Part shown: positions 1 through 64,000 of the stretch, piece after piece
Layout of the letters: each line of letters starts with the position of its first letter
Numbering within the stretch: position 1 is the first letter of the stretch
Translations under genes and position numbers: made by a program
From: Escherichia phage vB_Ec-M-J
Length of the DNA: 64,000 nucleotides
Sequence record: OQ718158.1
Direction: 5' to 3' (one strand)
Notes under the pieces: generated by a model
Told to the model about the DNA's origin: nothing
The model's input: only the letters and a program-made list of their open reading frames with translations
Database searches by the model: none

Positions 1-52
1 AGTACCGATAGTGATGTTGATTGGATTGGTGTAAATTTACTGGAGTTGGAGA

Positions 53-337
53 ATGAAAAACAACTTAAAGGAAATACAAGTATTTTATAAATTCTTATAC
101 TTGTCATATGTAAAAGATGAGTACTATGAAAGTGTGTATTATTTTTTATGGCAACATTACCGTACTATAGTAAGAGATTTATATATAGGAAAATCTATCA
201 TATCCAATGGTGAAAAATGTATATGTACTGATGTTGTTAGTTTTAATGGTTCTTTAACACTGTGTTTCAGATGCGATAATAATAGTGGGTCATTTTCATT
301 AAACGTATATCAGTTAGAAGGAATAAATTTTGAATAA
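53..337 (+). CDS. hypothetical protein
   Basis: ORF from track; GGAG upstream of ATG. A frame-1 ORF running off the window start (1..90) overlaps, so the start is uncertain. Confidence 0.4.
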   Translation: MKNNLKEIQVFYKFLYLSYVKDEYYESVYYFLWQHYRTIVRDLYIGKSIISNGEKCICTDVVSFNGSLTLCFRCDNNSGSFSLNVYQLEGINFE

Positions 338-530
338 ATGTCCATATTGCAACAGTACTCAATTAGCTCGTTTCCGTTTAGATTCAGACTGGGCCACTGG
401 TGCTGGTGATTTCTTTCCCATCAATGATGATTCGGAATACACTGAAGAACAGCACAAAGATTTTGATAAATCATGGCGACCTGACATTGAGTGCATTTAT
501 TGCCTTAATTGTGAGCGTATCCATGACTAA
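330..530 (+). CDS. small zinc-ribbon protein (CPYC...CIYCLNC)
   Basis: Two CxxC pairs; TTG start with AAGGA RBS 8 nt upstream. Confidence 0.35.
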   Translation: MNKCPYCNSTQLARFRLDSDWATGAGDFFPINDDSEYTEEQHKDFDKSWRPDIECIYCLNCERIHD

Positions 531-786
531 AGCTGAACTGATCGTGCAAACACTGCGTTTATTGAGGGATTTAGATATCCCACGCATGGATGTGAAACTT
601 GAAGATATCTACATTGAATCTCTTAGTGAAGATTACACCGATACCGTAATGATGCTGAATGACGTGCTTTATCGTATAGATAGCATCAGTCGTCTTGGAA
701 GTACTTTAAAAGTGAATATGGAAAGAGTTGATAAACTTTACGTACATATATATAGTCTACCCATTTCAATATTAAACTATAGATGA
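523..786 (+). CDS. hypothetical protein
   Basis: Internal ATG at 523 of track ORF 400..786 (MTKAEL...), overlapping the previous stop; the longer N-terminus would overlap the upstream gene. Confidence 0.4.
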   Translation: MTKAELIVQTLRLLRDLDIPRMDVKLEDIYIESLSEDYTDTVMMLNDVLYRIDSISRLGSTLKVNMERVDKLYVHIYSLPISILNYR

Positions 787-1073
787 ATATTATATTGATA
801 CAAAAAACATATGCGTTATTGATGAAAGAATATACTAATACTTATGATGAAAAGTGCAGTGCAAATCATAATATGTATAAATTCATCACTCAAGAGTACA
901 GGGATTATATATATGCTGCGTTAGTTGGTAGATATTTCAGTACTAAAAAACGTAAAGAACTCAAAGTTGTAGATATTACTTTTTTCTACAACGGGCATAT
1001 AACAATTCATGGTGTGGAACATAATTCACAAATATATCGTAACTACTCATCCAATGAGGTAACATTTTTATGA
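783..1073 (+). CDS. hypothetical protein
   Basis: Track ORF, + strand, tiles with neighbours. Confidence 0.45.
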   Translation: MNIILIQKTYALLMKEYTNTYDEKCSANHNMYKFITQEYRDYIYAALVGRYFSTKKRKELKVVDITFFYNGHITIHGVEHNSQIYRNYSSNEVTFL

Positions 1074-1243
1074 GAGCATTATTTTTTATCTGGAGTCTTT
1101 TTTCACTAGCAGTACTGACAGTAAGTGGGATTTGTTTCCTTTCGACAATGAATGTCTGGTACATTAATTTACTATTCCCATTCGTAGGTGTAGGTTTAGG
1201 ATTTACTTTACATAGTGTTTGTAAGGATTTTAATGGCAAATAA
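1070..1243 (+). CDS. small hydrophobic membrane protein (57 aa)
   Basis: Own translation: MRALFFIWSLFSLAVLTVSGICFLSTMNVWYINLLFPFVGVGLGFTLHSVCKDFNGK; ATGA overlap with upstream stop; below the 60-aa track cutoff. Confidence 0.3.
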   Translation: MRALFFIWSLFSLAVLTVSGICFLSTMNVWYINLLFPFVGVGLGFTLHSVCKDFNGK

Positions 1244-1517
1244 ATCGAATGAAGTACTTGTTGCTGAAACAATGAAGATGGTTTATGCCATAACAACTAG
1301 TAATGATTTGTCTTACCCAATTAAGTCCAAGTTGAGGGATATAACTCTTCAGGTTATACAGCAGTACTACAAATCTAAACACAAAAGTATTATTAATGTT
1401 TATCGTGACTATGAAAGGATTCGCATTTTGTTCTGGAACAAGAATCGAGTTCGTTCGGAATGTGATATAGAAAACTTTAAATTTGAGAATCTTTATTGTT
1501 ACAAAGCGGGACAATAG
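1236..1517 (+). CDS. hypothetical protein
   Basis: ATG at 1236 (MANKS...) with AAGGA RBS; inside track ORF 1215..1517. Confidence 0.45.
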   Translation, partial: ANKSNEVLVAETMKMVYAITTSNDLSYPIKSKLRDITLQVIQQYYKSKHKSIINVYRDYERIRILFWNKNRVRSECDIENFKFENLYCYKAGQ

Positions 1518-1535
1518 CTCAAGTAGTGATATAAT
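1508..1535 (+). promoter_or_regulatory. sigma70-like promoter, extended -10 (GGGACA-N16-TGaTATAAT)
   Basis: -35-like GGGACA 1508-1513, TG 1527-1528, TATAAT 1530-1535; same architecture recurs at 26524 and 48040. Confidence 0.55.
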
Positions 1536-1575
1536 ATTGGGTATGGAACAATAACTAACACAAGGAGTGTGTAAA

Positions 1576-2499
1576 GTGCCAAGTAAAAAGCCAGATTCTG
1601 AAGTATTCAGACTGGTTGATGAAAAATTGAGTTCAATTGGTTCATCGGTAAAAATGGATAGAACAACATACACAACCATATCAAACAAATCAACTTTTTT
1701 CTGTGATGAATGTGGGTTTAGTAAAAATATCATAGTTAGGAATGTGTACAAAAATGGAATATTTTGTCATTGTCCCACATTTAAAACTTTATATAATAAA
1801 TTGGGTGAAATTAATTCAAAATTAAAATTAGATATTTCCACATTCACAACTACAAAAAACAAATCTAGATTTTATTGTGACGATTGTGCGTTTGAAAGAT
1901 ATATGACGGTGCATGATGTTAAGTCTAGAGGTGCATATTGTAAATGTCATTCATTATATTGTATGCCGTTAGATATCGACGAAGCATATAACACTATTAT
2001 GAATAAAATAAAAGATTACTCAAATACAATACATATGGATAAATCTACATACCGTGGTACACAATATAAGGTTAGATTTTATTGTACAGAGTGTAATTTT
2101 GACAAATATATTAATTATAGTAGAGTTAAATGTGGAACTCTTAACTGCAATTGTATCAGACCAATCCCAGAAGAAAGTAAATTATATATTTTAGGAATAT
2201 ATGAACAAAATATTTTAATAAAATATAAAGTTGGTATTTCTACAAAGATTGATAAATCAAGACTAATTAGTATTAGGTCAAAAACTAATTTTATAGTAGA
2301 GGAATTATATTATTTTACTGGAAATACCGAAGTTATTAAAAGTGTAGAATATAATATTTTAAATCTGCTTAAAAATAGTAGTAAATTGTCAAAGGATTAT
2401 TTTGGCGATGGGTATACTGAAACATTTGATTTACAAGATATAAATCTTGTTATTGATTATGTATGTAAATGTTTACTCGAAAATAAATTAAAAATATGA
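1576..2499 (+). CDS. GIY-YIG-like nuclease domain protein with three tandem Cys-rich zinc-ribbon repeats (possible homing endonuclease)
   Basis: Three repeats of F[FY]C[DT][DE]C.F...C.C; C-terminal GIY...YKVGIS with downstream R/E/N; GTG start at 1576 with AAGGAG RBS. Confidence 0.5.
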   Translation: MPSKKPDSEVFRLVDEKLSSIGSSVKMDRTTYTTISNKSTFFCDECGFSKNIIVRNVYKNGIFCHCPTFKTLYNKLGEINSKLKLDISTFTTTKNKSRFYCDDCAFERYMTVHDVKSRGAYCKCHSLYCMPLDIDEAYNTIMNKIKDYSNTIHMDKSTYRGTQYKVRFYCTECNFDKYINYSRVKCGTLNCNCIRPIPEESKLYILGIYEQNILIKYKVGISTKIDKSRLISIRSKTNFIVEELYYFTGNTEVIKSVEYNILNLLKNSSKLSKDYFGDGYTETFDLQDINLVIDYVCKCLLENKLKI

Positions 2500-2524
2500 A
2501 AATCATAAACACAAGGAATGTGAA

Positions 2525-3253
2525 ATGATAGATAATATAAAATTTGCAACAGAAATGGCGAATCAACTCAATATAGCAAATTTTCAAATGTTAACATCTG
2601 TTATGGCTGAACATGCTGCTGCATATTCATCTAGTGGTATACAATGTGGACAAGCTAACATGTTAGCTGATGTTTATAGTGAAGTTCAAAGCAAACAATA
2701 TAGCGTGAAGACATACAAGGATAAGTTCGTAAGTCTTTATATGAATGAAGATATTTCAGAAGACCGCAAATTCACCGATTTTATTATTGAACGCCGTATT
2801 AGTGGGGTTTCAGACCCAAATGCAGAAAGTGATATTGTATTCGATGAGGTATTAAAAGATATATACGAAAATGAATTGAAAAGTAAGAATCATTACAATG
2901 TACGTGAAACTAACACAGTGCTAGTTGGATATGATGAAGACGAACAATATTTCTATTTTCGTATAACAGAAGTTCCATTTGAATATAAAAAACCAACCAC
3001 TACATCTGTAAAAGAATTCACTGAGAAGAGTAAAAACTTCAAGAAACACGAAGGAAACCGTTGTAGTATTAATGGTTATGATGAAAATGGTGTTCATGTT
3101 TATGAATGGGTTTCACCTAATTGCCAGACATACACCCGTTGCTTGAAGAAACGTTATAATTTAGAAGACAATGAATCCTTCTACTTTAAAGTTAAGAAAC
3201 AAGGTTATACTCGCCCTGAAGATTCAGAATTGATGGGTATGGTATATTTCTAA
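2525..3253 (+). CDS. hypothetical protein
   Basis: Track ORF; AAGGAA RBS; leader shares the aacacaaggaRtgtg motif with the 1576 gene. Confidence 0.6.
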   Translation: MIDNIKFATEMANQLNIANFQMLTSVMAEHAAAYSSSGIQCGQANMLADVYSEVQSKQYSVKTYKDKFVSLYMNEDISEDRKFTDFIIERRISGVSDPNAESDIVFDEVLKDIYENELKSKNHYNVRETNTVLVGYDEDEQYFYFRITEVPFEYKKPTTTSVKEFTEKSKNFKKHEGNRCSINGYDENGVHVYEWVSPNCQTYTRCLKKRYNLEDNESFYFKVKKQGYTRPEDSELMGMVYF

Positions 3254-3262
3254 GGAACTGTT

Positions 3263-3544
3263 ATGGATTTTTACCTACACACATGGTCATACGAACAATA
3301 CATTACATTATATCTTGAGATTATTAATACTGATCCCAGATATGGTTGTGATTTCGCTGATATTATAAAAGAGTATGCAGATGAGTTTGAGTTTGTATAT
3401 CTTGGTTCTGAACTATTTGTAAAGAGTGTAGGTAAAACCGGACGCATCACTGAAATTGATTATGATACTGTTAGTGTGAATTTCTATGTTGATTTTCCTT
3501 GTGATGGCGTTGATGGTGTATATTGTCTATATGAAATAATTTAA
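3263..3544 (+). CDS. hypothetical protein
   Basis: Track ORF followed by an intrinsic terminator. Confidence 0.55.
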   Translation: MDFYLHTWSYEQYITLYLEIINTDPRYGCDFADIIKEYADEFEFVYLGSELFVKSVGKTGRITEIDYDTVSVNFYVDFPCDGVDGVYCLYEII

Positions 3545-3551
3545 ATTTTAA

Positions 3552-3577
3552 GGCCAGCGTTTGCTGGTCTTTTTTCG
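3552..3577 (+). terminator. rho-independent terminator
   Basis: Hairpin CCAGC-GTTT-GCTGG followed by a T-run (3571-3576). Confidence 0.6.
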
Positions 3578-3588
3578 CAGGTACAAAG

Positions 3589-3891
3589 ATGCTCAGTATA
3601 GATTTAATTAACAGTACTATAAAGTTGTTGGCTGATGTAGTAAAAGAATCCAATGGAACTTTATACCCATCAATGTATAAAATCTTTGAACGATACATCA
3701 AGGATTGTAATATATCCTTATATGGACTGGCAGTTGATATAGACGACCACTATGAAATTAATACTTCATATAAAACTGGAATGTTAATTGGTATTAATAT
3801 AAAGATGGGATATTTTCCTTATTACTGTATAGGATTACCAGATAGTACTATGGTAGATTATCCAGCCAGTATTATTAAACTAAGAGGATAA
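3589..3891 (+). CDS. hypothetical protein
   Basis: Track ORF. Confidence 0.5.
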   Translation: MLSIDLINSTIKLLADVVKESNGTLYPSMYKIFERYIKDCNISLYGLAVDIDDHYEINTSYKTGMLIGINIKMGYFPYYCIGLPDSTMVDYPASIIKLRG

Positions 3892-3898
3892 AACTAAA

Positions 3899-4477
3899 AT
3901 GAATGTATTAGAATTATGTACTAAGCTGATTACTATGCGTAATGAGTGGTACGATTGGTTTTATAATGGTACTGATATGGATTTTTCAAAATATCCATTT
4001 ATGGAATCAGGATGTGATGCAAGATACCGCTGGTTGAGCAAAAGTGGTTCTGGTTTATTCATTCGAATTGATGATAGTGGTCAAGGAATTATAAAAGATT
4101 TAATTCGAGTTGAAGAACTCGTCCATGACAATTGGTGTGATAATGATCCATACCTTGGAAATATGATTTATGTAAGTAAAAATGATTGCATATTCGTTAT
4201 CCAGCGTCATGGTGATTCTATGTTTTATGTAGCAGACAACAGTACACCTGACGGTGCAGCAGCCAATGGACTTATGCCTAAGATTGATATATTGAAATTT
4301 GGATTACCTGAGCACTTCCAGATTAGTACTTTATACGATATTCCACCACTTGAGTTCTTTGAAGAATTTAAATTGTACTTCAATGATCTTCAAAAATTGA
4401 GTACTGATCGACGCATGGAAATAACTGTTAAGTACATGGACGGAACGAAATTAACCGATACGGGGATAGAATTTTGA
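3899..4477 (+). CDS. hypothetical protein
   Basis: Track ORF; AGAGGA RBS. Confidence 0.6.
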   Translation: MNVLELCTKLITMRNEWYDWFYNGTDMDFSKYPFMESGCDARYRWLSKSGSGLFIRIDDSGQGIIKDLIRVEELVHDNWCDNDPYLGNMIYVSKNDCIFVIQRHGDSMFYVADNSTPDGAAANGLMPKIDILKFGLPEHFQISTLYDIPPLEFFEEFKLYFNDLQKLSTDRRMEITVKYMDGTKLTDTGIEF

Positions 4478-5163
4478 TTAAAGATTTAGATAGAATTTTA
4501 TATGTACTGAGAGGTGTAATTACATTACAACCACAGGTTAATCGTATGGAGAGAGCCTTTGAATTAAAATCAAGAGAAACTCCATATTCACATATATCAA
4601 ATGTAGTTGGATCATTCAGTACTGAAGACTCGCCTTATGATATTTGTGTATGTGAAGTACAGCCAAGTTCGGATCTTGGATTTGCTATTTTTGATAAAAA
4701 TCAAAATCTCATTAGTATGTTTCAGTGCAATAATCCTTTTTGGAAAACATGCCTGTATCCAGAGTGGGCTATGCTTGATCCAACAAAGAGTTCCATTAAA
4801 GTATATGACTCTAAAAATGATGAAGTCGTTATTGATTTGGATGAGTCAATGTCAGAGGAAGAACACTTTCAGCTAATGATGATGCGTGCTATGCCTGAGT
4901 ACAATGCAATGATTAACACTGTGCAATACATTAAGGATACCATGCCATCGTTGCGTACACATGAGTTTTGTCATCCGGTATTGTATGAACATTTGGATTT
5001 AGATTTCAGTACTATTAAATTTAAAGATAATGTTATTAATTACATTCAAGAGAATGTTAAATTTGATTTTATTAGTACAATGACAAATAATCCAAATACT
5101 AATTTCAGGCATCAGTACAATGAATCTTTGTCTGGTGGTCGTGATACAACTTGGTGGAAATAA
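4474..5163 (+). CDS. hypothetical protein
   Basis: Track ORF; ATGA overlap with upstream gene. Confidence 0.55.
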   Translation: MIKDLDRILYVLRGVITLQPQVNRMERAFELKSRETPYSHISNVVGSFSTEDSPYDICVCEVQPSSDLGFAIFDKNQNLISMFQCNNPFWKTCLYPEWAMLDPTKSSIKVYDSKNDEVVIDLDESMSEEEHFQLMMMRAMPEYNAMINTVQYIKDTMPSLRTHEFCHPVLYEHLDLDFSTIKFKDNVINYIQENVKFDFISTMTNNPNTNFRHQYNESLSGGRDTTWWK

Positions 5164-5164
5164 T

Positions 5165-5428
5165 ATGAATATCCAAGATAGATTGCAATTGTTGCACACA
5201 CTTGAAGAAGCTGCTTTTGAACTTGTTAATAAAATTGCACAAGAACTCCCAAAAGGAACCAAAGTTCGTGTTCGTGAAATGGATTATTTAACGGGAAAAA
5301 TTGATGAAAAAGTTCTAACAGTGATCAAAGTAACATACTATGAATCAGAGTTATCAATTCAATGTAATTCAGATAATGGTTACGTTTCCTACTATGGTAC
5401 AGATGTAGATATAGAGGTAATAAAATGA
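5165..5428 (+). CDS. hypothetical protein
   Basis: ATG at 5165 directly after the upstream stop; inside track ORF 5120..5428. Confidence 0.5.
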   Translation: MNIQDRLQLLHTLEEAAFELVNKIAQELPKGTKVRVREMDYLTGKIDEKVLTVIKVTYYESELSIQCNSDNGYVSYYGTDVDIEVIK

Positions 5429-6567
5429 CCCTTTTACAAATATATGAAGATTTAATGCACTTATGTAATACCCGTGATGCTTTCTTTTATGTGGATCATA
5501 AAAGTCCTGCTGGTGGAACATATCGTGTATTCAGTTATCGTCTAGCATCATATACCGATTTCATGCAACCCAATGCATTAGAAACCCGTGGTTCTATGTG
5601 GGAAATTGATGAAGACGGTGATATGATTCGTTGTGCTGCTCGTACTATGAAAAAGTTCTTCAATGCTTACGAAAATCCTGCTACAATGTTCCCTGCTGAT
5701 ACCTCATTCGATGACATTGCAGTAGTGATGCCTAAGTTGGATGGTTCAGTAATCAGTACTTACCGTGATAATGATGGTGTAATTCGTTGTAAATCACATA
5801 CTGCATTGTATTCAGACCATGCGATTAACAGTACTCGTCTTCTCAATGAGAACCAAAATTTGTATCAATACATTGACGAAGCAGACCGTTTGGGCTATAC
5901 TGTTAATCTGGAGTATACAAGTCCAGAGTACCGTATTGTATTACCATATCAGGTTGAACAATTATTTGTACTAAACGTTCGCAATCGTAAGAGTGGTGAA
6001 CTATTATGTGGTTCTGCATTACGTAATAAGTTCCCATGCCTTGCACAGTACAGTACTAACATGACAGGTAAAGATATTCATTACACTTTCCCTGCTCGTG
6101 CTACATTCAAAGAAAGTGTTGAAGAAGTTAAGAAAATGCTTGACATTGAAGGTTTTGTGTGCATCCTAAATAATGGTACAATGTGCAAAATCAAAACCGA
6201 CTGGTATTGTTCTTTGCATTTAACGAAAGACAGTATTATAATCGATTCCCATTTATATGAAGCTGTATTAAATGGTTCGAGTGATGATTTAAAACAGTTG
6301 TTCAGTACTGACGAATATGCTACCCAAAAGATATTAAGAATGGAACAACTAGTCTTTTCGTGCTATAATGCTTTACAAGATGAAGTTGAAAGCTTCGTCA
6401 AGGAACACAAGCACTTGGAGCGAAAGGAATTCGCTAAGAAGGTTCAGGAGTGTTTAACTAATGAACTGAATCGTCAGGGCTTGGCCTTTGCAATGTACAA
6501 CAATAAGAAAGTCGATTACAAAGAGACTCTTATTAAGTACATGAAAATTGTACTAAAGGATTTTTAG
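5425..6567 (+). CDS. rnlA: RNA ligase 1 (T4 RnlA-like)
   Basis: Recalled similarity to T4 Rnl1 along the N-terminal half (GTYRVFSY, KFFN, KLDGS lysine-adenylation motif, VKSDWY-like segment). Confidence 0.85.
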   Translation: MTLLQIYEDLMHLCNTRDAFFYVDHKSPAGGTYRVFSYRLASYTDFMQPNALETRGSMWEIDEDGDMIRCAARTMKKFFNAYENPATMFPADTSFDDIAVVMPKLDGSVISTYRDNDGVIRCKSHTALYSDHAINSTRLLNENQNLYQYIDEADRLGYTVNLEYTSPEYRIVLPYQVEQLFVLNVRNRKSGELLCGSALRNKFPCLAQYSTNMTGKDIHYTFPARATFKESVEEVKKMLDIEGFVCILNNGTMCKIKTDWYCSLHLTKDSIIIDSHLYEAVLNGSSDDLKQLFSTDEYATQKILRMEQLVFSCYNALQDEVESFVKEHKHLERKEFAKKVQECLTNELNRQGLAFAMYNNKKVDYKETLIKYMKIVLKDF

Positions 6568-6596
6568 TACTATCTAGCCTAGCACAAGGAGAAGTG

Positions 6597-6851
6597 ATGG
6601 CTAAACCTAAGTATAAAAATGACGGTTCCCTTTCTCCGACAGAATTCAGGAAAATACAAGAAGAAATCGATGAATTACAGCACAAACGCTCTAAGAAAGG
6701 TGTGAAGATTAGTAAGAAACGAATCGAGAATACTTTCGGGTGTAGTAGTACTGAATACAAGAAGAAAAGGAAACCAAAAGGTGTTAAGCCGAGAATACAT
6801 GATGTAACTCGCTATACATCGAAACGTGAAAATAAATTCGACCCACTATAA
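6597..6851 (+). CDS. hypothetical basic protein
   Basis: Lys/Arg-rich ORF; AAGGAG RBS. Confidence 0.5.
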   Translation: MAKPKYKNDGSLSPTEFRKIQEEIDELQHKRSKKGVKISKKRIENTFGCSSTEYKKKRKPKGVKPRIHDVTRYTSKRENKFDPL

Positions 6852-6860
6852 GGAGTTCAT

Positions 6861-7097
6861 ATGAAAGTTGAAGTTCAGCATAGTATTGTTCAGGATATGT
6901 CAGTAGTTAAATTTCTTTCCTTGAAAGATTATTTCAGATGTATCAAGTTCCTAGAAGAATCTCAATTACAGTGGACCCCATTAAAGTACAGTTCATCCAA
7001 TGATACTGCTAGTATTCGTTGTGATGAATCTGTACTTGTGAAAATCTCCAAGCGATTTGGGATTGGAAAATACAATGATAAACAATGCACAAAGTAA
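6861..7097 (+). CDS. hypothetical protein
   Basis: Track ORF; AAGGAG RBS. Confidence 0.5.
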   Translation: MKVEVQHSIVQDMSVVKFLSLKDYFRCIKFLEESQLQWTPLKYSSSNDTASIRCDESVLVKISKRFGIGKYNDKQCTK

Positions 7098-7386
7098 TTT
7101 GCTATATATAAAGTCAGTTGAAGCTGAAATTAAAAATTCAGTTCAAACTATCGTCGAGGAAATGATTGACAAATACAAGAGCAATCTTATTGGAAAGAAA
7201 GTCAGATGTTGGGATTACACATTCAAACACTGGTACGATTCCGAGATTGTGAAAGTTGATGTGAATACTGATAGTAATGGTCTAATTAATGGTATTGCGT
7301 ATGTTGGTGTTTTAATACGCAAGGGAACGCCACAGGAATGGCTCACCTATCATAATATAGAGCATGTTAAATTTATAGAGGATTAA
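7075..7386 (+). CDS. hypothetical protein
   Basis: In-frame ATG at 7075 of track ORF 7057..7386; start uncertain. Confidence 0.4.
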   Translation: MINNAQSNLLYIKSVEAEIKNSVQTIVEEMIDKYKSNLIGKKVRCWDYTFKHWYDSEIVKVDVNTDSNGLINGIAYVGVLIRKGTPQEWLTYHNIEHVKFIED

Positions 7387-7389
7387 AGG

Positions 7390-8322
7390 ATGCCAACTAT
7401 CACACTAACAGTTGGATTGCCTGGGTGTGGTAAAACTACATGGGCAGTGCAAGAGATTAAAAAAGCCAAATCCAAGACTATCAACATCAACCGTGATGAT
7501 ATTCGTGAATCTATGGCTGGGTCACATGATGCTTACAAATTCAACGATGCTAATGAGCAGTACGTAACTAATTTACAGTTCAGTGCAGCAAATTCAGCCG
7601 CAGAGAATGGTTGGAACATCATCATATCCGATACGAACCTTAAACAACATTTCCGTAATCTATGGAAAGTATGGGCTATAGATAATGGTTATGATTACAA
7701 AGAAAAGAATTTCTATGATGATTTTGTACCTAATGAAGACCGTGGTGCAGATGTTCATGAATTCTTTAAGATTAAAGAGTTCGTAAAACTTTGTAAGAAA
7801 TATAACCTCCAGCGTGAGCGTTCAGTACAAGATAATATCATTGACACTATGGCAGATACGTACTATTATAGTAAGGCATTACACATTGGTTACTATGGTA
7901 ATTCACGAGAAGCTGCTATTATCGTTGATATCGACGGTACTCTTGCTCATAAATGGGGACGTAACCCGTTCGATGAAAGTACTGTACTCCAGGATACACC
8001 AGACGAAGAAGTTATTTTGTCGATTATCGCAGAAGCAGTTTTTCATAAACGCAAGATTATCGTCATGAGTGGGCGTACTGAAGGGTGTCGTGCTGATACC
8101 GAACAGTGGCTTAAGAATTGGGGTGTTCCTTACGATGCGTTGTTTATGCGAGGCATCGATGATAAACGTCCTGATGATGTTGTTAAATTCGACCTGTACA
8201 TGAAAAATGTGGTTGATCATTACGATGTTAAAAAGGTTTATGATGACCGCAATCAAGTTGTTTTTATGTGGCGTAAGCTACTTGGGTTGAAAGTTTTCCA
8301 AGTGGCAGAAGGAAATTTCTAA
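7390..8322 (+). CDS. pseT: polynucleotide 5'-kinase / 3'-phosphatase (T4 PseT-like)
   Basis: N-terminal P-loop GLPGCGKTT; HAD-type phosphatase motif DIDGT; C-terminal WQVA..G.F as in T4 Pnk. Confidence 0.9.
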   Translation: MPTITLTVGLPGCGKTTWAVQEIKKAKSKTININRDDIRESMAGSHDAYKFNDANEQYVTNLQFSAANSAAENGWNIIISDTNLKQHFRNLWKVWAIDNGYDYKEKNFYDDFVPNEDRGADVHEFFKIKEFVKLCKKYNLQRERSVQDNIIDTMADTYYYSKALHIGYYGNSREAAIIVDIDGTLAHKWGRNPFDESTVLQDTPDEEVILSIIAEAVFHKRKIIVMSGRTEGCRADTEQWLKNWGVPYDALFMRGIDDKRPDDVVKFDLYMKNVVDHYDVKKVYDDRNQVVFMWRKLLGLKVFQVAEGNF

Positions 8323-8325
8323 TAC

Positions 8326-8357
8326 AAAAGGGATCATATATTGGTCCCTTTTTCTTT
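8326..8357 (+). terminator. rho-independent terminator
   Basis: AAGGGA...TCCCTT hairpin followed by TTTCTTTT. Confidence 0.5.
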
Positions 8358-8379
8358 TAAGGTACATTATAGTGAATGT

Positions 8380-8538
8380 AACAACACAGATGTTATTACG
8401 AAAAGACTACTTAGAAAATATAGAAAGATACTACAGAATGTCTTTGTATGAAAATAAACATAAAAATTATAATTTTAATAAACTACTAAATTCCAGTACT
8501 GAAGATTATCTATTTTCATCAATGTTTTATGTGAGAGG
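8380..8538 (+). CDS. small hypothetical protein (52 aa)
   Basis: Own translation of an otherwise unannotated 190-bp gap. Confidence 0.25.
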
Positions 8539-8547
8539 ATTATTGTA

Positions 8548-8808
8548 ATGGATAAATTTCACACAGATATATCACAGATAGGTAATCTTATCAATAGTCT
8601 AATTACTGATTTAGAAGAAAAGTACTTAGGACGAAATGTATACTTAGAAATGTATGAAACATATGGTGTTATTGATATGATTTATTACAGTGCATTGAAG
8701 TATGAAATACGTTTAACTGTATGTTTATATGAAAAAGGTACATTTAAAAGAAGTACTGCAATTCGTCAAGTTGGAGTTGATGACATGGAATTATACGAGG
8801 AACACTGA
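8548..8808 (+). CDS. hypothetical protein
   Basis: Track ORF; GAGAGGA RBS. Confidence 0.5.
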   Translation: MDKFHTDISQIGNLINSLITDLEEKYLGRNVYLEMYETYGVIDMIYYSALKYEIRLTVCLYEKGTFKRSTAIRQVGVDDMELYEEH

Positions 8809-9059
8809 TGTTTGAGCAGGACTTAGAGCTATTCAAAAGTTATGTCGAGTACTTAGTTACATTAGAAAAAGAGCTAACGACAAAGTACAAAGGTATTCGT
8901 GTTCTGTGCTGGTATGATGATTCGGATTATAAACGTGAACTCACCATTGACCGAATCTATTTCATCGACGGTGTATTGAATGTGCATGGTGTAAATGATT
9001 TTGGACATTCATATACTTATTCGAATAATGCTAAATTCAAGAGGATTGACAATGAATGA
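8808..9059 (+). CDS. hypothetical protein
   Basis: Track ORF. Confidence 0.5.
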   Translation: MFEQDLELFKSYVEYLVTLEKELTTKYKGIRVLCWYDDSDYKRELTIDRIYFIDGVLNVHGVNDFGHSYTYSNNAKFKRIDNE

Positions 9060-9354
9060 GTACTATCAAAATTTATTCAATTACATAAAACTAATAGATG
9101 ATCTTGCTTTCGATTTTCTTAGTACTGATAAAGTTGGTGAGCCTTTATATTATGATTGTATTGGAACACTTTGTTCAGATGAAAAGAATATATTAGAAAA
9201 TAAATTACCGTCATCACAGTGCTTAATCAATGGTTCCAAAGCAGTAATAACTGATGTTAATTTTTATAAATCTCTTAATACTATTTGTTATGTATTCAAT
9301 AACACTGTGTTTAAACATGTAACAAGTAATATTAAATCTGTGAGGTTCTTATGA
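9052..9354 (+). CDS. hypothetical protein
   Basis: ATG at 9052 (MNEYYQ) within track ORF 8995..9354. Confidence 0.5.
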   Translation: MNEYYQNLFNYIKLIDDLAFDFLSTDKVGEPLYYDCIGTLCSDEKNILENKLPSSQCLINGSKAVITDVNFYKSLNTICYVFNNTVFKHVTSNIKSVRFL

Positions 9355-9647
9355 ATTTAAAACTTTTGTTAGAACAGGTACATTTATTGTATAGCTGTGC
9401 TGATGGTTCTGATAAGGAGTATAGTGAAGTTTATTTAGAACTGTTTAGAACGGAAATACACATAATTAGAAGATACTTAATTGATAATAAAACTGAAGTA
9501 AAAGTTAGATACCATAATGGTACTTTAAAGAATGGTATAATTATTGGATTGATAGTTACACGAATGTCTAGTAATATTAAAGTTGCAGTTAGATTAATGA
9601 CTGATGATGGTGTCTACACCATAGAAGTAAGTGAGATTATATATTAA
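9351..9647 (+). CDS. hypothetical protein
   Basis: Track ORF; ATGA overlap. Confidence 0.5.
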   Translation: MNLKLLLEQVHLLYSCADGSDKEYSEVYLELFRTEIHIIRRYLIDNKTEVKVRYHNGTLKNGIIIGLIVTRMSSNIKVAVRLMTDDGVYTIEVSEIIY

Positions 9648-9953
9648 ATGGATATACAAACATTCAATAAACTAAAGTACTATGACAATGGTTTTGCTAT
9701 TATCATTGATGAACTAGATGGAATACCATATGAGTATCATAATGATGTAATGAAGATAGTAAAAAGTATTTGTAATGATTTAAAAACTATTTTCGAAAAT
9801 GAATATGTATACGACTTAGGTACAAACAATAAGAAACTATACATAAAGAAATTCTGTGGAACGCATTGTGGTCTGATGGTTGATTTAGGTTTAAGTGCTG
9901 ACAACAATTTCGAAGCATGTAGTTTATATCTGGATGAAATGCGAATCTCATGA
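9648..9953 (+). CDS. hypothetical protein
   Basis: Track ORF. Confidence 0.5.
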   Translation: MDIQTFNKLKYYDNGFAIIIDELDGIPYEYHNDVMKIVKSICNDLKTIFENEYVYDLGTNNKKLYIKKFCGTHCGLMVDLGLSADNNFEACSLYLDEMRIS

Positions 9954-9979
9954 GACATATCTTGATTCGGTGATATAAT
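9952..9979 (+). promoter_or_regulatory. sigma70-like promoter, extended -10
   Basis: GAGACA 9952-9957, 16-bp spacer, TGaTATAAT with TATAAT at 9974-9979. Confidence 0.5.
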
Positions 9980-10010
9980 TTCATTACAACACTGACATGG
10001 AGTGGTTGTT

Positions 10011-10340
10011 GTGAATAACGATTTTTTAAAAATGTGGGAAAAAACAATAGTAATTCTATCTAGTTCATTAATGCACATTTTCAGTACTGATAATTCTTAT
10101 AGTTCACATACATTTGATTTAATATGTAATAACTATGTAAATGGTATATCAGATGAAATATGTCCATTCATTGCGTATTCACCGGATGGTATTGAAGAAT
10201 TTAATATATGCAACATCAGTTGTGGTTTTGGTGATTGGCTTGTGTTAAATGATCGAGGTGGAATCTGTTTATACATCGAAGATATTGGTAAATTTATATA
10301 CAAAGGAGTAGAATATGTTAACAATCGCAGCAGTTATTAG
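10011..10340 (+). CDS. hypothetical protein
   Basis: Track ORF 10002..10340; GTG at 10011 has better spacing to GGAG. Confidence 0.4.
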   Translation: MNNDFLKMWEKTIVILSSSLMHIFSTDNSYSSHTFDLICNNYVNGISDEICPFIAYSPDGIEEFNICNISCGFGDWLVLNDRGGICLYIEDIGKFIYKGVEYVNNRSSY

Positions 10341-10911
10341 TGTACTTGGTGTAGTTATTGCAGGTATGCTTGCATACAATTACAATCGTAGTGTTATCGG
10401 CTATGTACTACTTAGTCTAGTACTAACCCCAGTACTCACCATCGTTACTTTATTAGTGCTAGGTGAACGTAATATCAACTTCATGATTAATGATAAACGT
10501 GATCAGGTTACACCAGAACCTGAAAAAGTTATTCCTGAAGAACAAGAAGAACTTAAAGTTGAAGTTCAAATGCAAGTGAATGTTCACAATGCACTTGATG
10601 AAACTGATCCAAAAGTTAATGTTACTGTTGTTCCTGTCGTCAATGAAGTAAAGCCTAAAGCAGCACCGAAAAGTACTAAAGCACCAAAGAGCACCAAGAC
10701 TACAAAGAAAGCTCGCTATACTAAAGGGAAGAATAAAAACAAAGTCCAAGATGAACCACAACAAGGTACACACGACCATACTTCCCATATTATTACAGCA
10801 GCCACCACCGCAGCAATCGTAACGCCATATATCTCTTCTGCTGATACTGGTTCATATGATAGCTCTAGCTGTGATTCAAGCTCTAGTTCAAGTTCCGGTA
10901 GCTGTGATTAA
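10315..10911 (+). CDS. membrane protein with Lys-rich linker and Ser/Cys-rich C-terminal tail
   Basis: Two N-terminal hydrophobic helices; C-terminus SSSCDSSSSSSSGSCD; AAAGGAG RBS. Confidence 0.6.
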   Translation: MLTIAAVISVLGVVIAGMLAYNYNRSVIGYVLLSLVLTPVLTIVTLLVLGERNINFMINDKRDQVTPEPEKVIPEEQEELKVEVQMQVNVHNALDETDPKVNVTVVPVVNEVKPKAAPKSTKAPKSTKTTKKARYTKGKNKNKVQDEPQQGTHDHTSHIITAATTAAIVTPYISSADTGSYDSSSCDSSSSSSSGSCD

Positions 10912-10913
10912 CA

Positions 10914-11246
10914 ATGAAACATCTTGCACAATATAATCAGTACTTGATTGCGTTGCATCAAATGAAAGATGATTTCTATAAAAGTGCAGAAACAGAACTC
11001 GTCGGTAAGATAGTAAAATTTACTGACGAGTACATCAACCGATATGCGGAAATGGACGATGATCCAGAGTATGAATCATACTACCAGTACATAAATCCCA
11101 ATACAAGAATGAGAATTATTGAAATTATGAAATACGGTATACGTTTAATTGCACAAGTAGAATACATCAATCACGATGCAATTGATGCCGCTGCCTTTGG
11201 TGATGAAATAAGTTTAGAATATCTTATTCAAGTTGATGAGGAATAA
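10914..11246 (+). CDS. hypothetical protein
   Basis: Track ORF. Confidence 0.5.
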   Translation: MKHLAQYNQYLIALHQMKDDFYKSAETELVGKIVKFTDEYINRYAEMDDDPEYESYYQYINPNTRMRIIEIMKYGIRLIAQVEYINHDAIDAAAFGDEISLEYLIQVDEE

Positions 11247-11248
11247 TA

Positions 11249-11464
11249 ATGACTACATTTTTTGCAATATATGGATTTGTTGCGTTTTGCTCATTTATAT
11301 GTAACTTTCTAGTACTGAATTGGAAATGTTTCAAAGATGAAATCATAACTGCAATGAGTCTACAATCAGCAGCACTAATGGCTATAATTTGGCCTGTAAC
11401 TATGGTGTATCTTTTTATCTCAATAACAAAAGATATCATATCCCACTTCAAGAGAAAGAAATAA
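11249..11464 (+). CDS. small membrane protein
   Basis: Hydrophobic ORF; GAGGA RBS. Confidence 0.45.
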   Translation: MTTFFAIYGFVAFCSFICNFLVLNWKCFKDEIITAMSLQSAALMAIIWPVTMVYLFISITKDIISHFKRKK

Positions 11465-11718
11465 TGTTCAACACCGACTATTCACATTTGCGATATCTTA
11501 TGTCTTTGGCTGATGATTTTATTAATGATTTGAAGCCGAAGTATATTGGACAAGAAGTACGTTTGATAAACTCAAGGGGTTATGGGAAGTACATTATCGC
11601 TGATATGTATATTAGCGGTGGTGAATGGCGTTTCAAAGTTAATACGTATCTTAAAGATGGTTCTTTTGCAGGTACACAAGTTACAAAACACACTAACATT
11701 ATATGGTTGGAACAATAA
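11464..11718 (+). CDS. hypothetical protein
   Basis: ATG at 11464 (MFNTDY) within track ORF 11389..11718. Confidence 0.5.
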   Translation: MFNTDYSHLRYLMSLADDFINDLKPKYIGQEVRLINSRGYGKYIIADMYISGGEWRFKVNTYLKDGSFAGTQVTKHTNIIWLEQ

Positions 11719-12461
11719 TGAAACATTTTTTGGAAGTTACAGTACCGGATGATAAAGATTTATATATCGTTGGTGATTTACACGGCAATGGAAAACTGTG
11801 GGATGCTACCAAGAAAGAATTTGGTATCACCAATAATGACTATGTTTTTTGTGTAGGTGATGTTATTGACCGTGGTGACCAGAATTCCAAACTACTATTT
11901 GAATTCCTTTTCGGTGAAAACCGTTTTATGATTGCTGGGAACCACGAGATCATGTGTGTTGATTCTGAAACTCACCGTGACTGGCATCACTGTTGGGTAC
12001 AAAATGGTGGAGATAAGTTCATTGATGAAGTTGGTGAGACAGGTATACAGTTCTTCCGTCAGTACTTAAAGGATCTCCCTATGATTATCCAAATCAATCA
12101 CCGAGGATTGAAGATTGGACTGGTTCATGCTGGTGTTCCTTTGGAATATACCACATGGGAACGTTTCGTTAGTGGGACAAAATCACTTAGTGCTGATATA
12201 ATTGAGAAGTGCTTGTGGGACCGTGATACATTCGACTACTGCAAGAAAAATAACACATATTACGTCCCTAGACTTGATGGCATCCATTGCGTCTTTAGTG
12301 GTCATACCGCAGTATCCGACCCACTCATCTACGGTAATCGTATCTGGATTGATAGTCAGTTTTTAACTGGTGATTTGACTCTTGCAACTCCCCAAAGTGG
12401 CGGGATGAGATACTTACGTAAAGAAAAAGATGAGTATTCATTTAACCGCTTCAAAAGGTAA
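11718..12461 (+). CDS. serine/threonine protein phosphatase (calcineurin-like metallophosphoesterase)
   Basis: Motifs GDLHG, GDVIDRGD, GNHE in canonical order. Confidence 0.75.
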   Translation: MKHFLEVTVPDDKDLYIVGDLHGNGKLWDATKKEFGITNNDYVFCVGDVIDRGDQNSKLLFEFLFGENRFMIAGNHEIMCVDSETHRDWHHCWVQNGGDKFIDEVGETGIQFFRQYLKDLPMIIQINHRGLKIGLVHAGVPLEYTTWERFVSGTKSLSADIIEKCLWDRDTFDYCKKNNTYYVPRLDGIHCVFSGHTAVSDPLIYGNRIWIDSQFLTGDLTLATPQSGGMRYLRKEKDEYSFNRFKR

Positions 12462-12465
12462 TAAT

Positions 12466-12735
12466 ATGCATGATGATATTAAAAAATCATTGTATGATTT
12501 ATATATTATGAAAAAAACCATCAATTCTATACTTGCCGACCAGATCAAACAGGTACGTAACTTCCTATCAAAAAAACTTATTGGTGCAGAGGTTAAATTC
12601 TATTACAAAAAAAATGTCGTGGTTGATGGTGTTATTAGAAGAGTAGTTACAATTTCAGACCAAACAATATATGTTGAAGTTGAATATGATGGTAAATTAT
12701 CACAATTAAGTACTGAAGATTTAACATTTTTATAA
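12466..12735 (+). CDS. hypothetical protein
   Basis: ATG at 12466 within track ORF 12430..12735. Confidence 0.5.
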   Translation: MHDDIKKSLYDLYIMKKTINSILADQIKQVRNFLSKKLIGAEVKFYYKKNVVVDGVIRRVVTISDQTIYVEVEYDGKLSQLSTEDLTFL

Positions 12736-12745
12736 GGAAATAGAA

Positions 12746-12973
12746 ATGAAAGTAATTCAAGTTATGGTAGAAAAATACCAAACCGAAGATGGTCGTATTT
12801 TTGATTCAGCAAAACAAGCTGAACACCATGAACGTATTATTTCTGGAGCACGTAAAGTGTGCCCTACATGTAATGGTACACAACAAGTTCCATCTGAAGA
12901 CTATCGCAGTTATTATGCTTGTCCACATTGTGATGGTAAAGGGTTTGTAGAAAAACAAGAGGTATGGAAATGA
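12746..12973 (+). CDS. small zinc-ribbon protein
   Basis: CPTC...CPHC; AAGGAA RBS. Confidence 0.5.
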   Translation: MKVIQVMVEKYQTEDGRIFDSAKQAEHHERIISGARKVCPTCNGTQQVPSEDYRSYYACPHCDGKGFVEKQEVWK

Positions 12974-13383
12974 AATTATATTGCTTAACAAACATGTACT
13001 GTCAAGGTGTCCAAGCTGGCATTCAAGCATTTCATGCTGGTGTTAAACTAATTAAAGAATATGAAGGTACTGCTTTCAGTACTATTATTGATGAATGGTA
13101 TTATGACCACGAAACTATTGTAGTACTAAATGCTGGTGGTCATGATAAGTTAAATTCTTATTATGATGACCTTTGTAAGCAGGGGAAAGTTCCATTCGCT
13201 AAATTCAATGAAGCCGGATTAAATGATGCAACTACATGTGTAGCAGTACTATGTACATCTGAAATGGTTGAAGACATGTCTGTTATGCGTATGAATCTTC
13301 CTGCTGGGGATCAACTAATGCAAGTAAAATATGGTGCATTGTTTAACACATTAAAAGCAATTAGCACAATGAGGACTGTTTGA
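12964..13383 (+). CDS. hypothetical protein
   Basis: Track ORF. Confidence 0.5.
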   Translation: MEMKLYCLTNMYCQGVQAGIQAFHAGVKLIKEYEGTAFSTIIDEWYYDHETIVVLNAGGHDKLNSYYDDLCKQGKVPFAKFNEAGLNDATTCVAVLCTSEMVEDMSVMRMNLPAGDQLMQVKYGALFNTLKAISTMRTV

Positions 13384-14582
13384 TGGATTTTCCAGAGAAG
13401 TTATTTGTGGCTCGTTCATATGTAAATCATAACCAAGTTACTGGTTACATTATAGATGCCACAAAATCACACACAAAAGCGTTTGAGACTAAAAAAGAAA
13501 AGGCCGAGTACTGGGCTAAGAAAAACAATCTACCGTCACTATGGATTGATAATGTGCCTACAATTGGATTTTCTGTGGTACATAAGCTCACTGTTCATGC
13601 TCGTGAAACATACTTCACCATTCGTCACCCTGAAGGTTTCGAGTTCTTGGTGAGTGCTAAAAACATGAACGACCTTATCATCAACAATGATATTGTTAAG
13701 GGTGTATTTGTTGAACCTATGTTCTTCAATAATAGTTTAGAACTAATTAACGGTAAAACTAAAACCTTTGCTAAATTGGTTGAGAAGGAGAATAAGAAAG
13801 AACAACAAAAAGAAGTTGTTTCTAAATTGAAAGTGGGTGATGGTTTTAGACACAATAAAGAAGATTACTATTATTGTGGTAAAGTAAATGCTATTTGTAT
13901 CAAGAAAACTAAAGAGTTTTCATTTTCTGATAAGAGTTCCAAGTATCACTTAGTATATAATACTACTCGTGGGACATATGCTCTTAATGCTCGTCTTGAA
14001 ACTTATGCGTTAGAACCAAGTGCTGCACTGAATGTAAAAACTACAGTTCAAGATGAAATTGTTAAAGCTAATGCATTTTGGCAAAATATCCAACGAAATC
14101 GCAGTAACCCATTATGTGAAAGCAATATTCCAGTACTGATAAGTGATAAGTCGTTTAAAGCACAAGATTTGAAAGTAAAGTACGAAGAAATCAATCCTGA
14201 TGATATAATGAGTAATGGACGATTCAATGAGAACGTACCGTTCATGTGTAAAGTTGATGAACAGGCATATCGTGTTTTCTTTGGTGTAAAGAACAATACA
14301 ACCAGAAGTTATTATGGTCGTAATGGTGATTATATTCTTCAATACACTGATGTATTTGAACGATACAGTGCGTATCCAGTTGAAATTGATGCTAATGGTA
14401 TTATGACAATGGATGTGGATTTAAACGAACATGTATCATTTGGTACATGGAACGGATACCGTTCTCCTTTCTTCCCACCGACTGAAAATAAAACATCATC
14501 AACTCGTTACTACCAAGAAAAACCTTGTCACGTCCAGCTATCACTAAGTAATAAACTTTATATTGGAAAGTATTATCTATAA
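13380..14582 (+). CDS. hypothetical protein (400 aa)
   Basis: Long ORF with no motif I recognise. Confidence 0.6.
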   Translation: MMDFPEKLFVARSYVNHNQVTGYIIDATKSHTKAFETKKEKAEYWAKKNNLPSLWIDNVPTIGFSVVHKLTVHARETYFTIRHPEGFEFLVSAKNMNDLIINNDIVKGVFVEPMFFNNSLELINGKTKTFAKLVEKENKKEQQKEVVSKLKVGDGFRHNKEDYYYCGKVNAICIKKTKEFSFSDKSSKYHLVYNTTRGTYALNARLETYALEPSAALNVKTTVQDEIVKANAFWQNIQRNRSNPLCESNIPVLISDKSFKAQDLKVKYEEINPDDIMSNGRFNENVPFMCKVDEQAYRVFFGVKNNTTRSYYGRNGDYILQYTDVFERYSAYPVEIDANGIMTMDVDLNEHVSFGTWNGYRSPFFPPTENKTSSTRYYQEKPCHVQLSLSNKLYIGKYYL

Positions 14583-14593
14583 GGGAATATACA

Positions 14594-16012
14594 ATGAGCA
14601 TTTTAGCAATTCTTGAAAGCATTAAAAATACTAGCAGTACTCTGGGTAAAAAAGCTATTCTTGAACAAAACAAAGATAATCAAACATTACAAAAAGTACT
14701 GAAATATACACTAGACCCTTCAATTGTAAGTGGGTATAAAAAGCTACCACAAGCTGATGATGTATACCAACATATGACATTAGAAGAAGCAATTGATAAG
14801 CTAGAATGCATTTACAAACGTGGTGTGACCGGAAATGCTGGGCGTGACTTCATTGCTTCAGTACTGGGTTCAGTATCAGAAGATGACCAAGAAGTTCTTC
14901 GTAAAATGCTCACGAAGAACCTTGATTGTGGTATCCAAGAAAAGAACTGCAATGATGTGTTCGGGAAAGGTTTTATCAAAGACGAACCATACATGCGTTG
15001 TTCTTTGATTGACAAAAAGACTGCAAAGAACATTAACTTCAAAGATTATGGTTATGCTATATCAGAAGTGAAAATGGATGGTCAGTACTTGAACCACGTT
15101 GTCATTAATGGTTCATTAACTTCTACATCCCGTAATGGTAAACTATACGACTTCCTGGGTTGTCGTGATGGTGAAATGGCAGGTCTTGCTCACATCATCC
15201 AAAGTAAAGATGAACGTTTTAGTAGTGGTGTAGTCTTTATGGGTGAAGGTGTAGTACTGGACAATGATGGAGAAACCATTCTCCCACGCACTACTGGTAA
15301 CGGTATTATCCAGAAAGCTGGTAAAGATAGCATCAGTCAGAATGAAGCAATGCGTACTGTATTTGTTCTATGGGATGTTGTTCCATATGATGCATTTTGT
15401 GAAGGTGTATGGAATGTAAAACGTAAAGAACGTCGCGAGATCTTAGTAGATGCAATTAACGAACTCGGTAGTGATTTTGTTCGTATGGTTGGATTCCGTA
15501 AAGTTCTAAACATCAAAGAAGCATTTGAGTACAATAGTGAACTAATGAACGAAGGTGAAGAGGGTTCAGTACTGAAATGTGAAGATGGTATCTGGAAATC
15601 TCACACTTCTCCTAAGCAATTGAAAATGAAACTTAAAATGCAATTGGACTTGCGTATTGTTGGTTTCAATGAAGGTGAAGGTAAGCGTAAAGGTAGTCTT
15701 GGTTCTTTACAACTGGAAAGTGCTTGTGGTACATTGAAAGTTAATGTAGGTACTGGAATTAAAGAGAAAGACGCAGAATGGACGTTTAAAACCATTTGGG
15801 AAAGAATGCAAGAACTCATTGGTCAAGTAGTGACAGTAGAGTGCAATGATATTGTGTTCGATAAGCGAACTGGCGAGCCATCACTATTTTTACCAGTGTT
15901 TATTGAATTTAGATTTGACAAAAACACCTGTGACGACTATACTCGTATCTTAGAAATTCGTGATAGTGCTGTTGAGGTGTTCTCTAATAGTATTCTTGAA
16001 TCACTCGGTTAA
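14594..16012 (+). CDS. ATP-dependent DNA ligase (T4 gp30-like)
   Basis: N-terminus resembles T4 DNA ligase (ILEQNKDN); adenylation motif KMDGQ; AAGGGAA RBS. Confidence 0.9.
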   Translation: MSILAILESIKNTSSTLGKKAILEQNKDNQTLQKVLKYTLDPSIVSGYKKLPQADDVYQHMTLEEAIDKLECIYKRGVTGNAGRDFIASVLGSVSEDDQEVLRKMLTKNLDCGIQEKNCNDVFGKGFIKDEPYMRCSLIDKKTAKNINFKDYGYAISEVKMDGQYLNHVVINGSLTSTSRNGKLYDFLGCRDGEMAGLAHIIQSKDERFSSGVVFMGEGVVLDNDGETILPRTTGNGIIQKAGKDSISQNEAMRTVFVLWDVVPYDAFCEGVWNVKRKERREILVDAINELGSDFVRMVGFRKVLNIKEAFEYNSELMNEGEEGSVLKCEDGIWKSHTSPKQLKMKLKMQLDLRIVGFNEGEGKRKGSLGSLQLESACGTLKVNVGTGIKEKDAEWTFKTIWERMQELIGQVVTVECNDIVFDKRTGEPSLFLPVFIEFRFDKNTCDDYTRILEIRDSAVEVFSNSILESLG

Positions 16013-16031
16013 TCATTTATAGGAGGTAATT

Positions 16032-16823
16032 ATGAAATTTGTTGTAACGTCAGACGTACACGGTGGCACTGATTACCTCCATAGTGGTGATTACAGTGAT
16101 ACAGTTCTGATTATTGCAGGGGACTTTGATGAAGCTAAACGCAGTCGTTATCGTACTGGTATCGAATCCCTGTGCAAGCAGTTCAAGAATGTAGTACTGG
16201 TTCCTGGTAATCATGAGTACTACGGTTCAAACATTCACAAGACTAATAAAGTACTGTCCGATATGCAAGATGAGATTCCAAATTTCATCTTTTTGCAAAA
16301 CAAATTTGTATGGCTGGATGGTGTACTGCTGGTTGGTAGTACACTGTGGACTGACTTTGATAAAGGCAATGCACTGGTTAAGTTTGATGCTCAACAAAAG
16401 ATGAATGATTATAAACACATTCGTCATGGAACAACATCAGAACCGTGGAAACGTAAGCTCAAACCTGATGATGTTGAGTTCATGCATTATCAGGATAAAC
16501 AATTTATCAAAAATTCAGTTAACACAGTTCGTCTAATGAATGATAATGATTTCAAGGTTGTGGTGGTAACACATCATGCACCAAGTTATCAGAGTGTATC
16601 TCCGAGATACAAGAATGACTCACTGAATGGATGTTATTGTTCTGATATGGACCAGTATATCGAAGATTTGGGTGCTGATGTTTGGATTCATGGTCACGTT
16701 CATAGTAGCTTTGACTACATCATTGGGAAAACTCGTATCATTTGTAACCCAAGAGGTTATGAATCTTACAGTGGTGCATGTGAGAACTTCGATTACGATC
16801 CTAAATTTGTATTTGAAATCTAA
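16032..16823 (+). CDS. calcineurin-like metallophosphoesterase
   Basis: Motifs SDVHGG, AGDFDE, GNHEYY, HHAP, GHVH. Confidence 0.75.
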   Translation: MKFVVTSDVHGGTDYLHSGDYSDTVLIIAGDFDEAKRSRYRTGIESLCKQFKNVVLVPGNHEYYGSNIHKTNKVLSDMQDEIPNFIFLQNKFVWLDGVLLVGSTLWTDFDKGNALVKFDAQQKMNDYKHIRHGTTSEPWKRKLKPDDVEFMHYQDKQFIKNSVNTVRLMNDNDFKVVVVTHHAPSYQSVSPRYKNDSLNGCYCSDMDQYIEDLGADVWIHGHVHSSFDYIIGKTRIICNPRGYESYSGACENFDYDPKFVFEI

Positions 16824-16832
16824 GGTAATGTT

Positions 16833-17228
16833 ATGATACATACACTTCACATTGATGATAAAATGCTTGTTATATTGGGTAGTTGTTATATGTTTCAACG
16901 ATTGGGTATGCGTATGCTATACTCTTGTGACAAAACCCAATACTACAATCCTGATGGTACTGGTACTGTGATGAAAGATAGGCATCACTTCACCAGTGAT
17001 GTAAAACAAGCAGACGATTTAGATTCATTTGCGGGAAAGGTGTATGTTCTAATTAATGATGATAGACGTGGTGGTGTGTTACCATTCAGTACTTTATCAA
17101 TTAATACGTTCTTTAAATACGAACAATTTTCAAATTCACTAAGAATGATTGAGATTGATTTTGATGACATCCCAGTTGGTATACGATATGAATTTCTTCA
17201 TGCTCTTGCATCAATAGGGGTGTACTGA
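16833..17228 (+). CDS. hypothetical protein
   Basis: Track ORF. Confidence 0.5.
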   Translation: MIHTLHIDDKMLVILGSCYMFQRLGMRMLYSCDKTQYYNPDGTGTVMKDRHHFTSDVKQADDLDSFAGKVYVLINDDRRGGVLPFSTLSINTFFKYEQFSNSLRMIEIDFDDIPVGIRYEFLHALASIGVY

Positions 17229-17611
17229 TGGAAAATATCGTTGTGTATGTAATTGAGTACAATGATGAAATAAAGTACGTAATTAATGGTTATAAACATT
17301 ACTCCAGTGCAGCCAGAAAGCTGGAAATATATTCAAAAGAAGCAAGAAACTACTGCTTAGATGATGATTCAGTTGAGGTTTGGATTGATGGAAATGCAGA
17401 GTACTTTGATGCTAACTTCTATGAAGATCTTGACAAATCAAATGAATTATACATTTATGTAGAAAATGAACGTTATTACACAAATTCTTTGTTTGACATT
17501 ACCGACTCTACGGTGTATGATAATGCTATGGTTAAGTTGTTAAAGATTGACCACGATATGTTTAATAAACATACAATTTGCGGTTTACTCGATTTTTTAA
17601 GAAACTTGTAG
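17228..17611 (+). CDS. hypothetical protein
   Basis: Track ORF. Confidence 0.5.
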   Translation: MENIVVYVIEYNDEIKYVINGYKHYSSAARKLEIYSKEARNYCLDDDSVEVWIDGNAEYFDANFYEDLDKSNELYIYVENERYYTNSLFDITDSTVYDNAMVKLLKIDHDMFNKHTICGLLDFLRNL

Positions 17612-17636
17612 ACAAATACGAACACTGTGATATAAT
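17609..17636 (+). promoter_or_regulatory. sigma70-like promoter, extended -10
   Basis: TAGACA 17609-17614, 16-bp spacer, TGtGATATAAT with TATAAT at 17631-17636. Confidence 0.5.
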
Positions 17637-17670
17637 ACTCACATCAATGAAACAATAGAGGAAAATAACA

Positions 17671-18366
17671 ATGGTTGAACAATTCAATTTTGGTGGTTAT
17701 GCTGGTGGTGAAGTTCGCAACATTTCTATTCCTTATGTAGTTGAAAAAGTTAATGGTGCAGAACGTACTTATGATCTAGCATCTCGTATGATGCAAGACC
17801 GTATCATTTTCCTTGATACTGACTTCAATGACCAAATGGCACATATCATCAAGCAACAATTGGTGTGGTTGGATTCTCAGGGTTCTGAACCAATTACCTT
17901 CTACATTAGTTCTCCTGGTGGTTCAGTACACGCAGGTTTGGGTATCGCTGACATTGCTAAGTCTTGTGTATCTCCTATCCGTACAGTAGTAATGGGTTAT
18001 GCAGCATCAATGGGTTGCTATACACAATCAGTAGTTGGGACTAAAGGTTTCCGTCTAGGTGGTAAGCGTTCTTACTTCATGTGTCATCAAGTAAGTTCCG
18101 GTACTCAGGGTCTGATTACCGATCAGAAGATTTCTTTGAAACACTCTGACGCATTGAACACACTATTGACGAAAGAAATTGCTGAAGCAGTTGGTGTATC
18201 ACACGAACAACTACTGAAAGATGCTGACCGTGACCTGTGGTTGAACGCTGAAGAAGCACTCGAATACGGTGAACATGGTTTCATTGATGGTATCATCCTT
18301 GGTCCACGCAACGAAGAAGGTAAGTATCTCGTCAAACGTCGCGGTGGCGTGGAAGAGTGGGTCTAA
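17671..18366 (+). CDS. ClpP-family serine peptidase
   Basis: ClpP-like SSPGGSVHAG, catalytic-Ser context AASMG, His context CHQ; GAGGAAAA RBS. Confidence 0.8.
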   Translation: MVEQFNFGGYAGGEVRNISIPYVVEKVNGAERTYDLASRMMQDRIIFLDTDFNDQMAHIIKQQLVWLDSQGSEPITFYISSPGGSVHAGLGIADIAKSCVSPIRTVVMGYAASMGCYTQSVVGTKGFRLGGKRSYFMCHQVSSGTQGLITDQKISLKHSDALNTLLTKEIAEAVGVSHEQLLKDADRDLWLNAEEALEYGEHGFIDGIILGPRNEEGKYLVKRRGGVEEWV

Positions 18367-18380
18367 TTTGAATTTCATTT

Positions 18381-18408
18381 GATGCCTCATTTGGGGCATC
18401 TTATTTCT
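18381..18408 (+). terminator. rho-independent terminator
   Basis: GATGCC...GGCATC hairpin followed by TTATTTCT. Confidence 0.5.
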
Positions 18409-18417
18409 GGAGATTAT

Positions 18418-18708
18418 ATGAAAGTTCTTGTACGTAATAATACTGAAGTCAATGATGTGTTGGATGATTCAGAGTTTATTAATGTCGCATTAGATCAGAT
18501 TAGTGCAGTAGCTCTTGAATTGAAAGGTGTTGACGAGGCAGAACGAGTACTCAATGGTTTTTCTATTGTTCTCGAACTAATGCAAGAAGTTCTTATTAAA
18601 AAGAACATTAATCCAATTAACGCAGTTCAACACGCAGAAGCTATGCGTCAAGAACATGGCACATTCTCAGATAAAAAATTCATCAGTACTGACGAGGGGA
18701 AAGAATAA
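18418..18708 (+). CDS. hypothetical protein
   Basis: ATG at 18418 with GGAG RBS; the longer track ORF would include the terminator hairpin. Confidence 0.5.
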   Translation: MKVLVRNNTEVNDVLDDSEFINVALDQISAVALELKGVDEAERVLNGFSIVLELMQEVLIKKNINPINAVQHAEAMRQEHGTFSDKKFISTDEGKE

Positions 18709-18709
18709 T

Positions 18710-19156
18710 ATGTCTAATGCACAATACAAAGAAGGTTCTGCCGCGTTTAAAAACAAAGTAGTTTTTAACAATGAACAGCTAAAATCACAGCACCCACTAT
18801 TCCGTCAAGGTTATCGTGCTGCACAAGCTGAAGCTATGAAGAAAAACAACGTAACATTCCCAACAACTCTGTATGATATTCCTAAACGTCCATCAGTGTT
18901 TAAAGCAGAATGGACTGACATTATGGCAGCAACTAAACGTCCTCGTTTTGCTAAACTTCACACTGATGAAGGTCGCTGGATGTTGATGGGTATTATGAAA
19001 GCAGTTGAGAAACAGGCACATACCATCGTTCGTTACAAAGACGTTGTAGCTATGGTTGATAAAGCATTTGATCTTATTCTCCAGTACGGTTATGATGAAG
19101 GTGTACTAACTGTATCTGATTGTGAGCAGTACCAGTACACTCCATTCCAGAAATAA
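18710..19156 (+). CDS. hypothetical protein
   Basis: ATG at 18710 with GAGGGGA RBS; within track ORF 18656..19156. Confidence 0.55.
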   Translation: MSNAQYKEGSAAFKNKVVFNNEQLKSQHPLFRQGYRAAQAEAMKKNNVTFPTTLYDIPKRPSVFKAEWTDIMAATKRPRFAKLHTDEGRWMLMGIMKAVEKQAHTIVRYKDVVAMVDKAFDLILQYGYDEGVLTVSDCEQYQYTPFQK

Positions 19157-19163
19157 TTACTTA

Positions 19164-19192
19164 GGGAATCTTTCATGATTCCCATTTTATTT
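19164..19192 (+). terminator. rho-independent terminator
   Basis: GGGAATC-TTTCAT-GATTCCC hairpin followed by ATTTTATTT. Confidence 0.65.
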
Positions 19193-19284
19193 GCTGCATA
19201 TCAAAAATTATTGATCAAAAATTGATCCATACGAGGTAAATACCCAAGGTGTAATTGTTAATAGGGTAGGTGGATATGCAGCAA
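19191..19284. repeat. 12-bp perfect inverted repeat flanking a ~70-bp AT-rich loop
   Basis: TTGCTGCATATC (19191-19202) and its reverse complement GATATGCAGCAA (19273-19284); the loop contains ATTGATC twice. Confidence 0.6.
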
Positions 19285-19428
19285 TATAAATTATCTGAAG
19301 ATCAAAGTGATTTATTTTTCAATCACATGTTTTTAATTGATGAATTTGCCGAAAGTTAAAATTCAGAGGCAATAGCTATAGTTAAAAAGTGGTATTCTTG
19401 CTATAACAAGAACAAAAAATGGTATTGG

Positions 19429-19794
19429 TTGAATAGAAATTTAAAATCATTTCTAGGAACAATAACTAGTACTGATAGTATTGAACTAATATATAGTTCC
19501 ATTGGCTATAGTTACTTAACCAAGCATAATAATACGTCAATAGAGTCTGGCTTTAAAATCAAGCGTCTAATGAAATTGACGGGATTGAGTGCAGAAACTA
19601 TACAAAACGATACAGAAAAGTTATGGAAGATTATAGAATTCATGAATAAAAATATGTCATTTATATATAGAAACTATGATATATTCACTGATGTACGACA
19701 ATTTTATAAGAGTCCATATTCACTTAATGAGAAATATTTCCGACACATGGAATTATGCTCAACTATGGTTGATGAATGGAATTTAGAGGATTAA
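19429..19794 (+). CDS. hypothetical protein
   Basis: Track ORF. Confidence 0.45.
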   Translation: MNRNLKSFLGTITSTDSIELIYSSIGYSYLTKHNNTSIESGFKIKRLMKLTGLSAETIQNDTEKLWKIIEFMNKNMSFIYRNYDIFTDVRQFYKSPYSLNEKYFRHMELCSTMVDEWNLED

Positions 19795-19795
19795 T

Positions 19796-20323
19796 ATGAA
19801 ATACACTGCTCTTAGCCCAACTGATACTAAAGTATGGTTGAGTAATTTGAACAAAACTATTATTTTAACCAAAAAAGTGATATCAACAGCTAATTCATTA
19901 GATGTAAATATCAAGAAGAATGTTCTTAAATATCATCACCGAAGTAAACTTAGTACTTGGTACTCCAATATTTTTTACGGCTTATATGGGATGGATGATA
20001 TTTTAATTGGTACATCATCTGGGTCATGCTTCAGTGCTGGTGGTATGTGCTTTATGGATTTGGGTTTTTCATTATCCGATGAAGAAATCGAGTTTAAACA
20101 ATTCCGTGACAAGTTACTGGGTTCGGGTGATATCAAGTTCTGTACAGAATTAATGGGAGCATGGGACGTTTATGCAGCGAAACCATTTGACATTGAAGAA
20201 TCAGATGTGCTAAACTACCTTCGTGTTCTTAAAATACATTCGAACTGTAAAACCAAATTACAATCCCTAGGAGTATATGATGAAACACTTGACGTGGTTG
20301 AAGATAGCCGAAGTCGTGGCTGA
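19796..20323 (+). CDS. hypothetical protein
   Basis: Track ORF; AGAGGA RBS. Confidence 0.5.
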   Translation: MKYTALSPTDTKVWLSNLNKTIILTKKVISTANSLDVNIKKNVLKYHHRSKLSTWYSNIFYGLYGMDDILIGTSSGSCFSAGGMCFMDLGFSLSDEEIEFKQFRDKLLGSGDIKFCTELMGAWDVYAAKPFDIEESDVLNYLRVLKIHSNCKTKLQSLGVYDETLDVVEDSRSRG

Positions 20324-20759
20324 AGAGAGTAAATGCATTTCACAGAAAGTTGGTTGTGTTATTGTTAAAAATAACCGAGTATTGAGTACTGGTTATAATG
20401 GCACTCCATCTAAACAACCTAACTGCTGTGACGCTAATGAGCACTTAGTTAATGGTGGACGTTTCCAAGACTGGGTTAGCGATGACGCAAAGCATGAACA
20501 CCATGAATGGAGTAATATCCATGAAATCCATGCTGAAATGAATGCATTGTTATACAGTTCACCTACCGAACGTCAGGGAGCAACACTTTACACAACGCTG
20601 CAACCATGCTATACTTGTTCTAAGTTGATCGCGGGAAGTGGTATTGCTCGCGTGATTTATCACAAAAGTTATCCTCGCACTCCACCAGAAGCTATTAAAG
20701 TACTGGAAGATGCTGGGATTATTGTAAATTGCATTTATGATAAGGGGTTGGGACTTTGA
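20277..20759 (+). CDS. cd: dCMP deaminase (cytidine/deoxycytidylate deaminase zinc-binding domain)
   Basis: HAEMNAL and PCYTCSKLI zinc-binding motifs. Confidence 0.8.
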   Translation: MMKHLTWLKIAEVVAEESKCISQKVGCVIVKNNRVLSTGYNGTPSKQPNCCDANEHLVNGGRFQDWVSDDAKHEHHEWSNIHEIHAEMNALLYSSPTERQGATLYTTLQPCYTCSKLIAGSGIARVIYHKSYPRTPPEAIKVLEDAGIIVNCIYDKGLGL

Positions 20760-21016
20760 CTTTCTTGATTTTAGGTATCCCATTTGCAGTTGTGATTCTT
20801 GTACTTTTAGTGATGATGGTATTAAATGATAATACTACTCCACCAGTGATGCGTAATCATGAAGTACGATTTTCAGCACAAAACAACAAGTACTACATTG
20901 TAAATTGTTTAACTTGTAAAGAGTATAAAGTAACTGGTAAATTTGGTTTTACCATTTATTATAAAGACCGTGTTGAAGCTGACATGATTTGTCAGAAACT
21001 TAATACGGTAGAATAA
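20756..21016 (+). CDS. small membrane-anchored protein
   Basis: N-terminal hydrophobic helix; track ORF. Confidence 0.45.
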   Translation: MTFLILGIPFAVVILVLLVMMVLNDNTTPPVMRNHEVRFSAQNNKYYIVNCLTCKEYKVTGKFGFTIYYKDRVEADMICQKLNTVE

Positions 21017-21050
21017 AAAAAAAAGGAGCCATAAGGCTCCTTTTTCTTTT
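21014..21050. terminator. rho-independent terminator (A-run/T-run flanked)
   Basis: AAAAAAAAA-GGAGCC-ATAA-GGCTCC-TTTTTCTTTT. Confidence 0.75.
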
Positions 21051-21137
21051 GTTAGTACACAACTTGTTTGAATTTCAGGAAAACTCTTAGATCCAACAAC
21101 GAGTTCAGTACTACCACGTTATTTGTTGACAAAAGCA

Positions 21138-21165
21138 TAGACATTATACATTAGTGTGATATAAT
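21138..21165 (+). promoter_or_regulatory. sigma70-like promoter, extended -10
   Basis: TAGACA 21138-21143, 16-bp spacer, TGtGATATAAT with TATAAT at 21160-21165. Confidence 0.5.
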
Positions 21166-21233
21166 CATTCAAAAGAAGGTAAAAAGGTGGGATGATTCTG
21201 CGAGGGAATTTGTGAAGTGATATAAAAAACAAT

Positions 21234-21260
21234 TTGACTTAAGTTAAATCTTCCTATAAT
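21234..21260 (+). promoter_or_regulatory. sigma70-like promoter
   Basis: TTGACT 21234-21239, 15-bp spacer, TATAAT 21255-21260. Confidence 0.5.
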
Positions 21261-21300
21261 ATTATTTATGTAATCAACAATCAACTAAGAGGGTTAACCA

Positions 21301-21909
21301 GTGGTACGATTATGTAAAGAAATCATCCAATCTATTATTATTATTTTCTTAATTAACTTTCCTGCAAGTGCAGGTGTTGAAAGAAAAAGTATCATTAGAT
21401 ATGATGAATCTAAACAGACAGTTCAGTTCATTTCAACTTTAACTGAAAATACTGTAAACCGTTTGATGGTTTTTAGAGAAACACACCCATTTGACACTAT
21501 CATCATTACGTCACCTGGTGGTGATTTTGATGCGGGAGTGGCACTAGGAAATTTTGTCAATGATAACAATTTAACAATTATTGTTGAAAGATATTGTAAT
21601 TCTTCTTGCACTATCGCATTCTTTAGTGCTAATATAGAAAACAGATACATGATGAAGGACTCAATTCTAGGTCTACATAATGTGTCAATCGAAAGTAAAG
21701 CACGAAATAGTGATGACACATACATATCAGTTCGCCAAATGACTATTTTTGCTGAACAGCTATCAACTAAGGTTGGTGTTCTATTTGCGTTATATGCAGC
21801 GAATGGTATTCCTCCAGAATTGTTAGTGGAGGTTAGTAAGGTTCGTGGTAATGAAGTTGTGAGACTTACACCAGATCAGTTGCTCGAATTAGGTAGTATC
21901 ATTCATTAG
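21301..21909 (+). CDS. putative secreted ClpP/SppA-fold serine peptidase-like protein
   Basis: Hydrophobic signal-like N-terminus (IIIIFLINFPASA); ClpP-like ITSPGGDFDAG motif; GTG start with AGAGGG RBS. Confidence 0.5.
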   Translation: MVRLCKEIIQSIIIIFLINFPASAGVERKSIIRYDESKQTVQFISTLTENTVNRLMVFRETHPFDTIIITSPGGDFDAGVALGNFVNDNNLTIIVERYCNSSCTIAFFSANIENRYMMKDSILGLHNVSIESKARNSDDTYISVRQMTIFAEQLSTKVGVLFALYAANGIPPELLVEVSKVRGNEVVRLTPDQLLELGSIIH

Positions 21910-22001
21910 TATTAGATACAAAATAATAATATTATAATAAGAGGATGATAAAGTGGTACATCCTTTGTTATAAGTTCACATACACTAGGAGTGTATAAAC
22001 T

Positions 22002-22262
22002 ATGACAAATTTACAAAACTTAACATCTCTTGTTTTTTATGCAACAACTATTGTATATTGCATTACATTAGTTTTAACATGTTTCATCTATAAAGACTAC
22101 AAACGTGGTTTTATGGATTCCAGTACACACAAATTTGCATCCAAGTTAGAAGCAGGAATTTACTATGTTCTATCAATTTCTTATGGAGCATGTTTACTTA
22201 CACTAGGGTTGCTGATATACTGGTTGTATACGGCACTTTTTGCACAAGGAGTTATTTCATGA
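22002..22262 (+). CDS. small membrane protein
   Basis: Two hydrophobic helices; AGGAG RBS. Confidence 0.45.
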   Translation: MTNLQNLTSLVFYATTIVYCITLVLTCFIYKDYKRGFMDSSTHKFASKLEAGIYYVLSISYGACLLTLGLLIYWLYTALFAQGVIS

Positions 22263-22852
22263 CTTGTATTATCGCTCACACAAATGGCACATCTTCCTTC
22301 ATCGCTGGTGATAAATTAGGAAGCAATGGTTTCACTAAAGCAGTTCAAACTGAGCCTAAAGTGTTTGAGAAAGAGTTCATTAAACTCAATGAGGATGGTC
22401 TTTCTCGCACTAAAGAAGTAATGGCGTTGGGGTATACTACCTCGTTCCGCATGGGACAGTTGTTGAATTACAACCTAACTCTACCAGAACAAGTTGCAGG
22501 GGAAACCTTTTCACAGTATCTAGTACTGAAAGTTATTCCTATCATTCGTCAAATGTTTAAAGATGAATGGGGTGCTCGTGATGCATCACAAGATGTTGGT
22601 GGTGGTCAGTTCATTATTCTTCATAATCATACGATTTATGAAGTTCAAGAAGACTTTTCAGTACTGCAACCTAAAACACAAATTACTGCTGTCGGAAGTG
22701 GGACTTATCATGCAATTGCATCCATGTCAGCGTATATTGAAGTTCAAGAAGAAACCAATGTTCAGTTACATGAACGTGTTGAGTCTATTTTCAAAATTGT
22801 TAGTGATAATGTAACAAGTGTTAGTCCAGAGTTTGATATTTTGAAATACTGA
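22259..22852 (+). CDS. HslV-like Ntn-hydrolase (proteasome beta-subunit-like) peptidase
   Basis: After Met, N-terminal Thr (TCIIA..NG...IAGD) as in HslV; C-terminal AVGSGTYHA resembles HslV GSGG; AAGGAG RBS 7 nt upstream of ATG 22259. Confidence 0.55.
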   Translation: MTCIIAHTNGTSSFIAGDKLGSNGFTKAVQTEPKVFEKEFIKLNEDGLSRTKEVMALGYTTSFRMGQLLNYNLTLPEQVAGETFSQYLVLKVIPIIRQMFKDEWGARDASQDVGGGQFIILHNHTIYEVQEDFSVLQPKTQITAVGSGTYHAIASMSAYIEVQEETNVQLHERVESIFKIVSDNVTSVSPEFDILKY

Positions 22853-22883
22853 GAATAATAATTATAAAGAGAGAGTGTATCTG

Positions 22884-23075
22884 ATGGCATACATAATTTA
22901 CGAGTGGATTTTTTGTTTCATAGTTGTGTTTATTTGTGTGGTGTTATACAATCACACTAAATGTTTATACCGAGAATTCAGGAATGGTAATAAACATGGA
23001 CACAATAAGTGGATGTATGTCTATCATATTGCTATCATTGTATTTTTAGTATTAAACTTGATACTTTTTATATAA
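22884..23075 (+). CDS. small membrane protein
   Basis: Hydrophobic ORF; ATG at 22884 after an AG-rich RBS. Confidence 0.4.
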   Translation: MAYIIYEWIFCFIVVFICVVLYNHTKCLYREFRNGNKHGHNKWMYVYHIAIIVFLVLNLILFI

Positions 23076-23084
23076 GGAGTAAAT

Positions 23085-23837
23085 GTGATATCAGATAAAT
23101 TTATACAAAATGCTGGGAACAAAAGATTACTTATAATTTCAGGGGCAGGTCTTTCAGTTGAGAGCGGGATGGAACCATTCCGCTTTGATGATGGGTTGTG
23201 GGACAATTTCAAAATTAATGATGTTTGTAACATTGCACGACTTAGTTCTAAGTATCATGTAGTTCATTCATTTTATAATACATTGCGTGTAAAATTAGGT
23301 GAATGTCATCCTAATGAAATGCATTACTTTATTAAATCATTAGAAGATTTGTATGGTGATTGTTTTTTACACATGACTTCTAATATGGATGATCTATATA
23401 CTAGAATTGGTGGAACCGAACTCAAACTACACGGCAATTTATGTGAAGTAATTGAGAACTTTTCTATTAATACCGATGATTACAATGTCATTAATTGTGG
23501 TTATGAACCATATATTCCTAAAGCTGATGTTTTTGCAAAACCAAATGTAGTGATGATTGGTGAGTATCATCGCTACGTTGATGGGGTACGTCTCCCCATT
23601 TATGAAGAACGAAATGAAGTGTTGAAAAGTCTCACAGAAAATGATACAGTTGTAGTTATTGGAAGTAGTGATACAGTACTGGTATGGTCCAGACTAGCTG
23701 GTGCACTTCCATGCTATAGTGTAAATGTTAACATCCGAAAAAATGATAATGATTTTCTTTTTAATGAGAAGGTCATCAAACCTGCGACGAAAGCAATTCC
23801 ACAGATTGAAACTATAATTAAGGAACGAATGCGATGA
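23085..23837 (+). CDS. Sir2-family (sirtuin-like) NAD-dependent deacylase/ADP-ribosyltransferase
   Basis: GAGLSVESG..FR..GLW; TSNMD (TQNID-like); VVVIGSS; GTG start with AAGGAG RBS. Confidence 0.7.
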   Translation: MISDKFIQNAGNKRLLIISGAGLSVESGMEPFRFDDGLWDNFKINDVCNIARLSSKYHVVHSFYNTLRVKLGECHPNEMHYFIKSLEDLYGDCFLHMTSNMDDLYTRIGGTELKLHGNLCEVIENFSINTDDYNVINCGYEPYIPKADVFAKPNVVMIGEYHRYVDGVRLPIYEERNEVLKSLTENDTVVVIGSSDTVLVWSRLAGALPCYSVNVNIRKNDNDFLFNEKVIKPATKAIPQIETIIKERMR

Positions 23838-24385
23838 GTAAAGCGGAAGTACCACTGGGGCAAATGGGGAAACGTGCAAATTTTGTATTCTGTTTCTTTT
23901 ATGCAAAAGAATGTACCCCATACGCTGGTTATGAACTAAATGATATCCCAGTGGTTAACTTAGTACTCCTACAAGTGCGTTGGGATGGATTGTTGGGTGC
24001 ATGTGGTGGAACAGTTGAAAGTACTGATAAGTCATTAGAAGATGCGTTACAGCGTGAAGTTCAAGAAGAAATGAACTATATCATTGACAAAAGTCGCCTG
24101 TCTCCATTAAAATCACTTGAATTGTTTCCAGAGGGACACTCACATAGCTATAGTTATGAAATGACTTATGCTGAACTTAAAAAACTTCGTGATAATTATG
24201 CATATGGCAAACATGCTAGTGCAGAGGTGGCTGGTGTAAATTTATGTCACATCTCTCGTTATTCGAAGGGACAAAATCGAGAAGCAGGATATAATAATCT
24301 TATGACACAGAACTTCATCGGAACTGCGAAACAAGAATTAGAGTATCTTGTACAAAAAGAAAACTTACTAATCAGCTATCTATAG
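23834..24385 (+). CDS. Nudix-fold hydrolase-like protein
   Basis: Near-canonical Nudix box GGTVE..x..ALQREVQEE with one extra residue. Confidence 0.5.
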   Translation: MSKAEVPLGQMGKRANFVFCFFYAKECTPYAGYELNDIPVVNLVLLQVRWDGLLGACGGTVESTDKSLEDALQREVQEEMNYIIDKSRLSPLKSLELFPEGHSHSYSYEMTYAELKKLRDNYAYGKHASAEVAGVNLCHISRYSKGQNREAGYNNLMTQNFIGTAKQELEYLVQKENLLISYL

Positions 24386-24394
24386 GAGTTTAAA

Positions 24395-24715
24395 ATGTCG
24401 TACTCAATGTTCTTGGATGATATTCGTGATTATCAAAAATATTATCCTGACCAAGAGATGGTATTGTGTCGTGACTACGAAAGTGCATGTGAATACGTAA
24501 TCAAAAATGGAATTCCAGCATTTGTCTCATTTGACCATGACTTGGGTGACTTGAGTACAGATGAGAAAACGGGATACACTTTTGCCAAATTTCTAATTGA
24601 TTATATGTTTGAGCATAATATTAAAGAACCATTTAAATACTATGTACATAGTAGTAATCCAGTAGGGAAAGTTAATATTGAAACTTACTTAACTAATGGA
24701 TTTAATGCACTATGA
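24395..24715 (+). CDS. hypothetical protein
   Basis: Track ORF; TAGGAG RBS. Confidence 0.5.
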   Translation: MSYSMFLDDIRDYQKYYPDQEMVLCRDYESACEYVIKNGIPAFVSFDHDLGDLSTDEKTGYTFAKFLIDYMFEHNIKEPFKYYVHSSNPVGKVNIETYLTNGFNAL

Positions 24716-25014
24716 TTTCAACACATATCAAGAGTCTTATTTGCACAACACTGTTAGGTATAGGTGTTCTATGGTTCAGTTCATATCATGAGAACACTAA
24801 ACGTTACAATATTCATTACAATGCAGCGACTGTAACAGGATTAGGTCAATGTAATGAAAATAAATGCTCATTTACTTATAAAACCAGTACTGGTGAAGTT
24901 CGTAATGGGTTATCAAGAGATCCAGTATCAATTGGTCAACTAGTTTACCAGGAATGCTGGGAGGAAAAGGCTCGTGGTTCAAGATGTTATGTTGAATACG
25001 AACCGAGCATGTAA
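24712..25014 (+). CDS. membrane-anchored hypothetical protein
   Basis: N-terminal TM helix; ATGA overlap. Confidence 0.5.
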   Translation: MISTHIKSLICTTLLGIGVLWFSSYHENTKRYNIHYNAATVTGLGQCNENKCSFTYKTSTGEVRNGLSRDPVSIGQLVYQECWEEKARGSRCYVEYEPSM

Positions 25015-25075
25015 TATTCCGAGTCACTAACCATTAGTCGAGTACAAGGATGTACTCATAACTCAAGGATGTTTT

Positions 25076-26515
25076 ATGAAAAAATATACAATTGACACAA
25101 ACGTACTACTATCTGATCCAAATGCTACCATTGCTTTTGATGGAGCAGCTATCATTCTACCGTTCACAGTACTTGAAGAATTGGATTCAATTAAAAGTCG
25201 TAATGTGGATGTTTCCCGTGATGCTCGTGTTGCAATCCGTAACATTGAAGCTATCCTTTCTGATGCATCACATGAAGAAATTAGTAGTACTGGTGTTAAT
25301 ATTGCTGATGTTCATACTAATATGAGTCCTGAAAGCAAATTGTTTGTTATTACAAGCGAAGAAGCTGAAGCACTAATTCGTACTGCTGGTAACGAAGAGA
25401 AAGTTCAAACTCTTCTAAAAAGCACAGTACCAGATGATAAAATCATTTTAGTAGCATTAGCAACTGATTCAGTACTGGTTACCCGTGATATCAATATGCG
25501 TATCAAGGCTCTAAGCTACGGGGTGGAAGTTCAAGATTATCGTCATGATATCGTGATTGGTGATAGTGATTTGATTCACATTGGTCAACATCACCTTGAC
25601 CTACATTTCTGGGATGTGTATAGTAATCTGACTGATGTATCTATTCAGTCTGAACAAGTTGGTCGTCGTTTGTACCACTACATTCCAAAAAGCTTGATTG
25701 AACATATCATGCCACAAAATATTTGCATCGGTGATTACCTATATGATAATGCTGATGTTCTATTTGTGTACGAAGGTCAATCTGCAATTGAAGAAGATGA
25801 TGGTACTTTAACACCAGAAGATATTCTTGTATTCCAAGATATTGGACAATCTGTTGCTCTACGTGCTAAAGTGTGGGATATTAAGGCTAAGAATATTCAA
25901 CAAGCACTAGCAATCAACAGTATCCTAGATCCTGATGTTCATCTAACAGTACTGTTAGGTTCAGCAGGTACTGGTAAAACACTAATCACCATTGCAACTG
26001 CACTAGAGTTAGTTCTAGAGAAGAAAAAATACGACCGTATCATCTTCTCCAAAACACAAGATTCCCAATTCGAAGACATTGGTTTCTTGCCTGGTTCTGA
26101 AGCAGAGAAAGTGATTCCTTTCTGTGGTGCGGCAATCGATGCGTTGGAATTCCTACACAAAGATGATGCTAACCCACAAGGCAGTATCGAAGAAATCATG
26201 AAACGCAATGTTATCCAATTCAAAGCACTAAACTTCGTTCGTGGTCGTTCTTTCACAAATACTATCCTAGTAGTTGATGAATTCCAGAACATCACACCTG
26301 CTCAGGCAAAAACAATCTTGACTCGTGCAGGGATGAACTGTAAAGTGGTTATTATGGGCAACTTGAGCCAGATTGACTCTAAATTCATTAGTCCAGTAAA
26401 CAGCGGCCTAACTTATGTTACCGAGAAGTTCAAGAACTGGGACGGCTGTCGTGTAATCGAACTAGAAGGTGTCGTTCGTTCACCACTAGCAGAATTTGCA
26501 GAAGAAAATATGTAA
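25076..26515 (+). CDS. phoH: PhoH-like ATPase with N-terminal PIN domain
   Basis: Walker A LLGSAGTGKT, Walker B VVDEFQN; N-terminal PIN-like acidic residues. Confidence 0.85.
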   Translation: MKKYTIDTNVLLSDPNATIAFDGAAIILPFTVLEELDSIKSRNVDVSRDARVAIRNIEAILSDASHEEISSTGVNIADVHTNMSPESKLFVITSEEAEALIRTAGNEEKVQTLLKSTVPDDKIILVALATDSVLVTRDINMRIKALSYGVEVQDYRHDIVIGDSDLIHIGQHHLDLHFWDVYSNLTDVSIQSEQVGRRLYHYIPKSLIEHIMPQNICIGDYLYDNADVLFVYEGQSAIEEDDGTLTPEDILVFQDIGQSVALRAKVWDIKAKNIQQALAINSILDPDVHLTVLLGSAGTGKTLITIATALELVLEKKKYDRIIFSKTQDSQFEDIGFLPGSEAEKVIPFCGAAIDALEFLHKDDANPQGSIEEIMKRNVIQFKALNFVRGRSFTNTILVVDEFQNITPAQAKTILTRAGMNCKVVIMGNLSQIDSKFISPVNSGLTYVTEKFKNWDGCRVIELEGVVRSPLAEFAEENM

Positions 26516-26523
26516 TAATGTGT

Positions 26524-26551
26524 GGGACATTCGTCCCATACATGATATAAT
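26524..26551 (+). promoter_or_regulatory. sigma70-like promoter, extended -10
   Basis: GGGACA 26524-26529, 16-bp spacer, TGaTATAAT with TATAAT at 26546-26551. Confidence 0.55.
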
Positions 26552-26581
26552 AATATTGTTAACAACAAAGGAGAAATACTC

Positions 26582-26779
26582 ATGGCAAAGCAACCTAAGA
26601 AAAAAGAACCAGTAGCAAAAGTTAAGAAAGTTAAAGTTATTCAATCTAAAGAACAACGTAATTACGAACTACGTAAAGCAGAAACCCTATCAGGTCTTCA
26701 AGCTCTACGTAAACAAGGTGTTCTAACTCGTGCTCAATACCGTGAGATCGTAGCACAAAAAGGTTATTGGTCCATTTGA
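26582..26779 (+). CDS. small basic protein
   Basis: Lys-rich 65-aa ORF; AAAGGAG RBS. Confidence 0.5.
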   Translation: MAKQPKKKEPVAKVKKVKVIQSKEQRNYELRKAETLSGLQALRKQGVLTRAQYREIVAQKGYWSI

Positions 26780-26873
26780 GGCAATAAACTGGAGTTCATG
26801 ATAAATACTTTCATAAGAATAATAATACTTTTTATTAATTTAAAAAGAACTCCATGTGTTATTTCAGTTTTTC

Positions 26874-26903
26874 ATCCCTGTCTTTTGGCAGGGATTTTTT
26901 CTT
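26874..26903 (+). terminator. rho-independent terminator
   Basis: ATCCCTG-TCTTTTGG-CAGGGAT followed by TTTTTTCTTTC. Confidence 0.7.
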
Positions 26904-26995
26904 TCTAGATATTGACAAAAGGATTAAACCATGAGAACATGTAGTAAAGGAAGAATGACATTCCATTAGGTTAGTTTAACTTAAAGGAGAAATAT

Positions 26996-27553
26996 ATGTT
27001 TTTTGACCAAACATTTACGTTGTACCATGATTCAGGTAAAGTTGAGATTATTGATAATCTGTTAGAGTACATTGCGGAACATGACGGTATAGACCGTTTC
27101 CACAGTAAGATGAAATTCGATTTAGCTGAATTCAACAAAAAGAATCGTGAAACATTTTGGAAGAACCGTTTCTATTACGAAATGTATCCAGAAAAGTTCG
27201 TAGGTTATTATCTTTGTACTGAAAAAGGATTACTTGTATCTCCTGATTTACTTATGGGTGAATACATGATACTCTATAATGAGTACTGGGAACATAAGCG
27301 TAATGCTCGTGACACTGAATGGCGACACAAGCGTTCGTATATGTACAAACATAACCACTCCAGATACAAACGTCCTAAGACCCAACAAGAGCGTCGTATG
27401 GCTTGTGCAGTACTGAAGGATGAGGGGGAACCTGAAATACGTGGAAGACGTAAGATGCGTTCATTGCCATCGTATTGGGATGATATCAGAACAAGACACA
27501 GTACTGGCTGGAAATACAGTACAAAACGTAAACATCAATACAAAGGGAGCTAA
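26996..27553 (+). CDS. hypothetical protein (basic C-terminus)
   Basis: Track ORF; AAAGGAG RBS. Confidence 0.55.
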   Translation: MFFDQTFTLYHDSGKVEIIDNLLEYIAEHDGIDRFHSKMKFDLAEFNKKNRETFWKNRFYYEMYPEKFVGYYLCTEKGLLVSPDLLMGEYMILYNEYWEHKRNARDTEWRHKRSYMYKHNHSRYKRPKTQQERRMACAVLKDEGEPEIRGRRKMRSLPSYWDDIRTRHSTGWKYSTKRKHQYKGS

Positions 27554-27570
27554 TGCTCCCTAATTTTATA
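27545..27570 (+). terminator. possible terminator hairpin
   Basis: GGGAGC-TAAT-GCTCCC straddling the stop codon, then TAATTTTATA; weak T-run. Confidence 0.35.
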
Positions 27571-27580
27571 GGTGAACTTT

Positions 27581-27910
27581 ATGAACAAAATTGACGTTAC
27601 TGTAGTGATTGGTTATATTGAAATTGAACCGTGTGGCATTGATACCTTTATTGACACTCTTAATAAGTATCGTGCTGAATATGACGGTCACATTAGTCTT
27701 TCACCAGACAGTGGTTACGGCGGTTTTCATGGATACAATGTAATTTGGACCAGAGAAGAAACTGACGAAGAATACCATGCACGAATTGAAGCTGAATCTA
27801 AAAGACGTGAAGAAATTGAACGTCAAGAAATGAAACACTTGATGAACAAGAAATCATTAAGTACCGAAGAGAAATCTAAACTTTTAAAATACATCAAGGA
27901 TTACATGTAA
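27581..27910 (+). CDS. hypothetical protein
   Basis: ATG at 27581 within track ORF 27572..27910. Confidence 0.5.
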   Translation: MNKIDVTVVIGYIEIEPCGIDTFIDTLNKYRAEYDGHISLSPDSGYGGFHGYNVIWTREETDEEYHARIEAESKRREEIERQEMKHLMNKKSLSTEEKSKLLKYIKDYM

Positions 27911-28557
27911 TGAAAAATGTATCACAAGAAAAGATTCTGTACCTTGCAAAGTACAATGGTGGATTTAATATTACCAGTTGTGAATATCATGGTAACATGG
28001 CTAAAATGATTGACGAGCTACTAGAAGGTAAAATGCTCCGTTGGGAGACAAATGACCTTTGGTACGAATATGCGGGTCAACAATGGGAAAGTGACTACGA
28101 TAATGCAATTCATACGTATACAATTACTAAAAGTGGTGAAGTACGTTTGGCTATCATGCGTTGTGCTTACACTTACAAAAATTTCAAAGATGAAGAAAAG
28201 CATATTCGCCGAAATGAAGAGTTAGTACACCTAATGGGTGAAGCTGGCATTACAATGCATGACTTGTTCAATGAACCAAGATGGACTGGGAATCTGACCA
28301 AAGCAGAATACAAAGCATTGCGATACATCCAAGTACCAGAAATCAACAAACCAAAAGAATGTATTGATGATGGTGAACTAAGCCTCAAAAATGTATTTGA
28401 AAGTACCAGTACTGAAAGTATTGCTGATCTTTCAGTTCAGATGGCTATCAAAGCTATGGAACTATTCAAAACACAATATGAAGGACACAGTGCTGAAGAA
28501 GTAGAGCGTGAGTTCATTACGCGAGTACAAATTGCATTACATAAATCAAAAAAGTAG
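27910..28557 (+). CDS. hypothetical protein
   Basis: Track ORF. Confidence 0.55.
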   Translation: MKNVSQEKILYLAKYNGGFNITSCEYHGNMAKMIDELLEGKMLRWETNDLWYEYAGQQWESDYDNAIHTYTITKSGEVRLAIMRCAYTYKNFKDEEKHIRRNEELVHLMGEAGITMHDLFNEPRWTGNLTKAEYKALRYIQVPEINKPKECIDDGELSLKNVFESTSTESIADLSVQMAIKAMELFKTQYEGHSAEEVEREFITRVQIALHKSKK

Positions 28558-28563
28558 GTTCAT

Positions 28564-28743
28564 ATGAAAATTTTACTTGTACTAATCGCCGTTCTTATGG
28601 TATTATCTTGTTCAGTTAGTAATGGTTCATACATTTACGTATCAGTATTTGAAGAAGCACCAACGAACTGTGTATTAACTCACACTGGTATTGTGTTAGT
28701 TAATGGTAAACCATCAATCGAGTACTTATGTATAGGTGATTAA
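28564..28743 (+). CDS. small lipoprotein (59 aa)
   Basis: Own translation MKILLVLIAVLMVLSCS...; lipobox LSC; below track cutoff. Confidence 0.4.
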   Translation: MKILLVLIAVLMVLSCSVSNGSYIYVSVFEEAPTNCVLTHTGIVLVNGKPSIEYLCIGD

Positions 28744-28746
28744 ATT

Positions 28747-28980
28747 ATGAAATTTATTTCTATTGCAATTGTTTCAGCACTCATGATGTTAGTAACAGGC
28801 TGTGCATCTAAAGTTCAGGAGGCTGATGCAGAGTTCATTCGCCAGAATTTGACTAAACTTAACTACGATGGCACATTGTATGCTTGCCATGAGATGCGTC
28901 ATGGGCAAGATCTTAATCTCATGTGCAGGAAGATTGTGAATCGCAAACGTCTTAATACTGTTCCGAAGGATGCACAATGA
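28747..28980 (+). CDS. small lipoprotein
   Basis: Signal peptide with lipobox VTGC. Confidence 0.5.
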   Translation: MKFISIAIVSALMMLVTGCASKVQEADAEFIRQNLTKLNYDGTLYACHEMRHGQDLNLMCRKIVNRKRLNTVPKDAQ

Positions 28981-29147
28981 AAGAAGTAATTGGTTACAAA
29001 TGTAAAAATTGTGGCAAAGATAAGGGTAAGCATTCAGTACAAGGGATGGCTTGTCCGAATCCAGGACGTGGTAATTTCAGAGGGTTCAGTACTGAAAAGT
29101 CTTACGAACTGGATCATACCAAACCTGTAATGGGTTATAAATTATGA
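28977..29147 (+). CDS. small zinc-ribbon protein (56 aa)
   Basis: Own translation MKEVIGYKCKNCGK...MACPNPG; ATGA overlaps on both sides. Confidence 0.35.
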   Translation: MKEVIGYKCKNCGKDKGKHSVQGMACPNPGRGNFRGFSTEKSYELDHTKPVMGYKL

Positions 29148-29503
29148 GTGATTATGTGGCATTTCTTCATCGCTTTGGTGAAGCTCAAGAAAAACACATT
29201 ATCCGTATGCCAGCTTATGGTGAAGAAGACTGGTACAAAAGTACTATCAGTGTAGGTGCATTTCGTGACCGTGAAGCTGAATTCTTTCTGGGTAAGCAAC
29301 ATGAACGAGAGGTACTTTGCTCACTTTGGCGTTTAGATGAATGGGATAGTGAAAATTCAAGAACGGCTAAATCAATGATGACTATTGTTGGTATTGCGAA
29401 CTATCAGCACCCATATGATCTATTACCTACATTTGAACATGCTTCTTTGTTTGACTTTTACAAAGCAGTAGGGTATGATTATAAAAAGAAACGTTACATT
29501 TAA
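29144..29503 (+). CDS. hypothetical protein
   Basis: Track ORF. Confidence 0.5.
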   Translation: MSDYVAFLHRFGEAQEKHIIRMPAYGEEDWYKSTISVGAFRDREAEFFLGKQHEREVLCSLWRLDEWDSENSRTAKSMMTIVGIANYQHPYDLLPTFEHASLFDFYKAVGYDYKKKRYI

Positions 29504-29548
29504 TATCAGTACTGTTATAGTGGCAGTACTTTTTAATTGGAGATTACT

Positions 29549-30163
29549 ATGACTACATCTGAAAAGTACTGGTGGATTATGGGCCATCCTAAATTCATCA
29601 ACGGAGATATGGTTCCCCCAAGGATTGATATCGAACCACATGATGTGTGTCCAATCACAAACCGCATTGAATCATTTAAAGCTCTGAATACAAAGACACA
29701 ATTTTGGGTAGAATTCATCTCACCTATGTACGTTGAGCAAGATGATGAATGGGTACAAGCACATGATTATGAGTTAGATTGCGGTGGTGATACTTATGAT
29801 GAGGCAATTGATGAACTATACAAAAATGTGCTAAACACTTATGGTGATTACACCCAACAAGAAGCAGACGATACGTTTAATAAGATCCATGCAGTCATTC
29901 CTACATCATCAATTTACAATTCAGCAAAAACAGTTTGGGAAGAACGTCACGGGTGGAGTTCATCTGTAATTGATGCAGAAGCCAAAGAAACAATTCTCGA
30001 AGACATAAAAAATATAAAAAGTACAATAGAAGCCTTGCGTGAATTTATAAAGTCTTGTACAATAGAACAACAGAAAGAGGCAAAGATGCATTTGGAGAGT
30101 GAAGAATGTAAACTTTGGGTTCTAGAGAAATCATTTGAAAAGGGTATAGACTTAGACTTATGA
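29549..30163 (+). CDS. hypothetical protein
   Basis: ATG at 29549 with GGAG RBS; within track ORF 29537..30163. Confidence 0.5.
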   Translation: MTTSEKYWWIMGHPKFINGDMVPPRIDIEPHDVCPITNRIESFKALNTKTQFWVEFISPMYVEQDDEWVQAHDYELDCGGDTYDEAIDELYKNVLNTYGDYTQQEADDTFNKIHAVIPTSSIYNSAKTVWEERHGWSSSVIDAEAKETILEDIKNIKSTIEALREFIKSCTIEQQKEAKMHLESEECKLWVLEKSFEKGIDLDL

Positions 30164-30528
30164 ATCGTAAACTTGAGAAACTAATTGAAGAACTACGCCG
30201 GATGCCACCCATCGAGCAAGTGGGGAGCTACAAACGTTATCGTGTGATTGCTCGTGCACTAGATAAGAAAGGTCGTGTATTGGCAACACGTACTAATTCT
30301 TACACACATACTCACCCAGTACAGAAAGGTTTTGCAATCCGTGCTGGGCGTCCACAAGGTGAATTTCTTCATGCTGAAATCTCATGTTTGCTGGCTTCTC
30401 GTGCTGAAGTTCATACTTTGTTGATTGCACGGGTAAGTAAAGATGGTATTCCAGTCCCTGCCAAGCCTTGTGAGATTTGTACGTTGGCAATTCTGGAATA
30501 TGGGGTAAAAGAAATTATTCACACATGA
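30160..30528 (+). CDS. CDA-fold (cytidine/nucleotide deaminase-like) zinc-binding protein
   Basis: HAEISCL ... PCEICTLAI, the H[AC]E / PCxxC deaminase signature (TadA/CDA-like). Confidence 0.55.
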   Translation: MNRKLEKLIEELRRMPPIEQVGSYKRYRVIARALDKKGRVLATRTNSYTHTHPVQKGFAIRAGRPQGEFLHAEISCLLASRAEVHTLLIARVSKDGIPVPAKPCEICTLAILEYGVKEIIHT

Positions 30529-30746
30529 AGAAAATTGAACGCTACCAAAACCATACAGTTGTGACTGAAGATGATATATTTTATTATTATATTTTCAGAC
30601 CCACACACTGTTTACAAATAACGACATATGAGAATGGTAAATTCAAAGATGTCAACTTCCATATAACAGATTTAGCAAAATATTCCAGTACTGAATACTT
30701 TAGTAATTTAGTATTTGTGTACTGTATACCACATCATAACATTTAA
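30525..30746 (+). CDS. hypothetical protein
   Basis: ATG at 30525 (ATGA overlap) within track ORF 30477..30746. Confidence 0.4.
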   Translation: MKKIERYQNHTVVTEDDIFYYYIFRPTHCLQITTYENGKFKDVNFHITDLAKYSSTEYFSNLVFVYCIPHHNI

Positions 30747-30756
30747 GGAGTCAACT

Positions 30757-31116
30757 ATGGCTAAAACTATTTCTTTAAAAAATGAAAATGTAGGACAACG
30801 CAAAGATGGGTTCTTTGGATTCTCATGGACAACATTGTTCTTTGGTCCGTTCCCTGCATTGTTTCGTGGTGACTTTATTACGTTCATCGGTGCATTTGTA
30901 ATTTACTTCATCCTCAACGCAGTGTCTTTTTGGATTGTGGGTACAGTTGCAATGGTCGTGTGGGCATTTCTTTATAATAAGTACTACACTGTGAATCTCA
31001 TCAAGAATGGGTATAAATTCAATGGTACACATGAAGAAAATGCTGAAGCTGCAATGGCGTTACAAATTGATCTAAACAAAAACAATACTGTAGATAAAAA
31101 CAAAGAACCAGAATAA
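30757..31116 (+). CDS. membrane protein
   Basis: ATG at 30757 with AAGGAG RBS; two hydrophobic helices. Confidence 0.55.
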   Translation: MAKTISLKNENVGQRKDGFFGFSWTTLFFGPFPALFRGDFITFIGAFVIYFILNAVSFWIVGTVAMVVWAFLYNKYYTVNLIKNGYKFNGTHEENAEAAMALQIDLNKNNTVDKNKEPE

Positions 31117-31335
31117 ATGGATCAATATGAGATAACTTACGATTATTATGGTAAGGCTTATATGAAGTGTGGTCGTTTTATTGAACTATCGAATAGAGAA
31201 GCAATCGACCCACAAACCATTATATCCATCCATAACTCGTACTATAAAAAAATTACCATAGCTAATTTTGCAACATACGTAGATAATCCTATATTTCCGT
31301 ATATTATTCAGTTCTATTGTAGAGCTATAAAATAA
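31117..31335 (+). CDS. hypothetical protein
   Basis: Track ORF. Confidence 0.45.
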   Translation: MDQYEITYDYYGKAYMKCGRFIELSNREAIDPQTIISIHNSYYKKITIANFATYVDNPIFPYIIQFYCRAIK

Positions 31336-31346
31336 GGTAAAACGAA

Positions 31347-31757
31347 ATGTTAGCCGATGATTTTATGTCTCTAAGTATCAAGATATTTGATATATTAGGT
31401 GATGAAATAGATTTCCATCTAAATGATAAAACTATACCACACGAAGATGGTGGGTATTTTTTCGCATTTGGTAATAAGTTCAATGTTGATTTTTCAATTC
31501 CGGTTCCTGATGGAAGTGATTATGCAGCATCAACATATTTTGAATTTCAGTTCAGTGGTCATACCGAGCGTTTACTAACATATAGACGTAAAGGAAATTT
31601 CAGTAGGCCAGAGATTATATTAATGGATTTTGAAAAACGCATAGAACTTGCCAAGAATAATCCATTCATCAGTACTTATGCGTTAAACCAATTCATTGAT
31701 CTATTTGATGGATATCCAGACAGAATACGAGGGTCGTTACGTATAAATGCAGAATGA
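31347..31757 (+). CDS. hypothetical protein
   Basis: Track ORF; TAAGGT RBS. Confidence 0.5.
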   Translation: MLADDFMSLSIKIFDILGDEIDFHLNDKTIPHEDGGYFFAFGNKFNVDFSIPVPDGSDYAASTYFEFQFSGHTERLLTYRRKGNFSRPEIILMDFEKRIELAKNNPFISTYALNQFIDLFDGYPDRIRGSLRINAE

Positions 31758-31932
31758 AATCTTTAAAAAAGAATACGATGGTGAAAGTCTCTATGATATT
31801 CAGCGAGACGTACATGAAGCATTCGATTCAAGATTTAACCCATTAGCTGGACAAATCCCACAAGATGAGTTTGGTTTCCAAGAAGGCACATTTACAGTGA
31901 CTATTACATGGAGTCCAGATGAGACTAGCTAA
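31747..31932 (+). CDS. hypothetical protein
   Basis: Track ORF. Confidence 0.4.
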   Translation: MQNEIFKKEYDGESLYDIQRDVHEAFDSRFNPLAGQIPQDEFGFQEGTFTVTITWSPDETS

Positions 31933-32035
31933 ACTTGTAATCGGATGCAGTGCAATTGCTGCATATATGTTTTTTGCCGCTCCAACCAATGTAGTACTGC
32001 TAATTTGGGCAGTTTTTATATTAGCAGTACTTTAA
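31919..32035 (+). CDS. very small hydrophobic protein (38 aa)
   Basis: Own translation MRLAKLVIGCSAIAAYMFFAAPTNVVLLIWAVFILAVL, ending just before a terminator. Confidence 0.25.
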   Translation: MRLAKLVIGCSAIAAYMFFAAPTNVVLLIWAVFILAVL

Positions 32036-32058
32036 AGCACCCTAGTGGTGCTTTTTCT
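32036..32058 (+). terminator. rho-independent terminator
   Basis: AGCACC-CTAGT-GGTGCT followed by TTTTTCT. Confidence 0.65.
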
Positions 32059-32194
32059 ATTTGTACAAATATAAAGCAATGTGACCTTTCCTTGATATAG
32101 GTCAAGAGAAATACCCTGTTCTGACGCTATAATGGTGTCTGGTGATGTTAAATAACTTCACCCCCAGATGATTTCAAAATACAAGGAAAGTAAA

Positions 32195-34000
32195 ATGCAA
32201 TTAGATAAATTATATACTGACGTAACAAATTTCCTAAATCAGAGCAATACTGATCTTACAAATGAAAATGCAAACAAAGATGCGAAATGCGTCAATACAC
32301 ACAGGGATTTACTTGCTGGTATCCTATCTAAGCATTATTCACAAGATGTTATTCCAAAGGAGCTAATGCAGTGGCATAATGATGGTTATGGTCACATTCA
32401 TGATTTAGACTACTATATCAGCCCATTAACTAACTGCTGCTTGGTTAACTACCCAGATATGCTAAAAAATGGATTTACCATTGGTTGTGCAAAAATTGAA
32501 GAACCAAAGAGTTTTAGTGTAGCATGTACAGTACTGACACAAATTGTACAAGCTGTTGCTAGTTCCCAGTACGGTGGTCAATCGTTGGCTCATATCGACG
32601 TGGGTCTTGAACCTTACGTCCAAAAGTCGTGGGATAAGCTATTAGCGAAGCAAAAGGCATATAATCTCAGTACTGAATACATTGAGGAAGAATTACGAAA
32701 AGAAGTCTATGATGGGTGTCAAACCTTACTTTACCAGACAAATTCAATGATTAGTACAAATGGTCAAGCAGCATTCATTTCTCTTAGTTTGGGACTGAAT
32801 ACTTCAAAATTTGGTAAATTAATCACTGAACAGTACTTAAAAGTACATGAGAATGGTTTAGGTAAAGATAAGATTACTCCTGTGTTTCCTAAAGTAATTT
32901 TCTTTTTACAGGACGGAATCAACATGAATAGCGATGATTGCAACTATGACATGAAACAGTTGGCAATGCGTTGTGCATCGAAGAGAATCTACCCAGACTT
33001 CGTTTCTGTGCCGTTAAATCACAAAGTTACAGGAAGTGGCAGTACAGCAGTAACTCCGATGGGTTGTCGTTCATTTTTAGGAAAATGGGAAGATTCCAAT
33101 GGAAATGAGCAATATAACGGTCGTTTCAACTTAGGCGTAGTTTCTATCAATTTACCTCTAATTGCTCTTGAAAGTGCCTCAGATGGAGAGTTTTTTGATA
33201 AAATAGACGAGCATATGAATATTGCATATCGTGCTCAGATGAACCGTGTAGAGCGTTTAAAAGGCACAAAAGCGAAGCAGAATCCGATTTTGTTCATGGA
33301 AGGTGCACTTTCACGTTTAGGGGCAGAAGAAACGATTGACAAGCTATTTTATAACGGATATGCTAGTATTAGTATTGGTTACGTTGGTTTAGTTGAATGT
33401 TCAGAAATTCTGACTGGTTCTATCAGTAAGGAGTTCTGCATGTCAGTACTGAATTATATGAAAGTAAAATGCGATGAGTTCAAAAAAGAGAGTAATATAG
33501 CTTTTAGTCTATATGGAACCCCAGCAGAGTCACTTTGCTACAAATTTGCACGTTGCATCGAATCTAAATACCCTTCAGTACTAAAACGTGATTACATCAC
33601 AAATTCCTTCCACCAACCAGTATGGGTAGCAAGTTCACCATTTGATAAGTGGAGTTACGAAGAGGGTTTTGCTTACCTCAGTAATGGTGGAAACATCAGT
33701 TATGTTGAATCACCCAACCTAAGTAACAATATTCAAGCACTTGAGACTTTAGTCAATTACGCTTACACAAAGATCCCATATTTTGGTATCAACCAGCCAA
33801 TTGACCAGTGTTACGAGTGTGGGTATAAAGGTGAGTTCAGTGTAGATAAACACGGTTTTCATTGTCCAGTATGTGATAATCGCAATGAGAAGACAATCTC
33901 AGTGATTCGTCGTGTTTCTGGATATTTGGGGAACCCATCGTCTCGTGGATTCAACAAAGGCAAACAACAAGAATGTTGTGAGCGTATACAACACAAATAA
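32195..34000 (+). CDS. nrdD: anaerobic ribonucleoside-triphosphate reductase NrdD
   Basis: N-terminus resembles T4 NrdD (NENANKD, TNCCLV); C-terminal zinc site CYECG...CPVC; glycyl-radical motif RRVSGYLG; ATG 32195 with AAGGAAAG RBS. Confidence 0.9.
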   Translation: MQLDKLYTDVTNFLNQSNTDLTNENANKDAKCVNTHRDLLAGILSKHYSQDVIPKELMQWHNDGYGHIHDLDYYISPLTNCCLVNYPDMLKNGFTIGCAKIEEPKSFSVACTVLTQIVQAVASSQYGGQSLAHIDVGLEPYVQKSWDKLLAKQKAYNLSTEYIEEELRKEVYDGCQTLLYQTNSMISTNGQAAFISLSLGLNTSKFGKLITEQYLKVHENGLGKDKITPVFPKVIFFLQDGINMNSDDCNYDMKQLAMRCASKRIYPDFVSVPLNHKVTGSGSTAVTPMGCRSFLGKWEDSNGNEQYNGRFNLGVVSINLPLIALESASDGEFFDKIDEHMNIAYRAQMNRVERLKGTKAKQNPILFMEGALSRLGAEETIDKLFYNGYASISIGYVGLVECSEILTGSISKEFCMSVLNYMKVKCDEFKKESNIAFSLYGTPAESLCYKFARCIESKYPSVLKRDYITNSFHQPVWVASSPFDKWSYEEGFAYLSNGGNISYVESPNLSNNIQALETLVNYAYTKIPYFGINQPIDQCYECGYKGEFSVDKHGFHCPVCDNRNEKTISVIRRVSGYLGNPSSRGFNKGKQQECCERIQHK

Positions 34001-34008
34001 GGTACATT

Positions 34009-34335
34009 ATGGATTTAAAGCCAATTGTGGTTAACAAATATAAAGAACCGTATGATGTGTATATCGGGCGTGGGTCTAAATGGGGAAACCCATTTACCCA
34101 TATCAGTGATAAACAGACCAAAGCCGAGTTCATTGTTGCTACAAGGGAAGAATCAATCGAAAAGTTCAGAGAATACATTATTGAGCGTATTTCTAATGGA
34201 GAAGTTAAGATTGATGATTTACTTGAGTTAGCAGGGAAACGTCTTGGCTGTTTCTGTAAACCGAAATCATGTCATGGTGATGTTCTCGTTGAGATAGTGA
34301 GTGCAATATTAGATGAATTACCAGACGATAATTAA
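34009..34335 (+). CDS. DUF4326-like protein (YIGRG...WGNPF family)
   Basis: VYIGRGSKWGNPF signature recalled from the DUF4326 family; function unknown. Confidence 0.5.
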   Translation: MDLKPIVVNKYKEPYDVYIGRGSKWGNPFTHISDKQTKAEFIVATREESIEKFREYIIERISNGEVKIDDLLELAGKRLGCFCKPKSCHGDVLVEIVSAILDELPDDN

Positions 34336-34783
34336 AGACGACCTTATTAATGGGGAGGGAGTAAGATGCTCCCTTTTTGTTAGTGGGTGCAGTCATGGAT
34401 GTGACGGATGCTTCAACGAAGAGGCATGGGATTATAGAAGTGGGCAAGAGTTCAGTACTGATACAATTGATACAATTTTAGCTGAACTCAGCAAACCGTA
34501 CATTAGTGGGTTATCACTCCTTGGTGGAGATCCTCTAATGAAAAAGAACATCGAAACAATTTTAGAGCTATGTAAAATTGTAAAAGAGACTTATCCCAAT
34601 AAAACTATTTGGTGCTGGAGTGGATATACTTTAGAAGAGATTATGGATAATCATGCTAAAGACATTCTTCAGTACTTAGATGTATTAGTTGATGGTAAAT
34701 TTGTTTCAGAAGAAAAGAATTTAACATTACCATTTCGTGGTTCAAATAACCAACGTATACTTTATAAAAATAAAAATTTTTAA
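34313..34783 (+). CDS. nrdG: anaerobic ribonucleotide reductase activating protein NrdG (radical SAM)
   Basis: CxxxCxxC cluster GCSHGCDGC; recalled similarity to E. coli/T4 NrdG (RCSLFVSGC, LVDGKF, RGSNNQ). Confidence 0.85.
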   Translation: MNYQTIIKDDLINGEGVRCSLFVSGCSHGCDGCFNEEAWDYRSGQEFSTDTIDTILAELSKPYISGLSLLGGDPLMKKNIETILELCKIVKETYPNKTIWCWSGYTLEEIMDNHAKDILQYLDVLVDGKFVSEEKNLTLPFRGSNNQRILYKNKNF

Positions 34784-34818
34784 CAAAAAAGCACCCAAAT
34801 GGGTGCTTTGTCTATTTT
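34784..34818. terminator. bidirectional rho-independent terminator between convergent genes
   Basis: AAAAAA-GCACCC-AAAT-GGGTGC-TTTGTCTATTTT, between nrdG (+) and the RCC1-like gene (-). Confidence 0.7.
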
Positions 34819-35984
34819 GGTGTTTGTAACGTTACAAACGAACCAGTTAATGTATCAGAAGTTGGGTTTATACCAGTATACATAACACCATTACTTATTA
34901 CTATTGCAGTAAGGTTGTAAGACATTGAAATGAAATCATCAGAATCAGTTAGTGAATTTGGAATTAAACTAAATGTAAGTGTTGGATTTGGATTGGAACC
35001 CAAACGAGTTGTATAGTTTCCACCAGTTCCATATAAACCATCTGATTTTTTTATACCTATACCAAAATATCCTTCTGAATATACTGGATACAATTTATAA
35101 TCAGTTCCCATATCAAATGCAATCAAAGTTGGGTTTACAACGTTTCCTGATGCAGAAACACCATTACCCAAGTTACCAGCTATTCGGTTACCACATACCC
35201 ACATTTCATCAACCGATGTTGTAGTATTACGTAATACCATATATGTACCATAGTAAGAAACCATAATATCCGAAACGGTGTATGATGCTTTTGTATATTC
35301 TGTGAACGTTGTTAAGGCAGTTGTGTTACCCGTTCCAAGCTGCCCATTATTATTGATACCACATCGAAAAAGTGTATTATTATTTTTTAATATCCAAGTT
35401 CCATTATCAGCAGCTATACATATTTTTTTAACATCAGTACTAATTAATGTGAATTTAGTTACTGCTGATGTGTTTCCAGTTCCTAATGTACCATTAGCAT
35501 TTCTACCCATTCCGTAAGCTGAACCATCATTGAAATGTATAATTATATTATCCACCCAAACATGTATATCTTTTATATTATTGAGTTGTTCTTCTGTAAA
35601 TACACTAGAAAAGTAACTAGTTCTATCTACATAAACATTCGAGAATGATGACACACCCCCAAATGCATAAGTCGTGGTTGAGCATGATAAAAATTCATCA
35701 GTTTTCGTTTGTAATAATATAAATCGTCCAAAGGAACACCAAGCGTTTTTAACATTACTTCGGATAAGGGTCCAGGTAGTACGGTTAGTGCTTACATCAC
35801 CATCACCAAAAATATAATTTGAACCAGCACCACTACCACCACCACCACCAATTCCCCATAACTCACCATTATCATATAATATTATGATAGCAGAATAGTT
35901 GCTCGTTGTTGGTGTTAGTATTTTAGATATATTTGGTGTTGGAGCACGATTTCCGTACTTCACCATTCTTGCAAATGGAAGCAT
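34812..35984 (-). CDS. RCC1-repeat (beta-propeller) Gly-rich protein
   Basis: The only substantial minus-strand gene; repeated G.N.GQLG.G-type motifs (NNNGQLGTGNT, NANGTLGTGNT, AGNLGNG); second ATG (MLPFARM) chosen for AAGGAG RBS. Confidence 0.65.
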   Translation of the reverse strand: MLPFARMVKYGNRAPTPNISKILTPTTSNYSAIIILYDNGELWGIGGGGGSGAGSNYIFGDGDVSTNRTTWTLIRSNVKNAWCSFGRFILLQTKTDEFLSCSTTTYAFGGVSSFSNVYVDRTSYFSSVFTEEQLNNIKDIHVWVDNIIIHFNDGSAYGMGRNANGTLGTGNTSAVTKFTLISTDVKKICIAADNGTWILKNNNTLFRCGINNNGQLGTGNTTALTTFTEYTKASYTVSDIMVSYYGTYMVLRNTTTSVDEMWVCGNRIAGNLGNGVSASGNVVNPTLIAFDMGTDYKLYPVYSEGYFGIGIKKSDGLYGTGGNYTTRLGSNPNPTLTFSLIPNSLTDSDDFISMSYNLTAIVISNGVMYTGINPTSDTLTGSFVTLQTPK

Positions 35985-36096
35985 TTTAAGTCTCCTTATC
36001 ATTATTATATAGTATATTTATGCAACTTTCCTTTAGTTCGCTTTTAGTAACCTCTAATAAATACAGTAACTAATATCTAAATTACAAGGGATATGT

Positions 36097-38793
36097 ATGT
36101 CAAAGAAAATATATGGTGGCTTAGACGTCACTCATAATGTGACAGTTAAAGGGAAAAGAACAGTACAGGGCATCAATGAACAAGTATTTGATGCTAATGG
36201 TAATATGGAAATTGATACATATTCCAAAGAAGAATTACTTGATGTAATTAGTTTACTTCCAATCTCGCATTATGGTACACATAACTATCTACCTGCTGGG
36301 GTATCTGGTGATTTTAATGGTGCATCAGAAAACCAATCCCAACGTAGAAACAAAATACTTTTAGAAAACGATGGCACATTAGTACTATTACGTAGTGGTA
36401 CAAACGGTAGTGTTGAAGGTTTATTTTATTCTTACCTAGCGAACGCATTATCCGTTACCGATATGAGCCGTACTGTTAATACAAGCCGTCAGTATAAGCC
36501 TGGCTATTTTGGGGCAAACCGTGTTGCTATTGGTTTATACAATACCGATTCAAAAATACTGTTAGGTCGTTACAATGACACATCTACCAATACTAATGGG
36601 TTGTTTATATCAGTAACGAATGGTACATTGGATGATACTCAACATAGTGGTCTTTTTGTGAACCAAGCTGATATTTCACCTGAAGGTGGGATTGAGTATG
36701 CTATGATGGCAGAAGACGGTTCAGTTTATGTATTCAACGTCCTTAATGAAAATAACAAACTACAGATTGTTGTTGTTCGTGTTGTATTGAATATTGCAAA
36801 CGGTACTTATACTGCTACCCGAATCACGGGGTGGACAACAAAAACTTTTTACAATACTACATATACTGCTCAGAATAATATGATCATTACTGACCATGTT
36901 AACTCAACTAATATTGCTGATAAGCCCTATGTCTATGTACCACAAAATTTGGCTGGTATGGGGATTTATATGACATCTATCGATTTATATGTTGCTCAGG
37001 AGCCAGGAACGCAGAACTTCCGATTCAGAATGAATGGTGACGCATGGTTCACTATGGCAAACTACAATACCCGACCACAGCATAGTTATAGTTTCAATTT
37101 TAACATGAGTACTAAACAATGTAACTTGGATAATGGGAACGATATTGGTACATTTGCTGCACCATTTGTTGTTACAAACACAGGTTCGGCATTGGTTGCT
37201 ACTGGTAATGTTCTCAACAACGATCCGTTATATGACCATAGCGGTGCAAGAAACATTTACAGTTCATATTATTATTTGAATACAGGTGAAGTATTCTGTA
37301 CTGCATGTCCAAACTTAGCAGAACCATTACTTATGCAGAAAGCTAAATTTACTGCACAATCAATATATAGCATGATTAATGTACGTGCGAACATTTCAAC
37401 TGATTTCAGAAATGGCATAGTTCGTCCTTCATTTGGTTCAGCAGTTGGTTCTTTTATTAACGGCGTAGAATTGCTTCCAGGGAACAGTACTAAACAGTAT
37501 TCTCGTTCAACTGGTTCTGGTGCATTCCGTCCATCTTATGCAGTTCATAAAAGTACTCCTAACTTTACGTTTAATTCTTTATCACGTGGAACCATACAAG
37601 GTTATGAGCCAACAACAGAACGTGCTAATGTGACAGATAACACGAACAACAGAGTTTTTATTAGTTCCATTAGTGGTAATAATGTTACTACAAATGGTGG
37701 GATATTCATGGTAGGTCAGAGATATTCCCAATCACTATCATATGATAAAAATATGAACGGAACTGGTATCATTAGTGTTACTCAATCTGTACTTGATAAT
37801 TTCAGAAATGCTGAATACGCCAAAGTACTAAGCGACTGGAACTTATCTTCTGCTGCTTATAAAGATATGACATTGTTTGTTCCACAACAAACTGATATAC
37901 CTGCATTCGTAATGCTAAGTACAGTTACAAATACATATCAGAACTATATTAGAATTGCTGAAGTGAATGTGAATACACGTTCAGGTAATATCACTACAAT
38001 TACCTTCAAGCGTTTAGTACTAGAAAACGTTTACGGAAGTAACTTTACACCAAATGGTAATGGTAGTTTTGCATTGTCTTCTGTTGGTTTAACAATATAT
38101 GATGGTGGTTCTTTCTACTTCATAGGTGGTTCTGACCCATTATCTCACCCAACTATTGGTAATACAAACACACACCAATTCAGAGCATATGTAACAAAAG
38201 CAACTGCACAATTTGATAGTTTTATTATCAGTGGTTCACATGCAAGTTATGAGCAAGGTATTCAACCAGCAGCTTTACCTGGTATTGGTTTTGGTTATTT
38301 CCAAGCAATAGACTATGTAAACAAAATGACTTTCCAAAAATGTGGTACTACAATTGCTGATTATAATAACTGGACTGCTCAAGGTGCACCGATTAACGTA
38401 GTTTCACAAGACGTTGCTCAAGGTTTTATTGTGTACTTCACAGAAGAAACTCCAGTAATTCTTTCTGGTAAAGCATTTACATTACCGATTACTAGTATAA
38501 ACTTAACTACAGTTAAGGCTAATCCAGCAAACACATTATTTCATGTATATGTTAAAATGGAACAAGGTAATGCAAAATATGTAATAACAACTGATGTTAT
38601 TTCAGAGACTGGTACTACAGCATATAATATTTTCTGGATAGGTACTATACAAACAAACTCACTACAAATATCAAATGTTAACATACAAAAACGTTCAAGA
38701 TTGGATATTTTCGGTGCGTCACTTGAAGCTGCTGGTTCTTCATTCCCAGTTAGTTATGGTCTACCGTCACAAACAGGAACAATCAATTGGTAA
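36097..38793 (+). CDS. tail-fiber-like / putative receptor-binding protein, paralog A (898 aa)
   Basis: Asn/Thr/Ser/Gly-rich; shares N-terminal LPIS.YG and C-terminal ~130-aa module (VVSQDVAQGF...FPVS.G.P.QTGT..W) with 38806 and 39410. Confidence 0.65.
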   Translation: MSKKIYGGLDVTHNVTVKGKRTVQGINEQVFDANGNMEIDTYSKEELLDVISLLPISHYGTHNYLPAGVSGDFNGASENQSQRRNKILLENDGTLVLLRSGTNGSVEGLFYSYLANALSVTDMSRTVNTSRQYKPGYFGANRVAIGLYNTDSKILLGRYNDTSTNTNGLFISVTNGTLDDTQHSGLFVNQADISPEGGIEYAMMAEDGSVYVFNVLNENNKLQIVVVRVVLNIANGTYTATRITGWTTKTFYNTTYTAQNNMIITDHVNSTNIADKPYVYVPQNLAGMGIYMTSIDLYVAQEPGTQNFRFRMNGDAWFTMANYNTRPQHSYSFNFNMSTKQCNLDNGNDIGTFAAPFVVTNTGSALVATGNVLNNDPLYDHSGARNIYSSYYYLNTGEVFCTACPNLAEPLLMQKAKFTAQSIYSMINVRANISTDFRNGIVRPSFGSAVGSFINGVELLPGNSTKQYSRSTGSGAFRPSYAVHKSTPNFTFNSLSRGTIQGYEPTTERANVTDNTNNRVFISSISGNNVTTNGGIFMVGQRYSQSLSYDKNMNGTGIISVTQSVLDNFRNAEYAKVLSDWNLSSAAYKDMTLFVPQQTDIPAFVMLSTVTNTYQNYIRIAEVNVNTRSGNITTITFKRLVLENVYGSNFTPNGNGSFALSSVGLTIYDGGSFYFIGGSDPLSHPTIGNTNTHQFRAYVTKATAQFDSFIISGSHASYEQGIQPAALPGIGFGYFQAIDYVNKMTFQKCGTTIADYNNWTAQGAPINVVSQDVAQGFIVYFTEETPVILSGKAFTLPITSINLTTVKANPANTLFHVYVKMEQGNAKYVITTDVISETGTTAYNIFWIGTIQTNSLQISNVNIQKRSRLDIFGASLEAAGSSFPVSYGLPSQTGTINW

Positions 38794-38805
38794 AGGATTA
38801 ATCTT

Positions 38806-39393
38806 ATGGCATATATTATAAGATCCGATATCGAAGCTATGTCACAAATCGTAGTCCAGAATAAAAACACTGGACTATCTATTAGTGATATTAATGACGT
38901 ATCGTATCGAACAGACGCAAATGGGGAATGTACATTCCCCCTCTTAACAAAAGATGAAGTTGATTCTATTGTTAACGGTTTACCATTATCACAATATGGT
39001 GAACTTTATGATGTATCTAGTTTGTCAATTACATCAAGCGGTTATTCATTACGTTTTAACCGAGAGATACCTGCATTCATCGGTGGCTATCTTTATAATT
39101 ACCCTGTTGTTGCAGTGACAGCACCAACAGTGGCATCAGGAACACAAACACAATATGTATACGCTACTTTAGTACTGGGTGAGCCAATTTATAGAATCTC
39201 AACTTCACAATTACAAGAATCACAGATTATAATGTTCATCGGGACTATTACCGTTGGAACTTCTGGTATTACTGCTATCAACATTGAACGCGTATCACGA
39301 TTCAATACATACAGACCAAGTACAACACAAAAAGGTTCATCTTTCCCAGTCAGTACTGGAAATCCAACACAAACTGGTACATTAGGCTGGTAA
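38806..39393 (+). CDS. tail-fiber-family mini-paralog (195 aa; N- and C-terminal modules only)
   Basis: N-terminus LPLSQYG and C-terminus RFNTYRPSTTQKGSSFPVSTGNPTQTGTLGW match the flanking large paralogs. Confidence 0.6.
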   Translation: MAYIIRSDIEAMSQIVVQNKNTGLSISDINDVSYRTDANGECTFPLLTKDEVDSIVNGLPLSQYGELYDVSSLSITSSGYSLRFNREIPAFIGGYLYNYPVVAVTAPTVASGTQTQYVYATLVLGEPIYRISTSQLQESQIIMFIGTITVGTSGITAINIERVSRFNTYRPSTTQKGSSFPVSTGNPTQTGTLGW

Positions 39394-39409
39394 TTAAAGG
39401 AAAAAGAAT

Positions 39410-42139
39410 ATGTCATCCAAACGCATCATTGGTAGTGCTGCTATACTTGGAAATTTAGCAATTGGTGGAAAGTACGCTATGCGTACTTTTAATGGTACAG
39501 CACCAGACGCAAATACAGGTATTGTTGACTATCCAATTTATAAAAGATCAGAAGTTCAAAAAATACTTGATATGTTACCAATCTCCCGTATAGGGGAAAT
39601 GGATTATCTACCATTAAACGTTAATGGTTCATACGAAGGGGCAACGTCGCTTTCAGATGTATACCGTATGCAACCAACAATAGTCGAAGATGATGGTACT
39701 GGTGTGGTATTACGTGCTGGTACAAATGGTAGTACTGAAGGATATTACTATGCATTCATTCGTGATTTGCGTAATATTGATGCACTAACACAAAGTAGTG
39801 TTATCAGTACTACATCAAAATATCATCCTAGAATTCTTCCAAGTACTGAAAATGTTAAACAGTTTATCGGAACGAATGGTTATGAATTACTAGTTAGCCT
39901 ATCTAGTGCAAGTAATTATATTTTCACTTTAACAAATGGTACATTTAACGAAGTTGCACATATTCACGCTTCTATCGCTGCTACATCATTTGGTACAGAT
40001 AAACCATTGTATGCACATATCGTTAATGATAAAGTATTTGTGTGGTGCAAAGACACTACTATAGCAAACTATGGTTTGGCTTTAACATTATATACTGTTA
40101 ATACAAGTAGTATTAAAGATGGTACTATGAGTACTTTTGCTAAGGTTACTGGTTTTTCTGGTCAAACCTTAAGAAGTGTTAACTACACAAGTGCTAATAA
40201 TTTGAAAATTTATGAAAGATTATATTCAGTTGGAACTAGTAGTGATTCATTATTTGAATGCACTTCACCAGTTACACGAGTTGAATATTCAGATTATACA
40301 GATTATAATATACAAGCAAACGTAAGTCCAGATTTATCAAAGATTAGAATTACATTATTTCCAACTAACCGTTTAGTATCAAATCTATATATTAGTACTG
40401 TTTATGCTAGTGGTTTTAGTTTTGTTTATACTATCAACTCTAAATCATTATCAATTGATGGAAGTAGTAGAGCACCAATAGCAGCGGAATATAATGATGT
40501 TGATGGATTCACATTAACAAACCCATTTGCCATTGAGATGAACAACTTCATGGGTACACAGTTAGGTGTTCCGCAATTAGGTAACGTTGGTTCTATATGC
40601 CAAACCTATGACGGTTTAGTATTCAGTACTCGTGCTCGTTGGAGTTCTTCTGAAACCTATGGTATTCAGGTTTATAACGTAACAGGAACACCATATGATA
40701 GTTGGGTTGCCAGTACTCGCAAAGCGAACAATTCTAAATTTGTAAACGTTGCCCCAACATATGGTAGTGCAGTAGGTGAAAACCTTTTAGGAACACGTTT
40801 TATTGATAAACGTAAAGTACTGTTAGCATGTTCTGGAACATATGAAGATGAGTCATATGGTTATAACAATACAGTATTTTCTGAAATTGGCACTGATCCA
40901 ACCTTCCAGTTCAATTCAGTACAAAACAATACAACACTTAATGGTTTTGCACCACAAGCCAACCGAACTCGCCTCGGCGACAACTACAAATATACAGGTA
41001 TGATTTCATTAATTGATACTGACGGTTCAGTTAAATGTTATGGGACATCATTCATTGAAGGTGTATACAAAACAAGTGGTGGTTTGTTTAACCCAGATAC
41101 TTTAGAATTTGATGGTTCTTATACAATTGGTGATAATGTTCTGGAAACATTAAAACAAGAAATACTTGCTAATATTGGAATAGTAGGAGCATTTACTGGT
41201 AAAATTGCTTTATATTATGTACCAGATAGTTCTTTCTCAAAATCTATTGCGGTGGTTTCTGCATATAACTTAGGAAATAACCAAGGTTATGCAATATATT
41301 CTGAAGTTGATGTCACTGTTTCAGGAACCAATATTAGTTCTGCGTCTATGGTGAGTTCTAGATACGAAACACTTAATTCTGTAACAGGTATTGTAACCGA
41401 AGCCTATATGAAACGCTGTACTGGTCTAACTGTTGCTAAGTATTCTGGTTTTGGTTATATTGGTGTTGATGCAGTTCATCAGTTTTCACAACCTGGTAAT
41501 GCTCAATTCAAATTGATGATTGCTAAAACAGTGAATGGTTTGATTACATCTAACCGATTTATGTCATCCAGCTACATAGATAATGGCAATGCATTCCAGC
41601 ACGGAGTTATACCAGGTGTTGGATTTGGATACTATCATCTTCAAGATTCAGATTATCAAACTAAAGCAGTGTTTAGTCTCTTTGGGACAACATCAGCACA
41701 GATGGATGGGTTGATTGATGGTTCAGGAACTGTACAAGATAAAATCGTAGTAGTTTCACAAGATGTTGCTGAAGGTTTCACTGTGTACTTCACCCGTGAA
41801 GTTCCGGTATTCCTTGGTGGTATGTTTGATAGATTAGCGATTCAAACCATAGAATTAAGTACTATTAAAACTAACCCAGCTAACAGTACTTTTTATCTTT
41901 ACATTCAAATGAACCGTAACACAAGAAAAGCGGCATACGTTATCAGTACAACTCTTCTTGATGAGACATTGACAAACGTATATGTTGGTGATATTGTTAC
42001 TGGAAGTACGAGTATTACGTCAATTGATACTGAAAAGGTAACCCGATTCTTGACATACAGACCTAGTACGACCAAGCGTGGTTCTGCTATCCCAGCAAGT
42101 ACTGGTGTTCCTTCAAGCTCTGGTACACGTTGGCATTAA
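39410..42139 (+). CDS. tail-fiber-like / putative receptor-binding protein, paralog B (909 aa)
   Basis: Collinear similarity to 36097 (GTNGS.EG..Y, VVSQDVAEGFTVYFT, C-terminal RPSTTKRGSAIPASTGVPSSSGTRWH). Confidence 0.65.
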   Translation: MSSKRIIGSAAILGNLAIGGKYAMRTFNGTAPDANTGIVDYPIYKRSEVQKILDMLPISRIGEMDYLPLNVNGSYEGATSLSDVYRMQPTIVEDDGTGVVLRAGTNGSTEGYYYAFIRDLRNIDALTQSSVISTTSKYHPRILPSTENVKQFIGTNGYELLVSLSSASNYIFTLTNGTFNEVAHIHASIAATSFGTDKPLYAHIVNDKVFVWCKDTTIANYGLALTLYTVNTSSIKDGTMSTFAKVTGFSGQTLRSVNYTSANNLKIYERLYSVGTSSDSLFECTSPVTRVEYSDYTDYNIQANVSPDLSKIRITLFPTNRLVSNLYISTVYASGFSFVYTINSKSLSIDGSSRAPIAAEYNDVDGFTLTNPFAIEMNNFMGTQLGVPQLGNVGSICQTYDGLVFSTRARWSSSETYGIQVYNVTGTPYDSWVASTRKANNSKFVNVAPTYGSAVGENLLGTRFIDKRKVLLACSGTYEDESYGYNNTVFSEIGTDPTFQFNSVQNNTTLNGFAPQANRTRLGDNYKYTGMISLIDTDGSVKCYGTSFIEGVYKTSGGLFNPDTLEFDGSYTIGDNVLETLKQEILANIGIVGAFTGKIALYYVPDSSFSKSIAVVSAYNLGNNQGYAIYSEVDVTVSGTNISSASMVSSRYETLNSVTGIVTEAYMKRCTGLTVAKYSGFGYIGVDAVHQFSQPGNAQFKLMIAKTVNGLITSNRFMSSSYIDNGNAFQHGVIPGVGFGYYHLQDSDYQTKAVFSLFGTTSAQMDGLIDGSGTVQDKIVVVSQDVAEGFTVYFTREVPVFLGGMFDRLAIQTIELSTIKTNPANSTFYLYIQMNRNTRKAAYVISTTLLDETLTNVYVGDIVTGSTSITSIDTEKVTRFLTYRPSTTKRGSAIPASTGVPSSSGTRWH

Positions 42140-42146
42140 AAATTTT

Positions 42147-42177
42147 AAGCTCGTCTATTGACGGGCTTTTCTTTTAT
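42147..42177 (+). terminator. rho-independent terminator
   Basis: AGCTCGTC-TATT-GACGGGCT (one mismatch) followed by TTTTCTTTT. Confidence 0.6.
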
Positions 42178-42186
42178 GTGTATAAT
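42158..42186 (+). promoter_or_regulatory. sigma70-like promoter overlapping the terminator
   Basis: TTGACG 42158-42163, 17-bp spacer, TATAAT 42181-42186 preceded by TGTG. Confidence 0.45.
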
Positions 42187-42209
42187 GCTAGAAAATACAG
42201 GAGGAAATT

Positions 42210-42776
42210 ATGGTCAAATCTTTACTACCACCACCAAAGCGTCACAAAATCCAAGAAATGAAAGACCAACGTACATTAAAGATGTACAACAATTTAGTTA
42301 AGTTACTGTGTAAAAGTCCATCGCTCAAAGCAGAGTTTAAAACTGATGATGACCGCAAAGCACTAATTGAGATGAAGTATATGCTCAGTAAAATGTCCTT
42401 TTACAAATTTGTAAAAGAATACGCATCTGACCCATTTAGTCCTCGTTGGAGAACCAAACCAAGAGAGTTTTTTTTCGGTGGTTCATATACTGATATCATT
42501 CAAGATACTGTGATAGGCGTAGAGTTCGAGATTGATTATGAGCCGAATGGTGTGGAAAACTTGCTGATTGAGAAACGTTTACCAAGTGAAGAAGAAATTT
42601 ATGTTTATGCAAGAAAACTTTCAACTTACAGTTCAAGAATTACTCTAGGCAAGTTAGATTCATTTATTATTTTCTATATACGTGTTGGCGTAGACAAAAT
42701 GGTAACTAAACTCAATGAACTTTCATTACAACAAAAACAGATTAATGCATACAAAGACATTACTGATTTATACTAA
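42210..42776 (+). CDS. small paralog family member 1 (188 aa)
   Basis: Shares N-terminal motif (SPSLKAEFKTDDDRKALIEMKYMLSK) with the next two genes. Confidence 0.55.
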   Translation: MVKSLLPPPKRHKIQEMKDQRTLKMYNNLVKLLCKSPSLKAEFKTDDDRKALIEMKYMLSKMSFYKFVKEYASDPFSPRWRTKPREFFFGGSYTDIIQDTVIGVEFEIDYEPNGVENLLIEKRLPSEEEIYVYARKLSTYSSRITLGKLDSFIIFYIRVGVDKMVTKLNELSLQQKQINAYKDITDLY

Positions 42777-42788
42777 TGAGGAATGAAT

Positions 42789-43304
42789 ATGTTTTTTGGC
42801 CCAGTTGGAAAACAAAACAGTACTTTAATTTGGCATGAAATTATCTTTAAAATTATATCAAAAAGTTTCACACTTAAAGATATCATCAATACAGATCAAG
42901 ATCGTCGTGTTCTGTTAGAAGCAAAATATAAATTGAGCAAACACCCTTTGCTACCATTAATCATTGATTACGTTAATGATTATGAATCCAGTCGTTGGAA
43001 GTTTGAAGAAGGCGGTTTATTTCGTGGAAAAACATTCTACGGTGCGGAACGATATGTATTCAGTGATGCAACAAATGGCGTTAAGTTTGCTATTAGAAAC
43101 TTTAACTCCAAAGAAAATGATTATCTTGAAAGTGGAGTGAAAGTATATATCGATAACAATAGCAATGTTCTAACATATGACGAATCACTAATTATGTTAC
43201 AAATAATGCGTGGCGTTGAAGGTGTAAGACACAATCTTACTAATTTGAAAATTCAGCAAAATGATATACATAATAGACAGAAAATTAAGGGTTTATATAA
43301 ATGA
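42789..43304 (+). CDS. small paralog family member 2
   Basis: FTLKDIINTDQDRRVLLEAKYKLSK; ATG 42789 with GAGGA RBS. Confidence 0.5.
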   Translation: MFFGPVGKQNSTLIWHEIIFKIISKSFTLKDIINTDQDRRVLLEAKYKLSKHPLLPLIIDYVNDYESSRWKFEEGGLFRGKTFYGAERYVFSDATNGVKFAIRNFNSKENDYLESGVKVYIDNNSNVLTYDESLIMLQIMRGVEGVRHNLTNLKIQQNDIHNRQKIKGLYK

Positions 43305-43810
43305 TTTCATTTTTCAAAAAGAAAGAAAAAGTTGATGAAACTGGATTAGAATCGTTTCTATGGACTCTTATCATCAAAAAAAGTCCATTGATAAAAGAAT
43401 ATGCCATCAATGATACTAATAGAAAAACTATCATTGAATACAAATACGAATTAGCAAAATGTGATCCGATTGTTTACCACTTCGTAAAGTACTGTTCTGA
43501 AAATTTATCGGATATCACTATTGAACACGAGTCAGTACCAATGAGTTTTCCTTATGGAGATTGGGTATATACTTATGATATTTTTGATGGGTCTAACGGA
43601 TTCAGTTTTTATTTCACATCAAATAAAGCATATGTTCGAATCAAAACAGATATAGGTTGGGTATTGCATAGCACAAATAAAGAAGATTATAATTTATTAG
43701 CTGATGTATACAGAAGTGTTAAGAACTCAAAGGATATTGATGAAAGAATTAAAAAGCAAAATCGTATTTCTTTATCAATAGAAACATACAAGTCAAAGTA
43801 TGGTGGTTAA
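43301..43810 (+). CDS. small paralog family member 3
   Basis: SPLIKEYAINDTNRKTIIEYKYELAK; ATGA overlap. Confidence 0.5.
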   Translation: MISFFKKKEKVDETGLESFLWTLIIKKSPLIKEYAINDTNRKTIIEYKYELAKCDPIVYHFVKYCSENLSDITIEHESVPMSFPYGDWVYTYDIFDGSNGFSFYFTSNKAYVRIKTDIGWVLHSTNKEDYNLLADVYRSVKNSKDIDERIKKQNRISLSIETYKSKYGG

Positions 43811-43812
43811 CT

Positions 43813-44214
43813 ATGACTACAGTTGATGATATCTACAGTACTATACGAAATATGAGTACAGATAGAAAAGTGTTTGGTGACAAAGAAAAGTCAAAATGTT
43901 ATGGCATCGATTCTTTTGATATTATTTCATACGAATATAATAACAACGGGACCAGTTCACTAAACATTGTGTGTCCACGAGATCCAGAAAATAATTTCAT
44001 GTACGTTGAAATTAACAATGATGGTATGTTCTTTACTAAAGTATATAAAGGTGGGAAAGAATACGAACCCATCGAAGTAATGAATGAAGAGAAATTCTTC
44101 CAAGAAGATACCATCATCAATCTTGGATTTAGTTACAATGACTATCAAGTACTGGATCATGATTTTAAACGATACTATAATGGTTTTCTAAAGGAGTTAA
44201 CGATTTACTTATGA
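43813..44214 (+). CDS. hypothetical protein
   Basis: Track ORF. Confidence 0.5.
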   Translation: MTTVDDIYSTIRNMSTDRKVFGDKEKSKCYGIDSFDIISYEYNNNGTSSLNIVCPRDPENNFMYVEINNDGMFFTKVYKGGKEYEPIEVMNEEKFFQEDTIINLGFSYNDYQVLDHDFKRYYNGFLKELTIYL

Positions 44215-45449
44215 AAAACAATTTTCTAGAACAAACTATTGTGAAACACTTAGCTGGTTCACAGGCGTATGGCACAAGCACACCAGAAAGTGATACCGAT
44301 TATCGTGGTATCTTCCTTGCAAACAAAGAATTTATCCTAACTCCTTTTTTTAATGTTAAGGAAGTTTCAGATCCTTCTGAAGAAGATACTAAATTTTATG
44401 AAGTCAATCAGTACTTAAGTCTGTATACTGAAGCTAACCCAAACATTCTTGAATCACTATGGGTTAAACCTGAACACATCGTAGAAAGTACTGAAATCTA
44501 TGACTATCTACGCTCATTCAATCAGCAATTATTGAGTTCAAAGATTGCACACTCATACAGTGGATATGCATACAATCAGGTTAAGCGTATGTCTAATCAC
44601 CACGGCTGGCTCGATAAGGAACGAATTGCTGAACGTAAACTAAATGAAATTTTAGAAGAACATCCAGTTGACGAAGTACTTTCATGGATGTATGATACAT
44701 TCCCGCAGTATTTGGTAGACCGTTTGAATAAATCCAATCTTCACCCATTCAATGCTACAAAAATTGATTTTGAAAAATACATGCGTGATACTTCATTACA
44801 ATTAGTTTCAACACAAGCATTGAAACAATATCATTTTGTACGTTTAGTACATAATTATAGTACTGATAAAGTATTAGATCGTGATTTCAATTTATTGAAT
44901 TACAATTCAGGGTATGAACTAATCCATTACGGTGAAAACATCTTTGGGGTAATTATCAACCCGAATGAAAGTACAGTGAATGCTGATGGTTCACTACGTT
45001 ACTTCAACAAAGAACGTACTACAGAAGAATTGAAAGTTCGTCCTGAACTCATTGTAAAATTCAATGAAAAGGAATACAAAGAAAATAGTGAGAACCGTAA
45101 GAGTTATCACAAATGGAAGCAGAATCGTAATGCCAAACGTGCTATTCTTGAATCACACCACGGTTATGACTGCAAACATGCTATGCATACAATCAGGCTG
45201 CTGAATACAGCACAGGAAGCACTTGAAACTGGTATCATCCAAGTTCACCGACCGGATGCTGCTATGTTGATGGACATTCGTAACGGGAAGTGGTTGTATC
45301 AAGAAGTTATGGATTATTTCAACGAAAAGGTTGACTACATCCGAAATGTGGCGTATCATAAGACCCATCTACCGAAGCGACCAAACATAAAGTTGGCTAC
45401 GAAGGTACTATTAGATATCCGTGAAATGCAATGGTACAGTAAAAAATAA
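44211..45449 (+). CDS. Pol-beta-superfamily nucleotidyltransferase (RlaP-like)
   Basis: N-terminal hGS-x9-D-x-D motif (AGSQAYGTSTPESDTDYRG) recalled as typical of RlaP-type predicted nucleotidyltransferases. Confidence 0.55.
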   Translation: MKNNFLEQTIVKHLAGSQAYGTSTPESDTDYRGIFLANKEFILTPFFNVKEVSDPSEEDTKFYEVNQYLSLYTEANPNILESLWVKPEHIVESTEIYDYLRSFNQQLLSSKIAHSYSGYAYNQVKRMSNHHGWLDKERIAERKLNEILEEHPVDEVLSWMYDTFPQYLVDRLNKSNLHPFNATKIDFEKYMRDTSLQLVSTQALKQYHFVRLVHNYSTDKVLDRDFNLLNYNSGYELIHYGENIFGVIINPNESTVNADGSLRYFNKERTTEELKVRPELIVKFNEKEYKENSENRKSYHKWKQNRNAKRAILESHHGYDCKHAMHTIRLLNTAQEALETGIIQVHRPDAAMLMDIRNGKWLYQEVMDYFNEKVDYIRNVAYHKTHLPKRPNIKLATKVLLDIREMQWYSKK

Positions 45450-45459
45450 GAGGATTGTT

Positions 45460-45876
45460 ATGCTAAACGAACAAATCAAAGACGCACTACGTGTACTGAA
45501 TCGCGAAGTTAACCGCATCCAGAAAAGTACTGATCGTTATAAACTAATGCATGAACTTAGACTTTCGTTGGAAGCTATCAATAATGGCGAATGGTATCTT
45601 GAACCAGAATATCGCACACGTGAACTAACTGACGTTGAAAAAGCAATTGTCAAATTCATTACAAGTCGCGACAAAAATGCATCCGAAAAAGATGTATCAA
45701 TGAACTTCCATCTTACTAAATGTGAAGTCGTGGAAAAATTTAAATTCGATTGGCTTGACTGGATTGAAATGATCATGGAACTTGAAGAAGAATTCAAAGT
45801 TGAAGTTGATTTGGAATACGAGAATGAAAACACTAAACTGTATAAACTCGTAGATCATATTCAAAAAATGTTGTAA
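45460..45876 (+). CDS. ACP-like (acyl-carrier-protein fold) protein lacking the phosphopantetheine-attachment serine
   Basis: C-terminal FDWLDWIEMIMELEEEFKVEVD resembles ACP helix II ([17 protein letters not shown]) with Ser replaced by Trp; ATG 45460 with AGAGGA RBS. Confidence 0.5.
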   Translation: MLNEQIKDALRVLNREVNRIQKSTDRYKLMHELRLSLEAINNGEWYLEPEYRTRELTDVEKAIVKFITSRDKNASEKDVSMNFHLTKCEVVEKFKFDWLDWIEMIMELEEEFKVEVDLEYENENTKLYKLVDHIQKML

Positions 45877-45929
45877 ACATATAATATAGTACACTCTAAA
45901 TAATATTACCAACTATAGGAGATGTTATT

Positions 45930-46304
45930 ATGAGTGTACTAGAAATTATTGTTTCAAAAGTTTTAATACCATATTGGAAACCAATTTTGGTAGTAGGAGT
46001 AATGGCAGGTTGTGTTTACGGTGGATGGTCAGCAAATACTTATTATACTGGTTATAAAGAAAGTATTGACCAAAAAATAGAAAAGAAAGTTGATTCTGCA
46101 CTCGCTAAGATGCAGCAAGAAAATGCAAAAAACTATATAGAAACCAAAAAGATAATGCAAGATAATGCTAAAGTTATCGAGACACAAGTGCCTATTATAG
46201 TAGAAAGAGAAGTTTACAAAAATGTATGTCTAGATGAAGATGGCGTTAAACTTCTGAATGAACTTAAACAGAATTCCCTTGCAGCGAGGAATAAATTCAA
46301 ATGA
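45930..46304 (+). CDS. i-spanin-like (Rz-type) inner-membrane protein
   Basis: N-terminal TM helix then charged coiled-coil-like region; ATGA-coupled to a downstream lipoprotein gene. Confidence 0.55.
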   Translation: MSVLEIIVSKVLIPYWKPILVVGVMAGCVYGGWSANTYYTGYKESIDQKIEKKVDSALAKMQQENAKNYIETKKIMQDNAKVIETQVPIIVEREVYKNVCLDEDGVKLLNELKQNSLAARNKFK

Positions 46305-46615
46305 AATACGCTTTAGTATTTGCAATTTCTTTTCTATTAATTAGTGGTTGTGCTGAAGAAATTAAGTATCAACCTAAACCAATTGTAGAACAAGAAATCT
46401 TACTTGAACGTTGTGACGAAAATACACCACTACCAAGTAAAATCATGGTCGATAAAAACGGGTTCAGAGGATATGATGGTGCTGAAATTCTTGCAGTACT
46501 CGTAAAATGGGATGCAATGTACAATGACTGTGCACTAAAACATGATGCATTAATTAAAACTATTCGTGATTTACAAAATCAAGATGTTAAGGTTAAAATT
46601 AAATCCGAGGATTAA
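46301..46615 (+). CDS. o-spanin-like (Rz1-type) lipoprotein
   Basis: Signal peptide with lipobox LISGC immediately downstream of the i-spanin-like gene. Confidence 0.55.
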   Translation: MKYALVFAISFLLISGCAEEIKYQPKPIVEQEILLERCDENTPLPSKIMVDKNGFRGYDGAEILAVLVKWDAMYNDCALKHDALIKTIRDLQNQDVKVKIKSED

Positions 46616-46617
46616 AA

Positions 46618-47229
46618 ATGTCAAAATATCAGGTCTACTATGTTGCCAAACTATCACTTCTTGATGAGTTAAATCAAAGAAGTACACAGATGAAACGCTA
46701 TACATATAACGGTGTTACTTTCCGATACTTCCCACAAAAAGTACTTACATTCGTTAAGAATTGTAAATGCGTTGCGTGTGGTATTGAAGCTACTGAAGTT
46801 CGCATTGAGCGTTCACATAGCACTGATCCGGTATATGGTAAACCTCACTTAAATGTCTATGCAGTTTGTGGTCTATATGAAGTACTGATGACAGTAGATC
46901 ATAACCAACTAGCATCTAAGGGTGGACCTGATTTAGAGTCAAATTACAACACAATGTGTTCACGTTGTAACAGTCTTCGTTCTAATAAAACTGAATCAGT
47001 AGGTGAATTCCTGGAAAAAGTTAAGGGTAGAAATCTACTGGAAGAGCATATGAATGATTTTTTCAATAAAGATAAGAAGAAATCTAAAACTCCTACTCCA
47101 GAAGAATTGGAAGAACGCCGTTTACGTACAGAACTATGGGAAACCGACCATATATGGCATGTTCGTGATTTTGGACGACATATGAAAGCTCTAAAAAAAG
47201 AACAAAAGAAATTGAATAATCACAATTAA
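46618..47229 (+). CDS. HNH endonuclease (possible free-standing homing endonuclease)
   Basis: HNH signature VDHNQLASKGG...N..CSRCNSLRSNK plus CKCVACG zinc motif. Confidence 0.6.
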   Translation: MSKYQVYYVAKLSLLDELNQRSTQMKRYTYNGVTFRYFPQKVLTFVKNCKCVACGIEATEVRIERSHSTDPVYGKPHLNVYAVCGLYEVLMTVDHNQLASKGGPDLESNYNTMCSRCNSLRSNKTESVGEFLEKVKGRNLLEEHMNDFFNKDKKKSKTPTPEELEERRLRTELWETDHIWHVRDFGRHMKALKKEQKKLNNHN

Positions 47230-47239
47230 TATGTTATGA

Positions 47240-47273
47240 TAGGGACTTGAGAAATCGAGTCCCTATTTTTTTG
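47240..47273 (+). terminator. rho-independent terminator
   Basis: TAGGGACT...AGTCCCTA hairpin followed by TTTTTTT. Confidence 0.75.
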
Positions 47274-47283
47274 GAGAAAATAA

Positions 47284-47640
47284 ATGAAATCTAAAATCTT
47301 TTTACCGCAGTTAATGTGGCATCTGGCAGAGTTAGATGAAGATGATGAATATACTGACTATGGTACATGGGATGACAGTACTGAATCATTCAATCCAGAT
47401 GTTAAGTACAAAATCATTAGTAATGAAAGTAAAGGGTATAGACGATGGACAGAAGAATTTGATCTAGTTTTTCTTGACATGAACACGAACAAATATTATC
47501 ATTGTACGTATGAACGAGGTTTAACAGAAGATAGACCAGCAGAACCATTCAGAAATGAAACTGATGGTGTTAAGTGCTATGAAGTTTCTGTTACCAGAGA
47601 AGAAATTATCACTTATCGAACTTTGTGGAAATATTTGTAA
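47284..47640 (+). CDS. hypothetical protein
   Basis: Track ORF. Confidence 0.5.
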   Translation: MKSKIFLPQLMWHLAELDEDDEYTDYGTWDDSTESFNPDVKYKIISNESKGYRRWTEEFDLVFLDMNTNKYYHCTYERGLTEDRPAEPFRNETDGVKCYEVSVTREEIITYRTLWKYL

Positions 47641-48038
47641 TGCTAAAAGAATTAGATTTTTCAAACTTAGAAATCATCAGTGCTGTTAAAAATATCTCTG
47701 ACTTTGGAGATGAGAAGTCAGTACTGGTAACTGTTACATTCGTCAAAGAACAGGATAGCTATAGCCATTTAGATGGTATTGAAGAACTAATTCACAAGAC
47801 TAATCTACAAAACGATGGTAAACTCATTAAGCTTCAGGCTTCCTATACGCAAAAATCGTCATTTTTTGTAGACCTAAATAATGTAGTCAAGGTGGTATAC
47901 AATCACCCTGAACACAAATACAGGAACACGACAAGAAACGAGAATGATGCTATAGACTCCAATATCAAAGAGGATGTCGAATTCATCAACACAATTTTTG
48001 ACCGTTGTTCCAAGGATTTGAAAAAGGTATACATGTAA
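47625..48038 (+). CDS. hypothetical protein
   Basis: Track ORF; start uncertain. Confidence 0.45.
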   Translation: MEIFVMLKELDFSNLEIISAVKNISDFGDEKSVLVTVTFVKEQDSYSHLDGIEELIHKTNLQNDGKLIKLQASYTQKSSFFVDLNNVVKVVYNHPEHKYRNTTRNENDAIDSNIKEDVEFINTIFDRCSKDLKKVYM

Positions 48039-48039
48039 C

Positions 48040-48067
48040 GGGACATAATACATCCTAGTGATATAAT
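48040..48067 (+). promoter_or_regulatory. sigma70-like promoter, extended -10
   Basis: GGGACA 48040-48045, 16-bp spacer, TGaTATAAT with TATAAT at 48062-48067; fires into a region without a convincing ORF. Confidence 0.55.
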
Positions 48068-48073
48068 GTATAT

Positions 48074-48590
48074 TGTAAAATGACAACGGACATTGAAAAA
48101 TGGATAATGAGAACCTACTTCTCTTGAAAATGTAAAGGATAGATGAGCTTTACCGTTGTAGCGAACAGCAAAAGAAACCTGTTAGAGTACTGGCAATCAA
48201 ACAAACACGAGATAAGACCACGAATCACGGCGACACGGCTGTATAAAGAACTCCAATAAGCACACAGAGAGTTCCTAGATAGATGTATAAGGTTCGCACC
48301 TTACGAATTTGCTAAGGGAGTTCAAGGATTGTGGACGCGATTTTACAAGAAAGTTGCGTCCAAAATTTGAGAACAGGTACTACTTTGATCGAATAGAGTT
48401 TAGTACTGAGTGCTGTTGATGAAAAGACCAGCGACCGTTGCATATGACTGCGATAGAGAGAAACCGAGCAACCCGCTTTCGCTCTCTAAATTTTGGTACA
48501 GGAAAGATCCGTCCAAAATTTGAGAAATTCGCAATTCGATAATATCCGATGCCATCATCGTCAAGAGAGACTTAATTGTCTCTTTTTTAT
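48074..48590 (+). ncRNA. candidate noncoding transcript(s) of unknown class
   Basis: Promoter-to-terminator unit of ~0.5 kb, visibly GC-richer than surroundings, several hairpins, a ~28-bp imperfect direct repeat (48347-48374 and 48503-48530), no plausible ORF. Confidence 0.3.
48564..48590 (+). terminator. rho-independent terminator
   Basis: AGAGAC-TTAATT-GTCTCT followed by TTTTTT. Confidence 0.7.
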
Positions 48591-48728
48591 TACCTTCATT
48601 CCCCTGCGGGGGGATGAAATAGTCCTCAACAAATCCCGTCAAGCTTTTAAAGTACATTATCATTTTCAGAAGGAACTAGTTTACGAAGTAAACGTAGTGA
48701 CTTCTTGAGTTACGAGAGAACGAAGTGA

Positions 48729-49157
48729 ATGAGTAACACAACGAAAATATCCAATACATCTGAATTAACACAAATGTTATTCAAAGAATATTTTGAGTAT
48801 CAAATCAAAAGCGATCATGATTTGGTTCAGACATATTTGAAGAGAATCAAAGATCCATTAAGTTTAAACAAAGGAACTGAATTTTATAACAGTATTTTAG
48901 ACTTTATTAATTTAGTTCATACAAACAGACCTATTGTAGTTTTCTTCTTTGATAAATCAATTCCTGTAGAAGTTCCTGATAATGTATTTTTTGTTACAGA
49001 AACTGATTTAAGTAATCAAAGTACTGTAAGTAGATTAAGGAATTGCTTACTTATAATTTGTGATTCTTCATTATATAACAATAGAGTACTATGGAATAGA
49101 AGTAAGAGAAATGCAGTTTCAGAAATGAATCCTGAAGTTACCTTTATTATTAACTAA
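48729..49157 (+). CDS. hypothetical protein
   Basis: Track ORF. Confidence 0.5.
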   Translation: MSNTTKISNTSELTQMLFKEYFEYQIKSDHDLVQTYLKRIKDPLSLNKGTEFYNSILDFINLVHTNRPIVVFFFDKSIPVEVPDNVFFVTETDLSNQSTVSRLRNCLLIICDSSLYNNRVLWNRSKRNAVSEMNPEVTFIIN

Positions 49158-49187
49158 ATACCATAGAATAACTCTAAGGAGAGATTT

Positions 49188-49628
49188 ATGGAAAATATTA
49201 ATGATTTACGACATGTAATGGACTTTATCGGAGATACTGAAGAAGATAGTTCTTATGATGAAGTACTACTTACATTTATTGAGAATAGTTTATTTTTAAG
49301 TGCTGCTGCTCACAACTGGCATTTACAGAGCCATTTCTACACTAAGCACCTACAATTGGATGAACTATACAAAGAGTTACCTGAGTACGTTGATGCATTT
49401 GTAGAGGGTATTATGAACACTCGCGGGGCATTGCAGGTAGGTACTGGTAACAGTTATCGTTTTACCCCTATCGAGGATTGTGTACCAATTCTTGAAGAAT
49501 ATGTTAGTCAATGTAAAGCCATTCATGCTATGCTAGAAGAGGCTGAAGACTATGGTAGTACTAACACGCTAGAAGACATTATGAGTTTTTGTGAAGGAAT
49601 GCTTTACAAACTTAAAGTTTTACAATAA
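49188..49628 (+). CDS. hypothetical protein (possible Dps/ferritin-like helical bundle)
   Basis: Weak resemblance of AAHNWHLQSHFYTKHLQLDELY to Dps helix motifs; low confidence. Confidence 0.45.
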   Translation: MENINDLRHVMDFIGDTEEDSSYDEVLLTFIENSLFLSAAAHNWHLQSHFYTKHLQLDELYKELPEYVDAFVEGIMNTRGALQVGTGNSYRFTPIEDCVPILEEYVSQCKAIHAMLEEAEDYGSTNTLEDIMSFCEGMLYKLKVLQ

Positions 49629-49635
49629 AATATAT

Positions 49636-49666
49636 GGAGAGTCATTGTGACTCTCCTTTTCTTTTG
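49636..49666 (+). terminator. rho-independent terminator
   Basis: GGAGAGTCA-TTG-TGACTCTCC followed by TTTTCTTTT. Confidence 0.8.
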
Positions 49667-49674
49667 GAGAATAT

Positions 49675-50028
49675 ATGAGTGATTACCGCGTAACATCTGG
49701 ACTAATGGCACGTCTTATTGAAGCAGTTCCTGAAGATGATTATGAAGCTATTTCAGATCGTCTTTTTGACGCAGATTCTAAACTCCATATTACATATGAT
49801 GGTGCATTGATTTACAGTACTGATATTGATATGTCTAGTTATGAATTTGATATTTCTTTTGGTAACAAACTAACTACTGAAGAATTCGCTCGAAAATGTG
49901 AGCGTGAAGGGTTGTGTATTGATATTAGTTCAGTTCAGCCATATACATCACTGTGGTATGATGGTGCTGATAGTCCAATGTCTACTACATCTTTACAGGA
50001 TTTTCTAAATGCAAATCAAAAAGATTAA
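49675..50028 (+). CDS. hypothetical protein
   Basis: Track ORF. Confidence 0.5.
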   Translation: MSDYRVTSGLMARLIEAVPEDDYEAISDRLFDADSKLHITYDGALIYSTDIDMSSYEFDISFGNKLTTEEFARKCEREGLCIDISSVQPYTSLWYDGADSPMSTTSLQDFLNANQKD

Positions 50029-50401
50029 ATTCCACCAGCATTGTTCTATACATGAATGTGATGATTGTGGTATGAACATGAGTGACATTTATACAGTTTC
50101 CTGTAAAGGATTCAAATTCACTCACGGTGAACCTGCATATTGTTATGGCACAGAAGAAGGTGATATCGAAGTAGTTCTGAAAGAATTGTTCCAGTACTTG
50201 CAAAGTGCTGGTCATGATGTTACAATGCCCACATATTACGAAGATGATTATGACTCACATGTAGAAGAAAATACATATTATAATCAATTCGTTCATGGTA
50301 ATGGCTTTATCACATACCTTCATGAGAATGGTATTGAGGTAAAAACTAAGTACACTAGTGATGATTACGAAAGTGATGACTCTATGGAGATTGAAGATTG
50401 A
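50009..50401 (+). CDS. hypothetical acidic protein
   Basis: Track ORF. Confidence 0.45.
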   Translation: MQIKKIKFHQHCSIHECDDCGMNMSDIYTVSCKGFKFTHGEPAYCYGTEEGDIEVVLKELFQYLQSAGHDVTMPTYYEDDYDSHVEENTYYNQFVHGNGFITYLHENGIEVKTKYTSDDYESDDSMEIED

Positions 50402-50985
50402 AAGCAAAAGACCTAGCAGCACTGTTGATGCAGAACCCTGAAATGGAAGTGTATCATGAGCACATGCATATTGATGATATGTGTGAATCGTACTATTCAC
50501 CAGAAAATGTGTCTGGGATTGAAATCACACCAAGTGGTGTATTCATCAGTACTGAACGTATTGATTACAATTCCCAGCAAGAAATCAAAACTCCACATAA
50601 TAAACCTCGCATTGGTGCTATTGAACTTGTATTTCAACAGGATCGTCTGGTTGAGTACAACGAAGACGATGGTACTACCAGAACTGATGTTGAGAATGTT
50701 GTTTTTCCTTTTTATAACGCCTATGATGACCCAACAACAGGTGAAGACTTCTTCCGTGAGTTATCAGAGGATGGTTATGTTTATGGTGAAAATGGAACTA
50801 TTTTTGTACTGGACCCTAATTATGAGCCAGATCACAACACTTGGCAATTCTATACACCTCAAGATGTAATGGAAGTTAAAGTACTTACAGATCTTGACGA
50901 TAATTGGAACCCAGTATATACTTCAATGACATTTGAAGAAGCAAAAAACCATTTCGTTTCTAAACTAAACATTACAAAAGAATAA
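50398..50985 (+). CDS. hypothetical protein
   Basis: Track ORF. Confidence 0.5.
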   Translation: MKAKDLAALLMQNPEMEVYHEHMHIDDMCESYYSPENVSGIEITPSGVFISTERIDYNSQQEIKTPHNKPRIGAIELVFQQDRLVEYNEDDGTTRTDVENVVFPFYNAYDDPTTGEDFFRELSEDGYVYGENGTIFVLDPNYEPDHNTWQFYTPQDVMEVKVLTDLDDNWNPVYTSMTFEEAKNHFVSKLNITKE

Positions 50986-50989
50986 GGAT

Positions 50990-51280
50990 TTGAAATTTAT
51001 GAAAATTGTCGCAAGTGCATGGATGAAACTTACTGATGGTACTACTGCTTTTGAAGAGTATGGCTTTGTTGAAAGTGTAGAAGAATTAAAGCGTTTCAAA
51101 AGTGAAAATGATGATGATGTATTTGACATTGTATTCACCTATCACCATATTCCAAATGATACAGATTATGAACATTATTATTACAATCAAGATCTGTTGG
51201 AAAATCTAGTGTGCGACAATCAACATGAAATTGATGAAAACACTGCTCTACTAATGCTGAGTACCGTATCTCCGGTATAA
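50990..51280 (+). CDS. hypothetical protein
   Basis: Track ORF. Confidence 0.45.
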   Translation: MKFMKIVASAWMKLTDGTTAFEEYGFVESVEELKRFKSENDDDVFDIVFTYHHIPNDTDYEHYYYNQDLLENLVCDNQHEIDENTALLMLSTVSPV

Positions 51281-51288
51281 GGAGTTAT

Positions 51289-51768
51289 ATGTATAACCTT
51301 ACAATTATCCGCGAACCAAATGAATATGACGGTAATACAACCTATGGTGAAGTTTTGGTATTTCAAAGTACTGAACAAAGTGGTATTGAACATAAATTAA
51401 AAGATTATTTACGTGATCATTTATATCTGCACCGTACTGATGCAAATTGTAATTATGGTGATATAATGTTTATTGTAACGCACAATGGTGCGGTAATTGA
51501 ACATATGAACATGACAAATGTAATGGATTTTTATAATTACACTGATACTTCTTTTCCATTGGATAACTATTTCAGTACTGTTTTTGATGCGTTACGTAAG
51601 AACGTTGCTAAAAATGATAGATTCTGTACTAATTTTAGATTATTAGAAACAAATACAAGAAAGAATCTTTCTAAGAAGTATGATGAAGAACATAAGAAAA
51701 ATCAGGAAATTCAACGTTTACATGAGTTAATGAAGAAATATCCCAACGAGGTCAAATATGGCTCTTAG
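51289..51768 (+). CDS. hypothetical protein
   Basis: Track ORF; AAGGAG RBS. Confidence 0.5.
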   Translation: MYNLTIIREPNEYDGNTTYGEVLVFQSTEQSGIEHKLKDYLRDHLYLHRTDANCNYGDIMFIVTHNGAVIEHMNMTNVMDFYNYTDTSFPLDNYFSTVFDALRKNVAKNDRFCTNFRLLETNTRKNLSKKYDEEHKKNQEIQRLHELMKKYPNEVKYGS

Positions 51769-52096
51769 AGGACAAACTCAATATAAGTGTATTGAAGAAA
51801 TCAGAAAGAAAGATGGAACACTTTTTGACAGGAAATTAAAACAAGAATATAAAGACCTAAGAGATGTTATCCGAAATGAAAGTTTCGGTGGGAAGCGTAG
51901 GCAGAAGATTTATGAATTTCTGAAGAATGGTGTAGAAATTCAAGTCAATGGTCTTCATTGTGTACAAACCAAAAACGATCCAGATATTTTACGTCTTTTA
52001 AAAGAGGGTAAAATAGAAATGTTCAATATCCCAATTTCATCCTATGGTAATAGATTAAAATGTAAGCACACGTACTTAAGGATTAAAAATGGGTAA
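51758..52096 (+). CDS. hypothetical protein
   Basis: Track ORF. Confidence 0.45.
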   Translation: MALRGQTQYKCIEEIRKKDGTLFDRKLKQEYKDLRDVIRNESFGGKRRQKIYEFLKNGVEIQVNGLHCVQTKNDPDILRLLKEGKIEMFNIPISSYGNRLKCKHTYLRIKNG

Positions 52097-52673
52097 ATTA
52101 GTATATTACTATGGTAGTATGTCTAGTGGTAAAAGTACTCATCTTTTACAAAAAGCATATAACCATAAGAAAAATGGAATGAAGGTAATTTACTTAACCA
52201 GTGCACTTGATGATCGTTATGGAACAGGAAAGATTACTTCAAGAATTGGCATCGAAGCTGAGGCTGAAGTAATTCCAAAAAATGACATTAGTGTTCTTCT
52301 TAAAGTTAAAGAAACACTCAAAAATGACGTTGACATTAACAGTATCTATGTTGATGAATGTCAATTTTTAAACAGAGAACAAATTGACCATTTAGCTGAT
52401 ATAGCAGATAATTATGGTGTTGATGTTTCCTGTTATGGAATCCGAACAGATTTTGAATCCAATCTTTTTGAAGGTTCACAAAGACTGTTCGAAATAGCTG
52501 ATGACATACATGAACTTAAGAACGTGTGTGAGAATCAGAAGTGTGGCAAAGAAGCCACTATGAATGCCCGTATAGTTGAAAGTACTGATAAAGTCTTTAT
52601 TGGTGGTGATGAATCATACAAGAGTCTATGCAGAACTTGCTATATGGATTATATGAGGAATAAAAATGGTTGA
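52089..52673 (+). CDS. tk: thymidine kinase
   Basis: P-loop GSMSSGKST, VDECQF, GIRTDF..LFEGS, C-terminal Cys pairs, as in T4/E. coli Tdk. Confidence 0.85.
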   Translation: MGKLVYYYGSMSSGKSTHLLQKAYNHKKNGMKVIYLTSALDDRYGTGKITSRIGIEAEAEVIPKNDISVLLKVKETLKNDVDINSIYVDECQFLNREQIDHLADIADNYGVDVSCYGIRTDFESNLFEGSQRLFEIADDIHELKNVCENQKCGKEATMNARIVESTDKVFIGGDESYKSLCRTCYMDYMRNKNG

Positions 52674-52890
52674 TTCATTTATGAAACGCGTTTTGAATGA
52701 TGTACTATCTGGATTTAAAAAAGCGACTAGTCTTATTTTTAGTTCAGTAGTGATGGTTATTACCGTAATGGCATTTGCACTTGTACTGCATTTTGTACCA
52801 TTCTGGTTAGTATTCATTGTACTCATTGTTCTTCTAGGTACGCATGTTTATTATGTTTACCGTGAAGCTTTGGATGATGATAACGTTTAA
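52666..52890 (+). CDS. small membrane protein
   Basis: Two hydrophobic helices. Confidence 0.45.
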   Translation: MVDSFMKRVLNDVLSGFKKATSLIFSSVVMVITVMAFALVLHFVPFWLVFIVLIVLLGTHVYYVYREALDDDNV

Positions 52891-52898
52891 AAGTATTT

Positions 52899-52923
52899 GA
52901 CCTCACTATGTGGGGTCTTTTTA
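52899..52923 (+). terminator. rho-independent terminator
   Basis: GACCTCAC-TAT-GTGGGGTC (one G-U) followed by TTTTT. Confidence 0.65.
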
Positions 52924-52933
52924 AGGTATCTAT

Positions 52934-53377
52934 ATGCATAACGAAACTGAAGTCTTCAAACGTTTCATTGATATTTGTTTACACACGAATTTGGTATATT
53001 TGGGTCCAGGAGCAAACTTCAGAACTTTATCTTCAATTTTAGGATACACTGAACCATCATGCTTATATTGCGATGGGAACATGATCCATCTCACTGATGG
53101 TGATTTTAATGTTCAGTACATTTATCAATGTGATATGTATGTATTCAATACACCAGAATATAATATTATTATTGAAGAACGTACTAAAGATAATTACCCA
53201 ACCCAATATGTAAGTTGGGATAGAACAGATTGCGTATATGCCACTGGTCCAGTACAGAAACCTATGAACTATCCTACTATTCATTTGAATGTTATCCATG
53301 ATGAATTGAAAGATTACTGTAACAGTATTTCAGATTCGGAAACAAAATACTTTCCTATTATATTTTTTAAGGTTTGA
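52934..53377 (+). CDS. hypothetical protein
   Basis: Track ORF. Confidence 0.5.
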   Translation: MHNETEVFKRFIDICLHTNLVYLGPGANFRTLSSILGYTEPSCLYCDGNMIHLTDGDFNVQYIYQCDMYVFNTPEYNIIIEERTKDNYPTQYVSWDRTDCVYATGPVQKPMNYPTIHLNVIHDELKDYCNSISDSETKYFPIIFFKV

Positions 53378-53769
53378 TTATGAGATGGCGTAAACGACAT
53401 GTAACAAGATTTGATAAAATAATCAAAAAATATTTCTCACATAAGTTAGATCCAATCATACTTCAACTAAGAAGTAGTATGTTTGATAGACGTTTCCCAC
53501 AGTGTTTAGAATCGTACAGTCGTAAACGTTACAAGAATGAATACCTGGTATATCGTTATGATTTATCAGAATTCTTTTTGAATACTCGTGTATCTGTACC
53601 CATCAGACTGTACTCAAGGGTAAAACGCAGTAGGGTTCAAGATATCACTTATGGTTATCTTATGCTTGAGATTAATGAACTCAATGAAAAAACAGGTAGA
53701 AATTTCAGTACTTTATGTCTGGAAAACAATGATACCATAAAAAGAATTATAGAAGATTTGGGCAAGTAG
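53374..53769 (+). CDS. hypothetical basic protein
   Basis: Track ORF. Confidence 0.5.
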   Translation: MIMRWRKRHVTRFDKIIKKYFSHKLDPIILQLRSSMFDRRFPQCLESYSRKRYKNEYLVYRYDLSEFFLNTRVSVPIRLYSRVKRSRVQDITYGYLMLEINELNEKTGRNFSTLCLENNDTIKRIIEDLGK

Positions 53770-53786
53770 GATTTTTTATGCTATAA

Positions 53787-54143
53787 TTGGAGATGAGTAT
53801 GAAATACATCGACAAAGGTACAGTTGAAACACAGTACTGGAATATTCATATTGCTGGTGATATCCAAACAGCAAGAGAGTACACAAGAAAGTTTGCATTC
53901 AAGCTTGGATTTTGTGTACAATTGATTCCGTGTGAATACATCTACACGGGTGGTCTTGAAAGTGGAATGTGTGCTCGTATTATTCAGTACCCACGCTTTC
54001 CAAAAGAAGAAGTATATCTCAACCGAGATGTATTAAACTATGCTAAGGGTTTAGCTGAAGAGTTGTGTCAAAAGAGTTTTACTATTGAGCGAAACAATGA
54101 TACAATCTATTATGAAAGTGCCGACCCTTTACACAAGAAATGA
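53787..54143 (+). CDS. hypothetical protein
   Basis: Track ORF. Confidence 0.5.
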   Translation: MEMSMKYIDKGTVETQYWNIHIAGDIQTAREYTRKFAFKLGFCVQLIPCEYIYTGGLESGMCARIIQYPRFPKEEVYLNRDVLNYAKGLAEELCQKSFTIERNNDTIYYESADPLHKK

Positions 54144-54154
54144 AAGGAAAATAT

Positions 54155-54286
54155 ATGAATGGACTAAAAAAGTTTGGTAAAGATTTTCTAAAGTGCATCC
54201 GTTATACATACGATGCTAACCCTGAAATGACCGCCATTGTGGGTGTGTTTATTACACTCGTTGTATTAAGCTTTATTGTGGTGTAA
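54155..54286 (+). CDS. very small membrane protein (43 aa)
   Basis: Own translation MNGLKKFGKDFLKCIRYTYDANPEMTAIVGVFITLVVLSFIVV. Confidence 0.3.
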   Translation: MNGLKKFGKDFLKCIRYTYDANPEMTAIVGVFITLVVLSFIVV

Positions 54287-54289
54287 AAT

Positions 54290-54493
54290 ATGATTGAAAT
54301 TAATGCTGATGTTTATTGTAGTGCATCACCAAACTACTTCATTTATGCACTAAGTACATTTGGTGAAACTGAAGGTGAAACTTTTGTTTTAGTAGATAAT
54401 ACTACATGGTACAAAACAAGTAATAAAATTCCGAAAGATGTTTTAGAAACTTATGTTCGTATTGAAAATAAAAACATATATGTAAATTTATAG
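54290..54493 (+). CDS. hypothetical protein
   Basis: Track ORF. Confidence 0.45.
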   Translation: MIEINADVYCSASPNYFIYALSTFGETEGETFVLVDNTTWYKTSNKIPKDVLETYVRIENKNIYVNL

Positions 54494-54500
54494 GTAAAAT

Positions 54501-54911
54501 ATGATTGAAATGGAAGGAACTCTGGTGTATGATCCAGATCGTGGCACTATGAAAAAGAAGAAGGACTTCTGGTTAGTACTGCAACTTCCATTACAGTTGG
54601 TTCGATACTACCAGTACTTCATCAGAACTGACTTACATATTGATATTAAAGACCCACAATGGGGAGCACATGTCAGTATCGTTCGTGGTGAAGTGCCACC
54701 AAATCCAGAGTACTGGAAAAAGTACGATGGTATGAAAGTTAAGATTAAGTTCGAACCTTTCATCGAAGAAGTAAAAGACAATAAGAAACCTGGGTCATTC
54801 TTTATCATAGAGTTTGAAGATGATTTCATTGCACAAATTCGTGATGAACTTGGTTTAGCATCTAAATATTTCAAATATCACATCACCATTGGTAGAACAT
54901 ACTACGATTAA
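54501..54911 (+). CDS. putative 2H-phosphoesterase (LigT/cyclic-phosphodiesterase-like)
   Basis: Two H-x-[ST]-x motifs (AHVSIV and YHITIG) about 70 aa apart. Confidence 0.4.
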   Translation: MIEMEGTLVYDPDRGTMKKKKDFWLVLQLPLQLVRYYQYFIRTDLHIDIKDPQWGAHVSIVRGEVPPNPEYWKKYDGMKVKIKFEPFIEEVKDNKKPGSFFIIEFEDDFIAQIRDELGLASKYFKYHITIGRTYYD

Positions 54912-54934
54912 TGTGGTTATTTGGTAAATAGGTC

Positions 54935-54962
54935 TTGATATAACTAAAAAGTATGCTATACT
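54935..54962 (+). promoter_or_regulatory. sigma70-like promoter
   Basis: TTGATA 54935-54940, 16-bp spacer, TGcTATACT 54954-54962. Confidence 0.45.
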
Positions 54963-55078
54963 ACTTAAATGTTCCAAAGAACAACTGAGTACTGTAGAAA
55001 GTCCAATGAGGCTTTTGCAAATGGCCTCTTTGCCCTCTTTGTGATTGCTCATTGTTAACAACCAACAAAGGAGGCGTT

Positions 55079-56005
55079 TTGAAAAAAGCGAAAAAAGCAC
55101 TGAAAACTAAAATTGCCGTAGGCGTATTAGTTTCATCAGCCCTATTCGCTGCGATTGGATTTTATGGTTTTTCTCAAAGTGATCGTGCATCATCATTAGA
55201 CGAAAGTCAGGTGCATAATTTAAAACCACAAGTTACGCAAATTCAAAAGCAGGAACTACCACAGGTATCAGTACCAAAAGCAGTTCCAAGCAGCGAGAAA
55301 CATTATACGGTTCAACCTGGAGATAGTTATTATTCTATTGCACAGAAATTTAAACCTAAAAATGTACAGATTGAAGATTATGTCATTTTGTTGAAGAACA
55401 TCAACTTAAATGCAACTCTTCATACTTCTCAGGGTATCTTTATCCCAACAAAAGAGGATTTGAAGAACGTATTGTTACCAGATGTGACTGTACTGTTTGA
55501 TTATAAAGATCCAGAAATTGTCAATCACATCAAAGAAGCTGAAGGTTCTATTGAATTTCAGTCCAAGAACAAACGACGTTTACTTGGTGGGAAAGTTGGA
55601 GTTCCTTTCCACAATTCTAAATTTCATCCCTATAAGGACATGAAAGGTAATTATACAATTGGTTATGGGCATTATTTGGGTAAGAAAGATTCTGATGCAA
55701 TGAAGTACAGAAACGGGATTACCAAAGCACAGGCCAACAAACTTTTAATGCAAGATATGAAAAGGACTTACGAGGACTTTACACTATTGATGCAGAAGAA
55801 AGATGCAGTTAATCTGACAAAAGAACAGCAGCGTATCCTGTTTGAAATGTCATACACAATGGGCGTTGATAAGTTGGCAACATTTAACAAACTATGGAAA
55901 AGTGTTAAAATGGATAACCCTAAGAAATTCAAGAAAGAAATCATGAATTCCTTGTGGTATCGCCAAGTTACAAACAGAGCGGATTTGTTGTTAAGCTCAC
56001 TCTAA
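55079..56005 (+). CDS. T4-type lysozyme (GH24) with N-terminal signal-anchor and LysM domain
   Basis: TTG start after AAAGGAGG RBS; hydrophobic anchor; LysM-like YTVQPGDSYYSIAQKF; C-terminal YTIGYGH..ITK.QA..LL.QD as in T4 lysozyme. Confidence 0.7.
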   Translation: MKKAKKALKTKIAVGVLVSSALFAAIGFYGFSQSDRASSLDESQVHNLKPQVTQIQKQELPQVSVPKAVPSSEKHYTVQPGDSYYSIAQKFKPKNVQIEDYVILLKNINLNATLHTSQGIFIPTKEDLKNVLLPDVTVLFDYKDPEIVNHIKEAEGSIEFQSKNKRRLLGGKVGVPFHNSKFHPYKDMKGNYTIGYGHYLGKKDSDAMKYRNGITKAQANKLLMQDMKRTYEDFTLLMQKKDAVNLTKEQQRILFEMSYTMGVDKLATFNKLWKSVKMDNPKKFKKEIMNSLWYRQVTNRADLLLSSL

Positions 56006-56020
56006 AAAGGTAGGTAAATT

Positions 56021-56353
56021 ATGCTAAATCTAGTTATCCAAGGTAATGTTGATATTACTCCAGCAATCAATGACGCAATTCATGCTGAAGCAAATGCACT
56101 AACGAAGTTTAGTGATTCTTCAGTACTGCATATTGGTGTTCATGTGAAGAAAGAGCATAAGAATCAATATTTCGTAACTTTAACATCAGGCGGTAAGAGT
56201 GTTACAGCCGATGATGCAGATTTATACAAAGCAATTGGTGATTCATTTGAAAAAATGGAAACTGTCTTAGGTAAAGACAAAAGCATCAAATTGCATCGCC
56301 GTAACCACCCCGAACATCCAGTTCAAGAAGACTTGACTGAAGACGAAGAGTAA
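56021..56353 (+). CDS. hpf: ribosome hibernation promoting factor (HPF/YfiA family)
   Basis: Collinear with E. coli HPF (MLNLVIQGNVDITPAINDAI...V.VKKEH...LYKAIGDSFEKME). Confidence 0.75.
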   Translation: MLNLVIQGNVDITPAINDAIHAEANALTKFSDSSVLHIGVHVKKEHKNQYFVTLTSGGKSVTADDADLYKAIGDSFEKMETVLGKDKSIKLHRRNHPEHPVQEDLTEDEE

Positions 56354-56362
56354 GATATAATA

Positions 56363-56392
56363 AAGGGACAGAGATTATTCTGTCCCTTTTCT
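56363..56392 (+). terminator. rho-independent terminator
   Basis: GGGACAGA-GATTAT-TCTGTCCC followed by TTTTCTT. Confidence 0.8.
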
Positions 56393-56407
56393 TATGGGGT
56401 TTTAATT

Positions 56408-56824
56408 ATGAATTATGTTTGGGTAGATGTAGTAAAATCTCTCGTATCAACACATGATGTTGATTTACCAGATAGTCTGGTATTTAACAGATGGTACTAT
56501 CCAAATCCAGAGGACTGTAACGTTGGAATTGGATTTTTTATTAATGATAAATCTAATTTGTTTGGATTAATTGAAGATGAGACAAAATCCAACCTTATAT
56601 TCTCGATTGAGTTGAATGCTGATCACATAAAATACTACACCAATAAAATGGACGAAGACGATGGAGATGTTATAATCCCAGCAGAAATAGACGAAGCTTC
56701 ATTTTTTCAGTTATCATTGATTTATGATCTATCTAACATTAATTATGATAATGTGAAAGACCTTTTTATATTGTACAATAAAATGTATAATTACTTTTTA
56801 AGACCTTTTTATATTGTACAATAA
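56408..56824 (+). CDS. hypothetical protein (3' end lies inside a 43-bp tandem duplication)
   Basis: Track ORF; stop codon falls in the second repeat copy. Confidence 0.5.
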   Translation: MNYVWVDVVKSLVSTHDVDLPDSLVFNRWYYPNPEDCNVGIGFFINDKSNLFGLIEDETKSNLIFSIELNADHIKYYTNKMDEDDGDVIIPAEIDEASFFQLSLIYDLSNINYDNVKDLFILYNKMYNYFLRPFYIVQ

Positions 56825-56842
56825 AATGTATAATTACTTTTT
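56757..56842. repeat. perfect tandem duplication, 2 x 43 bp
   Basis: aagacctttttatattgtacaataaaatgtataattacttttt at 56757-56799 and again at 56800-56842. Confidence 0.9.
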
Positions 56843-56860
56843 TATAACAGAGGAATTGTA

Positions 56861-57046
56861 ATGGAATATACCATATGTGTAATTGTATGTATCATAGCCT
56901 TACTCGCAGGAGTTGGTGTGATGATTTACTGTGATGCGGAACCCAGTACTGAAGTAGGTACAACCATCACACTTAAACCTGGTGTTAAAATTAATGATAC
57001 CTATTGCTACAATCCAAACACAAACCGTTATGAGATTTGTTTATGA
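56861..57046 (+). CDS. small membrane protein
   Basis: N-terminal hydrophobic helix; AGAGGAA RBS. Confidence 0.45.
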   Translation: MEYTICVIVCIIALLAGVGVMIYCDAEPSTEVGTTITLKPGVKINDTYCYNPNTNRYEICL

Positions 57047-57450
57047 AAACATTCAACATTGTTCATATAATTGAACCGATTGCAGAACATATTAAAAACA
57101 TAAGTAAGAACGAGTCAGGTTTTTTCTTCAATTTAGACAAACTTCATCGCTATACCAATGTATCTAGTTTTAATCGTGCTAAGAGACTTTACATCCGTAT
57201 ACACAACCTATGGTACAGTGACGATACGTTGATGATAGATATCACGGTTGGTGAAGAAATAACATTAAGATATATTGACGATTTTAAATCAGATGATATT
57301 CGTGCTGGATCATTACCAATTGATGCTTCATATGAAGAATATCTGCAATACCAGTTCATTGATGACACATTTGGATTTGACTTTGAACTATATAATAGTA
57401 TAATGAACGTATACCATATATACGAAAGGAATTTGAATGGACATTCGTAA
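57037..57450 (+). CDS. hypothetical protein (paralog of 57437..57859)
   Basis: Shared C-terminal motif QFIDDTFGFDF vs MFIDDTFSIDY. Confidence 0.5.
   Translation: MFMKTFNIVHIIEPIAEHIKNISKNESGFFFNLDKLHRYTNVSSFNRAKRLYIRIHNLWYSDDTLMIDITVGEEITLRYIDDFKSDDIRAGSLPIDASYEEYLQYQFIDDTFGFDFELYNSIMNVYHIYERNLNGHS

Positions 57451-64000: not shown

Follow-up and report, generated by a model that had tools for sequence, protein, structure and literature searches.

A Large Structured Noncoding RNA Family Carried in Several Copies by 121Q-Type Jumbo Phages and Present in Bacterial Integrative Elements

Introduction

To our knowledge, very few classes of bacterial or phage noncoding RNA are longer than 400 nt and have a complex, conserved tertiary structure. 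Such large classes are proven or suspected ribozymes, ribonucleoprotein cores, or RNA-only nano-assemblies. Among noncoding RNA genes of T4-related myoviruses, T4 carries a tRNA region together with stable RNAs (species 1 and 2). Phage morons, independent promoter-gene-terminator units, are insertions among the genes of a phage; in prophages, they are often sited at the int-cI region. GOLLD and ROOL, large and ornate noncoding RNAs that have Rfam families and are often encoded by phages or prophages, form RNA-only homo-oligomeric cages (PMC12286853). In the Pseudomonas phage PA5oct, RNA-seq defined four ORF-less "lncRNAs" of 236 to 619 nt on the + strand, two of which are highly expressed throughout infection; according to the authors, GenBank sequence similar to ncRNA001 and ncRNA002 is found only in isolate MIJ3 (PMC7318152). 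PA5oct is a jumbo phage of the wider RaK2/121Q/GAP32-related group and a distant relative of the phage considered here, and its ORF-less transcripts are the only precedent that we found for discrete transcripts of this kind.

We analyzed an intergenic island at positions 48040 to 48728 of a 64,000-nt stretch of DNA (the window) from Escherichia phage vB_Ec-M-J, a jumbo phage of the 121Q/PBECO4 type (Asteriusvirus). With a probability of roughly 70%, we take 48040-48589 to be a complete, independent early gene for a noncoding RNA of ~515 nt, organized as a trans-acting module from promoter to terminator. Like GOLLD and ROOL, this is a phage- and prophage-borne noncoding RNA in the 0.5- to 0.8-kb range with many predicted helices and pseudoknots, highly conserved unpaired nucleotides, optional peripheral modules, and no linked protein partner. 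Unlike them, it does not match their covariance models, belongs to jumbo myoviruses of Enterobacterales, and occurs as four paralogues in each genome, all equipped with a sigma-70 promoter and a terminator of their own. A family profile searched against PA5oct ncRNA001 and ncRNA002 with nhmmer (filters off, E up to 10) gave no match.

Results

An earlier note on this DNA had described the island as a structured stable-RNA gene that is GC-richer than its surroundings, has no credible ORF and no canonical tRNA T-loop, and runs from a consensus extended −10 promoter to a terminator. This description was borne out. The GC content of the island is 0.405 to 0.425, compared with 0.26 to 0.355 in the flanks. 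Each + frame contains 11 to 16 stops across the island; the longest + strand ORFs within the RNA body are 34 to 38 amino acids long, a 71-amino-acid + strand ORF (48493-48708) spans the terminator, and an 87-amino-acid ORF lies on the − strand. GenBank records of relatives either leave the island unannotated or list mini-ORFs that disagree in strand and position from record to record. Neither a conserved frame nor an excess of third-position changes was detected: substitutions in the island fall 36/46/43 by codon phase, without three-base periodicity, whereas those in the flanking genes are periodic (e.g., 25/18/78 and 40/19/85). Identity among relatives is 95.8 to 97.4% within the island versus 90.4 to 94.5% for a 1.6-kb stretch that includes flanking genes, and the island can be aligned across genera at 66 to 75% identity.

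ARAGORN reported 0 tRNA or tmRNA genes in the whole 64-kb window; the tRNA genes of this phage type lie elsewhere (at 72 to 78 kb in 121Q). The comparison with the tRNA and small-RNA islands of T-even phages, also drawn in the earlier note, held in its idea of a noncoding stable-RNA gene in a T4-related myovirus. The analogy proved to be a loose one, because the island encodes one RNA of ~515 nt, without tRNA-like features, rather than a cluster of RNAs of 70 to 140 nt.

The promoter (48040-48067, + strand) consists of a −35 element, GGGACA (48040-45), a 16-nt spacer, and TG-n-TATAAT with the −10 hexamer at 48062-67. It scores 10 of 12 consensus matches in addition to the TG of the extended −10, is predicted to be of the early sigma-70 class, and would set the transcription start at about 48072-48075. 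The promoter is conserved ahead of all 29 aligned copies; in the 27 copies whose upstream sequences are listed, TG-n-TATAAT (with the TG missing in one) follows a GGnACA-like −35 element. The same promoter type precedes structural gene 6 of 121Q. At the other end, an intrinsic terminator (48564-48589, + strand) pairs GAGAC (48567-71) with GUCUC (48578-82) in an extendable stem around the loop UUAAUU, followed by six U residues (48583-88). A simple terminator scan did not flag it. All five pairs of this stem (helix 15) covary across the 29 homologues, and stem and U-tract are retained in 26 of 29 copies. The hairpin is missing in copies C and D of 121Q. Initiation by host sigma-70 RNA polymerase is predicted at this conserved promoter and release at the terminator, which would give an RNA body of ~515 nt from the predicted 5′ end to the U-tract (48073-48589).

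To evaluate the structure of this RNA, 29 copies were aligned by sequence alone with MAFFT. RNAalifold predicted 68 pairs from this alignment, 40 of them with compensatory changes. In the curated structure, the 79 pairs (in 16 helices) were 96.2% paired across the copies, compared with 79.7% in shuffles, and 52 of the 79 pairs showed changes on both sides. The covariation score was 0.457, versus 0.156 in shuffles, and none of 500 shuffles reached it; because the 29 sequences are phylogenetically clustered, these shuffle statistics overstate independence. A control that addresses the clustering, in which pairing partners were slid, yielded covariation of only 0.035 to 0.068. Folding of the RNA body, suggested earlier as a check, gave a minimum free energy z-score of −4.18. 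The locus thus shows the generic marks of a structured noncoding RNA, namely, compensatory pairing above both shuffled and slid controls and a conserved promoter and terminator of its own. These data also bear on the possibility that the island holds DNA-level signals only (promoters, terminators, or protein-binding sites) or is what remains of a protein gene after decay or frameshifting. Small hypothetical ORFs are annotated in several GenBank records, and the element downstream of the terminator is invariant in sequence, both of which would suit such an explanation. It is effectively refuted by the double compensatory changes, which extend to long-range and pseudoknot pairs and which neither DNA-level signals nor coding would explain, and by the lack of codon periodicity. 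The ORFs annotated in different records also agree in neither strand nor position.

The transcript is predicted to fold into a compact, multidomain structure held together by long-range helices and three hairpin-loop pseudoknots. Many unpaired bases are invariant, including purine-rich junction nucleotides. The 5′ domain (48083-48162) contains pseudoknot PK1, hairpins P2 and P3, and a near-invariant GAUGAG (48142-47). In PK1, 48083-90 pairs with 48152-59, the latter located in the loop of a 3-bp hairpin (48147-49/48160-62); variants among copies include ACAACGG/CCGTTGT, TCAGTGG/CCACTGA, CTGATTGA/TCAATCAG, CTGTTGAA/TTCAACAG, and ATGTTGG/CCAACAT. P2 (48091-94/48099-102) is variable, and P3 (48120-25/48135-39) carries a near-invariant 9-nt loop, GAAAAYGUA. 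In the central domain (48165-48242), helices P4 (48165-69/48238-42; three of five pairs covary) and P5 (48179-82/48227-30) enclose a variable arm that takes a long or a short form among copies, and internal loops of the GAAAC and GCAAUGCG types are conserved. The next segment (48248-48303) is formed by hairpins P7 (48248-53/48269-74) and P8 (48288-92/48299-303), with a conserved linker, GAUAGA, between them. In P7 (helix 6), all six pairs covary, with up to four pair types. Downstream, the first seven bases of UAAGGGAG (48313-20) are invariant.

Helix Hx (48320-23/48371-74), in which all four pairs covary, is capped by module M1 (48326-48368), which is present, absent, or different among copies. 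Hairpin Pa (48376-48407; 48376-86 with 48395-99 and 48402-07) keeps a stem of 10 to 12 bp in 29 of 29 copies despite very different stem sequences. Seven of its eight loop nucleotides pair in an H-type pseudoknot, PK3 (48388-94 with 48534-40; helix 8), whose partner strand lies ~140 nt downstream; this helix is 99.5% paired, with four covarying pairs. The segment 48411-48481 starts with hairpin Hc (48411-15/48429-33) and continues into the most conserved core of the RNA, GACCGUUGCAUAUGACUGCGAUAGAGAGAAACCGAGCAACCCGCUUUCG, which holds PK2 and the 5′ strand of helix Hg. PK2 joins 48437-41 to 48468-72, within the loop of a hairpin at 48456-60/48476-80, and occurs as GTTGC/GCAAC, GTTAC/GTAAC, or GTCAT/ATGAC. 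For the core alone, identity in Klebsiella RaK2-type phages is 86 to 89%. Helix Hd (48483-86/48522-25) is capped by a second optional module, M2 (48489-48521), swapped for a short loop in many copies, and four of five and four of four pairs covary in helices 11 and 13, respectively. A continuous 3′ strand (48529-40) then closes Hg (48449-53 with 48529-33) and, through 48534-40, PK3. The 3′ hairpin GAUG/CGUC (48548-48562; helix 14), with its conserved loop CCAUCAU, is 92% paired, and its changes are one-sided, from U-G to C-G only.

This fold gives a place to the repeats and hairpins that had been pointed out in the island. The perfect GGACGC/GCGTCC hairpin (48333-38/48356-61) is real and forms the core of a 13-bp hairpin within M1. 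The imperfect direct repeat measures 30 nt at 90% identity, with copy 1 at 48344-73 in the M1 region and copy 2 at 48497-526 in M2; its common 16-mer occurs twice, compared with 0.13 occurrences expected by chance. The repeat is an optional hairpin module placed at two sites of the fold. The GC-rich hairpin reported there, TTCATTCCCC-TGC-GGGGGGATGAA, is likewise present (48595-48618) and lies beyond the terminator.

A search of the window against Rfam 15 (4,227 models, including GOLLD, ROOL, OLE, HEARO, raiA, RNase P, 6S, group I and II introns, small ribozymes, and riboswitches), a check that had also been proposed earlier, detected nothing at the gathering threshold. Under permissive settings, the only matches in the island were below gathering (Afu_199 at 48532-48592, mir-205, and HPnc0580; E = 2.9 to 7.8), and the Afu_199 match reaches into the 3′ end of the RNA. 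Six other family members gave nothing inside the RNA at E up to 1. We found no description of the family in the literature on 121Q/RaK2-type jumbo phages, on GOLLD and ROOL, or in surveys of structured RNAs.

Several known identities were considered and rejected. A hammerhead-like reading of GAUGAG...GAAAC fails by eye, as the sequence reads UAGAUGAG and not CUGAUGAG, and it has no Rfam match. Of two T-loop-like sequences, UUCGCAC (48293-99) is not conserved and AUCGAAU (48388-94) pairs with 48534-40. Shine-Dalgarno sequences followed by small peptides were considered at UAAGGGAG, GAUGAG (ATG at 48143), and GGGGGGAUGA; the downstream frames vary in length or are absent among copies. Membership among group I or II introns or mobile ribozymes does not fit an intergenic RNA that starts at its own promoter, splits no flanking gene, and gives no match to Rfam models of introns or ribozymes even when E is relaxed to 1 to 10.

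Immediately downstream of the terminator lies a second conserved element (48595-48643), composed of the hairpin UUCAUUCCCC-UGC-GGGGGGAUGAA (48595-48618) and a box, CCTCAAC-AAATCCCGTCAAG (48624-48643). The hairpin (helix 16) shows no compensatory change, and its G6AUGA arm is nearly invariant. In the 121Q genome (348 kb), the four cassettes are the only places where the CGTCAR box is found, and all four have it; the G6-A-T/A-GA arm is also confined to cassettes and is exact in three of four, with copy A reading GGGGGGATGT. The element is retained in the bacterial copies described below. The box was also compared with a T4-type late promoter: in the cassettes, CGTCAR is followed only by a variable TATAAT/TATAAA/TATTAA/TTTTAA-like element; 121Q late genes carry nATAAATA. 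It is possible that the box is part of a middle-type promoter with a conserved upstream box. The remaining tail (48644-48728) is less conserved, contains a small hairpin (GTTTAC-GAA-GTAAAC), and ends before the ATG of the next + strand gene (48729-49157). At the tail position, other copies have a conserved unit of ~100 nt, GAATTGAG ... AACGAAAATTC, followed by a covarying hairpin, TTTGACATTC-GAA-GAATGGCAAA (variants CAATC/GATTG and CATAC/GTATG). This unit may correspond to a second, small transcript or may extend the RNA by read-through.

The post-terminator element is central to the main rival of our reading, a cis-acting replication-origin module whose structured transcript would serve as a pre-primer in the manner of ColE1 RNA II and the T4 oriF and oriG R-loop RNAs. 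In this scheme, RNA reading through the terminator would remain hybridized at the G6/C4 element just downstream and provide the primer for the leading strand; each of the four copies would mark an origin, and the copy in bacterial elements would let an infecting jumbo phage replicate them. ColE1 RNA II resembles this RNA in size (~0.5 kb) and promoter type. Likeness to the known primers extends to the predicted ~0.5-kb transcript, the host-type promoter, and a G-run/C-run near the 3′ side, and several copies in a T4-like genome would match multiple origins. Replication functions of the phage include a T4-like replisome, RNase H, and a UvsW-like helicase, and copies occur in integrative elements that are possible satellites. 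Three further points favor an origin and also count against the trans reading: the invariant, noncovarying C4...G6 element lies ~10 to 30 nt past the terminator, is found in cassettes only, and is left unexplained by a terminated trans-acting RNA; in copies C and D of 121Q, without the terminator hairpin ahead of this element, some transcripts must run into it; and four copies dispersed over the 348-kb genome in one orientation would also fit a cis role on the chromosome. We nonetheless consider an origin unlikely. In contrast to ColE1 RNA II, which has no such stop, 26 of 29 copies place an efficient-looking, covarying U-tract terminator between the RNA and the G-rich element. Three pseudoknots and dozens of invariant unpaired bases far exceed what known primer RNAs require, and there is no sequence similarity to them. 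The cumulative GC skew of 121Q is uninformative: it mirrors gene orientation only and has no origin signal at the four loci. The cassette is accompanied by neither an initiator gene nor iterons.

To determine how widely the cassette is distributed, we examined its homologues in phage and bacterial sequences. Homologues were found in 71 phage records from nine host-named groups at 66 to 100% identity, with two to five (usually three to four) matching places per genome in RaK2-like jumbo phages. Metagenomes add about 25 copies to the 29 that were aligned, so that 50 or more are now known. 121Q has four full, diverged copies, all on the + strand, at 90.3, 192.8, 247.4, and 326.6 kb; an nhmmer profile recovers exactly these four and one in the window. 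No second copy was found within the 64-kb window, where the sole trace was a promoter-like 21-mer at 51458-78. In the records inspected, copies occupy gaps of 600 to 900 nt without credible genes, and their neighbors differ from copy to copy. At least two of the four copies keep their genomic position across genera: copy B lies beside endonuclease VII and baseplate hub genes, and copy D lies beside a sigma factor gene. Constant neighbors indicate that B and D are ancient, stable paralogues rather than products of active transposition.

This distribution also speaks to a giant cis-regulatory leader (a riboswitch or attenuator) that would govern terminator read-through into the gene at 48729-49157. 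The order of promoter, long structured RNA, terminator, and same-strand gene, seen in the window and in several other copies, would be expected of a leader, as would one paralogue type that, in Munch, Kaldavass, and Serratia BF, precedes a gene for an ADP-ribosylglycohydrolase. Downstream genes vary between copies, however, and unrelated genes follow the bacterial copies. Copy B lies between opposite-strand genes with no + strand gene after it in 121Q, 7t3, and Serratia BF, which excludes a leader role for that copy type. No alternative anti-terminator pairing is supported by covariation, and we regard a leader as very improbable.

Complete cassettes were also detected in two kinds of bacterial element. 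One lies beside an integrase in a genomic island of E. coli, detected in 2 of 5,426 genomes and carried by strain LR-29-1. The other belongs to a temperate element at a modABC/galE locus, where it is flanked by the recombinase on one side and a CI-type repressor on the other. The E. coli island also bears candidate defense genes. Only the ~0.68-kb cassette is common to the two elements, so that no protein partner transferred together with the RNA is shared between them; one DUF4326 domain is the only protein similarity of either element to 121Q. A plasmid search gave no match. A scan of genome contigs with a 16-base pattern, which was too loose, returned at least 120 stretches, and nhmmer on the loci taken from these gave only four very weak partial matches (E = 0.004 to 0.01). 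These results place the RNA in a multicopy, horizontally mobile family.

Mobility of this kind could reflect a selfish RNA element or its remnant (for example, ribozyme-based or intron-derived), kept by spreading and of no benefit to the phage. Such an element would account for the same cassette in differing contexts across genera and in two unrelated bacterial integrative elements, and rearranged partial copies were seen on one metagenome contig (L201). Copies A and D each have an HNH endonuclease gene no more than ~1 kb away (window positions 46618-47229 and 121Q gene 170, respectively), a linkage seen for only two of four copies. We judge this explanation improbable, given the constant neighbors of B and D; a cassette without terminal repeats, target duplications, or a recombinase or reverse transcriptase gene; the lack of an Rfam intron or ribozyme match; and strong purifying selection on unpaired nucleotides.

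Discussion

We favor the interpretation that the island encodes an RNA that acts in trans, as its genomic context suggests. The folded RNA would work as a self-sufficient unit, a moron made of RNA and governed by a promoter and terminator of its own. Its action on an enterobacterial host or phage component might be that of a scaffold, of a decoy or sponge, or of a ribozyme. The RNA would be neither a cis regulator of a neighboring gene nor protein coding. As in morons, the unit lies between unrelated genes, is transferred as a whole, and is found in a genomic island and, in a temperate element, in the region of integrase and repressor. Unlike morons, its cargo is a large structured RNA instead of a protein gene, and it is a stable, multicopy core feature of a lytic jumbo lineage.

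More tentatively, and with less than even confidence, we propose that this is a previously unrecognized, triple-pseudoknotted class of large (~0.5-kb) RNA in enterobacterial jumbo phages that works independently of protein, is expressed early from four paralogous genes, and circulates as an autonomous "RNA moron" acting by itself. It could then function as a ribozyme, assemble from RNA alone as GOLLD and ROOL do, or serve as a decoy or sponge where phage and host, or two phages, are in conflict; a takeover or antidefense RNA that bacterial elements have captured as a countermeasure would be one example. Its carriers would be lytic phages, temperate elements, and the genomic island with candidate defense genes.

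About 70 GenBank genomes currently annotate these RNA loci as nothing or as spurious hypothetical proteins. The structure of the family is well constrained by covariation, and its jumbo phages infect culturable hosts (E. coli, Salmonella, Klebsiella, Yersinia, Serratia, and Erwinia), with some being phage therapy candidates; the family is therefore directly open to genetics. That four copies have been retained across genera is an argument for the importance of the RNA to infection by these 350-kb phages. Transfer of the cassette, as the sole common sequence, into an E. coli island with candidate defense genes and into a temperate element suggests that it takes part, at the RNA level, in conflict between phage and host or between phages.

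Conservation and non-coding character of the island

The 1.6 kb around the island (48040-48728) is 99.1 to 99.8% identical to eight Escherichia jumbo phages (including Turkey3, EC.P1, Ecwhy_1, fEgEco12, and WPEC5) and 90 to 94% identical to 121Q and PBECO4, members of the genus Asteriusvirus with genomes of ~350 kb. The elements described in the earlier note were all recovered: a promoter, GGGACA-N16-TG-n-TATAAT (48040-67); a terminator stem-loop with a T6 run (48564-89); the GGACGC/GCGTCC hairpin (48333-61); an imperfect direct repeat of two 30-nt units (48344-73 and 48497-526; 90% identical), whose common 16-mer was found twice versus 0.13 times expected; and a GC-rich hairpin, TTCATTCCCC-TGC-GGGGGGATGAA (48595-618). 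GC content is 0.41 to 0.43 inside the island versus 0.26 to 0.36 alongside, as had been proposed.

The note had also seen no credible ORF and no canonical tRNA T-loop. Each + strand frame contains 11 to 16 stops, and the longest + strand ORFs comprise 34 to 38 amino acids inside the RNA body and 71 amino acids across the terminator. GenBank relatives leave the island unannotated or carry small ORFs discordant in strand and position. A hidden coding frame, named beforehand as a refuting observation, was absent: when close relatives were compared, the RNA's substitutions lacked codon periodicity (36/46/43), whereas those of the flanking genes were periodic (27/18/42, 40/19/85, 85/61/98, and 25/18/78). 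ARAGORN detected 0 tRNAs or tmRNAs in the window. An Rfam search of the window gave no match at gathering thresholds, permissive filters gave only noise overlapping the island (E at least 2.9), and no family matched any of seven copies tested. Single-sequence folding yielded a minimum free energy of −133.3 kcal/mol (z = −4.18). The feature is real, and its interpretation as a structured non-coding island is supported.

The 689-bp island is 95.8 to 97.4% identical to its counterparts in 121Q and PBECO4-type phages, better conserved than the 1.6-kb stretch including the flanking genes (90.4 to 94.5%). By blastn, 71 records in total match the island, with 66 to 75% identity in Cronobacter GAP32, Pectobacterium CBB, Yersinia fHe-Yen9-04, Xanthomonas XbC2, Serratia BF, Erwinia, and Salmonella 7t3 and Munch phages; Klebsiella RaK2 and K64-1 match its most conserved core. 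In the inspected records the RNA lies in a 600- to 900-nt gap free of credible genes, with varying neighbors: a large hypothetical protein (GAP32 and CBB), ADP-ribosylglycohydrolase (Munch and Kaldavass), a sigma factor gene (RaK2), or endonuclease VII and baseplate hub (Serratia BF and 7t3). One paralogue type, in Munch, Kaldavass, and Serratia BF, consistently has an ADP-ribosylglycohydrolase gene downstream on the same strand; in Serratia BF this gene was recognized visually, by its GxxxGDAxG motif in an alignment. This adjacency may reflect no more than synteny, or it may hint at a functional link between the RNA and ADP-ribosylation.

Four paralogues in 121Q

After assembly of the whole 121Q genome from seven pieces, four copies were found, all on the + strand and each inside an annotation gap: D (~90.3 kb), immediately after sigma factor gene 167; C (~192.8 kb); A (247.4 kb), which corresponds to the copy in the window; and B (~326.6 kb), with endonuclease VII gene 594 on one side and genes 595/596 on the other. 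An nhmmer profile matched exactly four times in 121Q and once in the window, where self-BLAST detected no second copy. Serratia BF, 7t3, and one metagenome contig share the B position, and RaK2 and metagenome contigs share the D position; the duplication is therefore old, and the paralogues have been stably retained. That the RNA is a selfish mobile element is very improbable, given this conserved synteny of B and D and the absence of a mobility gene and terminal repeats. The genes around copy B lie on the opposite strand. Because it has no downstream co-oriented gene, the B-type RNA at least is not a cis leader. With an IMG/VR exact-pattern scan the set reached 29 distinct copies, and a metagenome scan contributed ~25 beyond these.

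Endonuclease genes were observed near three copies: an HNH endonuclease gene (46618-47229, +) two genes upstream and within about 1 kb of copy A; another HNH endonuclease, 121Q gene 170 (91320-92108), within about 1 kb of copy D; and the endonuclease VII gene abutting copy B. Their proximity may be fortuitous or may reflect mobility in the past. Right after the HNH gene in the window is a strong hairpin of 13 bp that, with its T-run, looks like a terminator (47238-47267, +) and bears that annotation in phage UE-S1. The island's second downstream gene (49188-49628, +) encodes, by relatives' annotation, a "starvation-inducible DNA-binding protein" that is Dps-like and unusual for a phage. Metagenome contig OGVK01004308.1 (2,263 bp) carries three partial family matches, one to the 3′ two-fifths and two to the 5′ ~200 nt, which suggests that copies there are rearranged or in tandem, or that the contig was misassembled. 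In 121Q (KM507819), ~2 kb lacking an annotated gene among many tiny ORFs (135194-137161) did not match the RNA family.

Transcription signals

Upstream of the RNA in 27 of the copies are a (T)GGnACA-like −35 element, a 16- to 17-nt spacer, and TG-n-TATAAT (TG missing in one). Promoters of this type also stand before other genes presumed to be early (121Q gene 6, for example), whereas 121Q structural genes carry a different, T4-like nATAAATA late motif. At 51458-51478 (+) there is probably another early promoter of the GGGACA-N16-TGnTATAAT type, as 21 nt there match (95%) the −10 region of the RNA's own. The terminator stem varies with full compensation (AGAGAC/GTCTCT, GTACAC/GTGTAC, GATCC/GGGTC, and GTACC/GGTAC), with double changes in 5/5 pairs counted and a U-tract following in 26 of the 29 copies; the hairpin is absent from 121Q copies C and D. 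From the conserved promoter and terminator signals, we infer a primary transcript of ~515 nt, spanning roughly 48073-48588, that would be made early by host RNA polymerase.

Covariation and architecture of the RNA

The 29 copies were aligned by sequence alone (MAFFT; alignment A1; 695 columns). RNAalifold predicted 68 pairs, 40 with compensatory changes. The curated structure comprises 79 pairs in 16 helices and exceeded shuffled alignments in pairing (96.2% versus 79.7%), in pairs changed on both sides (52 versus 34.5), and in covariation score (0.457 versus 0.156), with 0/500 shuffles reaching any of five measures. When 3′ partners were slid by 1 to 3 columns, a control that preserves relatedness, pairing fell to 37 to 44% and covariation to 0.035 to 0.068. 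Approximately 100 positions do not vary, and unpaired purines at junctions account for many of these.

The 5′ domain contains hairpin P3 (48120-25/48135-39), with a near-invariant GAAAAYGUA loop, and pseudoknot PK1, which pairs 48083-90 with 48152-59, the loop of a small covarying hairpin (48147-49/48160-62). PK1 occurs as ACAACGG/CCGTTGT, TCAGTGG/CCACTGA, CTGATTGA/TCAATCAG, CTGTTGAA/TTCAACAG, GTGTGG/CCACAC, and ATGTTGG/CCAACAT. In the central domain, P4 (48165-69/48238-42) and P5 (48179-82/48227-30) bear a variable arm, all 6 pairs of P7 (48248-53/48269-74) covary, and P8 follows before UAAGGGAG (48313-20), whose first seven bases are invariant.

In the 3′ domain, hairpin Pa (48376-48407) has a 10- to 12-bp stem in 29/29 copies despite unrelated stem sequences. 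Seven of its eight loop bases pair in PK3 (48388-94 with 48534-40), a helix 99.5% paired with four covarying pairs; PK3 would be a canonical H-type pseudoknot with a first loop of one nucleotide. A near-invariant core (48434-81) contains PK2 (48437-41 with 48468-72; variants GTTGC/GCAAC, GTTAC/GTAAC, and GTCAT/ATGAC) within hairpin 48456-60/48476-80, and helices 48449-53/48529-33 and 48483-86/48522-25 have four covarying pairs each. The direct repeat of the earlier note is predicted to be a peripheral hairpin module (consensus roughly TACARGAAAGnTnCGTCCAAAATTTGAGAA). In the window's copy it caps helix Hx (module M1, with the GGACGC/GCGTCC hairpin) and helix Hd (M2); other copies have it at one site, both, or neither. 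Such optional modules are typical of the expansion segments of large RNAs.

We consider it established that the island is an independent gene whose product, a large structured RNA, represents a new family; it is non-coding and not a tRNA. GOLLD and ROOL are closest in character, being large, ornate, phage associated, and protein independent (PMC12286853), but their Rfam models fail here, and host range, copy number, and gene organization differ. In the distant relative PA5oct, RNA-seq defined four ORF-less transcripts (PMC7318152); two compared with our family had no detectable relationship to it. Our literature search found no paper describing the family, which does not disprove an earlier report elsewhere. 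We regard this large, pseudoknotted RNA as a new class of phage RNA.

The post-terminator element

Every copy, bacterial ones included, retains the G-rich hairpin (48595-618) and a box, CCTCAAC-AAATCYCGTCAR (48624-43). These are confined to the four cassettes within 121Q and had no compensatory change in A1. A variable TATAAT/TATAAA/TATTAA-like element immediately follows CGTCAR. Beyond it lies, in most copies though less clearly in the window's, a unit of ~100 nt containing the covarying hairpin TTTGACATTC-GAA-GAATGGCAAA; B copies have another terminator after this unit. As compared between the window (48595-48728) and related loci (L012, L011, L005, E. coli L181, and metagenome contig L205), this region may extend read-through transcripts at their 3′ end, may supply a second promoter under different regulation together with a small RNA or 5′ untranslated region, or may be a DNA site.

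The element is the chief support for the strongest rival explanation, a ColE1 RNA II-like or T4 ori-like primer module, with which four dispersed, co-oriented copies and a cassette-specific G6/C4 element agree. We consider it unlikely, since a covarying terminator separates the RNA from the G6/C4 element, the RNA structure is far more complex than known primers, and the GC skew of 121Q gives no origin signal.

The cassette outside jumbo phages

The full cassette (promoter, RNA, terminator, G-rich hairpin, and box) was found at 75% identity in 2 of 5,426 complete E. coli genomes, LR-29-1 (NZ_AP027515 3466977-3491465; cassette at locus 11834-12543) and EEC_W5. In LR-29-1 it sits in a ~10-kb island adjoining ffs, together with a resolvase, a tyrosine integrase that IS3 interrupts, and candidate defense genes of PADLOC PDC-M45 (DuOB, DUF488, and mSLOG-DUF4326). 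A small ParB-like protein was also noted there by eye. On metagenome contig Ga0160437_1000255, the cassette (locus 2488-3183, − strand) has a large serine recombinase on one side and a CI-type repressor on the other, a setting that marks the integrase-immunity region of a temperate element; the surrounding bacterial chromosome fragment carries modABC, modE, modF, and galE. None was found in plasmids. The E. coli island and the temperate element have only ~0.68 kb of cassette in common and no protein, and neither shares a gene with 121Q apart from one DUF4326 domain.

We infer that the RNA either acts by itself or targets something that enterobacterial cells, or infecting jumbo phages, have in common. 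With moderate confidence, it would work in trans as a folded RNA: a scaffold, decoy, or ribozyme. Because the bacterial elements share only the cassette, it behaves as a self-contained module, a "moron" with RNA cargo: a ~0.68-kb transferable unit that evidently needs no co-transferred partner.

What the first reader, a model, noticed from the sequence alone, without database searches (positions are those of the whole stretch)
55079..56005. T4-type lysozyme carrying a membrane anchor and a LysM domain, separated from the spanin pair
T4 lysozyme is a soluble cytoplasmic protein, whereas this homolog has an N-terminal hydrophobic anchor and a LysM-like segment. This suggests a signal-anchor-release type endolysin or a virion-associated peptidoglycan hydrolase. 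The Rz/Rz1-like spanin pair lies about 9 kb upstream (45930..46615), and no obvious holin was seen in the window.
Basis: partly seen in the sequence, partly recalled or inferred. Interest (0 to 1): 0.4.

Follow-up and report, generated by a model that had tools for sequence, protein, structure and literature searches.

The report
Membrane-anchored LysM lysozyme of jumbo coliphage
This gene of a RaK2-like jumbo E. coli phage encodes a T4-type lysozyme with a membrane anchor and a LysM wall-binding domain; it is probably the phage's exported lysis enzyme, and this protein family was already described in 2017.

Summary
ORF 55079..56005 (+, TTG start, 308 aa) encodes a Lys-rich N-terminus, one hydrophobic segment (residues 12-31), a Q/P-rich linker, a LysM domain (75-123) and a GH24 T4-type lysozyme domain (145-306). 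E155, D187 and T193 are invariant in 58 homologues. An Rz/Rz1-type spanin pair lies at 45930..46615, and the window has no holin homologue.

The window is an Asteriusvirus (99.5% identical to phage BF17). This architecture, and the "endolysin, perhaps signal-arrest-release" reading, were published in 2017 for the orthologue CBB_187, naming 121Q gp532, GAP32 gp180 and RaK2 gp506. The finding is therefore already known.

The virion-enzyme alternative is disfavoured: phAPEC6 Gp293 was not detected by virion mass spectrometry.

A strict SAR mechanism is doubtful, for four reasons:
- the anchor lies 113 residues from the catalytic domain;
- the protein has no cysteine;
- the family's anchor is Leu-rich;
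- syntenic distant orthologues carry a 47-95-residue cytoplasmic domain before the anchor.

The best reading is a Sec-exported, inner-membrane-tethered endolysin that is the positional counterpart of T4 gene e.

A side finding appears to be new. A single-copy leader RNA motif at 54994..55028 is conserved across the clade, shows compensatory base changes and has no Rfam match.

The parts
55079..56005 (+). CDS, 308 aa, TTG start: the membrane-anchored LysM/GH24 lysozyme. It is the orthologue of phAPEC6 gp293c, 121Q gp532, CBB_187, GAP32_180 and RaK2 gp506 ('e').
55079..55111 (+). Residues 1-11, MKKAKKALKTK: Lys-rich cytoplasmic N-terminus (6 basic, 0 acidic residues).
   Evidence: the positive-inside rule is established knowledge
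55112..55171 (+). Residues 12-31, IAVGVLVSSALFAAIGFYGF: the single hydrophobic segment, read as a signal anchor.
   Evidence: KD 1.99 and conservation in 58 homologues. Not modelled by AlphaFold (pLDDT below 40).
55172..55300 (+). Residues 32-74: Ser/Gln/Pro-rich linker, predicted disordered, containing the conserved IQKQ motif.
55301..55447 (+). Residues 75-123: LysM domain (beta-alpha-alpha-beta) with a roughly 7-residue insertion (KPxNVxxxxY) between its two helices.
55511..55996 (+). Residues 145-306: GH24 T4-type lysozyme domain. Catalytic-triad equivalents are E155 (55541-55543), D187 (55637-55639) and T193 (55655-55657). E and D are 32 positions apart, against 9 in T4 lysozyme.
55067..55074 (+). 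Shine-Dalgarno AAAGGAGG. The AGGAG core is invariant in all 16 orthologous leaders.
54994..55028 (+). Conserved, single-copy leader RNA motif. Helix S1 pairs 54994-55000 with 55013-55018. Helix S2 pairs 55008-55011 with 55025-55028. The two helices could form an H-type pseudoknot, or two mutually exclusive hairpins.
   Evidence: no Rfam match
54935..54962 (+). Sigma-70-like promoter candidate: TTGATA, 16-nt spacer, TATACT, with TG at -15/-14.
   Evidence: The number of such sites in the region is at chance level. Equivalent sites lie in the same place in EJP2 (TTGACA-17-TAGACT) and RaK2 (TTGACA-17-TAAAAT).
45930..46304 (+). i-spanin (Rz-like): N-terminal transmembrane segment plus a coiled-coil region.
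   Evidence: phrog_1152, 1.2e-27
46301..46615 (+). o-spanin (Rz1-like lipoprotein) with lipobox LISGC. It overlaps the i-spanin gene by 4 nt.

Best explanation
The gene encodes the exported endolysin of this RaK2-like jumbo phage.

Proposed mechanism:
1. The Lys-rich N-terminus and the single hydrophobic helix direct Sec-dependent insertion with the N-terminus in the cytoplasm. The rest of the protein lies in the periplasm, tethered to the inner membrane.
2. A flexible linker of about 43 residues and the LysM domain carry the catalytically competent GH24 muramidase domain to the peptidoglycan.
3. The enzyme reaches its substrate without a holin hole. Lysis timing must then come from control of its synthesis (weak TTG start, structured conserved leader) and/or from activation on membrane depolarisation by a separately encoded holin. 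The spanin pair at 45930..46615 then disrupts the outer membrane.

Shown: the domain architecture, the conserved catalytic residues, the conserved anchor, conserved synteny, and absence from virion proteomes of relatives.
Inferred: topology, endolysin role, tethered versus released state, and timing.
For: Architecture and catalytic residues.

Distribution: the family occurs in 70 phage records, all RaK2-like jumbo phages among those listed. Each genome listed has three GH24 places: this gene, a 162-aa soluble lysozyme, and an 887-aa baseplate-hub lysozyme.

Not a virion protein: phAPEC6 Gp293 was not detected by MS. CBB_187 is absent from the CBB virion table.

[quoted passage not shown] This is expected for an exported active muramidase.

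Position: the gene sits in the conserved block 2H-phosphoesterase, lysozyme, HPF, CCA-adding enzyme, NudE, glutaredoxin. In RaK2 that neighbourhood also holds tk, tk.4 and an rI.-1-like gene. In T4, gene e lies directly beside nudE in the tk, tk.4, rI region. RaK2's annotators named the gene 'e'.

Other lysis genes are present but scattered, as in T4. Spanins are in the window. A T-holin-like 220-aa protein with one transmembrane segment lies 128 kb away in fEgEco12.

Anchor rather than SAR.
Against: No experiment shows muralytic activity, topology or a lysis role for any member of this family.

The same genomes encode a soluble 162-aa T4-type lysozyme. Its UE-S1 orthologue, LysUE1, is muralytic in vitro (PMC12805682) and was not detected in CBB virions. 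It is an equally conventional endolysin candidate for a T-type holin.

The gene lies among nucleotide/tRNA-metabolism genes. In three lineages it is preceded by sigma-70-like promoters, and TATAAATA is absent from the whole window. These hint at early or middle rather than late transcription.

A tethered enzyme with a long linker has no obvious restraint before lysis time.

No TMHMM, DeepTMHMM or SignalP run was possible here. A cleavable signal peptide is not excluded for this particular protein.
Confidence: 0.5

Rival explanations
1. It is a true signal-arrest-release (SAR) endolysin. The N-terminal helix first tethers an inactive enzyme. It leaves the bilayer when a holin or pinholin collapses the membrane potential, releasing active soluble enzyme. 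This is the reading of the first reader and of the CBB paper.
For: There is an N-terminal transmembrane segment on a GH24 enzyme, as in P1 Lyz and R21. In this particular protein the segment is fairly rich in Gly/Ala/Ser/Thr (0.47) with a borderline insertion energy (dG about +1.1). Expression of CBB_187 is toxic.
Against: The anchor is separated from the catalytic domain by a disordered linker and a LysM domain (113 residues). Neither known SAR control could operate as described: refolding of the SAR helix into the catalytic domain as in R21, or disulfide isomerisation as in P1 Lyz. The protein has no Cys.

The family-mean anchor is Leu-rich: LIVFMW 0.58 and GAST 0.35, against about 0.37-0.42 and 0.53-0.63 for the P1 Lyz and R21 sequences recalled from memory.

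Six Lys residues would have to cross the membrane.

Syntenic orthologues P0071, P0072, P0075 and P0077 have a conserved 47-95-residue cytoplasmic domain before the anchor, which cannot plausibly be pulled through the membrane.

There is no adjacent pinholin.
Confidence: 0.2
2. It is not the main endolysin. It is an accessory periplasmic peptidoglycan hydrolase made early or mid-infection, for example for local wall remodelling or to act on superinfecting phage entry. The soluble 162-aa lysozyme plus the T-like holin would then carry out lysis.
For: A complete conventional set exists elsewhere in related genomes: a soluble GH24, a T-like holin candidate and spanins. Sigma-70-like promoters lie upstream in the window, EJP2 and RaK2. 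The late-promoter-like TATAAATA motif is absent from the window. The neighbours are metabolic or host-takeover genes: an Acb1-like 2H phosphoesterase, HPF and NudE.
Against: T4 gene e also lies among early genes and is transcribed early. The 162-aa lysozyme sits inside the baseplate module, between a gp25-like gene and the gp5-like hub gene, and may be an assembly or virion factor. An active exported muramidase made early would be expected to be lethal. The weak start codons and structured leader suggest its synthesis is restrained rather than early and abundant.
Confidence: 0.2
3. It is a virion-associated hydrolase used for cell-wall penetration at infection.
For: [quoted passage not shown] Some GenBank records label it as a tail lysozyme.
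Against: That match only reflects paralogy with the C-terminal lysozyme domain of the 887-aa hub protein (28% identity). The protein was not detected in phAPEC6 virions and is absent from the CBB virion table. It has an export anchor and no virion-attachment module. The gene lies outside the structural modules.
Confidence: 0.05
4. The N-terminal segment is a cleavable Sec signal peptide, so the mature protein is a free periplasmic LysM-lysozyme. This would resemble the secreted endolysin Lys44 of phage fOg44.
For: The N-terminus has an n-region, then an h-region, then polar residues. Small residues fit the -3/-1 rule at GFS|Q and SQS|D in this protein (sequence). One distant relative, P0073, has a typical short signal peptide.
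Against: The hydrophobic stretch of about 20 residues is long for a signal peptide. The putative cleavage motifs are not conserved in the family. Orthologues with an internal anchor cannot use it as a signal peptide. No predictor could be run.
Confidence: 0.1

Closest known systems
CBB_187 of Pectobacterium phage vB_PcaM_CBB and its named homologues 121Q gp532, GAP32 gp180 and RaK2 gp506 (Buttimer et al. 2017, PMC5259590)
   Same: Same protein family and the same three-part architecture: N-terminal transmembrane segment, weak LysM, C-terminal lysozyme. The tblastn place in 121Q, annotated '532: LysM peptidoglycan-binding domain-containing protein', is 91% identical to the window protein. The same prediction was made: endolysin, possibly SAR.
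   Different: Nothing essential. This is another member in an Asteriusvirus related to BF17 (99.7% identical protein).
T4 lysozyme (gpe), GH24
   Same: Same fold (Foldseek TM 0.65-0.68, about 25% identity). Same Glu/Asp/Thr triad and the YTIGYGH motif. The genomic position is next to nudE and near tk.
   Different: T4 gpe is a 164-aa soluble cytoplasmic protein that needs holin T. This protein has an anchor, a linker and a LysM domain. It also has an insertion of about 23 residues between the catalytic Glu and Asp. A shorter version of that insertion (13 residues) is present in the phage's two GH24 paralogues.
SAR endolysins P1 Lyz, phage 21 R21 and phiKMV gp45
   Same: They are GH24-type muramidases with an N-terminal transmembrane segment that gives holin-independent, Sec-dependent export.
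   Different: In those enzymes the SAR helix directly abuts the catalytic domain, takes part in its regulation, and is Gly/Ala-rich. Here it is 113 residues away, the protein has no Cys, a LysM domain intervenes, and orthologues have a cytoplasmic domain before the helix.
Modular Gram-negative phage endolysins with a wall-binding domain (phiKZ KZ144, EL188)
   Same: A peptidoglycan-binding module is fused N-terminally to a catalytic module in a jumbo-phage enzyme.
   Different: Per the CBB paper, their cell-binding domains differ from those of the RaK2-like phages. From my own knowledge, not tested here, those enzymes use a PG_binding_1 domain, are soluble, and their catalytic domain is a lytic transglycosylase type.
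T4 gene 32 mRNA leader pseudoknot and the T4 gene e leader hairpin (comparison for the leader RNA only; recalled knowledge)
   Same: A structured element sits tens of nucleotides upstream of the ribosome-binding site of a T4-related phage gene whose synthesis must be controlled.
   Different: There is no sequence similarity. Sequestration of the Shine-Dalgarno site, as in T4 e, is not supported for this window. The binding partner, if any, is unknown.

Membership tests
GH24 / Pfam PF00959 Phage_lysozyme (T4-type) | Profile match above the curated cut-off | tested here: met
   44.5 bits against a cut-off of 22.3, E = 2.3e-11, residues 182-288
GH24 / Pfam PF00959 Phage_lysozyme (T4-type) | T4-lysozyme fold | tested here: met
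   The AlphaFold model has pLDDT 82-95 over 145-306. Foldseek against T4L structures gives E about 5e-7 and TM (target-normalised) 0.65-0.68.
GH24 / Pfam PF00959 Phage_lysozyme (T4-type) | Catalytic Glu, Asp and Thr (T4L E11, D20, T26) | tested here: met
   E155, D187 and T193 are invariant in 58 sequences. D187 and T193 align to T4L D20 and T26 by BLASTP and HMMER. E155 is assigned from the EG motif and the end of helix A; it was not superposed in 3D.
GH24 / Pfam PF00959 Phage_lysozyme (T4-type) | Canonical spacing: Glu, 8 residues, Asp/Cys, 5 residues, Thr | tested here: not met
   There are 31 residues between Glu and Asp (21 in the two paralogues). The Asp-5-Thr spacing is kept.
GH24 / Pfam PF00959 Phage_lysozyme (T4-type) | Muramidase activity | not testable with these tools
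   There is only the unpublished toxicity of CBB_187.
LysM domain (PF01476) | Profile match above the cut-off and a beta-alpha-alpha-beta fold | tested here: met
   22.3 bits against 20.9, partial match. 23 of 27 family segments match. The family profile hits solved LysM domains down to 9.5e-10. The model has strand 75-77, helices 84-91 and 98-108, and strand 119-121.
SAR (signal-arrest-release) endolysin | N-terminal transmembrane segment on a muralytic enzyme | tested here: met
SAR (signal-arrest-release) endolysin | Weakly hydrophobic, Gly/Ala/Ser-rich helix able to leave the bilayer | tested here: inconclusive
   This protein: GAST 0.47, LIVFMW 0.47, dG +1.1. Family mean: GAST 0.35, LIVFMW 0.58, dG 0.18.
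SAR (signal-arrest-release) endolysin | The SAR helix adjoins the catalytic domain and regulates it, by refolding or by a Cys switch | tested here: not met
   113 residues, including a LysM domain, lie between them. The protein has no cysteine.
SAR (signal-arrest-release) endolysin | Short N-terminus that can follow the helix into the periplasm | tested here: inconclusive
   This protein has 11 residues, 6 of them Lys. Syntenic orthologues have 47-95 conserved residues before the helix.
SAR (signal-arrest-release) endolysin | Release from the membrane on depolarisation | not testable with these tools
   This needs fractionation with and without an uncoupler.
Virion-associated (tail or internal) lysozyme | Presence in purified virions, or fusion to a virion structural module | tested here: not met
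   phAPEC6 Gp293 was not detected by MS. It is not in the CBB virion table. No OB-fold or beta-helix domain was found.
Clustered holin-endolysin-spanin lysis cassette | Adjacency of a holin and spanins to the endolysin gene | tested here: not met
   The spanins are 8.5 kb upstream. No holin homologue is in the window. The T-like candidate is 128 kb away in fEgEco12.
Any Rfam family (for the leader motif) | Covariance-model match | tested here: not met
   No match near any gathering score in the window leader. No match at gathering threshold in 14 orthologous loci.

The most novel reading that the evidence does not exclude
The enzyme is a permanently inner-membrane-tethered endolysin, not a SAR endolysin, that works through a long linker and a LysM domain. 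Its synthesis is gated by the clade-specific leader RNA pseudoknot or switch together with a weak TTG/GTG start. That would be a mode of endolysin control distinct from both holin-released soluble enzymes and SAR enzymes, and it would be shared by RaK2-like jumbo phages.
Probability: 0.15. Interest if true: 0.55.

Novelty: already known. Interest (0 to 1): 0.25.

Why it matters
How jumbo phages time lysis is poorly understood. RaK2-like phages encode three GH24 paralogues, and the literature disagrees on which is the endolysin. The CBB paper names the anchored LysM protein; the UE-S1 paper characterises the soluble 162-aa enzyme.

If the anchored enzyme is the lysis enzyme and stays tethered, that would extend the known range of endolysin export and control. 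It would also make the soluble part (LysM plus GH24) a natural wall-binding enzybiotic scaffold for Gram-negative bacteria.

The leader RNA motif is the only element that appears undescribed.

Tried and rejected
1. A T4-e-like hairpin hiding the ribosome-binding site. The CCUCUUUG / CAAAGGAGG complementarity looked suggestive. However, the leader's minimum free energy is not unusual (z = -0.71). The probability that the SD is unpaired in the window is 0.28, against 0.25 in shuffles. Only some GAP32/BF-type leaders show extra sequestration. Rejected for this window.

2. T4-type late promoter. TATAAATA does not occur anywhere in the window, and neither ATAAATA nor TGAAACG lies in the gene's upstream region. 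No late promoter could be assigned.

3. Generic sigma-70 and terminator scan. The number of promoter-like sites is at chance level (28 against 26.0 +/- 4.6). Only positional recurrence in EJP2 and RaK2 gives the site at 54935..54962 some weight.

4. The conserved box as a repeated promoter. The 12-mer is unique in the window, and matches with up to 2 mismatches are at chance level. It is single-copy in the genomes searched. An exact 14-mer scan of viral contigs mostly returned matches on contigs unrelated to this clade, which I took for chance matches and did not use.

5. Rfam search of the leader and of 14 orthologous loci: nothing.

No holin family was found.

7. Disulfide caging as in P1 Lyz: impossible, because the protein has no cysteine.

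8. The first version of the shuffle test timed out and was rerun.
Full report
**Identity of the window**

The region 54500..56400 is 99.5% identical to Escherichia phage BF17 (Asteriusvirus, 383 kb). It is 87-99% identical to about 30 other Asteriusvirus genomes, including phAPEC6, 121Q, PBECO4 and fEgEco12. Window coordinate x corresponds to BF17 coordinate x + 67966. The ORF in question is annotated 'lysozyme' in BF17 and phAPEC6 (gp293c), 'endolysin' in Turkey3, and 'LysM peptidoglycan-binding domain-containing protein' in 121Q.

**Checking the observation**

*Start site.* The ORF 55079..56005 (+) is real.
- The start is TTG at 55079, 4 nt after GGAGG.
- In 16 diverged orthologous loci the AGGAG box is invariant. 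The start is TTG, GTG or, in RaK2, ATG.
- N-terminal residues are conserved at the protein level.

*Hydrophobic segment.* There is one such segment, residues 12-31.
- Its Kyte-Doolittle mean is 1.99, with a summed Hessa dG of about +1.1.
- It is preceded by MKKAKKALKTK (six Lys, no acidic residue) and followed by an acidic, Ser-rich stretch. The predicted topology is N-in/C-out.
- Every one of 58 homologues has such a segment.
- TMHMM results reported by others agree.

*LysM.* The segment is a genuine LysM domain. The evidence is Pfam above its cut-off, 23 of 27 family segments matching, profile hits to solved LysM domains, and a confident beta-alpha-alpha-beta model.

*Lysozyme domain.* The C-terminal domain is a T4-lysozyme fold. 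E155, D187 and T193 are invariant.
- The family has a conserved insertion between the catalytic Glu and Asp. They are 32 positions apart, against 9 in T4L.
- A shorter version of this insertion occurs in the phage's two other GH24 proteins.

*Lysis context.*
- The spanin pair at 45930..46615 is confirmed.
- No holin homologue is in the window.

**What is already known**

Buttimer et al. 2017 (PMC5259590) described CBB_187, with homologues GAP32 gp180, 121Q gp532 and RaK2 gp506.
- They called it the predicted endolysin, with an N-terminal transmembrane domain, a weak LysM-like wall-binding domain and a C-terminal lysozyme domain.
- They compared the transmembrane domain with the SAR endolysins P1 Lyz and phiKMV gp45.
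- They noted that induction is toxic to E. coli (data not shown).

The RaK2 paper lists three lysozymes: ORF029, which by position is this family (RaK2 gene 'e' at 13.7 kb), ORF073 and ORF078.

No experimental study of this family turned up in the searches.

**Distribution and paralogues**

- tblastn finds the full-length architecture in 70 phage records. All that were listed are RaK2-like jumbo phages: Asteriusvirus, RaK2/K64-1, GAP32, Serratia BF, Yersinia fHe-Yen9-04, Salmonella 7t3/SE_PL and EJP2. Each listed genome has three GH24 places.
- In 121Q the other two are an 887-aa gp5-like hub protein with a C-terminal lysozyme domain, and a 162-aa soluble lysozyme immediately downstream of it, next to a gp25-like gene.
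- The 162-aa enzyme's UE-S1 orthologue, LysUE1, is muralytic in vitro (PMC12805682).
- The window protein is 35% identical to the 162-aa enzyme and 28% identical to the hub domain.

**Virion enzyme or endolysin?**

- CBB_187 is not in the CBB structural-protein table.
- The protein has no virion module.
- The PHROG 'tail lysozyme' match only reflects paralogy.

A virion role is unlikely.

**Position in the genome**

- The order Acb1-like 2H phosphoesterase, lysozyme, HPF (S30AE), then CCA-adding enzyme, NudE and glutaredoxin is conserved across most of the clade. It holds even in distant metagenomic relatives.
- In RaK2 the neighbourhood also includes tk and tk.4. The RaK2 paper also reports an rI.-1-like ORF015.
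- In T4, gene e lies directly next to nudE, within the tk, tk.4, rI.-1 region.

The same gene set co-localises in both phages, although in a different order. This makes the gene the likely positional counterpart of T4 e, and it is my main argument for an endolysin role. As in T4, the other lysis genes are scattered.
- The spanins are 8.5 kb upstream.
- A T-holin-like 220-aa protein with one transmembrane segment and a large periplasmic domain lies 128 kb away in fEgEco12. Its support is weak: phrog_860 'holin' at 7e-4; HHpred probability 89.9 to PDB 6PX4_B, labelled 'Holin; phage, lysis inhibition' in the authors' supplement; BLASTP against T4 T at 0.014.

**SAR or stable anchor?**

Four observations argue against a classical SAR mechanism.
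1. The helix is separated from the catalytic domain by a segment AlphaFold treats as disordered (residues 1-72, pLDDT below 40) and by a LysM domain. It cannot regulate the active site in the way the R21 SAR helix does.
2. The protein has no cysteine, so a P1-Lyz-type disulfide switch is impossible.
3. Across the family the helix is Leu-rich (consensus LVGFLLLAAAIGF). LIVFMW is 0.58 and GAST 0.35. This window's protein is intermediate, at 0.47 and 0.47.
4. More distant orthologues (P0071, P0072, P0075, P0077; 31-38% identical) keep the lysozyme-HPF synteny. They carry a 47-95-residue N-terminal extension before the helix, which shows sequence similarity among P0072, P0075 and P0077. Such a helix is an internal signal anchor. 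It can be neither a cleaved signal peptide nor a helix that slips into the periplasm.

I therefore favour a stable type II anchor, with SAR-like release as a weaker alternative. A cleaved signal peptide cannot be excluded for this protein, because no predictor was available.

How a tethered enzyme with a long linker is kept harmless until lysis is not explained. Control of synthesis, or dependence on membrane energisation, are inferences.

**Expression signals**

- The 167-nt upstream spacer holds a sigma-70-like site, TTGATA-16-TATACT with an extended -10 TG. The count of such sites in the region is at chance level.
- Equivalent strong sites do occur at the same place in EJP2 and RaK2. GAP32/BF-type phages lack them, because there the gene abuts the upstream ORF.
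- TATAAATA is absent from the entire 64-kb window, against 10.35 +/- 3.18 expected. The CBB paper predicts ATAAATA late promoters upstream of structural genes in this clade.
- No transcriptome for a RaK2-like phage was found.

Timing therefore remains open.

**A conserved leader RNA motif (side finding)**

- The intergenic DNA has otherwise diverged, yet all orthologous leaders share GUAGAAAGUCC...G.G.CUUUGUGC, 80-101 nt upstream of the start codon.
- The motif is unique in the window. It has one place per record in all listed genomes but one, and in every orthologous locus I examined it lies just upstream of this gene.
- It has no Rfam match.
- Two helices fit it. S1 pairs GUAGAAA with UUU(G)UGC. 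S2 pairs GAGG with CCUC downstream.
- On a 14-sequence alignment, 97.8% of cells form standard pairs. Partners slid by 1-3 columns give 26-58%.
- The covariation score is 0.245, against 0.120 in shuffles (0 of 500 reach it).
- S2 shows A-U, C-G and U-A at one position and G-C and A-U at another. S1 has one compensatory change, in RaK2.
- S1's 3' strand lies in the loop of S2. The motif is therefore either an H-type pseudoknot or a pair of mutually exclusive hairpins; RNAalifold alone predicts a longer S1 hairpin.
- An additional upstream hairpin has unrelated sequences in different clades.

Caveats: the structure was derived from these same sequences, and they fall into only three or four clades. 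The independent compensatory events are therefore few. The motif's function is unknown. A role in controlling synthesis of a dangerous exported enzyme is speculation.

**Verdict**

It is an already described family of anchored LysM-GH24 lysozymes in RaK2-like jumbo phages, and its role is still untested. The SAR label commonly attached to it is probably too specific. The virion alternative is unlikely. The finding itself deserves a low interest score. The leader RNA motif and the evidence for a stable anchor are modest additions that could be tested directly.

Noticed in passing
window 54994..55028 (+); also L002, L007, L009, L132-L146 upstream of the orthologous genes: A conserved, single-copy leader RNA motif lies 80-101 nt upstream of the lysozyme start codon. 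It has two helices with compensatory changes (candidate pseudoknot or switch). It has no Rfam match and was not mentioned in the papers read.
   Followed up: partly
whole window 1..64000: The T4 late-promoter octamer TATAAATA occurs 0 times on either strand, against 10.35 +/- 3.18 expected from shuffles. This could reflect counter-selection of a functional late-promoter motif in a region of early or middle genes.
   Followed up: no
window 54501..54911 (+): The gene immediately upstream encodes a 136-aa 2H phosphoesterase (Pfam 2H-SAK, 5.9e-5, below the cut-off). The fEgEco12 authors' HHpred table links its orthologue to the anti-CBASS nuclease Acb1 (PDB 7T26, probability 97.6).
   Followed up: partly
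window 56021..56353 (+): The gene immediately downstream encodes a ribosome hibernation factor homologue (HPF/RaiA type; Pfam Ribosomal_S30AE, 3.1e-10). It is linked to the lysozyme gene in most relatives examined, including distant metagenomic ones; RaK2 was not checked and P0077-type contigs lack the Pfam hit.
   Followed up: partly
window 55079; orthologous starts in L002-L146: The start codon of this gene is non-ATG in 15 of the 16 distinct orthologous leaders examined: TTG in Asteriusvirus and GAP32/BF-type phages, GTG in the EJP2 and 7t3 types, and ATG only in RaK2. This is consistent with deliberately weak translation of a toxic product.
   Followed up: partly
window 52666..52890 (+) and 54140..54286 (+): Two small conserved membrane proteins lie near the lysozyme gene. 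One is a 74-aa protein with two transmembrane segments and an acidic, charged C-terminus; it is holin-like in form (phrog_22328, unknown function). The other is a 48-aa tail-anchored protein; a 46-aa ORF at a similar position is annotated 'membrane protein' in GAP32. Neither matches a holin family.
   Followed up: partly
L006 2676..4015 (fEgEco12 g404-g406; outside the window): The T-holin-like 220-aa protein g406 is followed by two small genes, g405 and g404. They match the N- and C-terminal halves of a single PHROG (phrog_21209). g405 resembles the N-terminal part of g406, including a transmembrane segment. They may be a split paralogue or an antiholin.
   Followed up: partly
P0071, P0072, P0075, P0077 (loci L166-L171): Distant orthologues of the lysozyme carry an extra 47-95-residue N-terminal domain, predicted cytoplasmic, ahead of the anchor. 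P0072, P0075 and P0077 show sequence similarity in it. Its function is unknown.
   Followed up: partly
window 28564..28743 and 28747..28980 (+): Two adjacent small ORFs have lipoprotein-like signal sequences, ending in VLSC and LVTGC. One belongs to phrog_22308 (unknown function).
   Followed up: no
window 45421..45876 and 46618..47229 (+): The spanin pair is flanked by an acyl-carrier-protein-like gene (phrog_5934, 3.9e-8) and by a 203-aa gene that is annotated as an HNH endonuclease in phAPEC6. It is not flanked by lysis genes.
   Followed up: no
P0011: One homologue is recorded as 'hypothetical protein [Escherichia coli O157]' on a 352-kb contig. This is probably a jumbo-phage genome deposited within a bacterial assembly.
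   Followed up: no

Follow-up and report, generated by a model that had tools for sequence, protein, structure and literature searches.

A diverged S30AE (HPF/YfiA) family protein with a predicted RaiA-like C-terminal extension, encoded by Escherichia phage vB_Ec-M-J and its jumbo-phage relatives

We analysed a stretch of 64,000 nucleotides of Escherichia phage vB_Ec-M-J (sequence record OQ718158.1; one strand, 5' to 3'), here called the window. At the locus of interest, an open reading frame runs exactly from ATG to TAA and encodes a protein of 110 aa, with the strand and boundaries given in a preliminary description of the window. That description had also placed the ORF between a lysozyme gene and a terminator, and indeed the gene upstream encodes LysM and Phage_lysozyme domains, while a hairpin (56362-56389) with a T-rich tract follows downstream (Table 1). 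The ORF, which we call the S30AE gene after the family of its product, starts just 15 nt past the lysozyme stop codon, and co-transcription of the two genes is therefore likely. Annotated relatives have the start of the LysM-lysozyme gene at the equivalent of 55079, and this gene probably heads the transcription unit that includes the S30AE gene.

Table 1. Features at the S30AE locus and in its surroundings (positions in the window)
Feature	Position	Strand	Basis
CDS, S30AE-family (HPF/RaiA) protein, 110 aa	56021..56353	+	ATG-to-TAA ORF, Pfam, model, dN/dS
Shine-Dalgarno-like AAAGGTAGG 5' of the S30AE ATG	56008..56016	+	sequence; invariant in four-way alignment
LysM + Phage_lysozyme gene, upstream neighbour	55052/55079-56005	+	Pfam, PHROGs, synteny
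Intrinsic-terminator-like hairpin + T-rich tract	56362..56397	+	folding, kept in nine relatives
Sigma-70-like match TTGACT-17-TATAAT (11/12)	56333..56361	+	motif scan; hexamers in nine relatives
Candidate promoter TTGATA-16-TATACT, extended -10 TG, for the lysozyme/S30AE unit	54935..54962	+	motif scan, conservation
Leader upstream of the lysozyme gene	54935-55078		conservation
2H-phosphoesterase-like protein	54501-54911		sub-threshold Pfam match
ORF downstream of the hairpin	56408-56824		
ORF, 137 aa, paralogue of the next	57037-57450		sequence comparison
ORF, 140 aa, paralogue of the preceding	57437-57859		sequence comparison
CCA-adding tRNA nucleotidyltransferase	57995-59110		PolyA_pol head and RNA-binding domains

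Profile, fold and collinearity support the assignment of the 110-aa product to the S30AE (HPF/YfiA) family, of which it is a diverged member. The Pfam model Ribosomal_S30AE (PF02482) matches it with 41.1 bits against a gathering score of 23.7 (E = 3e-10) and aligns over model positions 5-84 of 88; a profile search had been named beforehand as the result that might refute HPF/YfiA membership, and with this match the membership stands. The collinearity with HPF/YfiA that had been claimed is likewise borne out by the Pfam alignment and by that to the NCBIfam HPF/YfiA equivalog TIGR00741, which extends over positions 2-96 of 102 and scores 33.1 bits, below the cut-off of 40.9. Against the HPF profile NF007780 the protein stays under threshold (19.1 against a cut-off of 125), and among PHROGs it belongs to the unnamed family phrog_34864, with a weak match to the S30EA phrog. 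All matches in a sequence search of the PDB were hibernation factors, the best being a 183-aa HPF (9t0z, E = 1.9e-8). An AlphaFold2 model, built on an alignment of 13 clade sequences, reached a mean pLDDT of 77.8 and adopted the canonical β-α-β-β-β-α topology (β1 2-8, α1 14-30, β2 36-46, β3 49-56, β4 59-65, α2 68-84). When this model was compared with the PDB by Foldseek, ranks 1-36 were all HPF, pY or RaiA structures, with target-normalised TM-scores of up to 0.76. Model and alignment place the domain core in residues 1-84, followed by a short extra helix (87-95) containing R93-R94 and by a disordered, acidic tail (96-110).

Is the gene a stable component of this phage lineage? The survey of related phages that had been suggested returned a homologue in 37 phage records, with a full-length ORF in about 34 and in distinct genera; synteny holds across Asteriusvirus, Erwinia phage Hallingskeid and the Munch / fENko-Kae01 group. 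Nei-Gojobori estimates over nine orthologues (34 pairs, dS up to 1.8) gave a median pairwise dN/dS of 0.24 for the S30AE gene, compared with 0.16 for the lysozyme gene and 0.40 for the downstream ORF; the S30AE gene is under purifying selection. The homologue of Klebsiella phage fENko-Kae01 was found by LC-MS/MS, with six spectra, in the retentate of a >300-kDa filter. The authors of that work caution that retention reflects either membership in some large complex or carry-over and, because many soluble enzymes were also retained, we read the detection as expression only. Homologues in this many records, a dN/dS of this size and the detection of one homologue by mass spectrometry show that the S30AE ORF is no accidental reading frame.

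With Escherichia phage BF17 the region shares 98.6% identity, and with about 30 further jumbo coliphages of the 121Q/PBECO4 group (Asteriusvirus, genomes of 348-386 kb) it shares 80-97%. A block consisting of the LysM-lysozyme gene, the S30AE gene, several small ORFs and a gene for a CCA-adding enzyme recurs in 121Q, PBECO4, slurp01, Turkey3, Turkey5 and EJP2. Phage A4 and Erwinia phage Hallingskeid, which has a 46%-identical copy, show the same local order within the stretch fetched, the CCA-adding gene being unannotated or beyond that stretch. The Salmonella phages Munch, 7t3 and SE_PL and fENko-Kae01 encode a more distant version (34% identity, collinear from end to end), which occupies the same wider gene block and has an annotated terminator behind it. 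The S30AE gene belongs to the old, conserved gene stock of the Rak2-like jumbo phages of enterobacteria (roughly 350 kb).

Outside these genomes, a word-indexed search for homologues returned nothing beyond the phage clade itself, and an exhaustive profile search of 1.84 billion representatives gave 60 proteins at E ≤ 1e-3, of which five reached E ≤ 1e-10. The nearest metagenomic relatives lie on contigs of 78-351 kb. A scan of IMG/VR with the family alignment, which is pattern-based and too narrow for a census, recovered two loci, 121Q and one 366-kb contig. Given the few profile matches and the distance from the host paralogues, we regard the clade as isolated and not as a recent capture from the host. 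One of the profile matches, P0014, is a predicted protein of 1605 aa in which a 53-aa unit is repeated 29 times in tandem, nearly unchanged. Its match covers profile positions 45-82, and the protein has the look of an artefact of assembly or repeats rather than of a true relative.

Two irregularities among the relatives deserve mention. Truncated S30AE copies of 74 aa and shorter occur in four Salmonella phage records of the SD-* series, and we considered and rejected gene decay in the Salmonella Asteriusviruses as their origin. The truncations are clean deletions in DNA that is otherwise identical to 121Q, they share one right-hand boundary, and neighbouring genes including the lysozyme gene are fragmented too (e.g. 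SD-15_S21, SD-1_S14). For these reasons the deletions are probably assembly artefacts, and they were left out of the evidence. Between Turkey3 and the window (55079-56353), the synonymous divergence is 0.03 in the lysozyme gene and 0.18 in the S30AE gene, a pattern in the sequences that suggests a recombination boundary between the two genes relative to Turkey3.

The hairpin downstream of the S30AE gene has an 11-bp stem and a 6-nt loop and is followed by TTTTCTTAT; its folding energy is -19.7 kcal/mol, with a z of -4.0 against shuffled sequences. It occurs at the same spot in nine of nine relatives, and the stems of EJP2 and Hallingskeid differ yet pair. Three of the 11 stem pairs change on both sides, and 92% of the cells are paired compared with 33-70% when the partners are slid; as the sample is small, this covariation amounts to moderate support. 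Terminator features are also annotated in the UE-S1 and G17 records.

The sigma-70-like match TTGACT-17-TATAAT overlaps the last S30AE codons and abuts the foot of the hairpin, and its hexamers are present in all nine relatives. Judged by its motif, it is a candidate promoter of the downstream gene at 56408, and since a transcript from this site would start inside the 5' arm of the hairpin, it would escape termination. The -35 element coincides with the codons for L105-T106, so that conservation of the DLT motif could partly be due to a constraint at the DNA level, which is a caveat for reading the tail as a protein feature. The number of sigma-70-like sites in the region is what shuffled sequence would give (21 found, 21.3 expected). 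The candidate promoter of the lysozyme/S30AE unit is conserved in 121Q, PBECO4, A4 and Turkey5, and TGCTATACT does not stand out as a clear repeated promoter motif within the window.

This upstream candidate opens a leader in which the TTGATA-16-TGcTATACT site is accompanied by an invariant GTAGAAAGTCC and a GAGGCC/GGCCTC hairpin. The leader segment CCCTCTTTGT can pair with the lysozyme ribosome-binding site ACAAAGGAGG. Conservation of the leader extends to the same four phages and partly to EJP2, where the hairpin is kept with another stem sequence; the leader matches nothing in Rfam and has an unexceptional folding energy (z -0.5). The annotated small RNA RaiZ of E. coli derives from the 3' end of raiA together with the raiA terminator. 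An Rfam scan of the phage region found nothing.

Among the neighbouring genes, one encodes a 2H-phosphoesterase-like protein whose Pfam match is sub-threshold (23.8 against 27 bits), and another a CCA-adding tRNA nucleotidyltransferase with PolyA_pol head and RNA-binding domains. These RNA-metabolism genes lie in the same conserved block as the S30AE gene, which in relatives continues with NUDIX, glutaredoxin/thioredoxin and macro-domain genes. No tRNA genes were found within the window. The ORF directly downstream of the hairpin has no detectable relation to the ORFs of 137 and 140 aa, which adjoin with a slight overlap and are paralogues of each other (33% identity over 85 aa, E = 2e-8).

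The gene is already catalogued, and the window adds no new kind of object. RefSeq still names the orthologues of 121Q (gp533) and PBECO4 'HPF/RaiA family ribosome-associated protein', although the TIGR00741 cut-off is not reached here. Other records use 'ribosome-associated inhibitor A', 'ribosome hibernation promoting factor' or 'sigma 54 modulation protein / S30EA', and in the genome paper of phage Sharanji the orthologue (79% identity) is grouped with factors that regulate translation. Among cultivated phages, Mizuno et al. 2019 (PMC6375957) found PF02482 proteins in the jumbo phage GAP32 of Cronobacter and in six coliphages of the rV5-like type, and proposed that a viral HPF may compete with its cellular homologues and thereby prevent the formation of ribosome dimers. 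In the same study, the HPF of rV5, so far the one phage HPF put to an experimental test, was expressed in E. coli but did not turn up in salt-washed 70S or 100S particles, and the 100S level stayed unchanged (PMC6375957). For experiments on jumbo-phage HPF/RaiA proteins, our search of the literature yielded nothing beyond annotations, the Mizuno study and the proteome of fENko-Kae01. In view of the public annotation and the published phage HPFs, we consider the finding already known and its novelty low.

How does the window protein relate to these other phage copies? Surveys with tblastn found the family in at least three phage lineages, the rV5-like group, the Rak2-like jumbo phages and the Xanthomonas jumbo phage XaC1. 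The likeness to GAP32 rests on its published description as a jumbo phage (358,663 bp) with a 111-aa copy of similar length. The rV5-like group, which provides most of the 130 matching records, encodes proteins about 43% identical to E. coli HPF. Like the window protein, the 105-aa rV5-like copy of the Vequintavirinae is a PF02482 protein of a large enterobacterial myovirus, but the two are only 26% identical over 73 aa and the rV5 tail is glycine- and lysine-rich. By sequence, the rV5-type copy appears to be a separate, more recent capture, and the negative ribosome-association result belongs to a different lineage than the window protein.

Another relative is the 'ribosome-associated inhibitor' of Munch and fENko-Kae01 (106 aa, E = 1e-13). 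Its C-terminus has the pattern ...KR... DLTExxE, as in the window protein, and its gene block resembles that of the window in the order of lysozyme gene, S30AE gene with terminator, and genes for a CCA-adding enzyme, a NUDIX protein, thioredoxin/glutaredoxin and a macro domain. The Munch type differs from the window copy in having retained R17 and K26 and in a Pfam score of 62 rather than 41 bits, and Munch has an extra gene and a terminator between the lysozyme and S30AE genes. We considered a functional link of the S30AE gene to the lysozyme gene and rejected it; because the two genes are separated in Munch, their adjacency in the window looks historical and not mechanistic.

The contacts of the E. 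coli factors with the ribosome provide a way to judge what the phage protein could still bind. Contacts common to HPF and YfiA are made by K80, R83, K87, K91 and K89, where R83 is the single essential arginine and touches m4C1402; T53 contacts m2G966, K26 and Q29 lie near m3U1498, and the β2-β3 loop likewise touches the ribosome (10.1101/2025.10.07.680626). We mapped these positions in an alignment of 75 sequences, including 13 members of the phage clade and 54 cellular-type sequences. K80, K87 and K89 correspond to K78, K85 and K87 of the phage protein, all three invariant in the 13 clade members, so that three of the five α2 contacts (K80, R83, K87, K89, K91) are kept. T53 is T53 in the phage protein as well (11 of 13 members), and position 29, a glutamine in HPF and a lysine in RaiA, is an invariant K29 in the clade. 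R83, by contrast, is replaced by T81 (threonine in 11 of 13) and K91 by I89 (isoleucine or valine in the clade). In α1, R17 has become N17 (N, H or Q in the clade), K23 of HPF or R23 of RaiA has become E23 (E, G, D or S) and K26 has become A26 (A, T, V, S, C, H or Q); at these three columns a basic residue stands in 74-83% of the 54 cellular-type sequences and in none of the 13 clade members.

Overall, the phage protein keeps four of the nine conserved basic contact positions, whereas E. coli HPF has eight. The β2-β3 turn carries a motif of the clade's own, VHVKKEHKxQ, which is invariant in the clade and absent from the aligned cellular sequences. With a pI of 5.4 and a net charge of -7, to which the tail contributes -5, the protein as a whole is acidic. 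Munch-type relatives, which retain the two α1 residues named above, score 50-63 bits against Pfam as opposed to 41 for the Asteriusvirus copy, and by these sequence measures the latter appears to be the most derived jumbo-phage version. Binding to the ribosomal decoding cleft is a plausible activity and, from the residues retained, seems the most likely one; given the remodelled contact set, the affinity may be lower.

The subtype of the protein is what the present analysis adds: the sequence points to a single S30AE domain that is prolonged at the C-terminus in the manner of RaiA. The RaiA of E. coli (YfiA, protein Y) has 113 aa and the S30AE fold is common to both proteins. The RaiA subtype is recognised by an extension of about 20 residues with equivalents of R95-R96, and the phage protein indeed continues for about 20 residues past α2, as helix 87-95 and tail, with its doublet R93-R94 aligned to R95-R96 of RaiA, which make strong contacts to 16S rRNA and uS7 (preprint 10.1101/2025.10.07.680626). 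Both C-termini are acidic (DLTEDEE in the phage protein, VEEVEEE in RaiA). The equivalents of RaiA R17, R23 and K26 in α1 and of R83 in α2 are not basic in the phage protein, the HVKKEHKxQ hairpin is a feature of the clade and not of RaiA, and the overall identity is very low. Short HPF of E. coli (YhbH, 95 aa) ends at H95 just past α2 and, unlike the phage protein, is without extension; the phage protein shares with it the equivalents of K80, K87 and K89 as well as T53.

The preliminary description had called for an alignment with HPF and RaiA. RaiA is the only host paralogue aligned by BLASTP (27% identity over 81 aa), and the same search with the single phage sequence gave no alignment to E. 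coli HPF. The profile of the jumbo-phage clade matches both, RaiA with a probability of 97.4% over 96 columns (E = 1.2e-11) and HPF with 98.4% over 90 columns (E = 4.5e-15). Because the core scores better against HPF than against RaiA, we limit the label RaiA-like to the architecture.

In gamma-proteobacteria, the formation of 100S dimers requires RMF, with which E. coli HPF acts, and the host has an RMF. An RMF homologue was absent from the window and from 50,697 phage records. The short-HPF type, with about 95 aa ending past α2 and RMF as a partner, does not describe the phage protein, which has a RaiA-type extension of 20 residues and no phage RMF. Nor does the long-HPF type, with about 180-200 aa in total and a C-terminal dimerisation domain: no second Pfam domain was found within the 110 aa, and the tail is predicted to be disordered. 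YfiA has been described as antagonistic to HPF-driven 100S formation, and the RaiA (YfiA) tail is said, after Polikanov and co-workers in 2012, to overlap the RMF site. From its sequence, the phage protein would not be expected to form 100S dimers autonomously. Lacking a dimerisation domain and a phage RMF and having a RaiA-like tail, it should therefore give a negative result in a 100S assay, or reduce the 100S fraction.

We consider it somewhat more probable than not that the phage encodes a RaiA-like factor which would bind vacant host ribosomes and hold them as silent, protected 70S monomers. The protein, made during infection, would dock on the host 30S subunit, in its head-body cleft, where it would cover the A- and P-site tRNA and mRNA positions of vacant ribosomes. 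Docking would use the α2 lysines and the β-sheet, and the C-terminal extension would run along the subunit like the tail of E. coli RaiA. Idle ribosomes could then be kept as silent, nuclease-protected 70S monomers, as by RaiA, and would not be driven into 100S dimers. Protection of ribosomes against RNases by the hibernation factors of the host is reported in PMC7913689. The role proposed in the preliminary description, to shut down or protect host ribosomes, is plausible and, like the ribosome binding, the RaiA-like outcome and the benefit for the phage, is inferred from family membership. Several points speak against a RaiA-like reading: the basic residues of α1 and the equivalents of R83 and K91 are lost, the protein is acidic, TIGR00741 remains below its cut-off, and BLASTP does not align the protein to HPF. 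By analogy, the absence of the rV5 HPF from salt-washed ribosomes may count against it as well, and an indiscriminate blocker of the A and P sites would not by itself favour phage over host mRNAs.

These same observations can be read differently. The protein might occupy the HPF/RaiA site weakly and displaceably, with its tail in the RMF region, and so keep host HPF, RaiA and RMF off the ribosome and prevent 100S formation, in which case the ribosomes of starved or stressed hosts would stay usable for phage translation. We hold this to be rather unlikely, although it would agree with the suggestion of Mizuno et al. that a viral HPF competes and prevents dimers (PMC6375957). The loss of R83 and of three α1 basic residues together with the retention of the α2 lysines is what a weakened but specific binding would look like, and an extension with an RR doublet, in a family whose YfiA member is described as antagonising HPF-driven 100S formation, would suit a competitor that has neither a dimerisation domain nor a phage RMF. 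However, whatever occupies the A/P-site cleft also blocks translation for as long as it stays there, the weak binding is deduced from sequence alone, and the invariant basic β2-β3 hairpin (HVKKEHK) could compensate for the lost contacts. A similarly doubtful reading takes the loss of contacts further and supposes that the S30AE domain was repurposed for another RNA or protein, such as a tRNA, a phage mRNA or an RNA-repair partner, and no longer targets the decoding cleft. The survival of four of the nine basic contact positions, where E. coli HPF has eight, the clade's own invariant VHVKKEHKxQ and the lowest Pfam score among the jumbo-phage copies (41 against 50-63 bits) would fit such a shift, as would the rV5 HPF that did not associate with ribosomes (PMC6375957) and the RNA-metabolism genes nearby, including those for the 2H-phosphoesterase-like protein and the CCA-adding enzyme. 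Against this, K78, K85, K87, T53 and R93-R94 are retained, all of which correspond to 16S rRNA or uS7 contacts in solved complexes, no result points to an alternative partner, and terminators and unrelated ORFs separate the neighbouring genes from the S30AE gene.

That the gene is a decaying remnant of a captured host gene, without current function, we regard as highly improbable. Its high divergence from host HPF and RaiA and the truncated copies in the four SD-* records could be taken in this sense, but the dN/dS of 0.24 over pairs with a dS of up to 1.8, the full-length ORF in about 34 records from distinct genera and the homologue seen as protein speak against it, and the SD-* truncations themselves look like assembly artefacts.

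In nature most hosts are starved, HPF, RMF and RaiA keep their ribosomes locked, and some defences bring translation to a stall. To our knowledge, the way in which phages handle the ribosome hibernation of their hosts is largely unexplored, and a viral member of the S30AE family could either impose or counteract this state. We speculate, and consider it improbable, that the protein evolved as an anti-hibernation decoy: a weakened RaiA-like factor that would sit on the HPF, RaiA and RMF sites in starved or defence-arrested cells, block both 100S formation and RNase attack, be readily displaced for phage translation and might even be delivered with the virion. As to a virion protein, the main text of the phAPEC6 structural-proteome study contains none of the terms 'ribosome', 'RaiA' and 'inhibitor A'. 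The sharper prediction that follows for the RaiA-like factor, and for its competing variant, is that of a RaiA-type protein which stabilises 70S ribosomes or competes for them through an altered contact surface and does not form 100S dimers. The lineage is old, conserved and distinct from that of the rV5 HPF behind the sole, negative experiment, and the function of phage HPF/RaiA homologues is a real question that can be approached in culturable coliphages.

What the first reader, a model, noticed from the sequence alone, without database searches (positions are those of the whole stretch)
56757..56842. Perfect 43-bp tandem duplication at a gene 3' end
The unit aagacctttttatattgtacaataaaatgtataattacttttt occurs twice back to back with no mismatch. 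The period is not a multiple of three, so the duplication rewrote the last residues and stop of the 56408 gene. Perfect identity implies a recent event or active maintenance.
Basis: seen in the sequence. Interest (0 to 1): 0.4.

Follow-up and report, generated by a model that had tools for sequence, protein, structure and literature searches.

The report
Inherited 43-bp duplication extending a phage gene
A small gene of unknown function in a giant E. coli phage carries a genuine, inherited 43-base tandem duplication that adds seven amino acids to its end; it is an ordinary structural polymorphism found in many related phages, not an artefact, not recent and not a special element.

Summary
Window 56757-56799 and 56800-56842 are identical head-to-tail copies of a 43-bp unit, the only such array in the window. 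The window is an Asteriusvirus (121Q/PBECO4-like jumbo coliphage). The protein is 100% identical to EcMJ_266 of phage vB_Ec-M-J.

Single-copy relatives end the orthologous gene (phrog_36582, unknown function) with ...NYFL, then TAA. The duplication junction falls between that last codon and the stop. All ancestral residues are therefore kept, seven new ones (RPFYIVQ) are read from copy 2 in a shifted frame, and the stop moves 21 nt downstream. The C-terminus is extended, not rewritten.

The same array occurs in 14 other independent sequences, three of them with an 11- or 12-nt deletion in copy 2. It sits on gene alleles down to 82% nucleotide identity and next to eight different downstream haplotypes, so it is neither an assembly artefact nor recent. 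Copies do drift apart in some genomes, so nothing suggests active homogenisation.

The unit is not a dispersed repeat. It does not fit the phage's promoter consensus, is not a terminator and has no significant RNA structure. Apparent single-copy twins of two-copy genomes all come from k=31 assemblies and are probably collapsed.

Best reading: one old, near-neutral duplication in a recombination-prone, indel-prone gene joint. Interest is low.

The parts
56757..56799 (+). Copy 1 of the 43-bp unit. It encodes the ancestral C-terminus, (K)DLFILYNKMYNYF, plus the first two bases of the final Leu codon.
56800..56842 (+). Copy 2 of the 43-bp unit. Its first base completes codon L131. Bases 2-22 are read in a shifted frame as RPFYIVQ and bases 23-25 are the new stop. 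The last 18 bases are now intergenic.
56408..56824 (+). Gene of unknown function (138 aa, phrog_36582; no Pfam or PADLOC hit). Its 3' end carries the duplication. Residues 1-131 correspond to the whole single-copy orthologue.
56801..56824 (+). The 7-codon extension aga cct ttt tat att gta caa (RPFYIVQ) plus the new stop TAA (56822-56824).
56769..56780 (.). 12-bp perfect palindrome TATTGTACAATA inside copy 1. It repeats at 56812-56823 in copy 2. There is no evidence of function: it occurs nowhere else in the window at 0 mismatches.
56843..56860 (+). Extra T (sixth of the run), the relic of the ancestral stop (TAA at 56845-56847), and the ribosome-binding site GAGGAA (56850-56855) of the next gene.
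56861..57046 (+). Downstream 61-aa gene (phrog_4189, one predicted membrane-spanning stretch). Its start is now 36 nt from the upstream stop. In single-copy relatives the spacer is 13 nt.

Best explanation
The feature is a real, heritable 43-bp tandem duplication of the last 14 codons of a small Asteriusvirus gene of unknown function.

Shown: the ancestral gene ended ...tac ttt tta TAA. The segment from 'aagacc' to 'acttttt' was copied once, head to tail. The junction has only 1 nt of possible microhomology (the 'a' of tta/aag). It falls exactly between the last sense codon and the stop. Because 43 = 3x14+1, translation runs on into copy 2 in a shifted frame, adds RPFYIVQ, and stops at a TAA inside copy 2. 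The spacer to the next gene grows from 13 to 36 nt.

Inferred: the duplication arose once by illegitimate recombination or template switching, in the lineage whose unit reads 'aaaatg'. It was neutral or nearly so. It has since been carried by descent and by homologous recombination in this highly mosaic region into several diverged gene alleles and next to several different downstream segments. The two copies remain identical in most genomes because this stretch evolves slowly everywhere, not because they are kept identical. No regulatory role is needed to explain it.
For:: perfect 2 x 43 bp, unique in the window.

relatives with one copy are 121Q, PBECO4, UE-S1, G17, Salmonella phage SD-15_S21, fEgEco12 and TH47. 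Relatives with two copies are BF17, EC.P1, WPEC5, A4, five E. coli WGS assemblies and two ENA metagenome contigs. In the phage collection, 4 of 31 matching records hold the junction.

the family profile and all short orthologues end at L131. All long forms are that sequence plus RPFYIVQ (one has RPFYIGQ).

the two-copy state occurs in four to five deep gene-body lineages, with pairwise identity down to 82%.

upstream and downstream haplotypes are reassorted (U0 with D0 and D1, D0 with U0 and U2, U4 with D3 and D6, D3 with U4 and U6). Recombination therefore occurs at or near the unit.

the copies diverge in some genomes. The changes are A12G, T42A, T18G, a 12-nt deletion and an 11-nt deletion in copy 2.

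the unit is not a dispersed repeat, does not match the sigma-70 scan or the phage's own GGGACA-N13-14-TGATATAAT consensus, is not terminator-like, and its RNA fold z-score is -0.33.
Against: Neutrality is inferred, not shown. Eight of twelve 90%-identity protein clusters carry the extension. Both independent deletions in copy 2 spare the extended reading frame. Both facts are compatible with weak selection for the tail or for the longer spacer.

A single origin cannot be proven. The 86 bp are identical across backgrounds that differ by 11-18%. That requires either recombinational spread or strong local constraint.

No reads were available for this particular genome. A close relative in a Logan assembly (L025, 2 mismatches over about 2.3 kb) shows one copy.
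Confidence: 0.75

Rival explanations
1. Assembly artefact: the genome really has one copy (or more than two) and the assembler produced the perfect doublet.
For: The junction pattern was absent from IMG/VR, JGI metagenome contigs and GTDB genomes. Logan contigs nearly identical to two-copy genomes show one copy: L018 versus L015 has 0 substitutions in 3.4 kb, L014 versus L013 has 0 substitutions across about 1.4 kb around the array, and L025 versus the window has 2 mismatches in about 2.3 kb.
Against: Fourteen other independent sequences from different laboratories, countries and assemblers carry the array. They include complete phage genomes, ~350-360 kb contigs in E. coli WGS assemblies and a k141 metagenome contig. 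An 86-bp array is shorter than ordinary reads. The discordant single-copy contigs are all Logan (k=31) assemblies. Every Logan contig examined that keeps the extension has fewer than 31 nt shared between its copies, which is what de Bruijn graph collapse predicts.
Confidence: 0.03
2. The unit is a regulatory element for the downstream small membrane-protein gene, either a weak promoter (TGTATAAT) or an operator (the palindrome TATTGTACAATA). The doubling is kept by selection because it doubles that signal.
For: Each copy contains TATAAT preceded by TG, and a perfect 12-bp palindrome. The unit is nearly invariant across the genus. The two-copy form is common.
Against: No acceptable -35 box was found by the scan. 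The phage's own strand-biased promoter motif is TGnTATAAT (16 on + versus 1 on -), often with GGGACA 13-14 nt upstream. The unit has no spacer base after TG, and its only AGAC-like box lies 21 nt upstream. TATAAT occurs 70 times on the + strand of this 35% GC window. TH47 has TACAAT. Two independent deletions remove exactly the TGTATAAT of copy 2 while the rest is retained. Most of the unit is coding sequence for an invariant peptide, and the gene has few synonymous changes anywhere.
Confidence: 0.08
3. Contingency (switching) locus: the perfect repeat expands and collapses at high frequency within phage populations. This would toggle the C-terminus (...NYFL*, ...NYFLRPFYIVQ*, and in this lineage ...NYFFITEEL* overlapping the next start) and the coupling to the next gene.
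For: Genome pairs that differ by nothing, or almost nothing, except copy number. One-copy and two-copy forms occur within one 90% protein cluster.
Against: The near-identical one-copy partners checked at DNA level are all k=31 Logan assemblies. The other within-cluster short forms are the NYFI/cassette type or short ENA contigs whose DNA was not examined. No three-copy allele was seen in 27 loci. Copies accumulate private mutations in some genomes, which argues against rapid turnover.
Confidence: 0.1
4. By-product of cassette exchange: the duplication was created by unequal recombination between two co-infecting phages at the conserved gene-end block that serves as a mosaic joint. It is a scar of modular shuffling.
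For: The region immediately downstream is a cassette hot spot. EC.P1, WPEC5 and fEgEco12 have an extra 372-nt gene plus a 126-nt gene. WPEC3 lacks the whole 138-aa gene. Copy 2 of EC.P1 and WPEC5 carries the T42A variant otherwise linked to the fEgEco12-type cassette. Flanking haplotypes are reassorted.
Against: There is only 1 nt of homology at the junction, so the event that made it was not homologous. Nothing distinguishes this origin from intragenomic template switching. This rival overlaps the main explanation rather than excluding it.
Confidence: 0.2

Closest known systems
Short tandem duplications from illegitimate recombination or replication template switching in phage and bacterial genomes (general knowledge, not a curated family)
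   Same: Two exact head-to-tail copies. The single-copy state is found in relatives. There is little or no junction microhomology. It causes a frame-shifted read-through that lengthens an ORF. It can be lost again by recombination between the copies.
   Different: Nothing essential differs. The only notable points are its persistence across many diverged, mosaic genomes and its position exactly at the sense-codon/stop boundary.
PeSL cassettes (promoter-early stem-loops) of T4-type phages, which mediate modular shuffling (Arbiol et al. 2010, PMC2839356; Comeau et al. 2014, PMC4122927)
   Same: A short conserved sequence sits at a joint where optional small ORFs are gained, lost and exchanged between related large myoviruses.
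   Different: The unit has no strong sigma-70 promoter and no stem-loop terminator, and it is not dispersed in the genome. Most of it is coding sequence. A better PeSL-like candidate lies upstream at 56333-56389.
Conserved boundary or linker sequences at mosaic joints of lambdoid phages (modular theory; own knowledge)
   Same: A conserved block lies between reassorting segments, and the haplotypes on its two sides are shuffled.
   Different: Here the conserved block is simply the conserved C-terminal coding region of a gene. No evidence shows that it is specialised for recombination.

Membership tests
Simple tandem duplication (structural polymorphism) | Two or more head-to-tail copies of one unit, beyond chance | tested here: met
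   2.0 copies, 100% identity, 0 matches in 100 shuffles.
Simple tandem duplication (structural polymorphism) | Single-copy state in relatives or outgroup, so the doublet is derived | tested here: met
   121Q, PBECO4, UE-S1, G17, Salmonella phage SD-15_S21, fEgEco12 and TH47 have one copy. The PHROG profile ends at L131.
Simple tandem duplication (structural polymorphism) | Reproducible in independent assemblies (not an artefact) | tested here: met
   14 further independent sequences.
Simple tandem duplication (structural polymorphism) | Read-level support in this very genome | not testable with these tools
   No reads were available.
PeSL regulatory cassette (T4-type phages) | Strong sigma-70-like early promoter | tested here: not met
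   no site with at least 4/6 in both hexamers uses the unit's TATAAT; no fit to the phage's extended -10 consensus.
PeSL regulatory cassette (T4-type phages) | Stem-loop that acts as a terminator | tested here: not met
   no terminator-like site in the unit; fold z-score -0.33.
PeSL regulatory cassette (T4-type phages) | Many dispersed copies in hyperplastic regions | tested here: not met
   the unit and its core occur only here within the 64 kb.
Intrinsic terminator | GC-rich hairpin followed by a U run | tested here: not met
   The T run follows an AT-rich, unstructured stretch.
Contingency locus (repeat-mediated switching) | Copy number varies among otherwise identical genomes or within a population | tested here: inconclusive
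   such pairs exist, but every one-copy partner is a k=31 Logan assembly, where collapse is expected.

The most novel reading that the evidence does not exclude
The perfect 43-bp doublet is a repeat-mediated switch. Frequent expansion and collapse within phage populations would toggle the C-terminal tail of the 138-aa protein, and the distance between its stop and the start of the downstream small membrane-protein gene. Selection for that switching, or for the tail, would explain why the doublet persists unchanged across backgrounds that are 11-18% diverged.
Probability: 0.1. Interest if true: 0.4.

Novelty: new member of a known kind. Interest (0 to 1): 0.12.

Why it matters
It matters little biologically: a hypothetical protein gains a seven-residue tail. 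The practical value is in annotation and assembly. The gene's 131-aa and 138-aa forms are the same orthologue. Copy number at this site is not reliable in k=31 (Logan) assemblies. The site also marks a recombination- and indel-prone joint in Asteriusvirus genomes that could serve as a strain marker.

Tried and rejected
- **Dispersed repeat or regulatory cassette.** The unit, its 21-nt core and its 12-bp palindrome were searched in the window and occur only at this site.
- **Promoter.** The consensus scan and comparison with the phage's own TGnTATAAT/GGGACA motif gave no fit.
- **Terminator or RNA structure.** The fold of 56740-56880 has z = -0.33. The single-copy PBECO4 equivalent has z = -0.67.
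- **Protein function.** Pfam and PADLOC gave no hit and PHROGs gave only an unknown-function family. The AlphaFold2 model from the 12-sequence alignment had mean pLDDT 40.5, so no fold search was run.
- **More examples by exact junction pattern.** IMG/VR, JGI metagenome contigs and GTDB genomes each gave 0 hits. E. coli complete genomes and PLSDB plasmids gave no match. IMG/VR held only 121Q itself.
- **Nucleotide-level constraint beyond coding.** Codon-by-codon variation showed that the whole gene has few synonymous changes and varies in patches. The invariance of the unit is therefore not exceptional.
- **Literature.** No description of this repeat was found. The Asteriusvirus and CBB papers only give general promoter predictions.

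Full report
**Observation.** Window 56757-56799 and 56800-56842 are two identical head-to-tail copies of AAGACCTTTTTATATTGTACAATAAAATGTATAATTACTTTTT. Tandem Repeats Finder reports period 43, 2.0 copies, 100% matches and score 172. Every other array in the 64 kb scores 46 or less. Allowing 3 mismatches, the unit occurs only at these two places, and none of 100 dinucleotide-preserving shuffles gives any match. The ORF 56408..56824 (138 aa) ends inside copy 2.

**What the window is.** The surrounding 1.5 kb matches 33 phage records, all Asteriusvirus-type jumbo phages of E. coli and Salmonella (121Q, PBECO4, BF17, A4 and others). The best match is BF17 at 97.9%. The 138-aa protein is 100% identical to EcMJ_266 of Escherichia phage vB_Ec-M-J. 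Genes are almost all on the + strand and tightly packed. Upstream lie a LysM/lysozyme gene and an HPF/RaiA-like gene. Downstream lie a 61-aa gene with a hydrophobic stretch, two paralogous genes of unknown function and a CCA-adding enzyme. The 138-aa gene belongs to phrog_36582 (unknown function) and has no Pfam or PADLOC hit. An AlphaFold2 model was too poor to use, with mean pLDDT 40.5.

**What the duplication did.**
- Single-copy relatives read ...aat tac ttt tta TAA, so the protein ends ...KDLFILYNK(M/L)YNYFL*.
- In the window the first copy supplies the same residues. The 'a' that completes the last Leu codon is the first base of copy 2.
- Translation then continues through copy 2 in a frame shifted by one (43 = 3x14+1) as aga cct ttt tat att gta caa TAA. 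That adds RPFYIVQ and a stop at 56822-56824.
- The PHROG profile aligns to residues 7-131 and ends there. In an alignment of the twelve 90%-identity clusters, the long forms are the short forms plus these seven residues.
The tail is extended by seven residues and the stop is moved 21 nt.
- The rest of copy 2 (18 nt) becomes intergenic. The distance from the stop to the next gene's ATG (56861) grows from 13 nt in single-copy relatives to 36 nt.
- The junction shows at most 1 nt of microhomology. The event was therefore illegitimate recombination or template switching, not slippage between pre-existing repeats. This step is inference.

**Real or artefact, recent or old.**
- The same two-copy array is present in BF17, EC.P1, WPEC5 and A4.
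- It is present in ~350-360 kb phage contigs inside five E. coli WGS assemblies: GCA_973721985, GCA_011911785, GCA_025677605, GCA_036253495 and GCA_012813795.
- It is present in two ENA metagenome contigs.
- Three Logan contigs carry a full first copy and a second copy with a 12-nt or 11-nt internal deletion.
- That makes 14 independent sequences besides the window. No three-copy allele was seen.
- One copy is found in 121Q, PBECO4, UE-S1, G17, Salmonella phage SD-15_S21, fEgEco12, CMSTMSU and TH47. The doublet is therefore derived.
- A neighbour-joining tree of the gene body upstream of the unit places two-copy genomes in four to five deep lineages, with pairwise identity as low as 82%.
- Clustering the gene body and the downstream 61-aa gene at 95% shows reassorted combinations: U0 with D0 and D1, D0 with U0 and U2, U4 with D3 and D6, D3 with U4 and U6. 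Sliding identity profiles show the whole region is a patchwork.
- The duplication is therefore not recent. It has been inherited and moved by recombination through a mosaic region.

**Why the copies are identical.** The unit is nearly invariant in all genomes, including single-copy ones, with at most 1-2 differences in 43 nt. The gene as a whole shows few synonymous changes and varies in patches. Where change has occurred, the copies differ:
- EC.P1 has A12G in copy 1 and T42A in copy 2, and WPEC5 has T42A in copy 2.
- ENA ERZ28616714 has T18G in copy 2, giving RPFYIGQ.
- Copy 2 carries a 12-nt or 11-nt deletion in three Logan contigs.

This is passive divergence, not homogenisation.

**Copy-number twins.** Three single-copy contigs are almost identical to two-copy genomes:
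- L018 versus L015: 0 substitutions in 3.4 kb.
- L014 versus L013: 0 substitutions across about 1.4 kb around the array.
- L025 versus the window: 2 mismatches in about 2.3 kb.

All three are Logan assemblies. These are built with k=31 (from my own knowledge of that resource), and a 43-bp perfect repeat forms a loop in a k=31 graph. Consistent with this, every Logan contig examined that keeps the extension has fewer than 31 nt shared between its copies (26 or 28 nt). I therefore read the twins as assembly collapse. Real polymorphism is not excluded.

**Is the unit a functional element?**
- It is not dispersed.
- The sigma-70 scan finds no acceptable -35/-10 pair that uses the unit's TATAAT.
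- The window has a striking strand-biased motif, TGnTATAAT: 16 on + versus 1 on -, mostly TGATATAAT, often with GGGACA 13-14 nt upstream. The unit's TGTATAAT lacks the spacer base, and its only AGAC-like box is 21 nt away.
- TATAAT alone occurs 70 times on the + strand.
- There is no terminator-like hairpin, and the RNA fold is no better than shuffles, z = -0.33.
- Both independent deletions in copy 2 remove its TGTATAAT but leave the extended reading frame. That argues weakly against selection for a second promoter and weakly for tolerance, or mild benefit, of the tail.

**Context.** The joint is indel-prone:
- EC.P1, WPEC5 and fEgEco12 have a 372-nt gene plus a 126-nt gene inserted right after the unit.
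- WPEC3 lacks the 138-aa gene altogether.
- The window and L025 have a sixth T after the array.
- An ENA contig has a single copy with the 11-nt deletion.

This resembles hyperplastic regions of T4-type phages, where PeSL cassettes mediate shuffling (PMC2839356). The unit itself fails every defining PeSL feature tested.

**Verdict.** This is a real, inherited, derived tandem duplication that extends a hypothetical protein by seven residues. It is most likely near-neutral, and it lies in a recombination-prone joint. It is an ordinary kind of event: a new example of a known kind, of low interest. The most novel reading not excluded is a repeat-mediated switch of the C-terminal tail, at about 10% probability.

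Noticed in passing
window, + strand: 1527, 9971, 12194, 17628, 21157, 26543, 48059, 53779, 59135, 62742 and others: There is a strongly strand-biased extended -10 motif TGnTATAAT: 16 on the + strand versus 1 on the - strand. Most copies are TGATATAAT, and many have GGGACA or (G/T)AGACA 13-14 nt upstream of the TG. It looks like this phage's own promoter consensus. A paper on the related phage CBB reports only general RpoD-like promoters and a TGAAACG -35 variant.
   Followed up: partly
window 56333-56389: A near-consensus promoter (TTGACT-17-TATAAT, 11/12) directly abuts an 11-bp-stem hairpin with a T-rich tail, between the HPF-like gene and the 138-aa gene. The hairpin is annotated as a terminator in G17 and UE-S1. 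This promoter-plus-stem-loop composite resembles the PeSL cassettes of T4-type phages. In WPEC3 the 138-aa gene is missing right after it.
   Followed up: partly
window 56021-56353: The phage encodes an HPF/RaiA (ribosome hibernation / S30AE) family protein (Pfam PF02482, E = 3e-10). It is conserved across Asteriusvirus.
   Followed up: no
L002 2361-2857, L006 2361-2857, L007 2302-2798; L011 2854-2908: The site just downstream of the unit is a cassette hot spot. EC.P1, WPEC5 and fEgEco12 carry an extra 372-nt gene plus a 126-nt gene there. WPEC3 lacks the whole 138-aa gene and has a different N-terminus on the small membrane-protein gene.
   Followed up: partly
window 56838-56843; L025 about 1886-1891: The T run after copy 2 has six T here and in Logan contig ERR3531548_60. 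All other full two-copy genomes examined have five. In a one-copy genome the sixth T would change the C-terminus to ...NYFFITEEL* and make the stop overlap the next start (TAATG), as in protein P0019.
   Followed up: yes
L014, L018, L025 (Logan) versus L013, L015, window: Logan (k=31) contigs that are otherwise identical to two-copy genomes show a single copy. Logan contigs keep the extension only when the copies share fewer than 31 nt. This is probably systematic collapse of short perfect tandem repeats in that resource.
   Followed up: partly
L013, L015, L017, L020, L022 (NCBI E. coli assemblies): Several E. coli isolate WGS assemblies contain 350-360 kb contigs that are Asteriusvirus genomes. 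Their proteins are named as E. coli proteins in nr and UniRef. None is in RefSeq complete E. coli genomes or in PLSDB.
   Followed up: no
window 57037-57450 and 57437-57859: Two adjacent, overlapping genes both match phrog_20693 (E = 1e-59 and 8e-52). They are a tandem pair of paralogues of unknown function. This stretch is also the most divergent part of the region between the window and BF17 (73-93% identity).
   Followed up: no
window 56649-56676: Inside the 138-aa gene, TGGACG-N13-TGTTATAAT partly fits the phage promoter consensus. The spacing is not conserved in A4-type alleles, which have a 3-nt deletion there.
   Followed up: no
window 54501-54911 and 57995-59110: A weak 2H-phosphoesterase-like hit (PF22547, below cut-off) and a CCA-adding tRNA nucleotidyltransferase flank the region. 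With the HPF-like gene, they suggest a cluster of RNA/translation-related functions.
   Followed up: no
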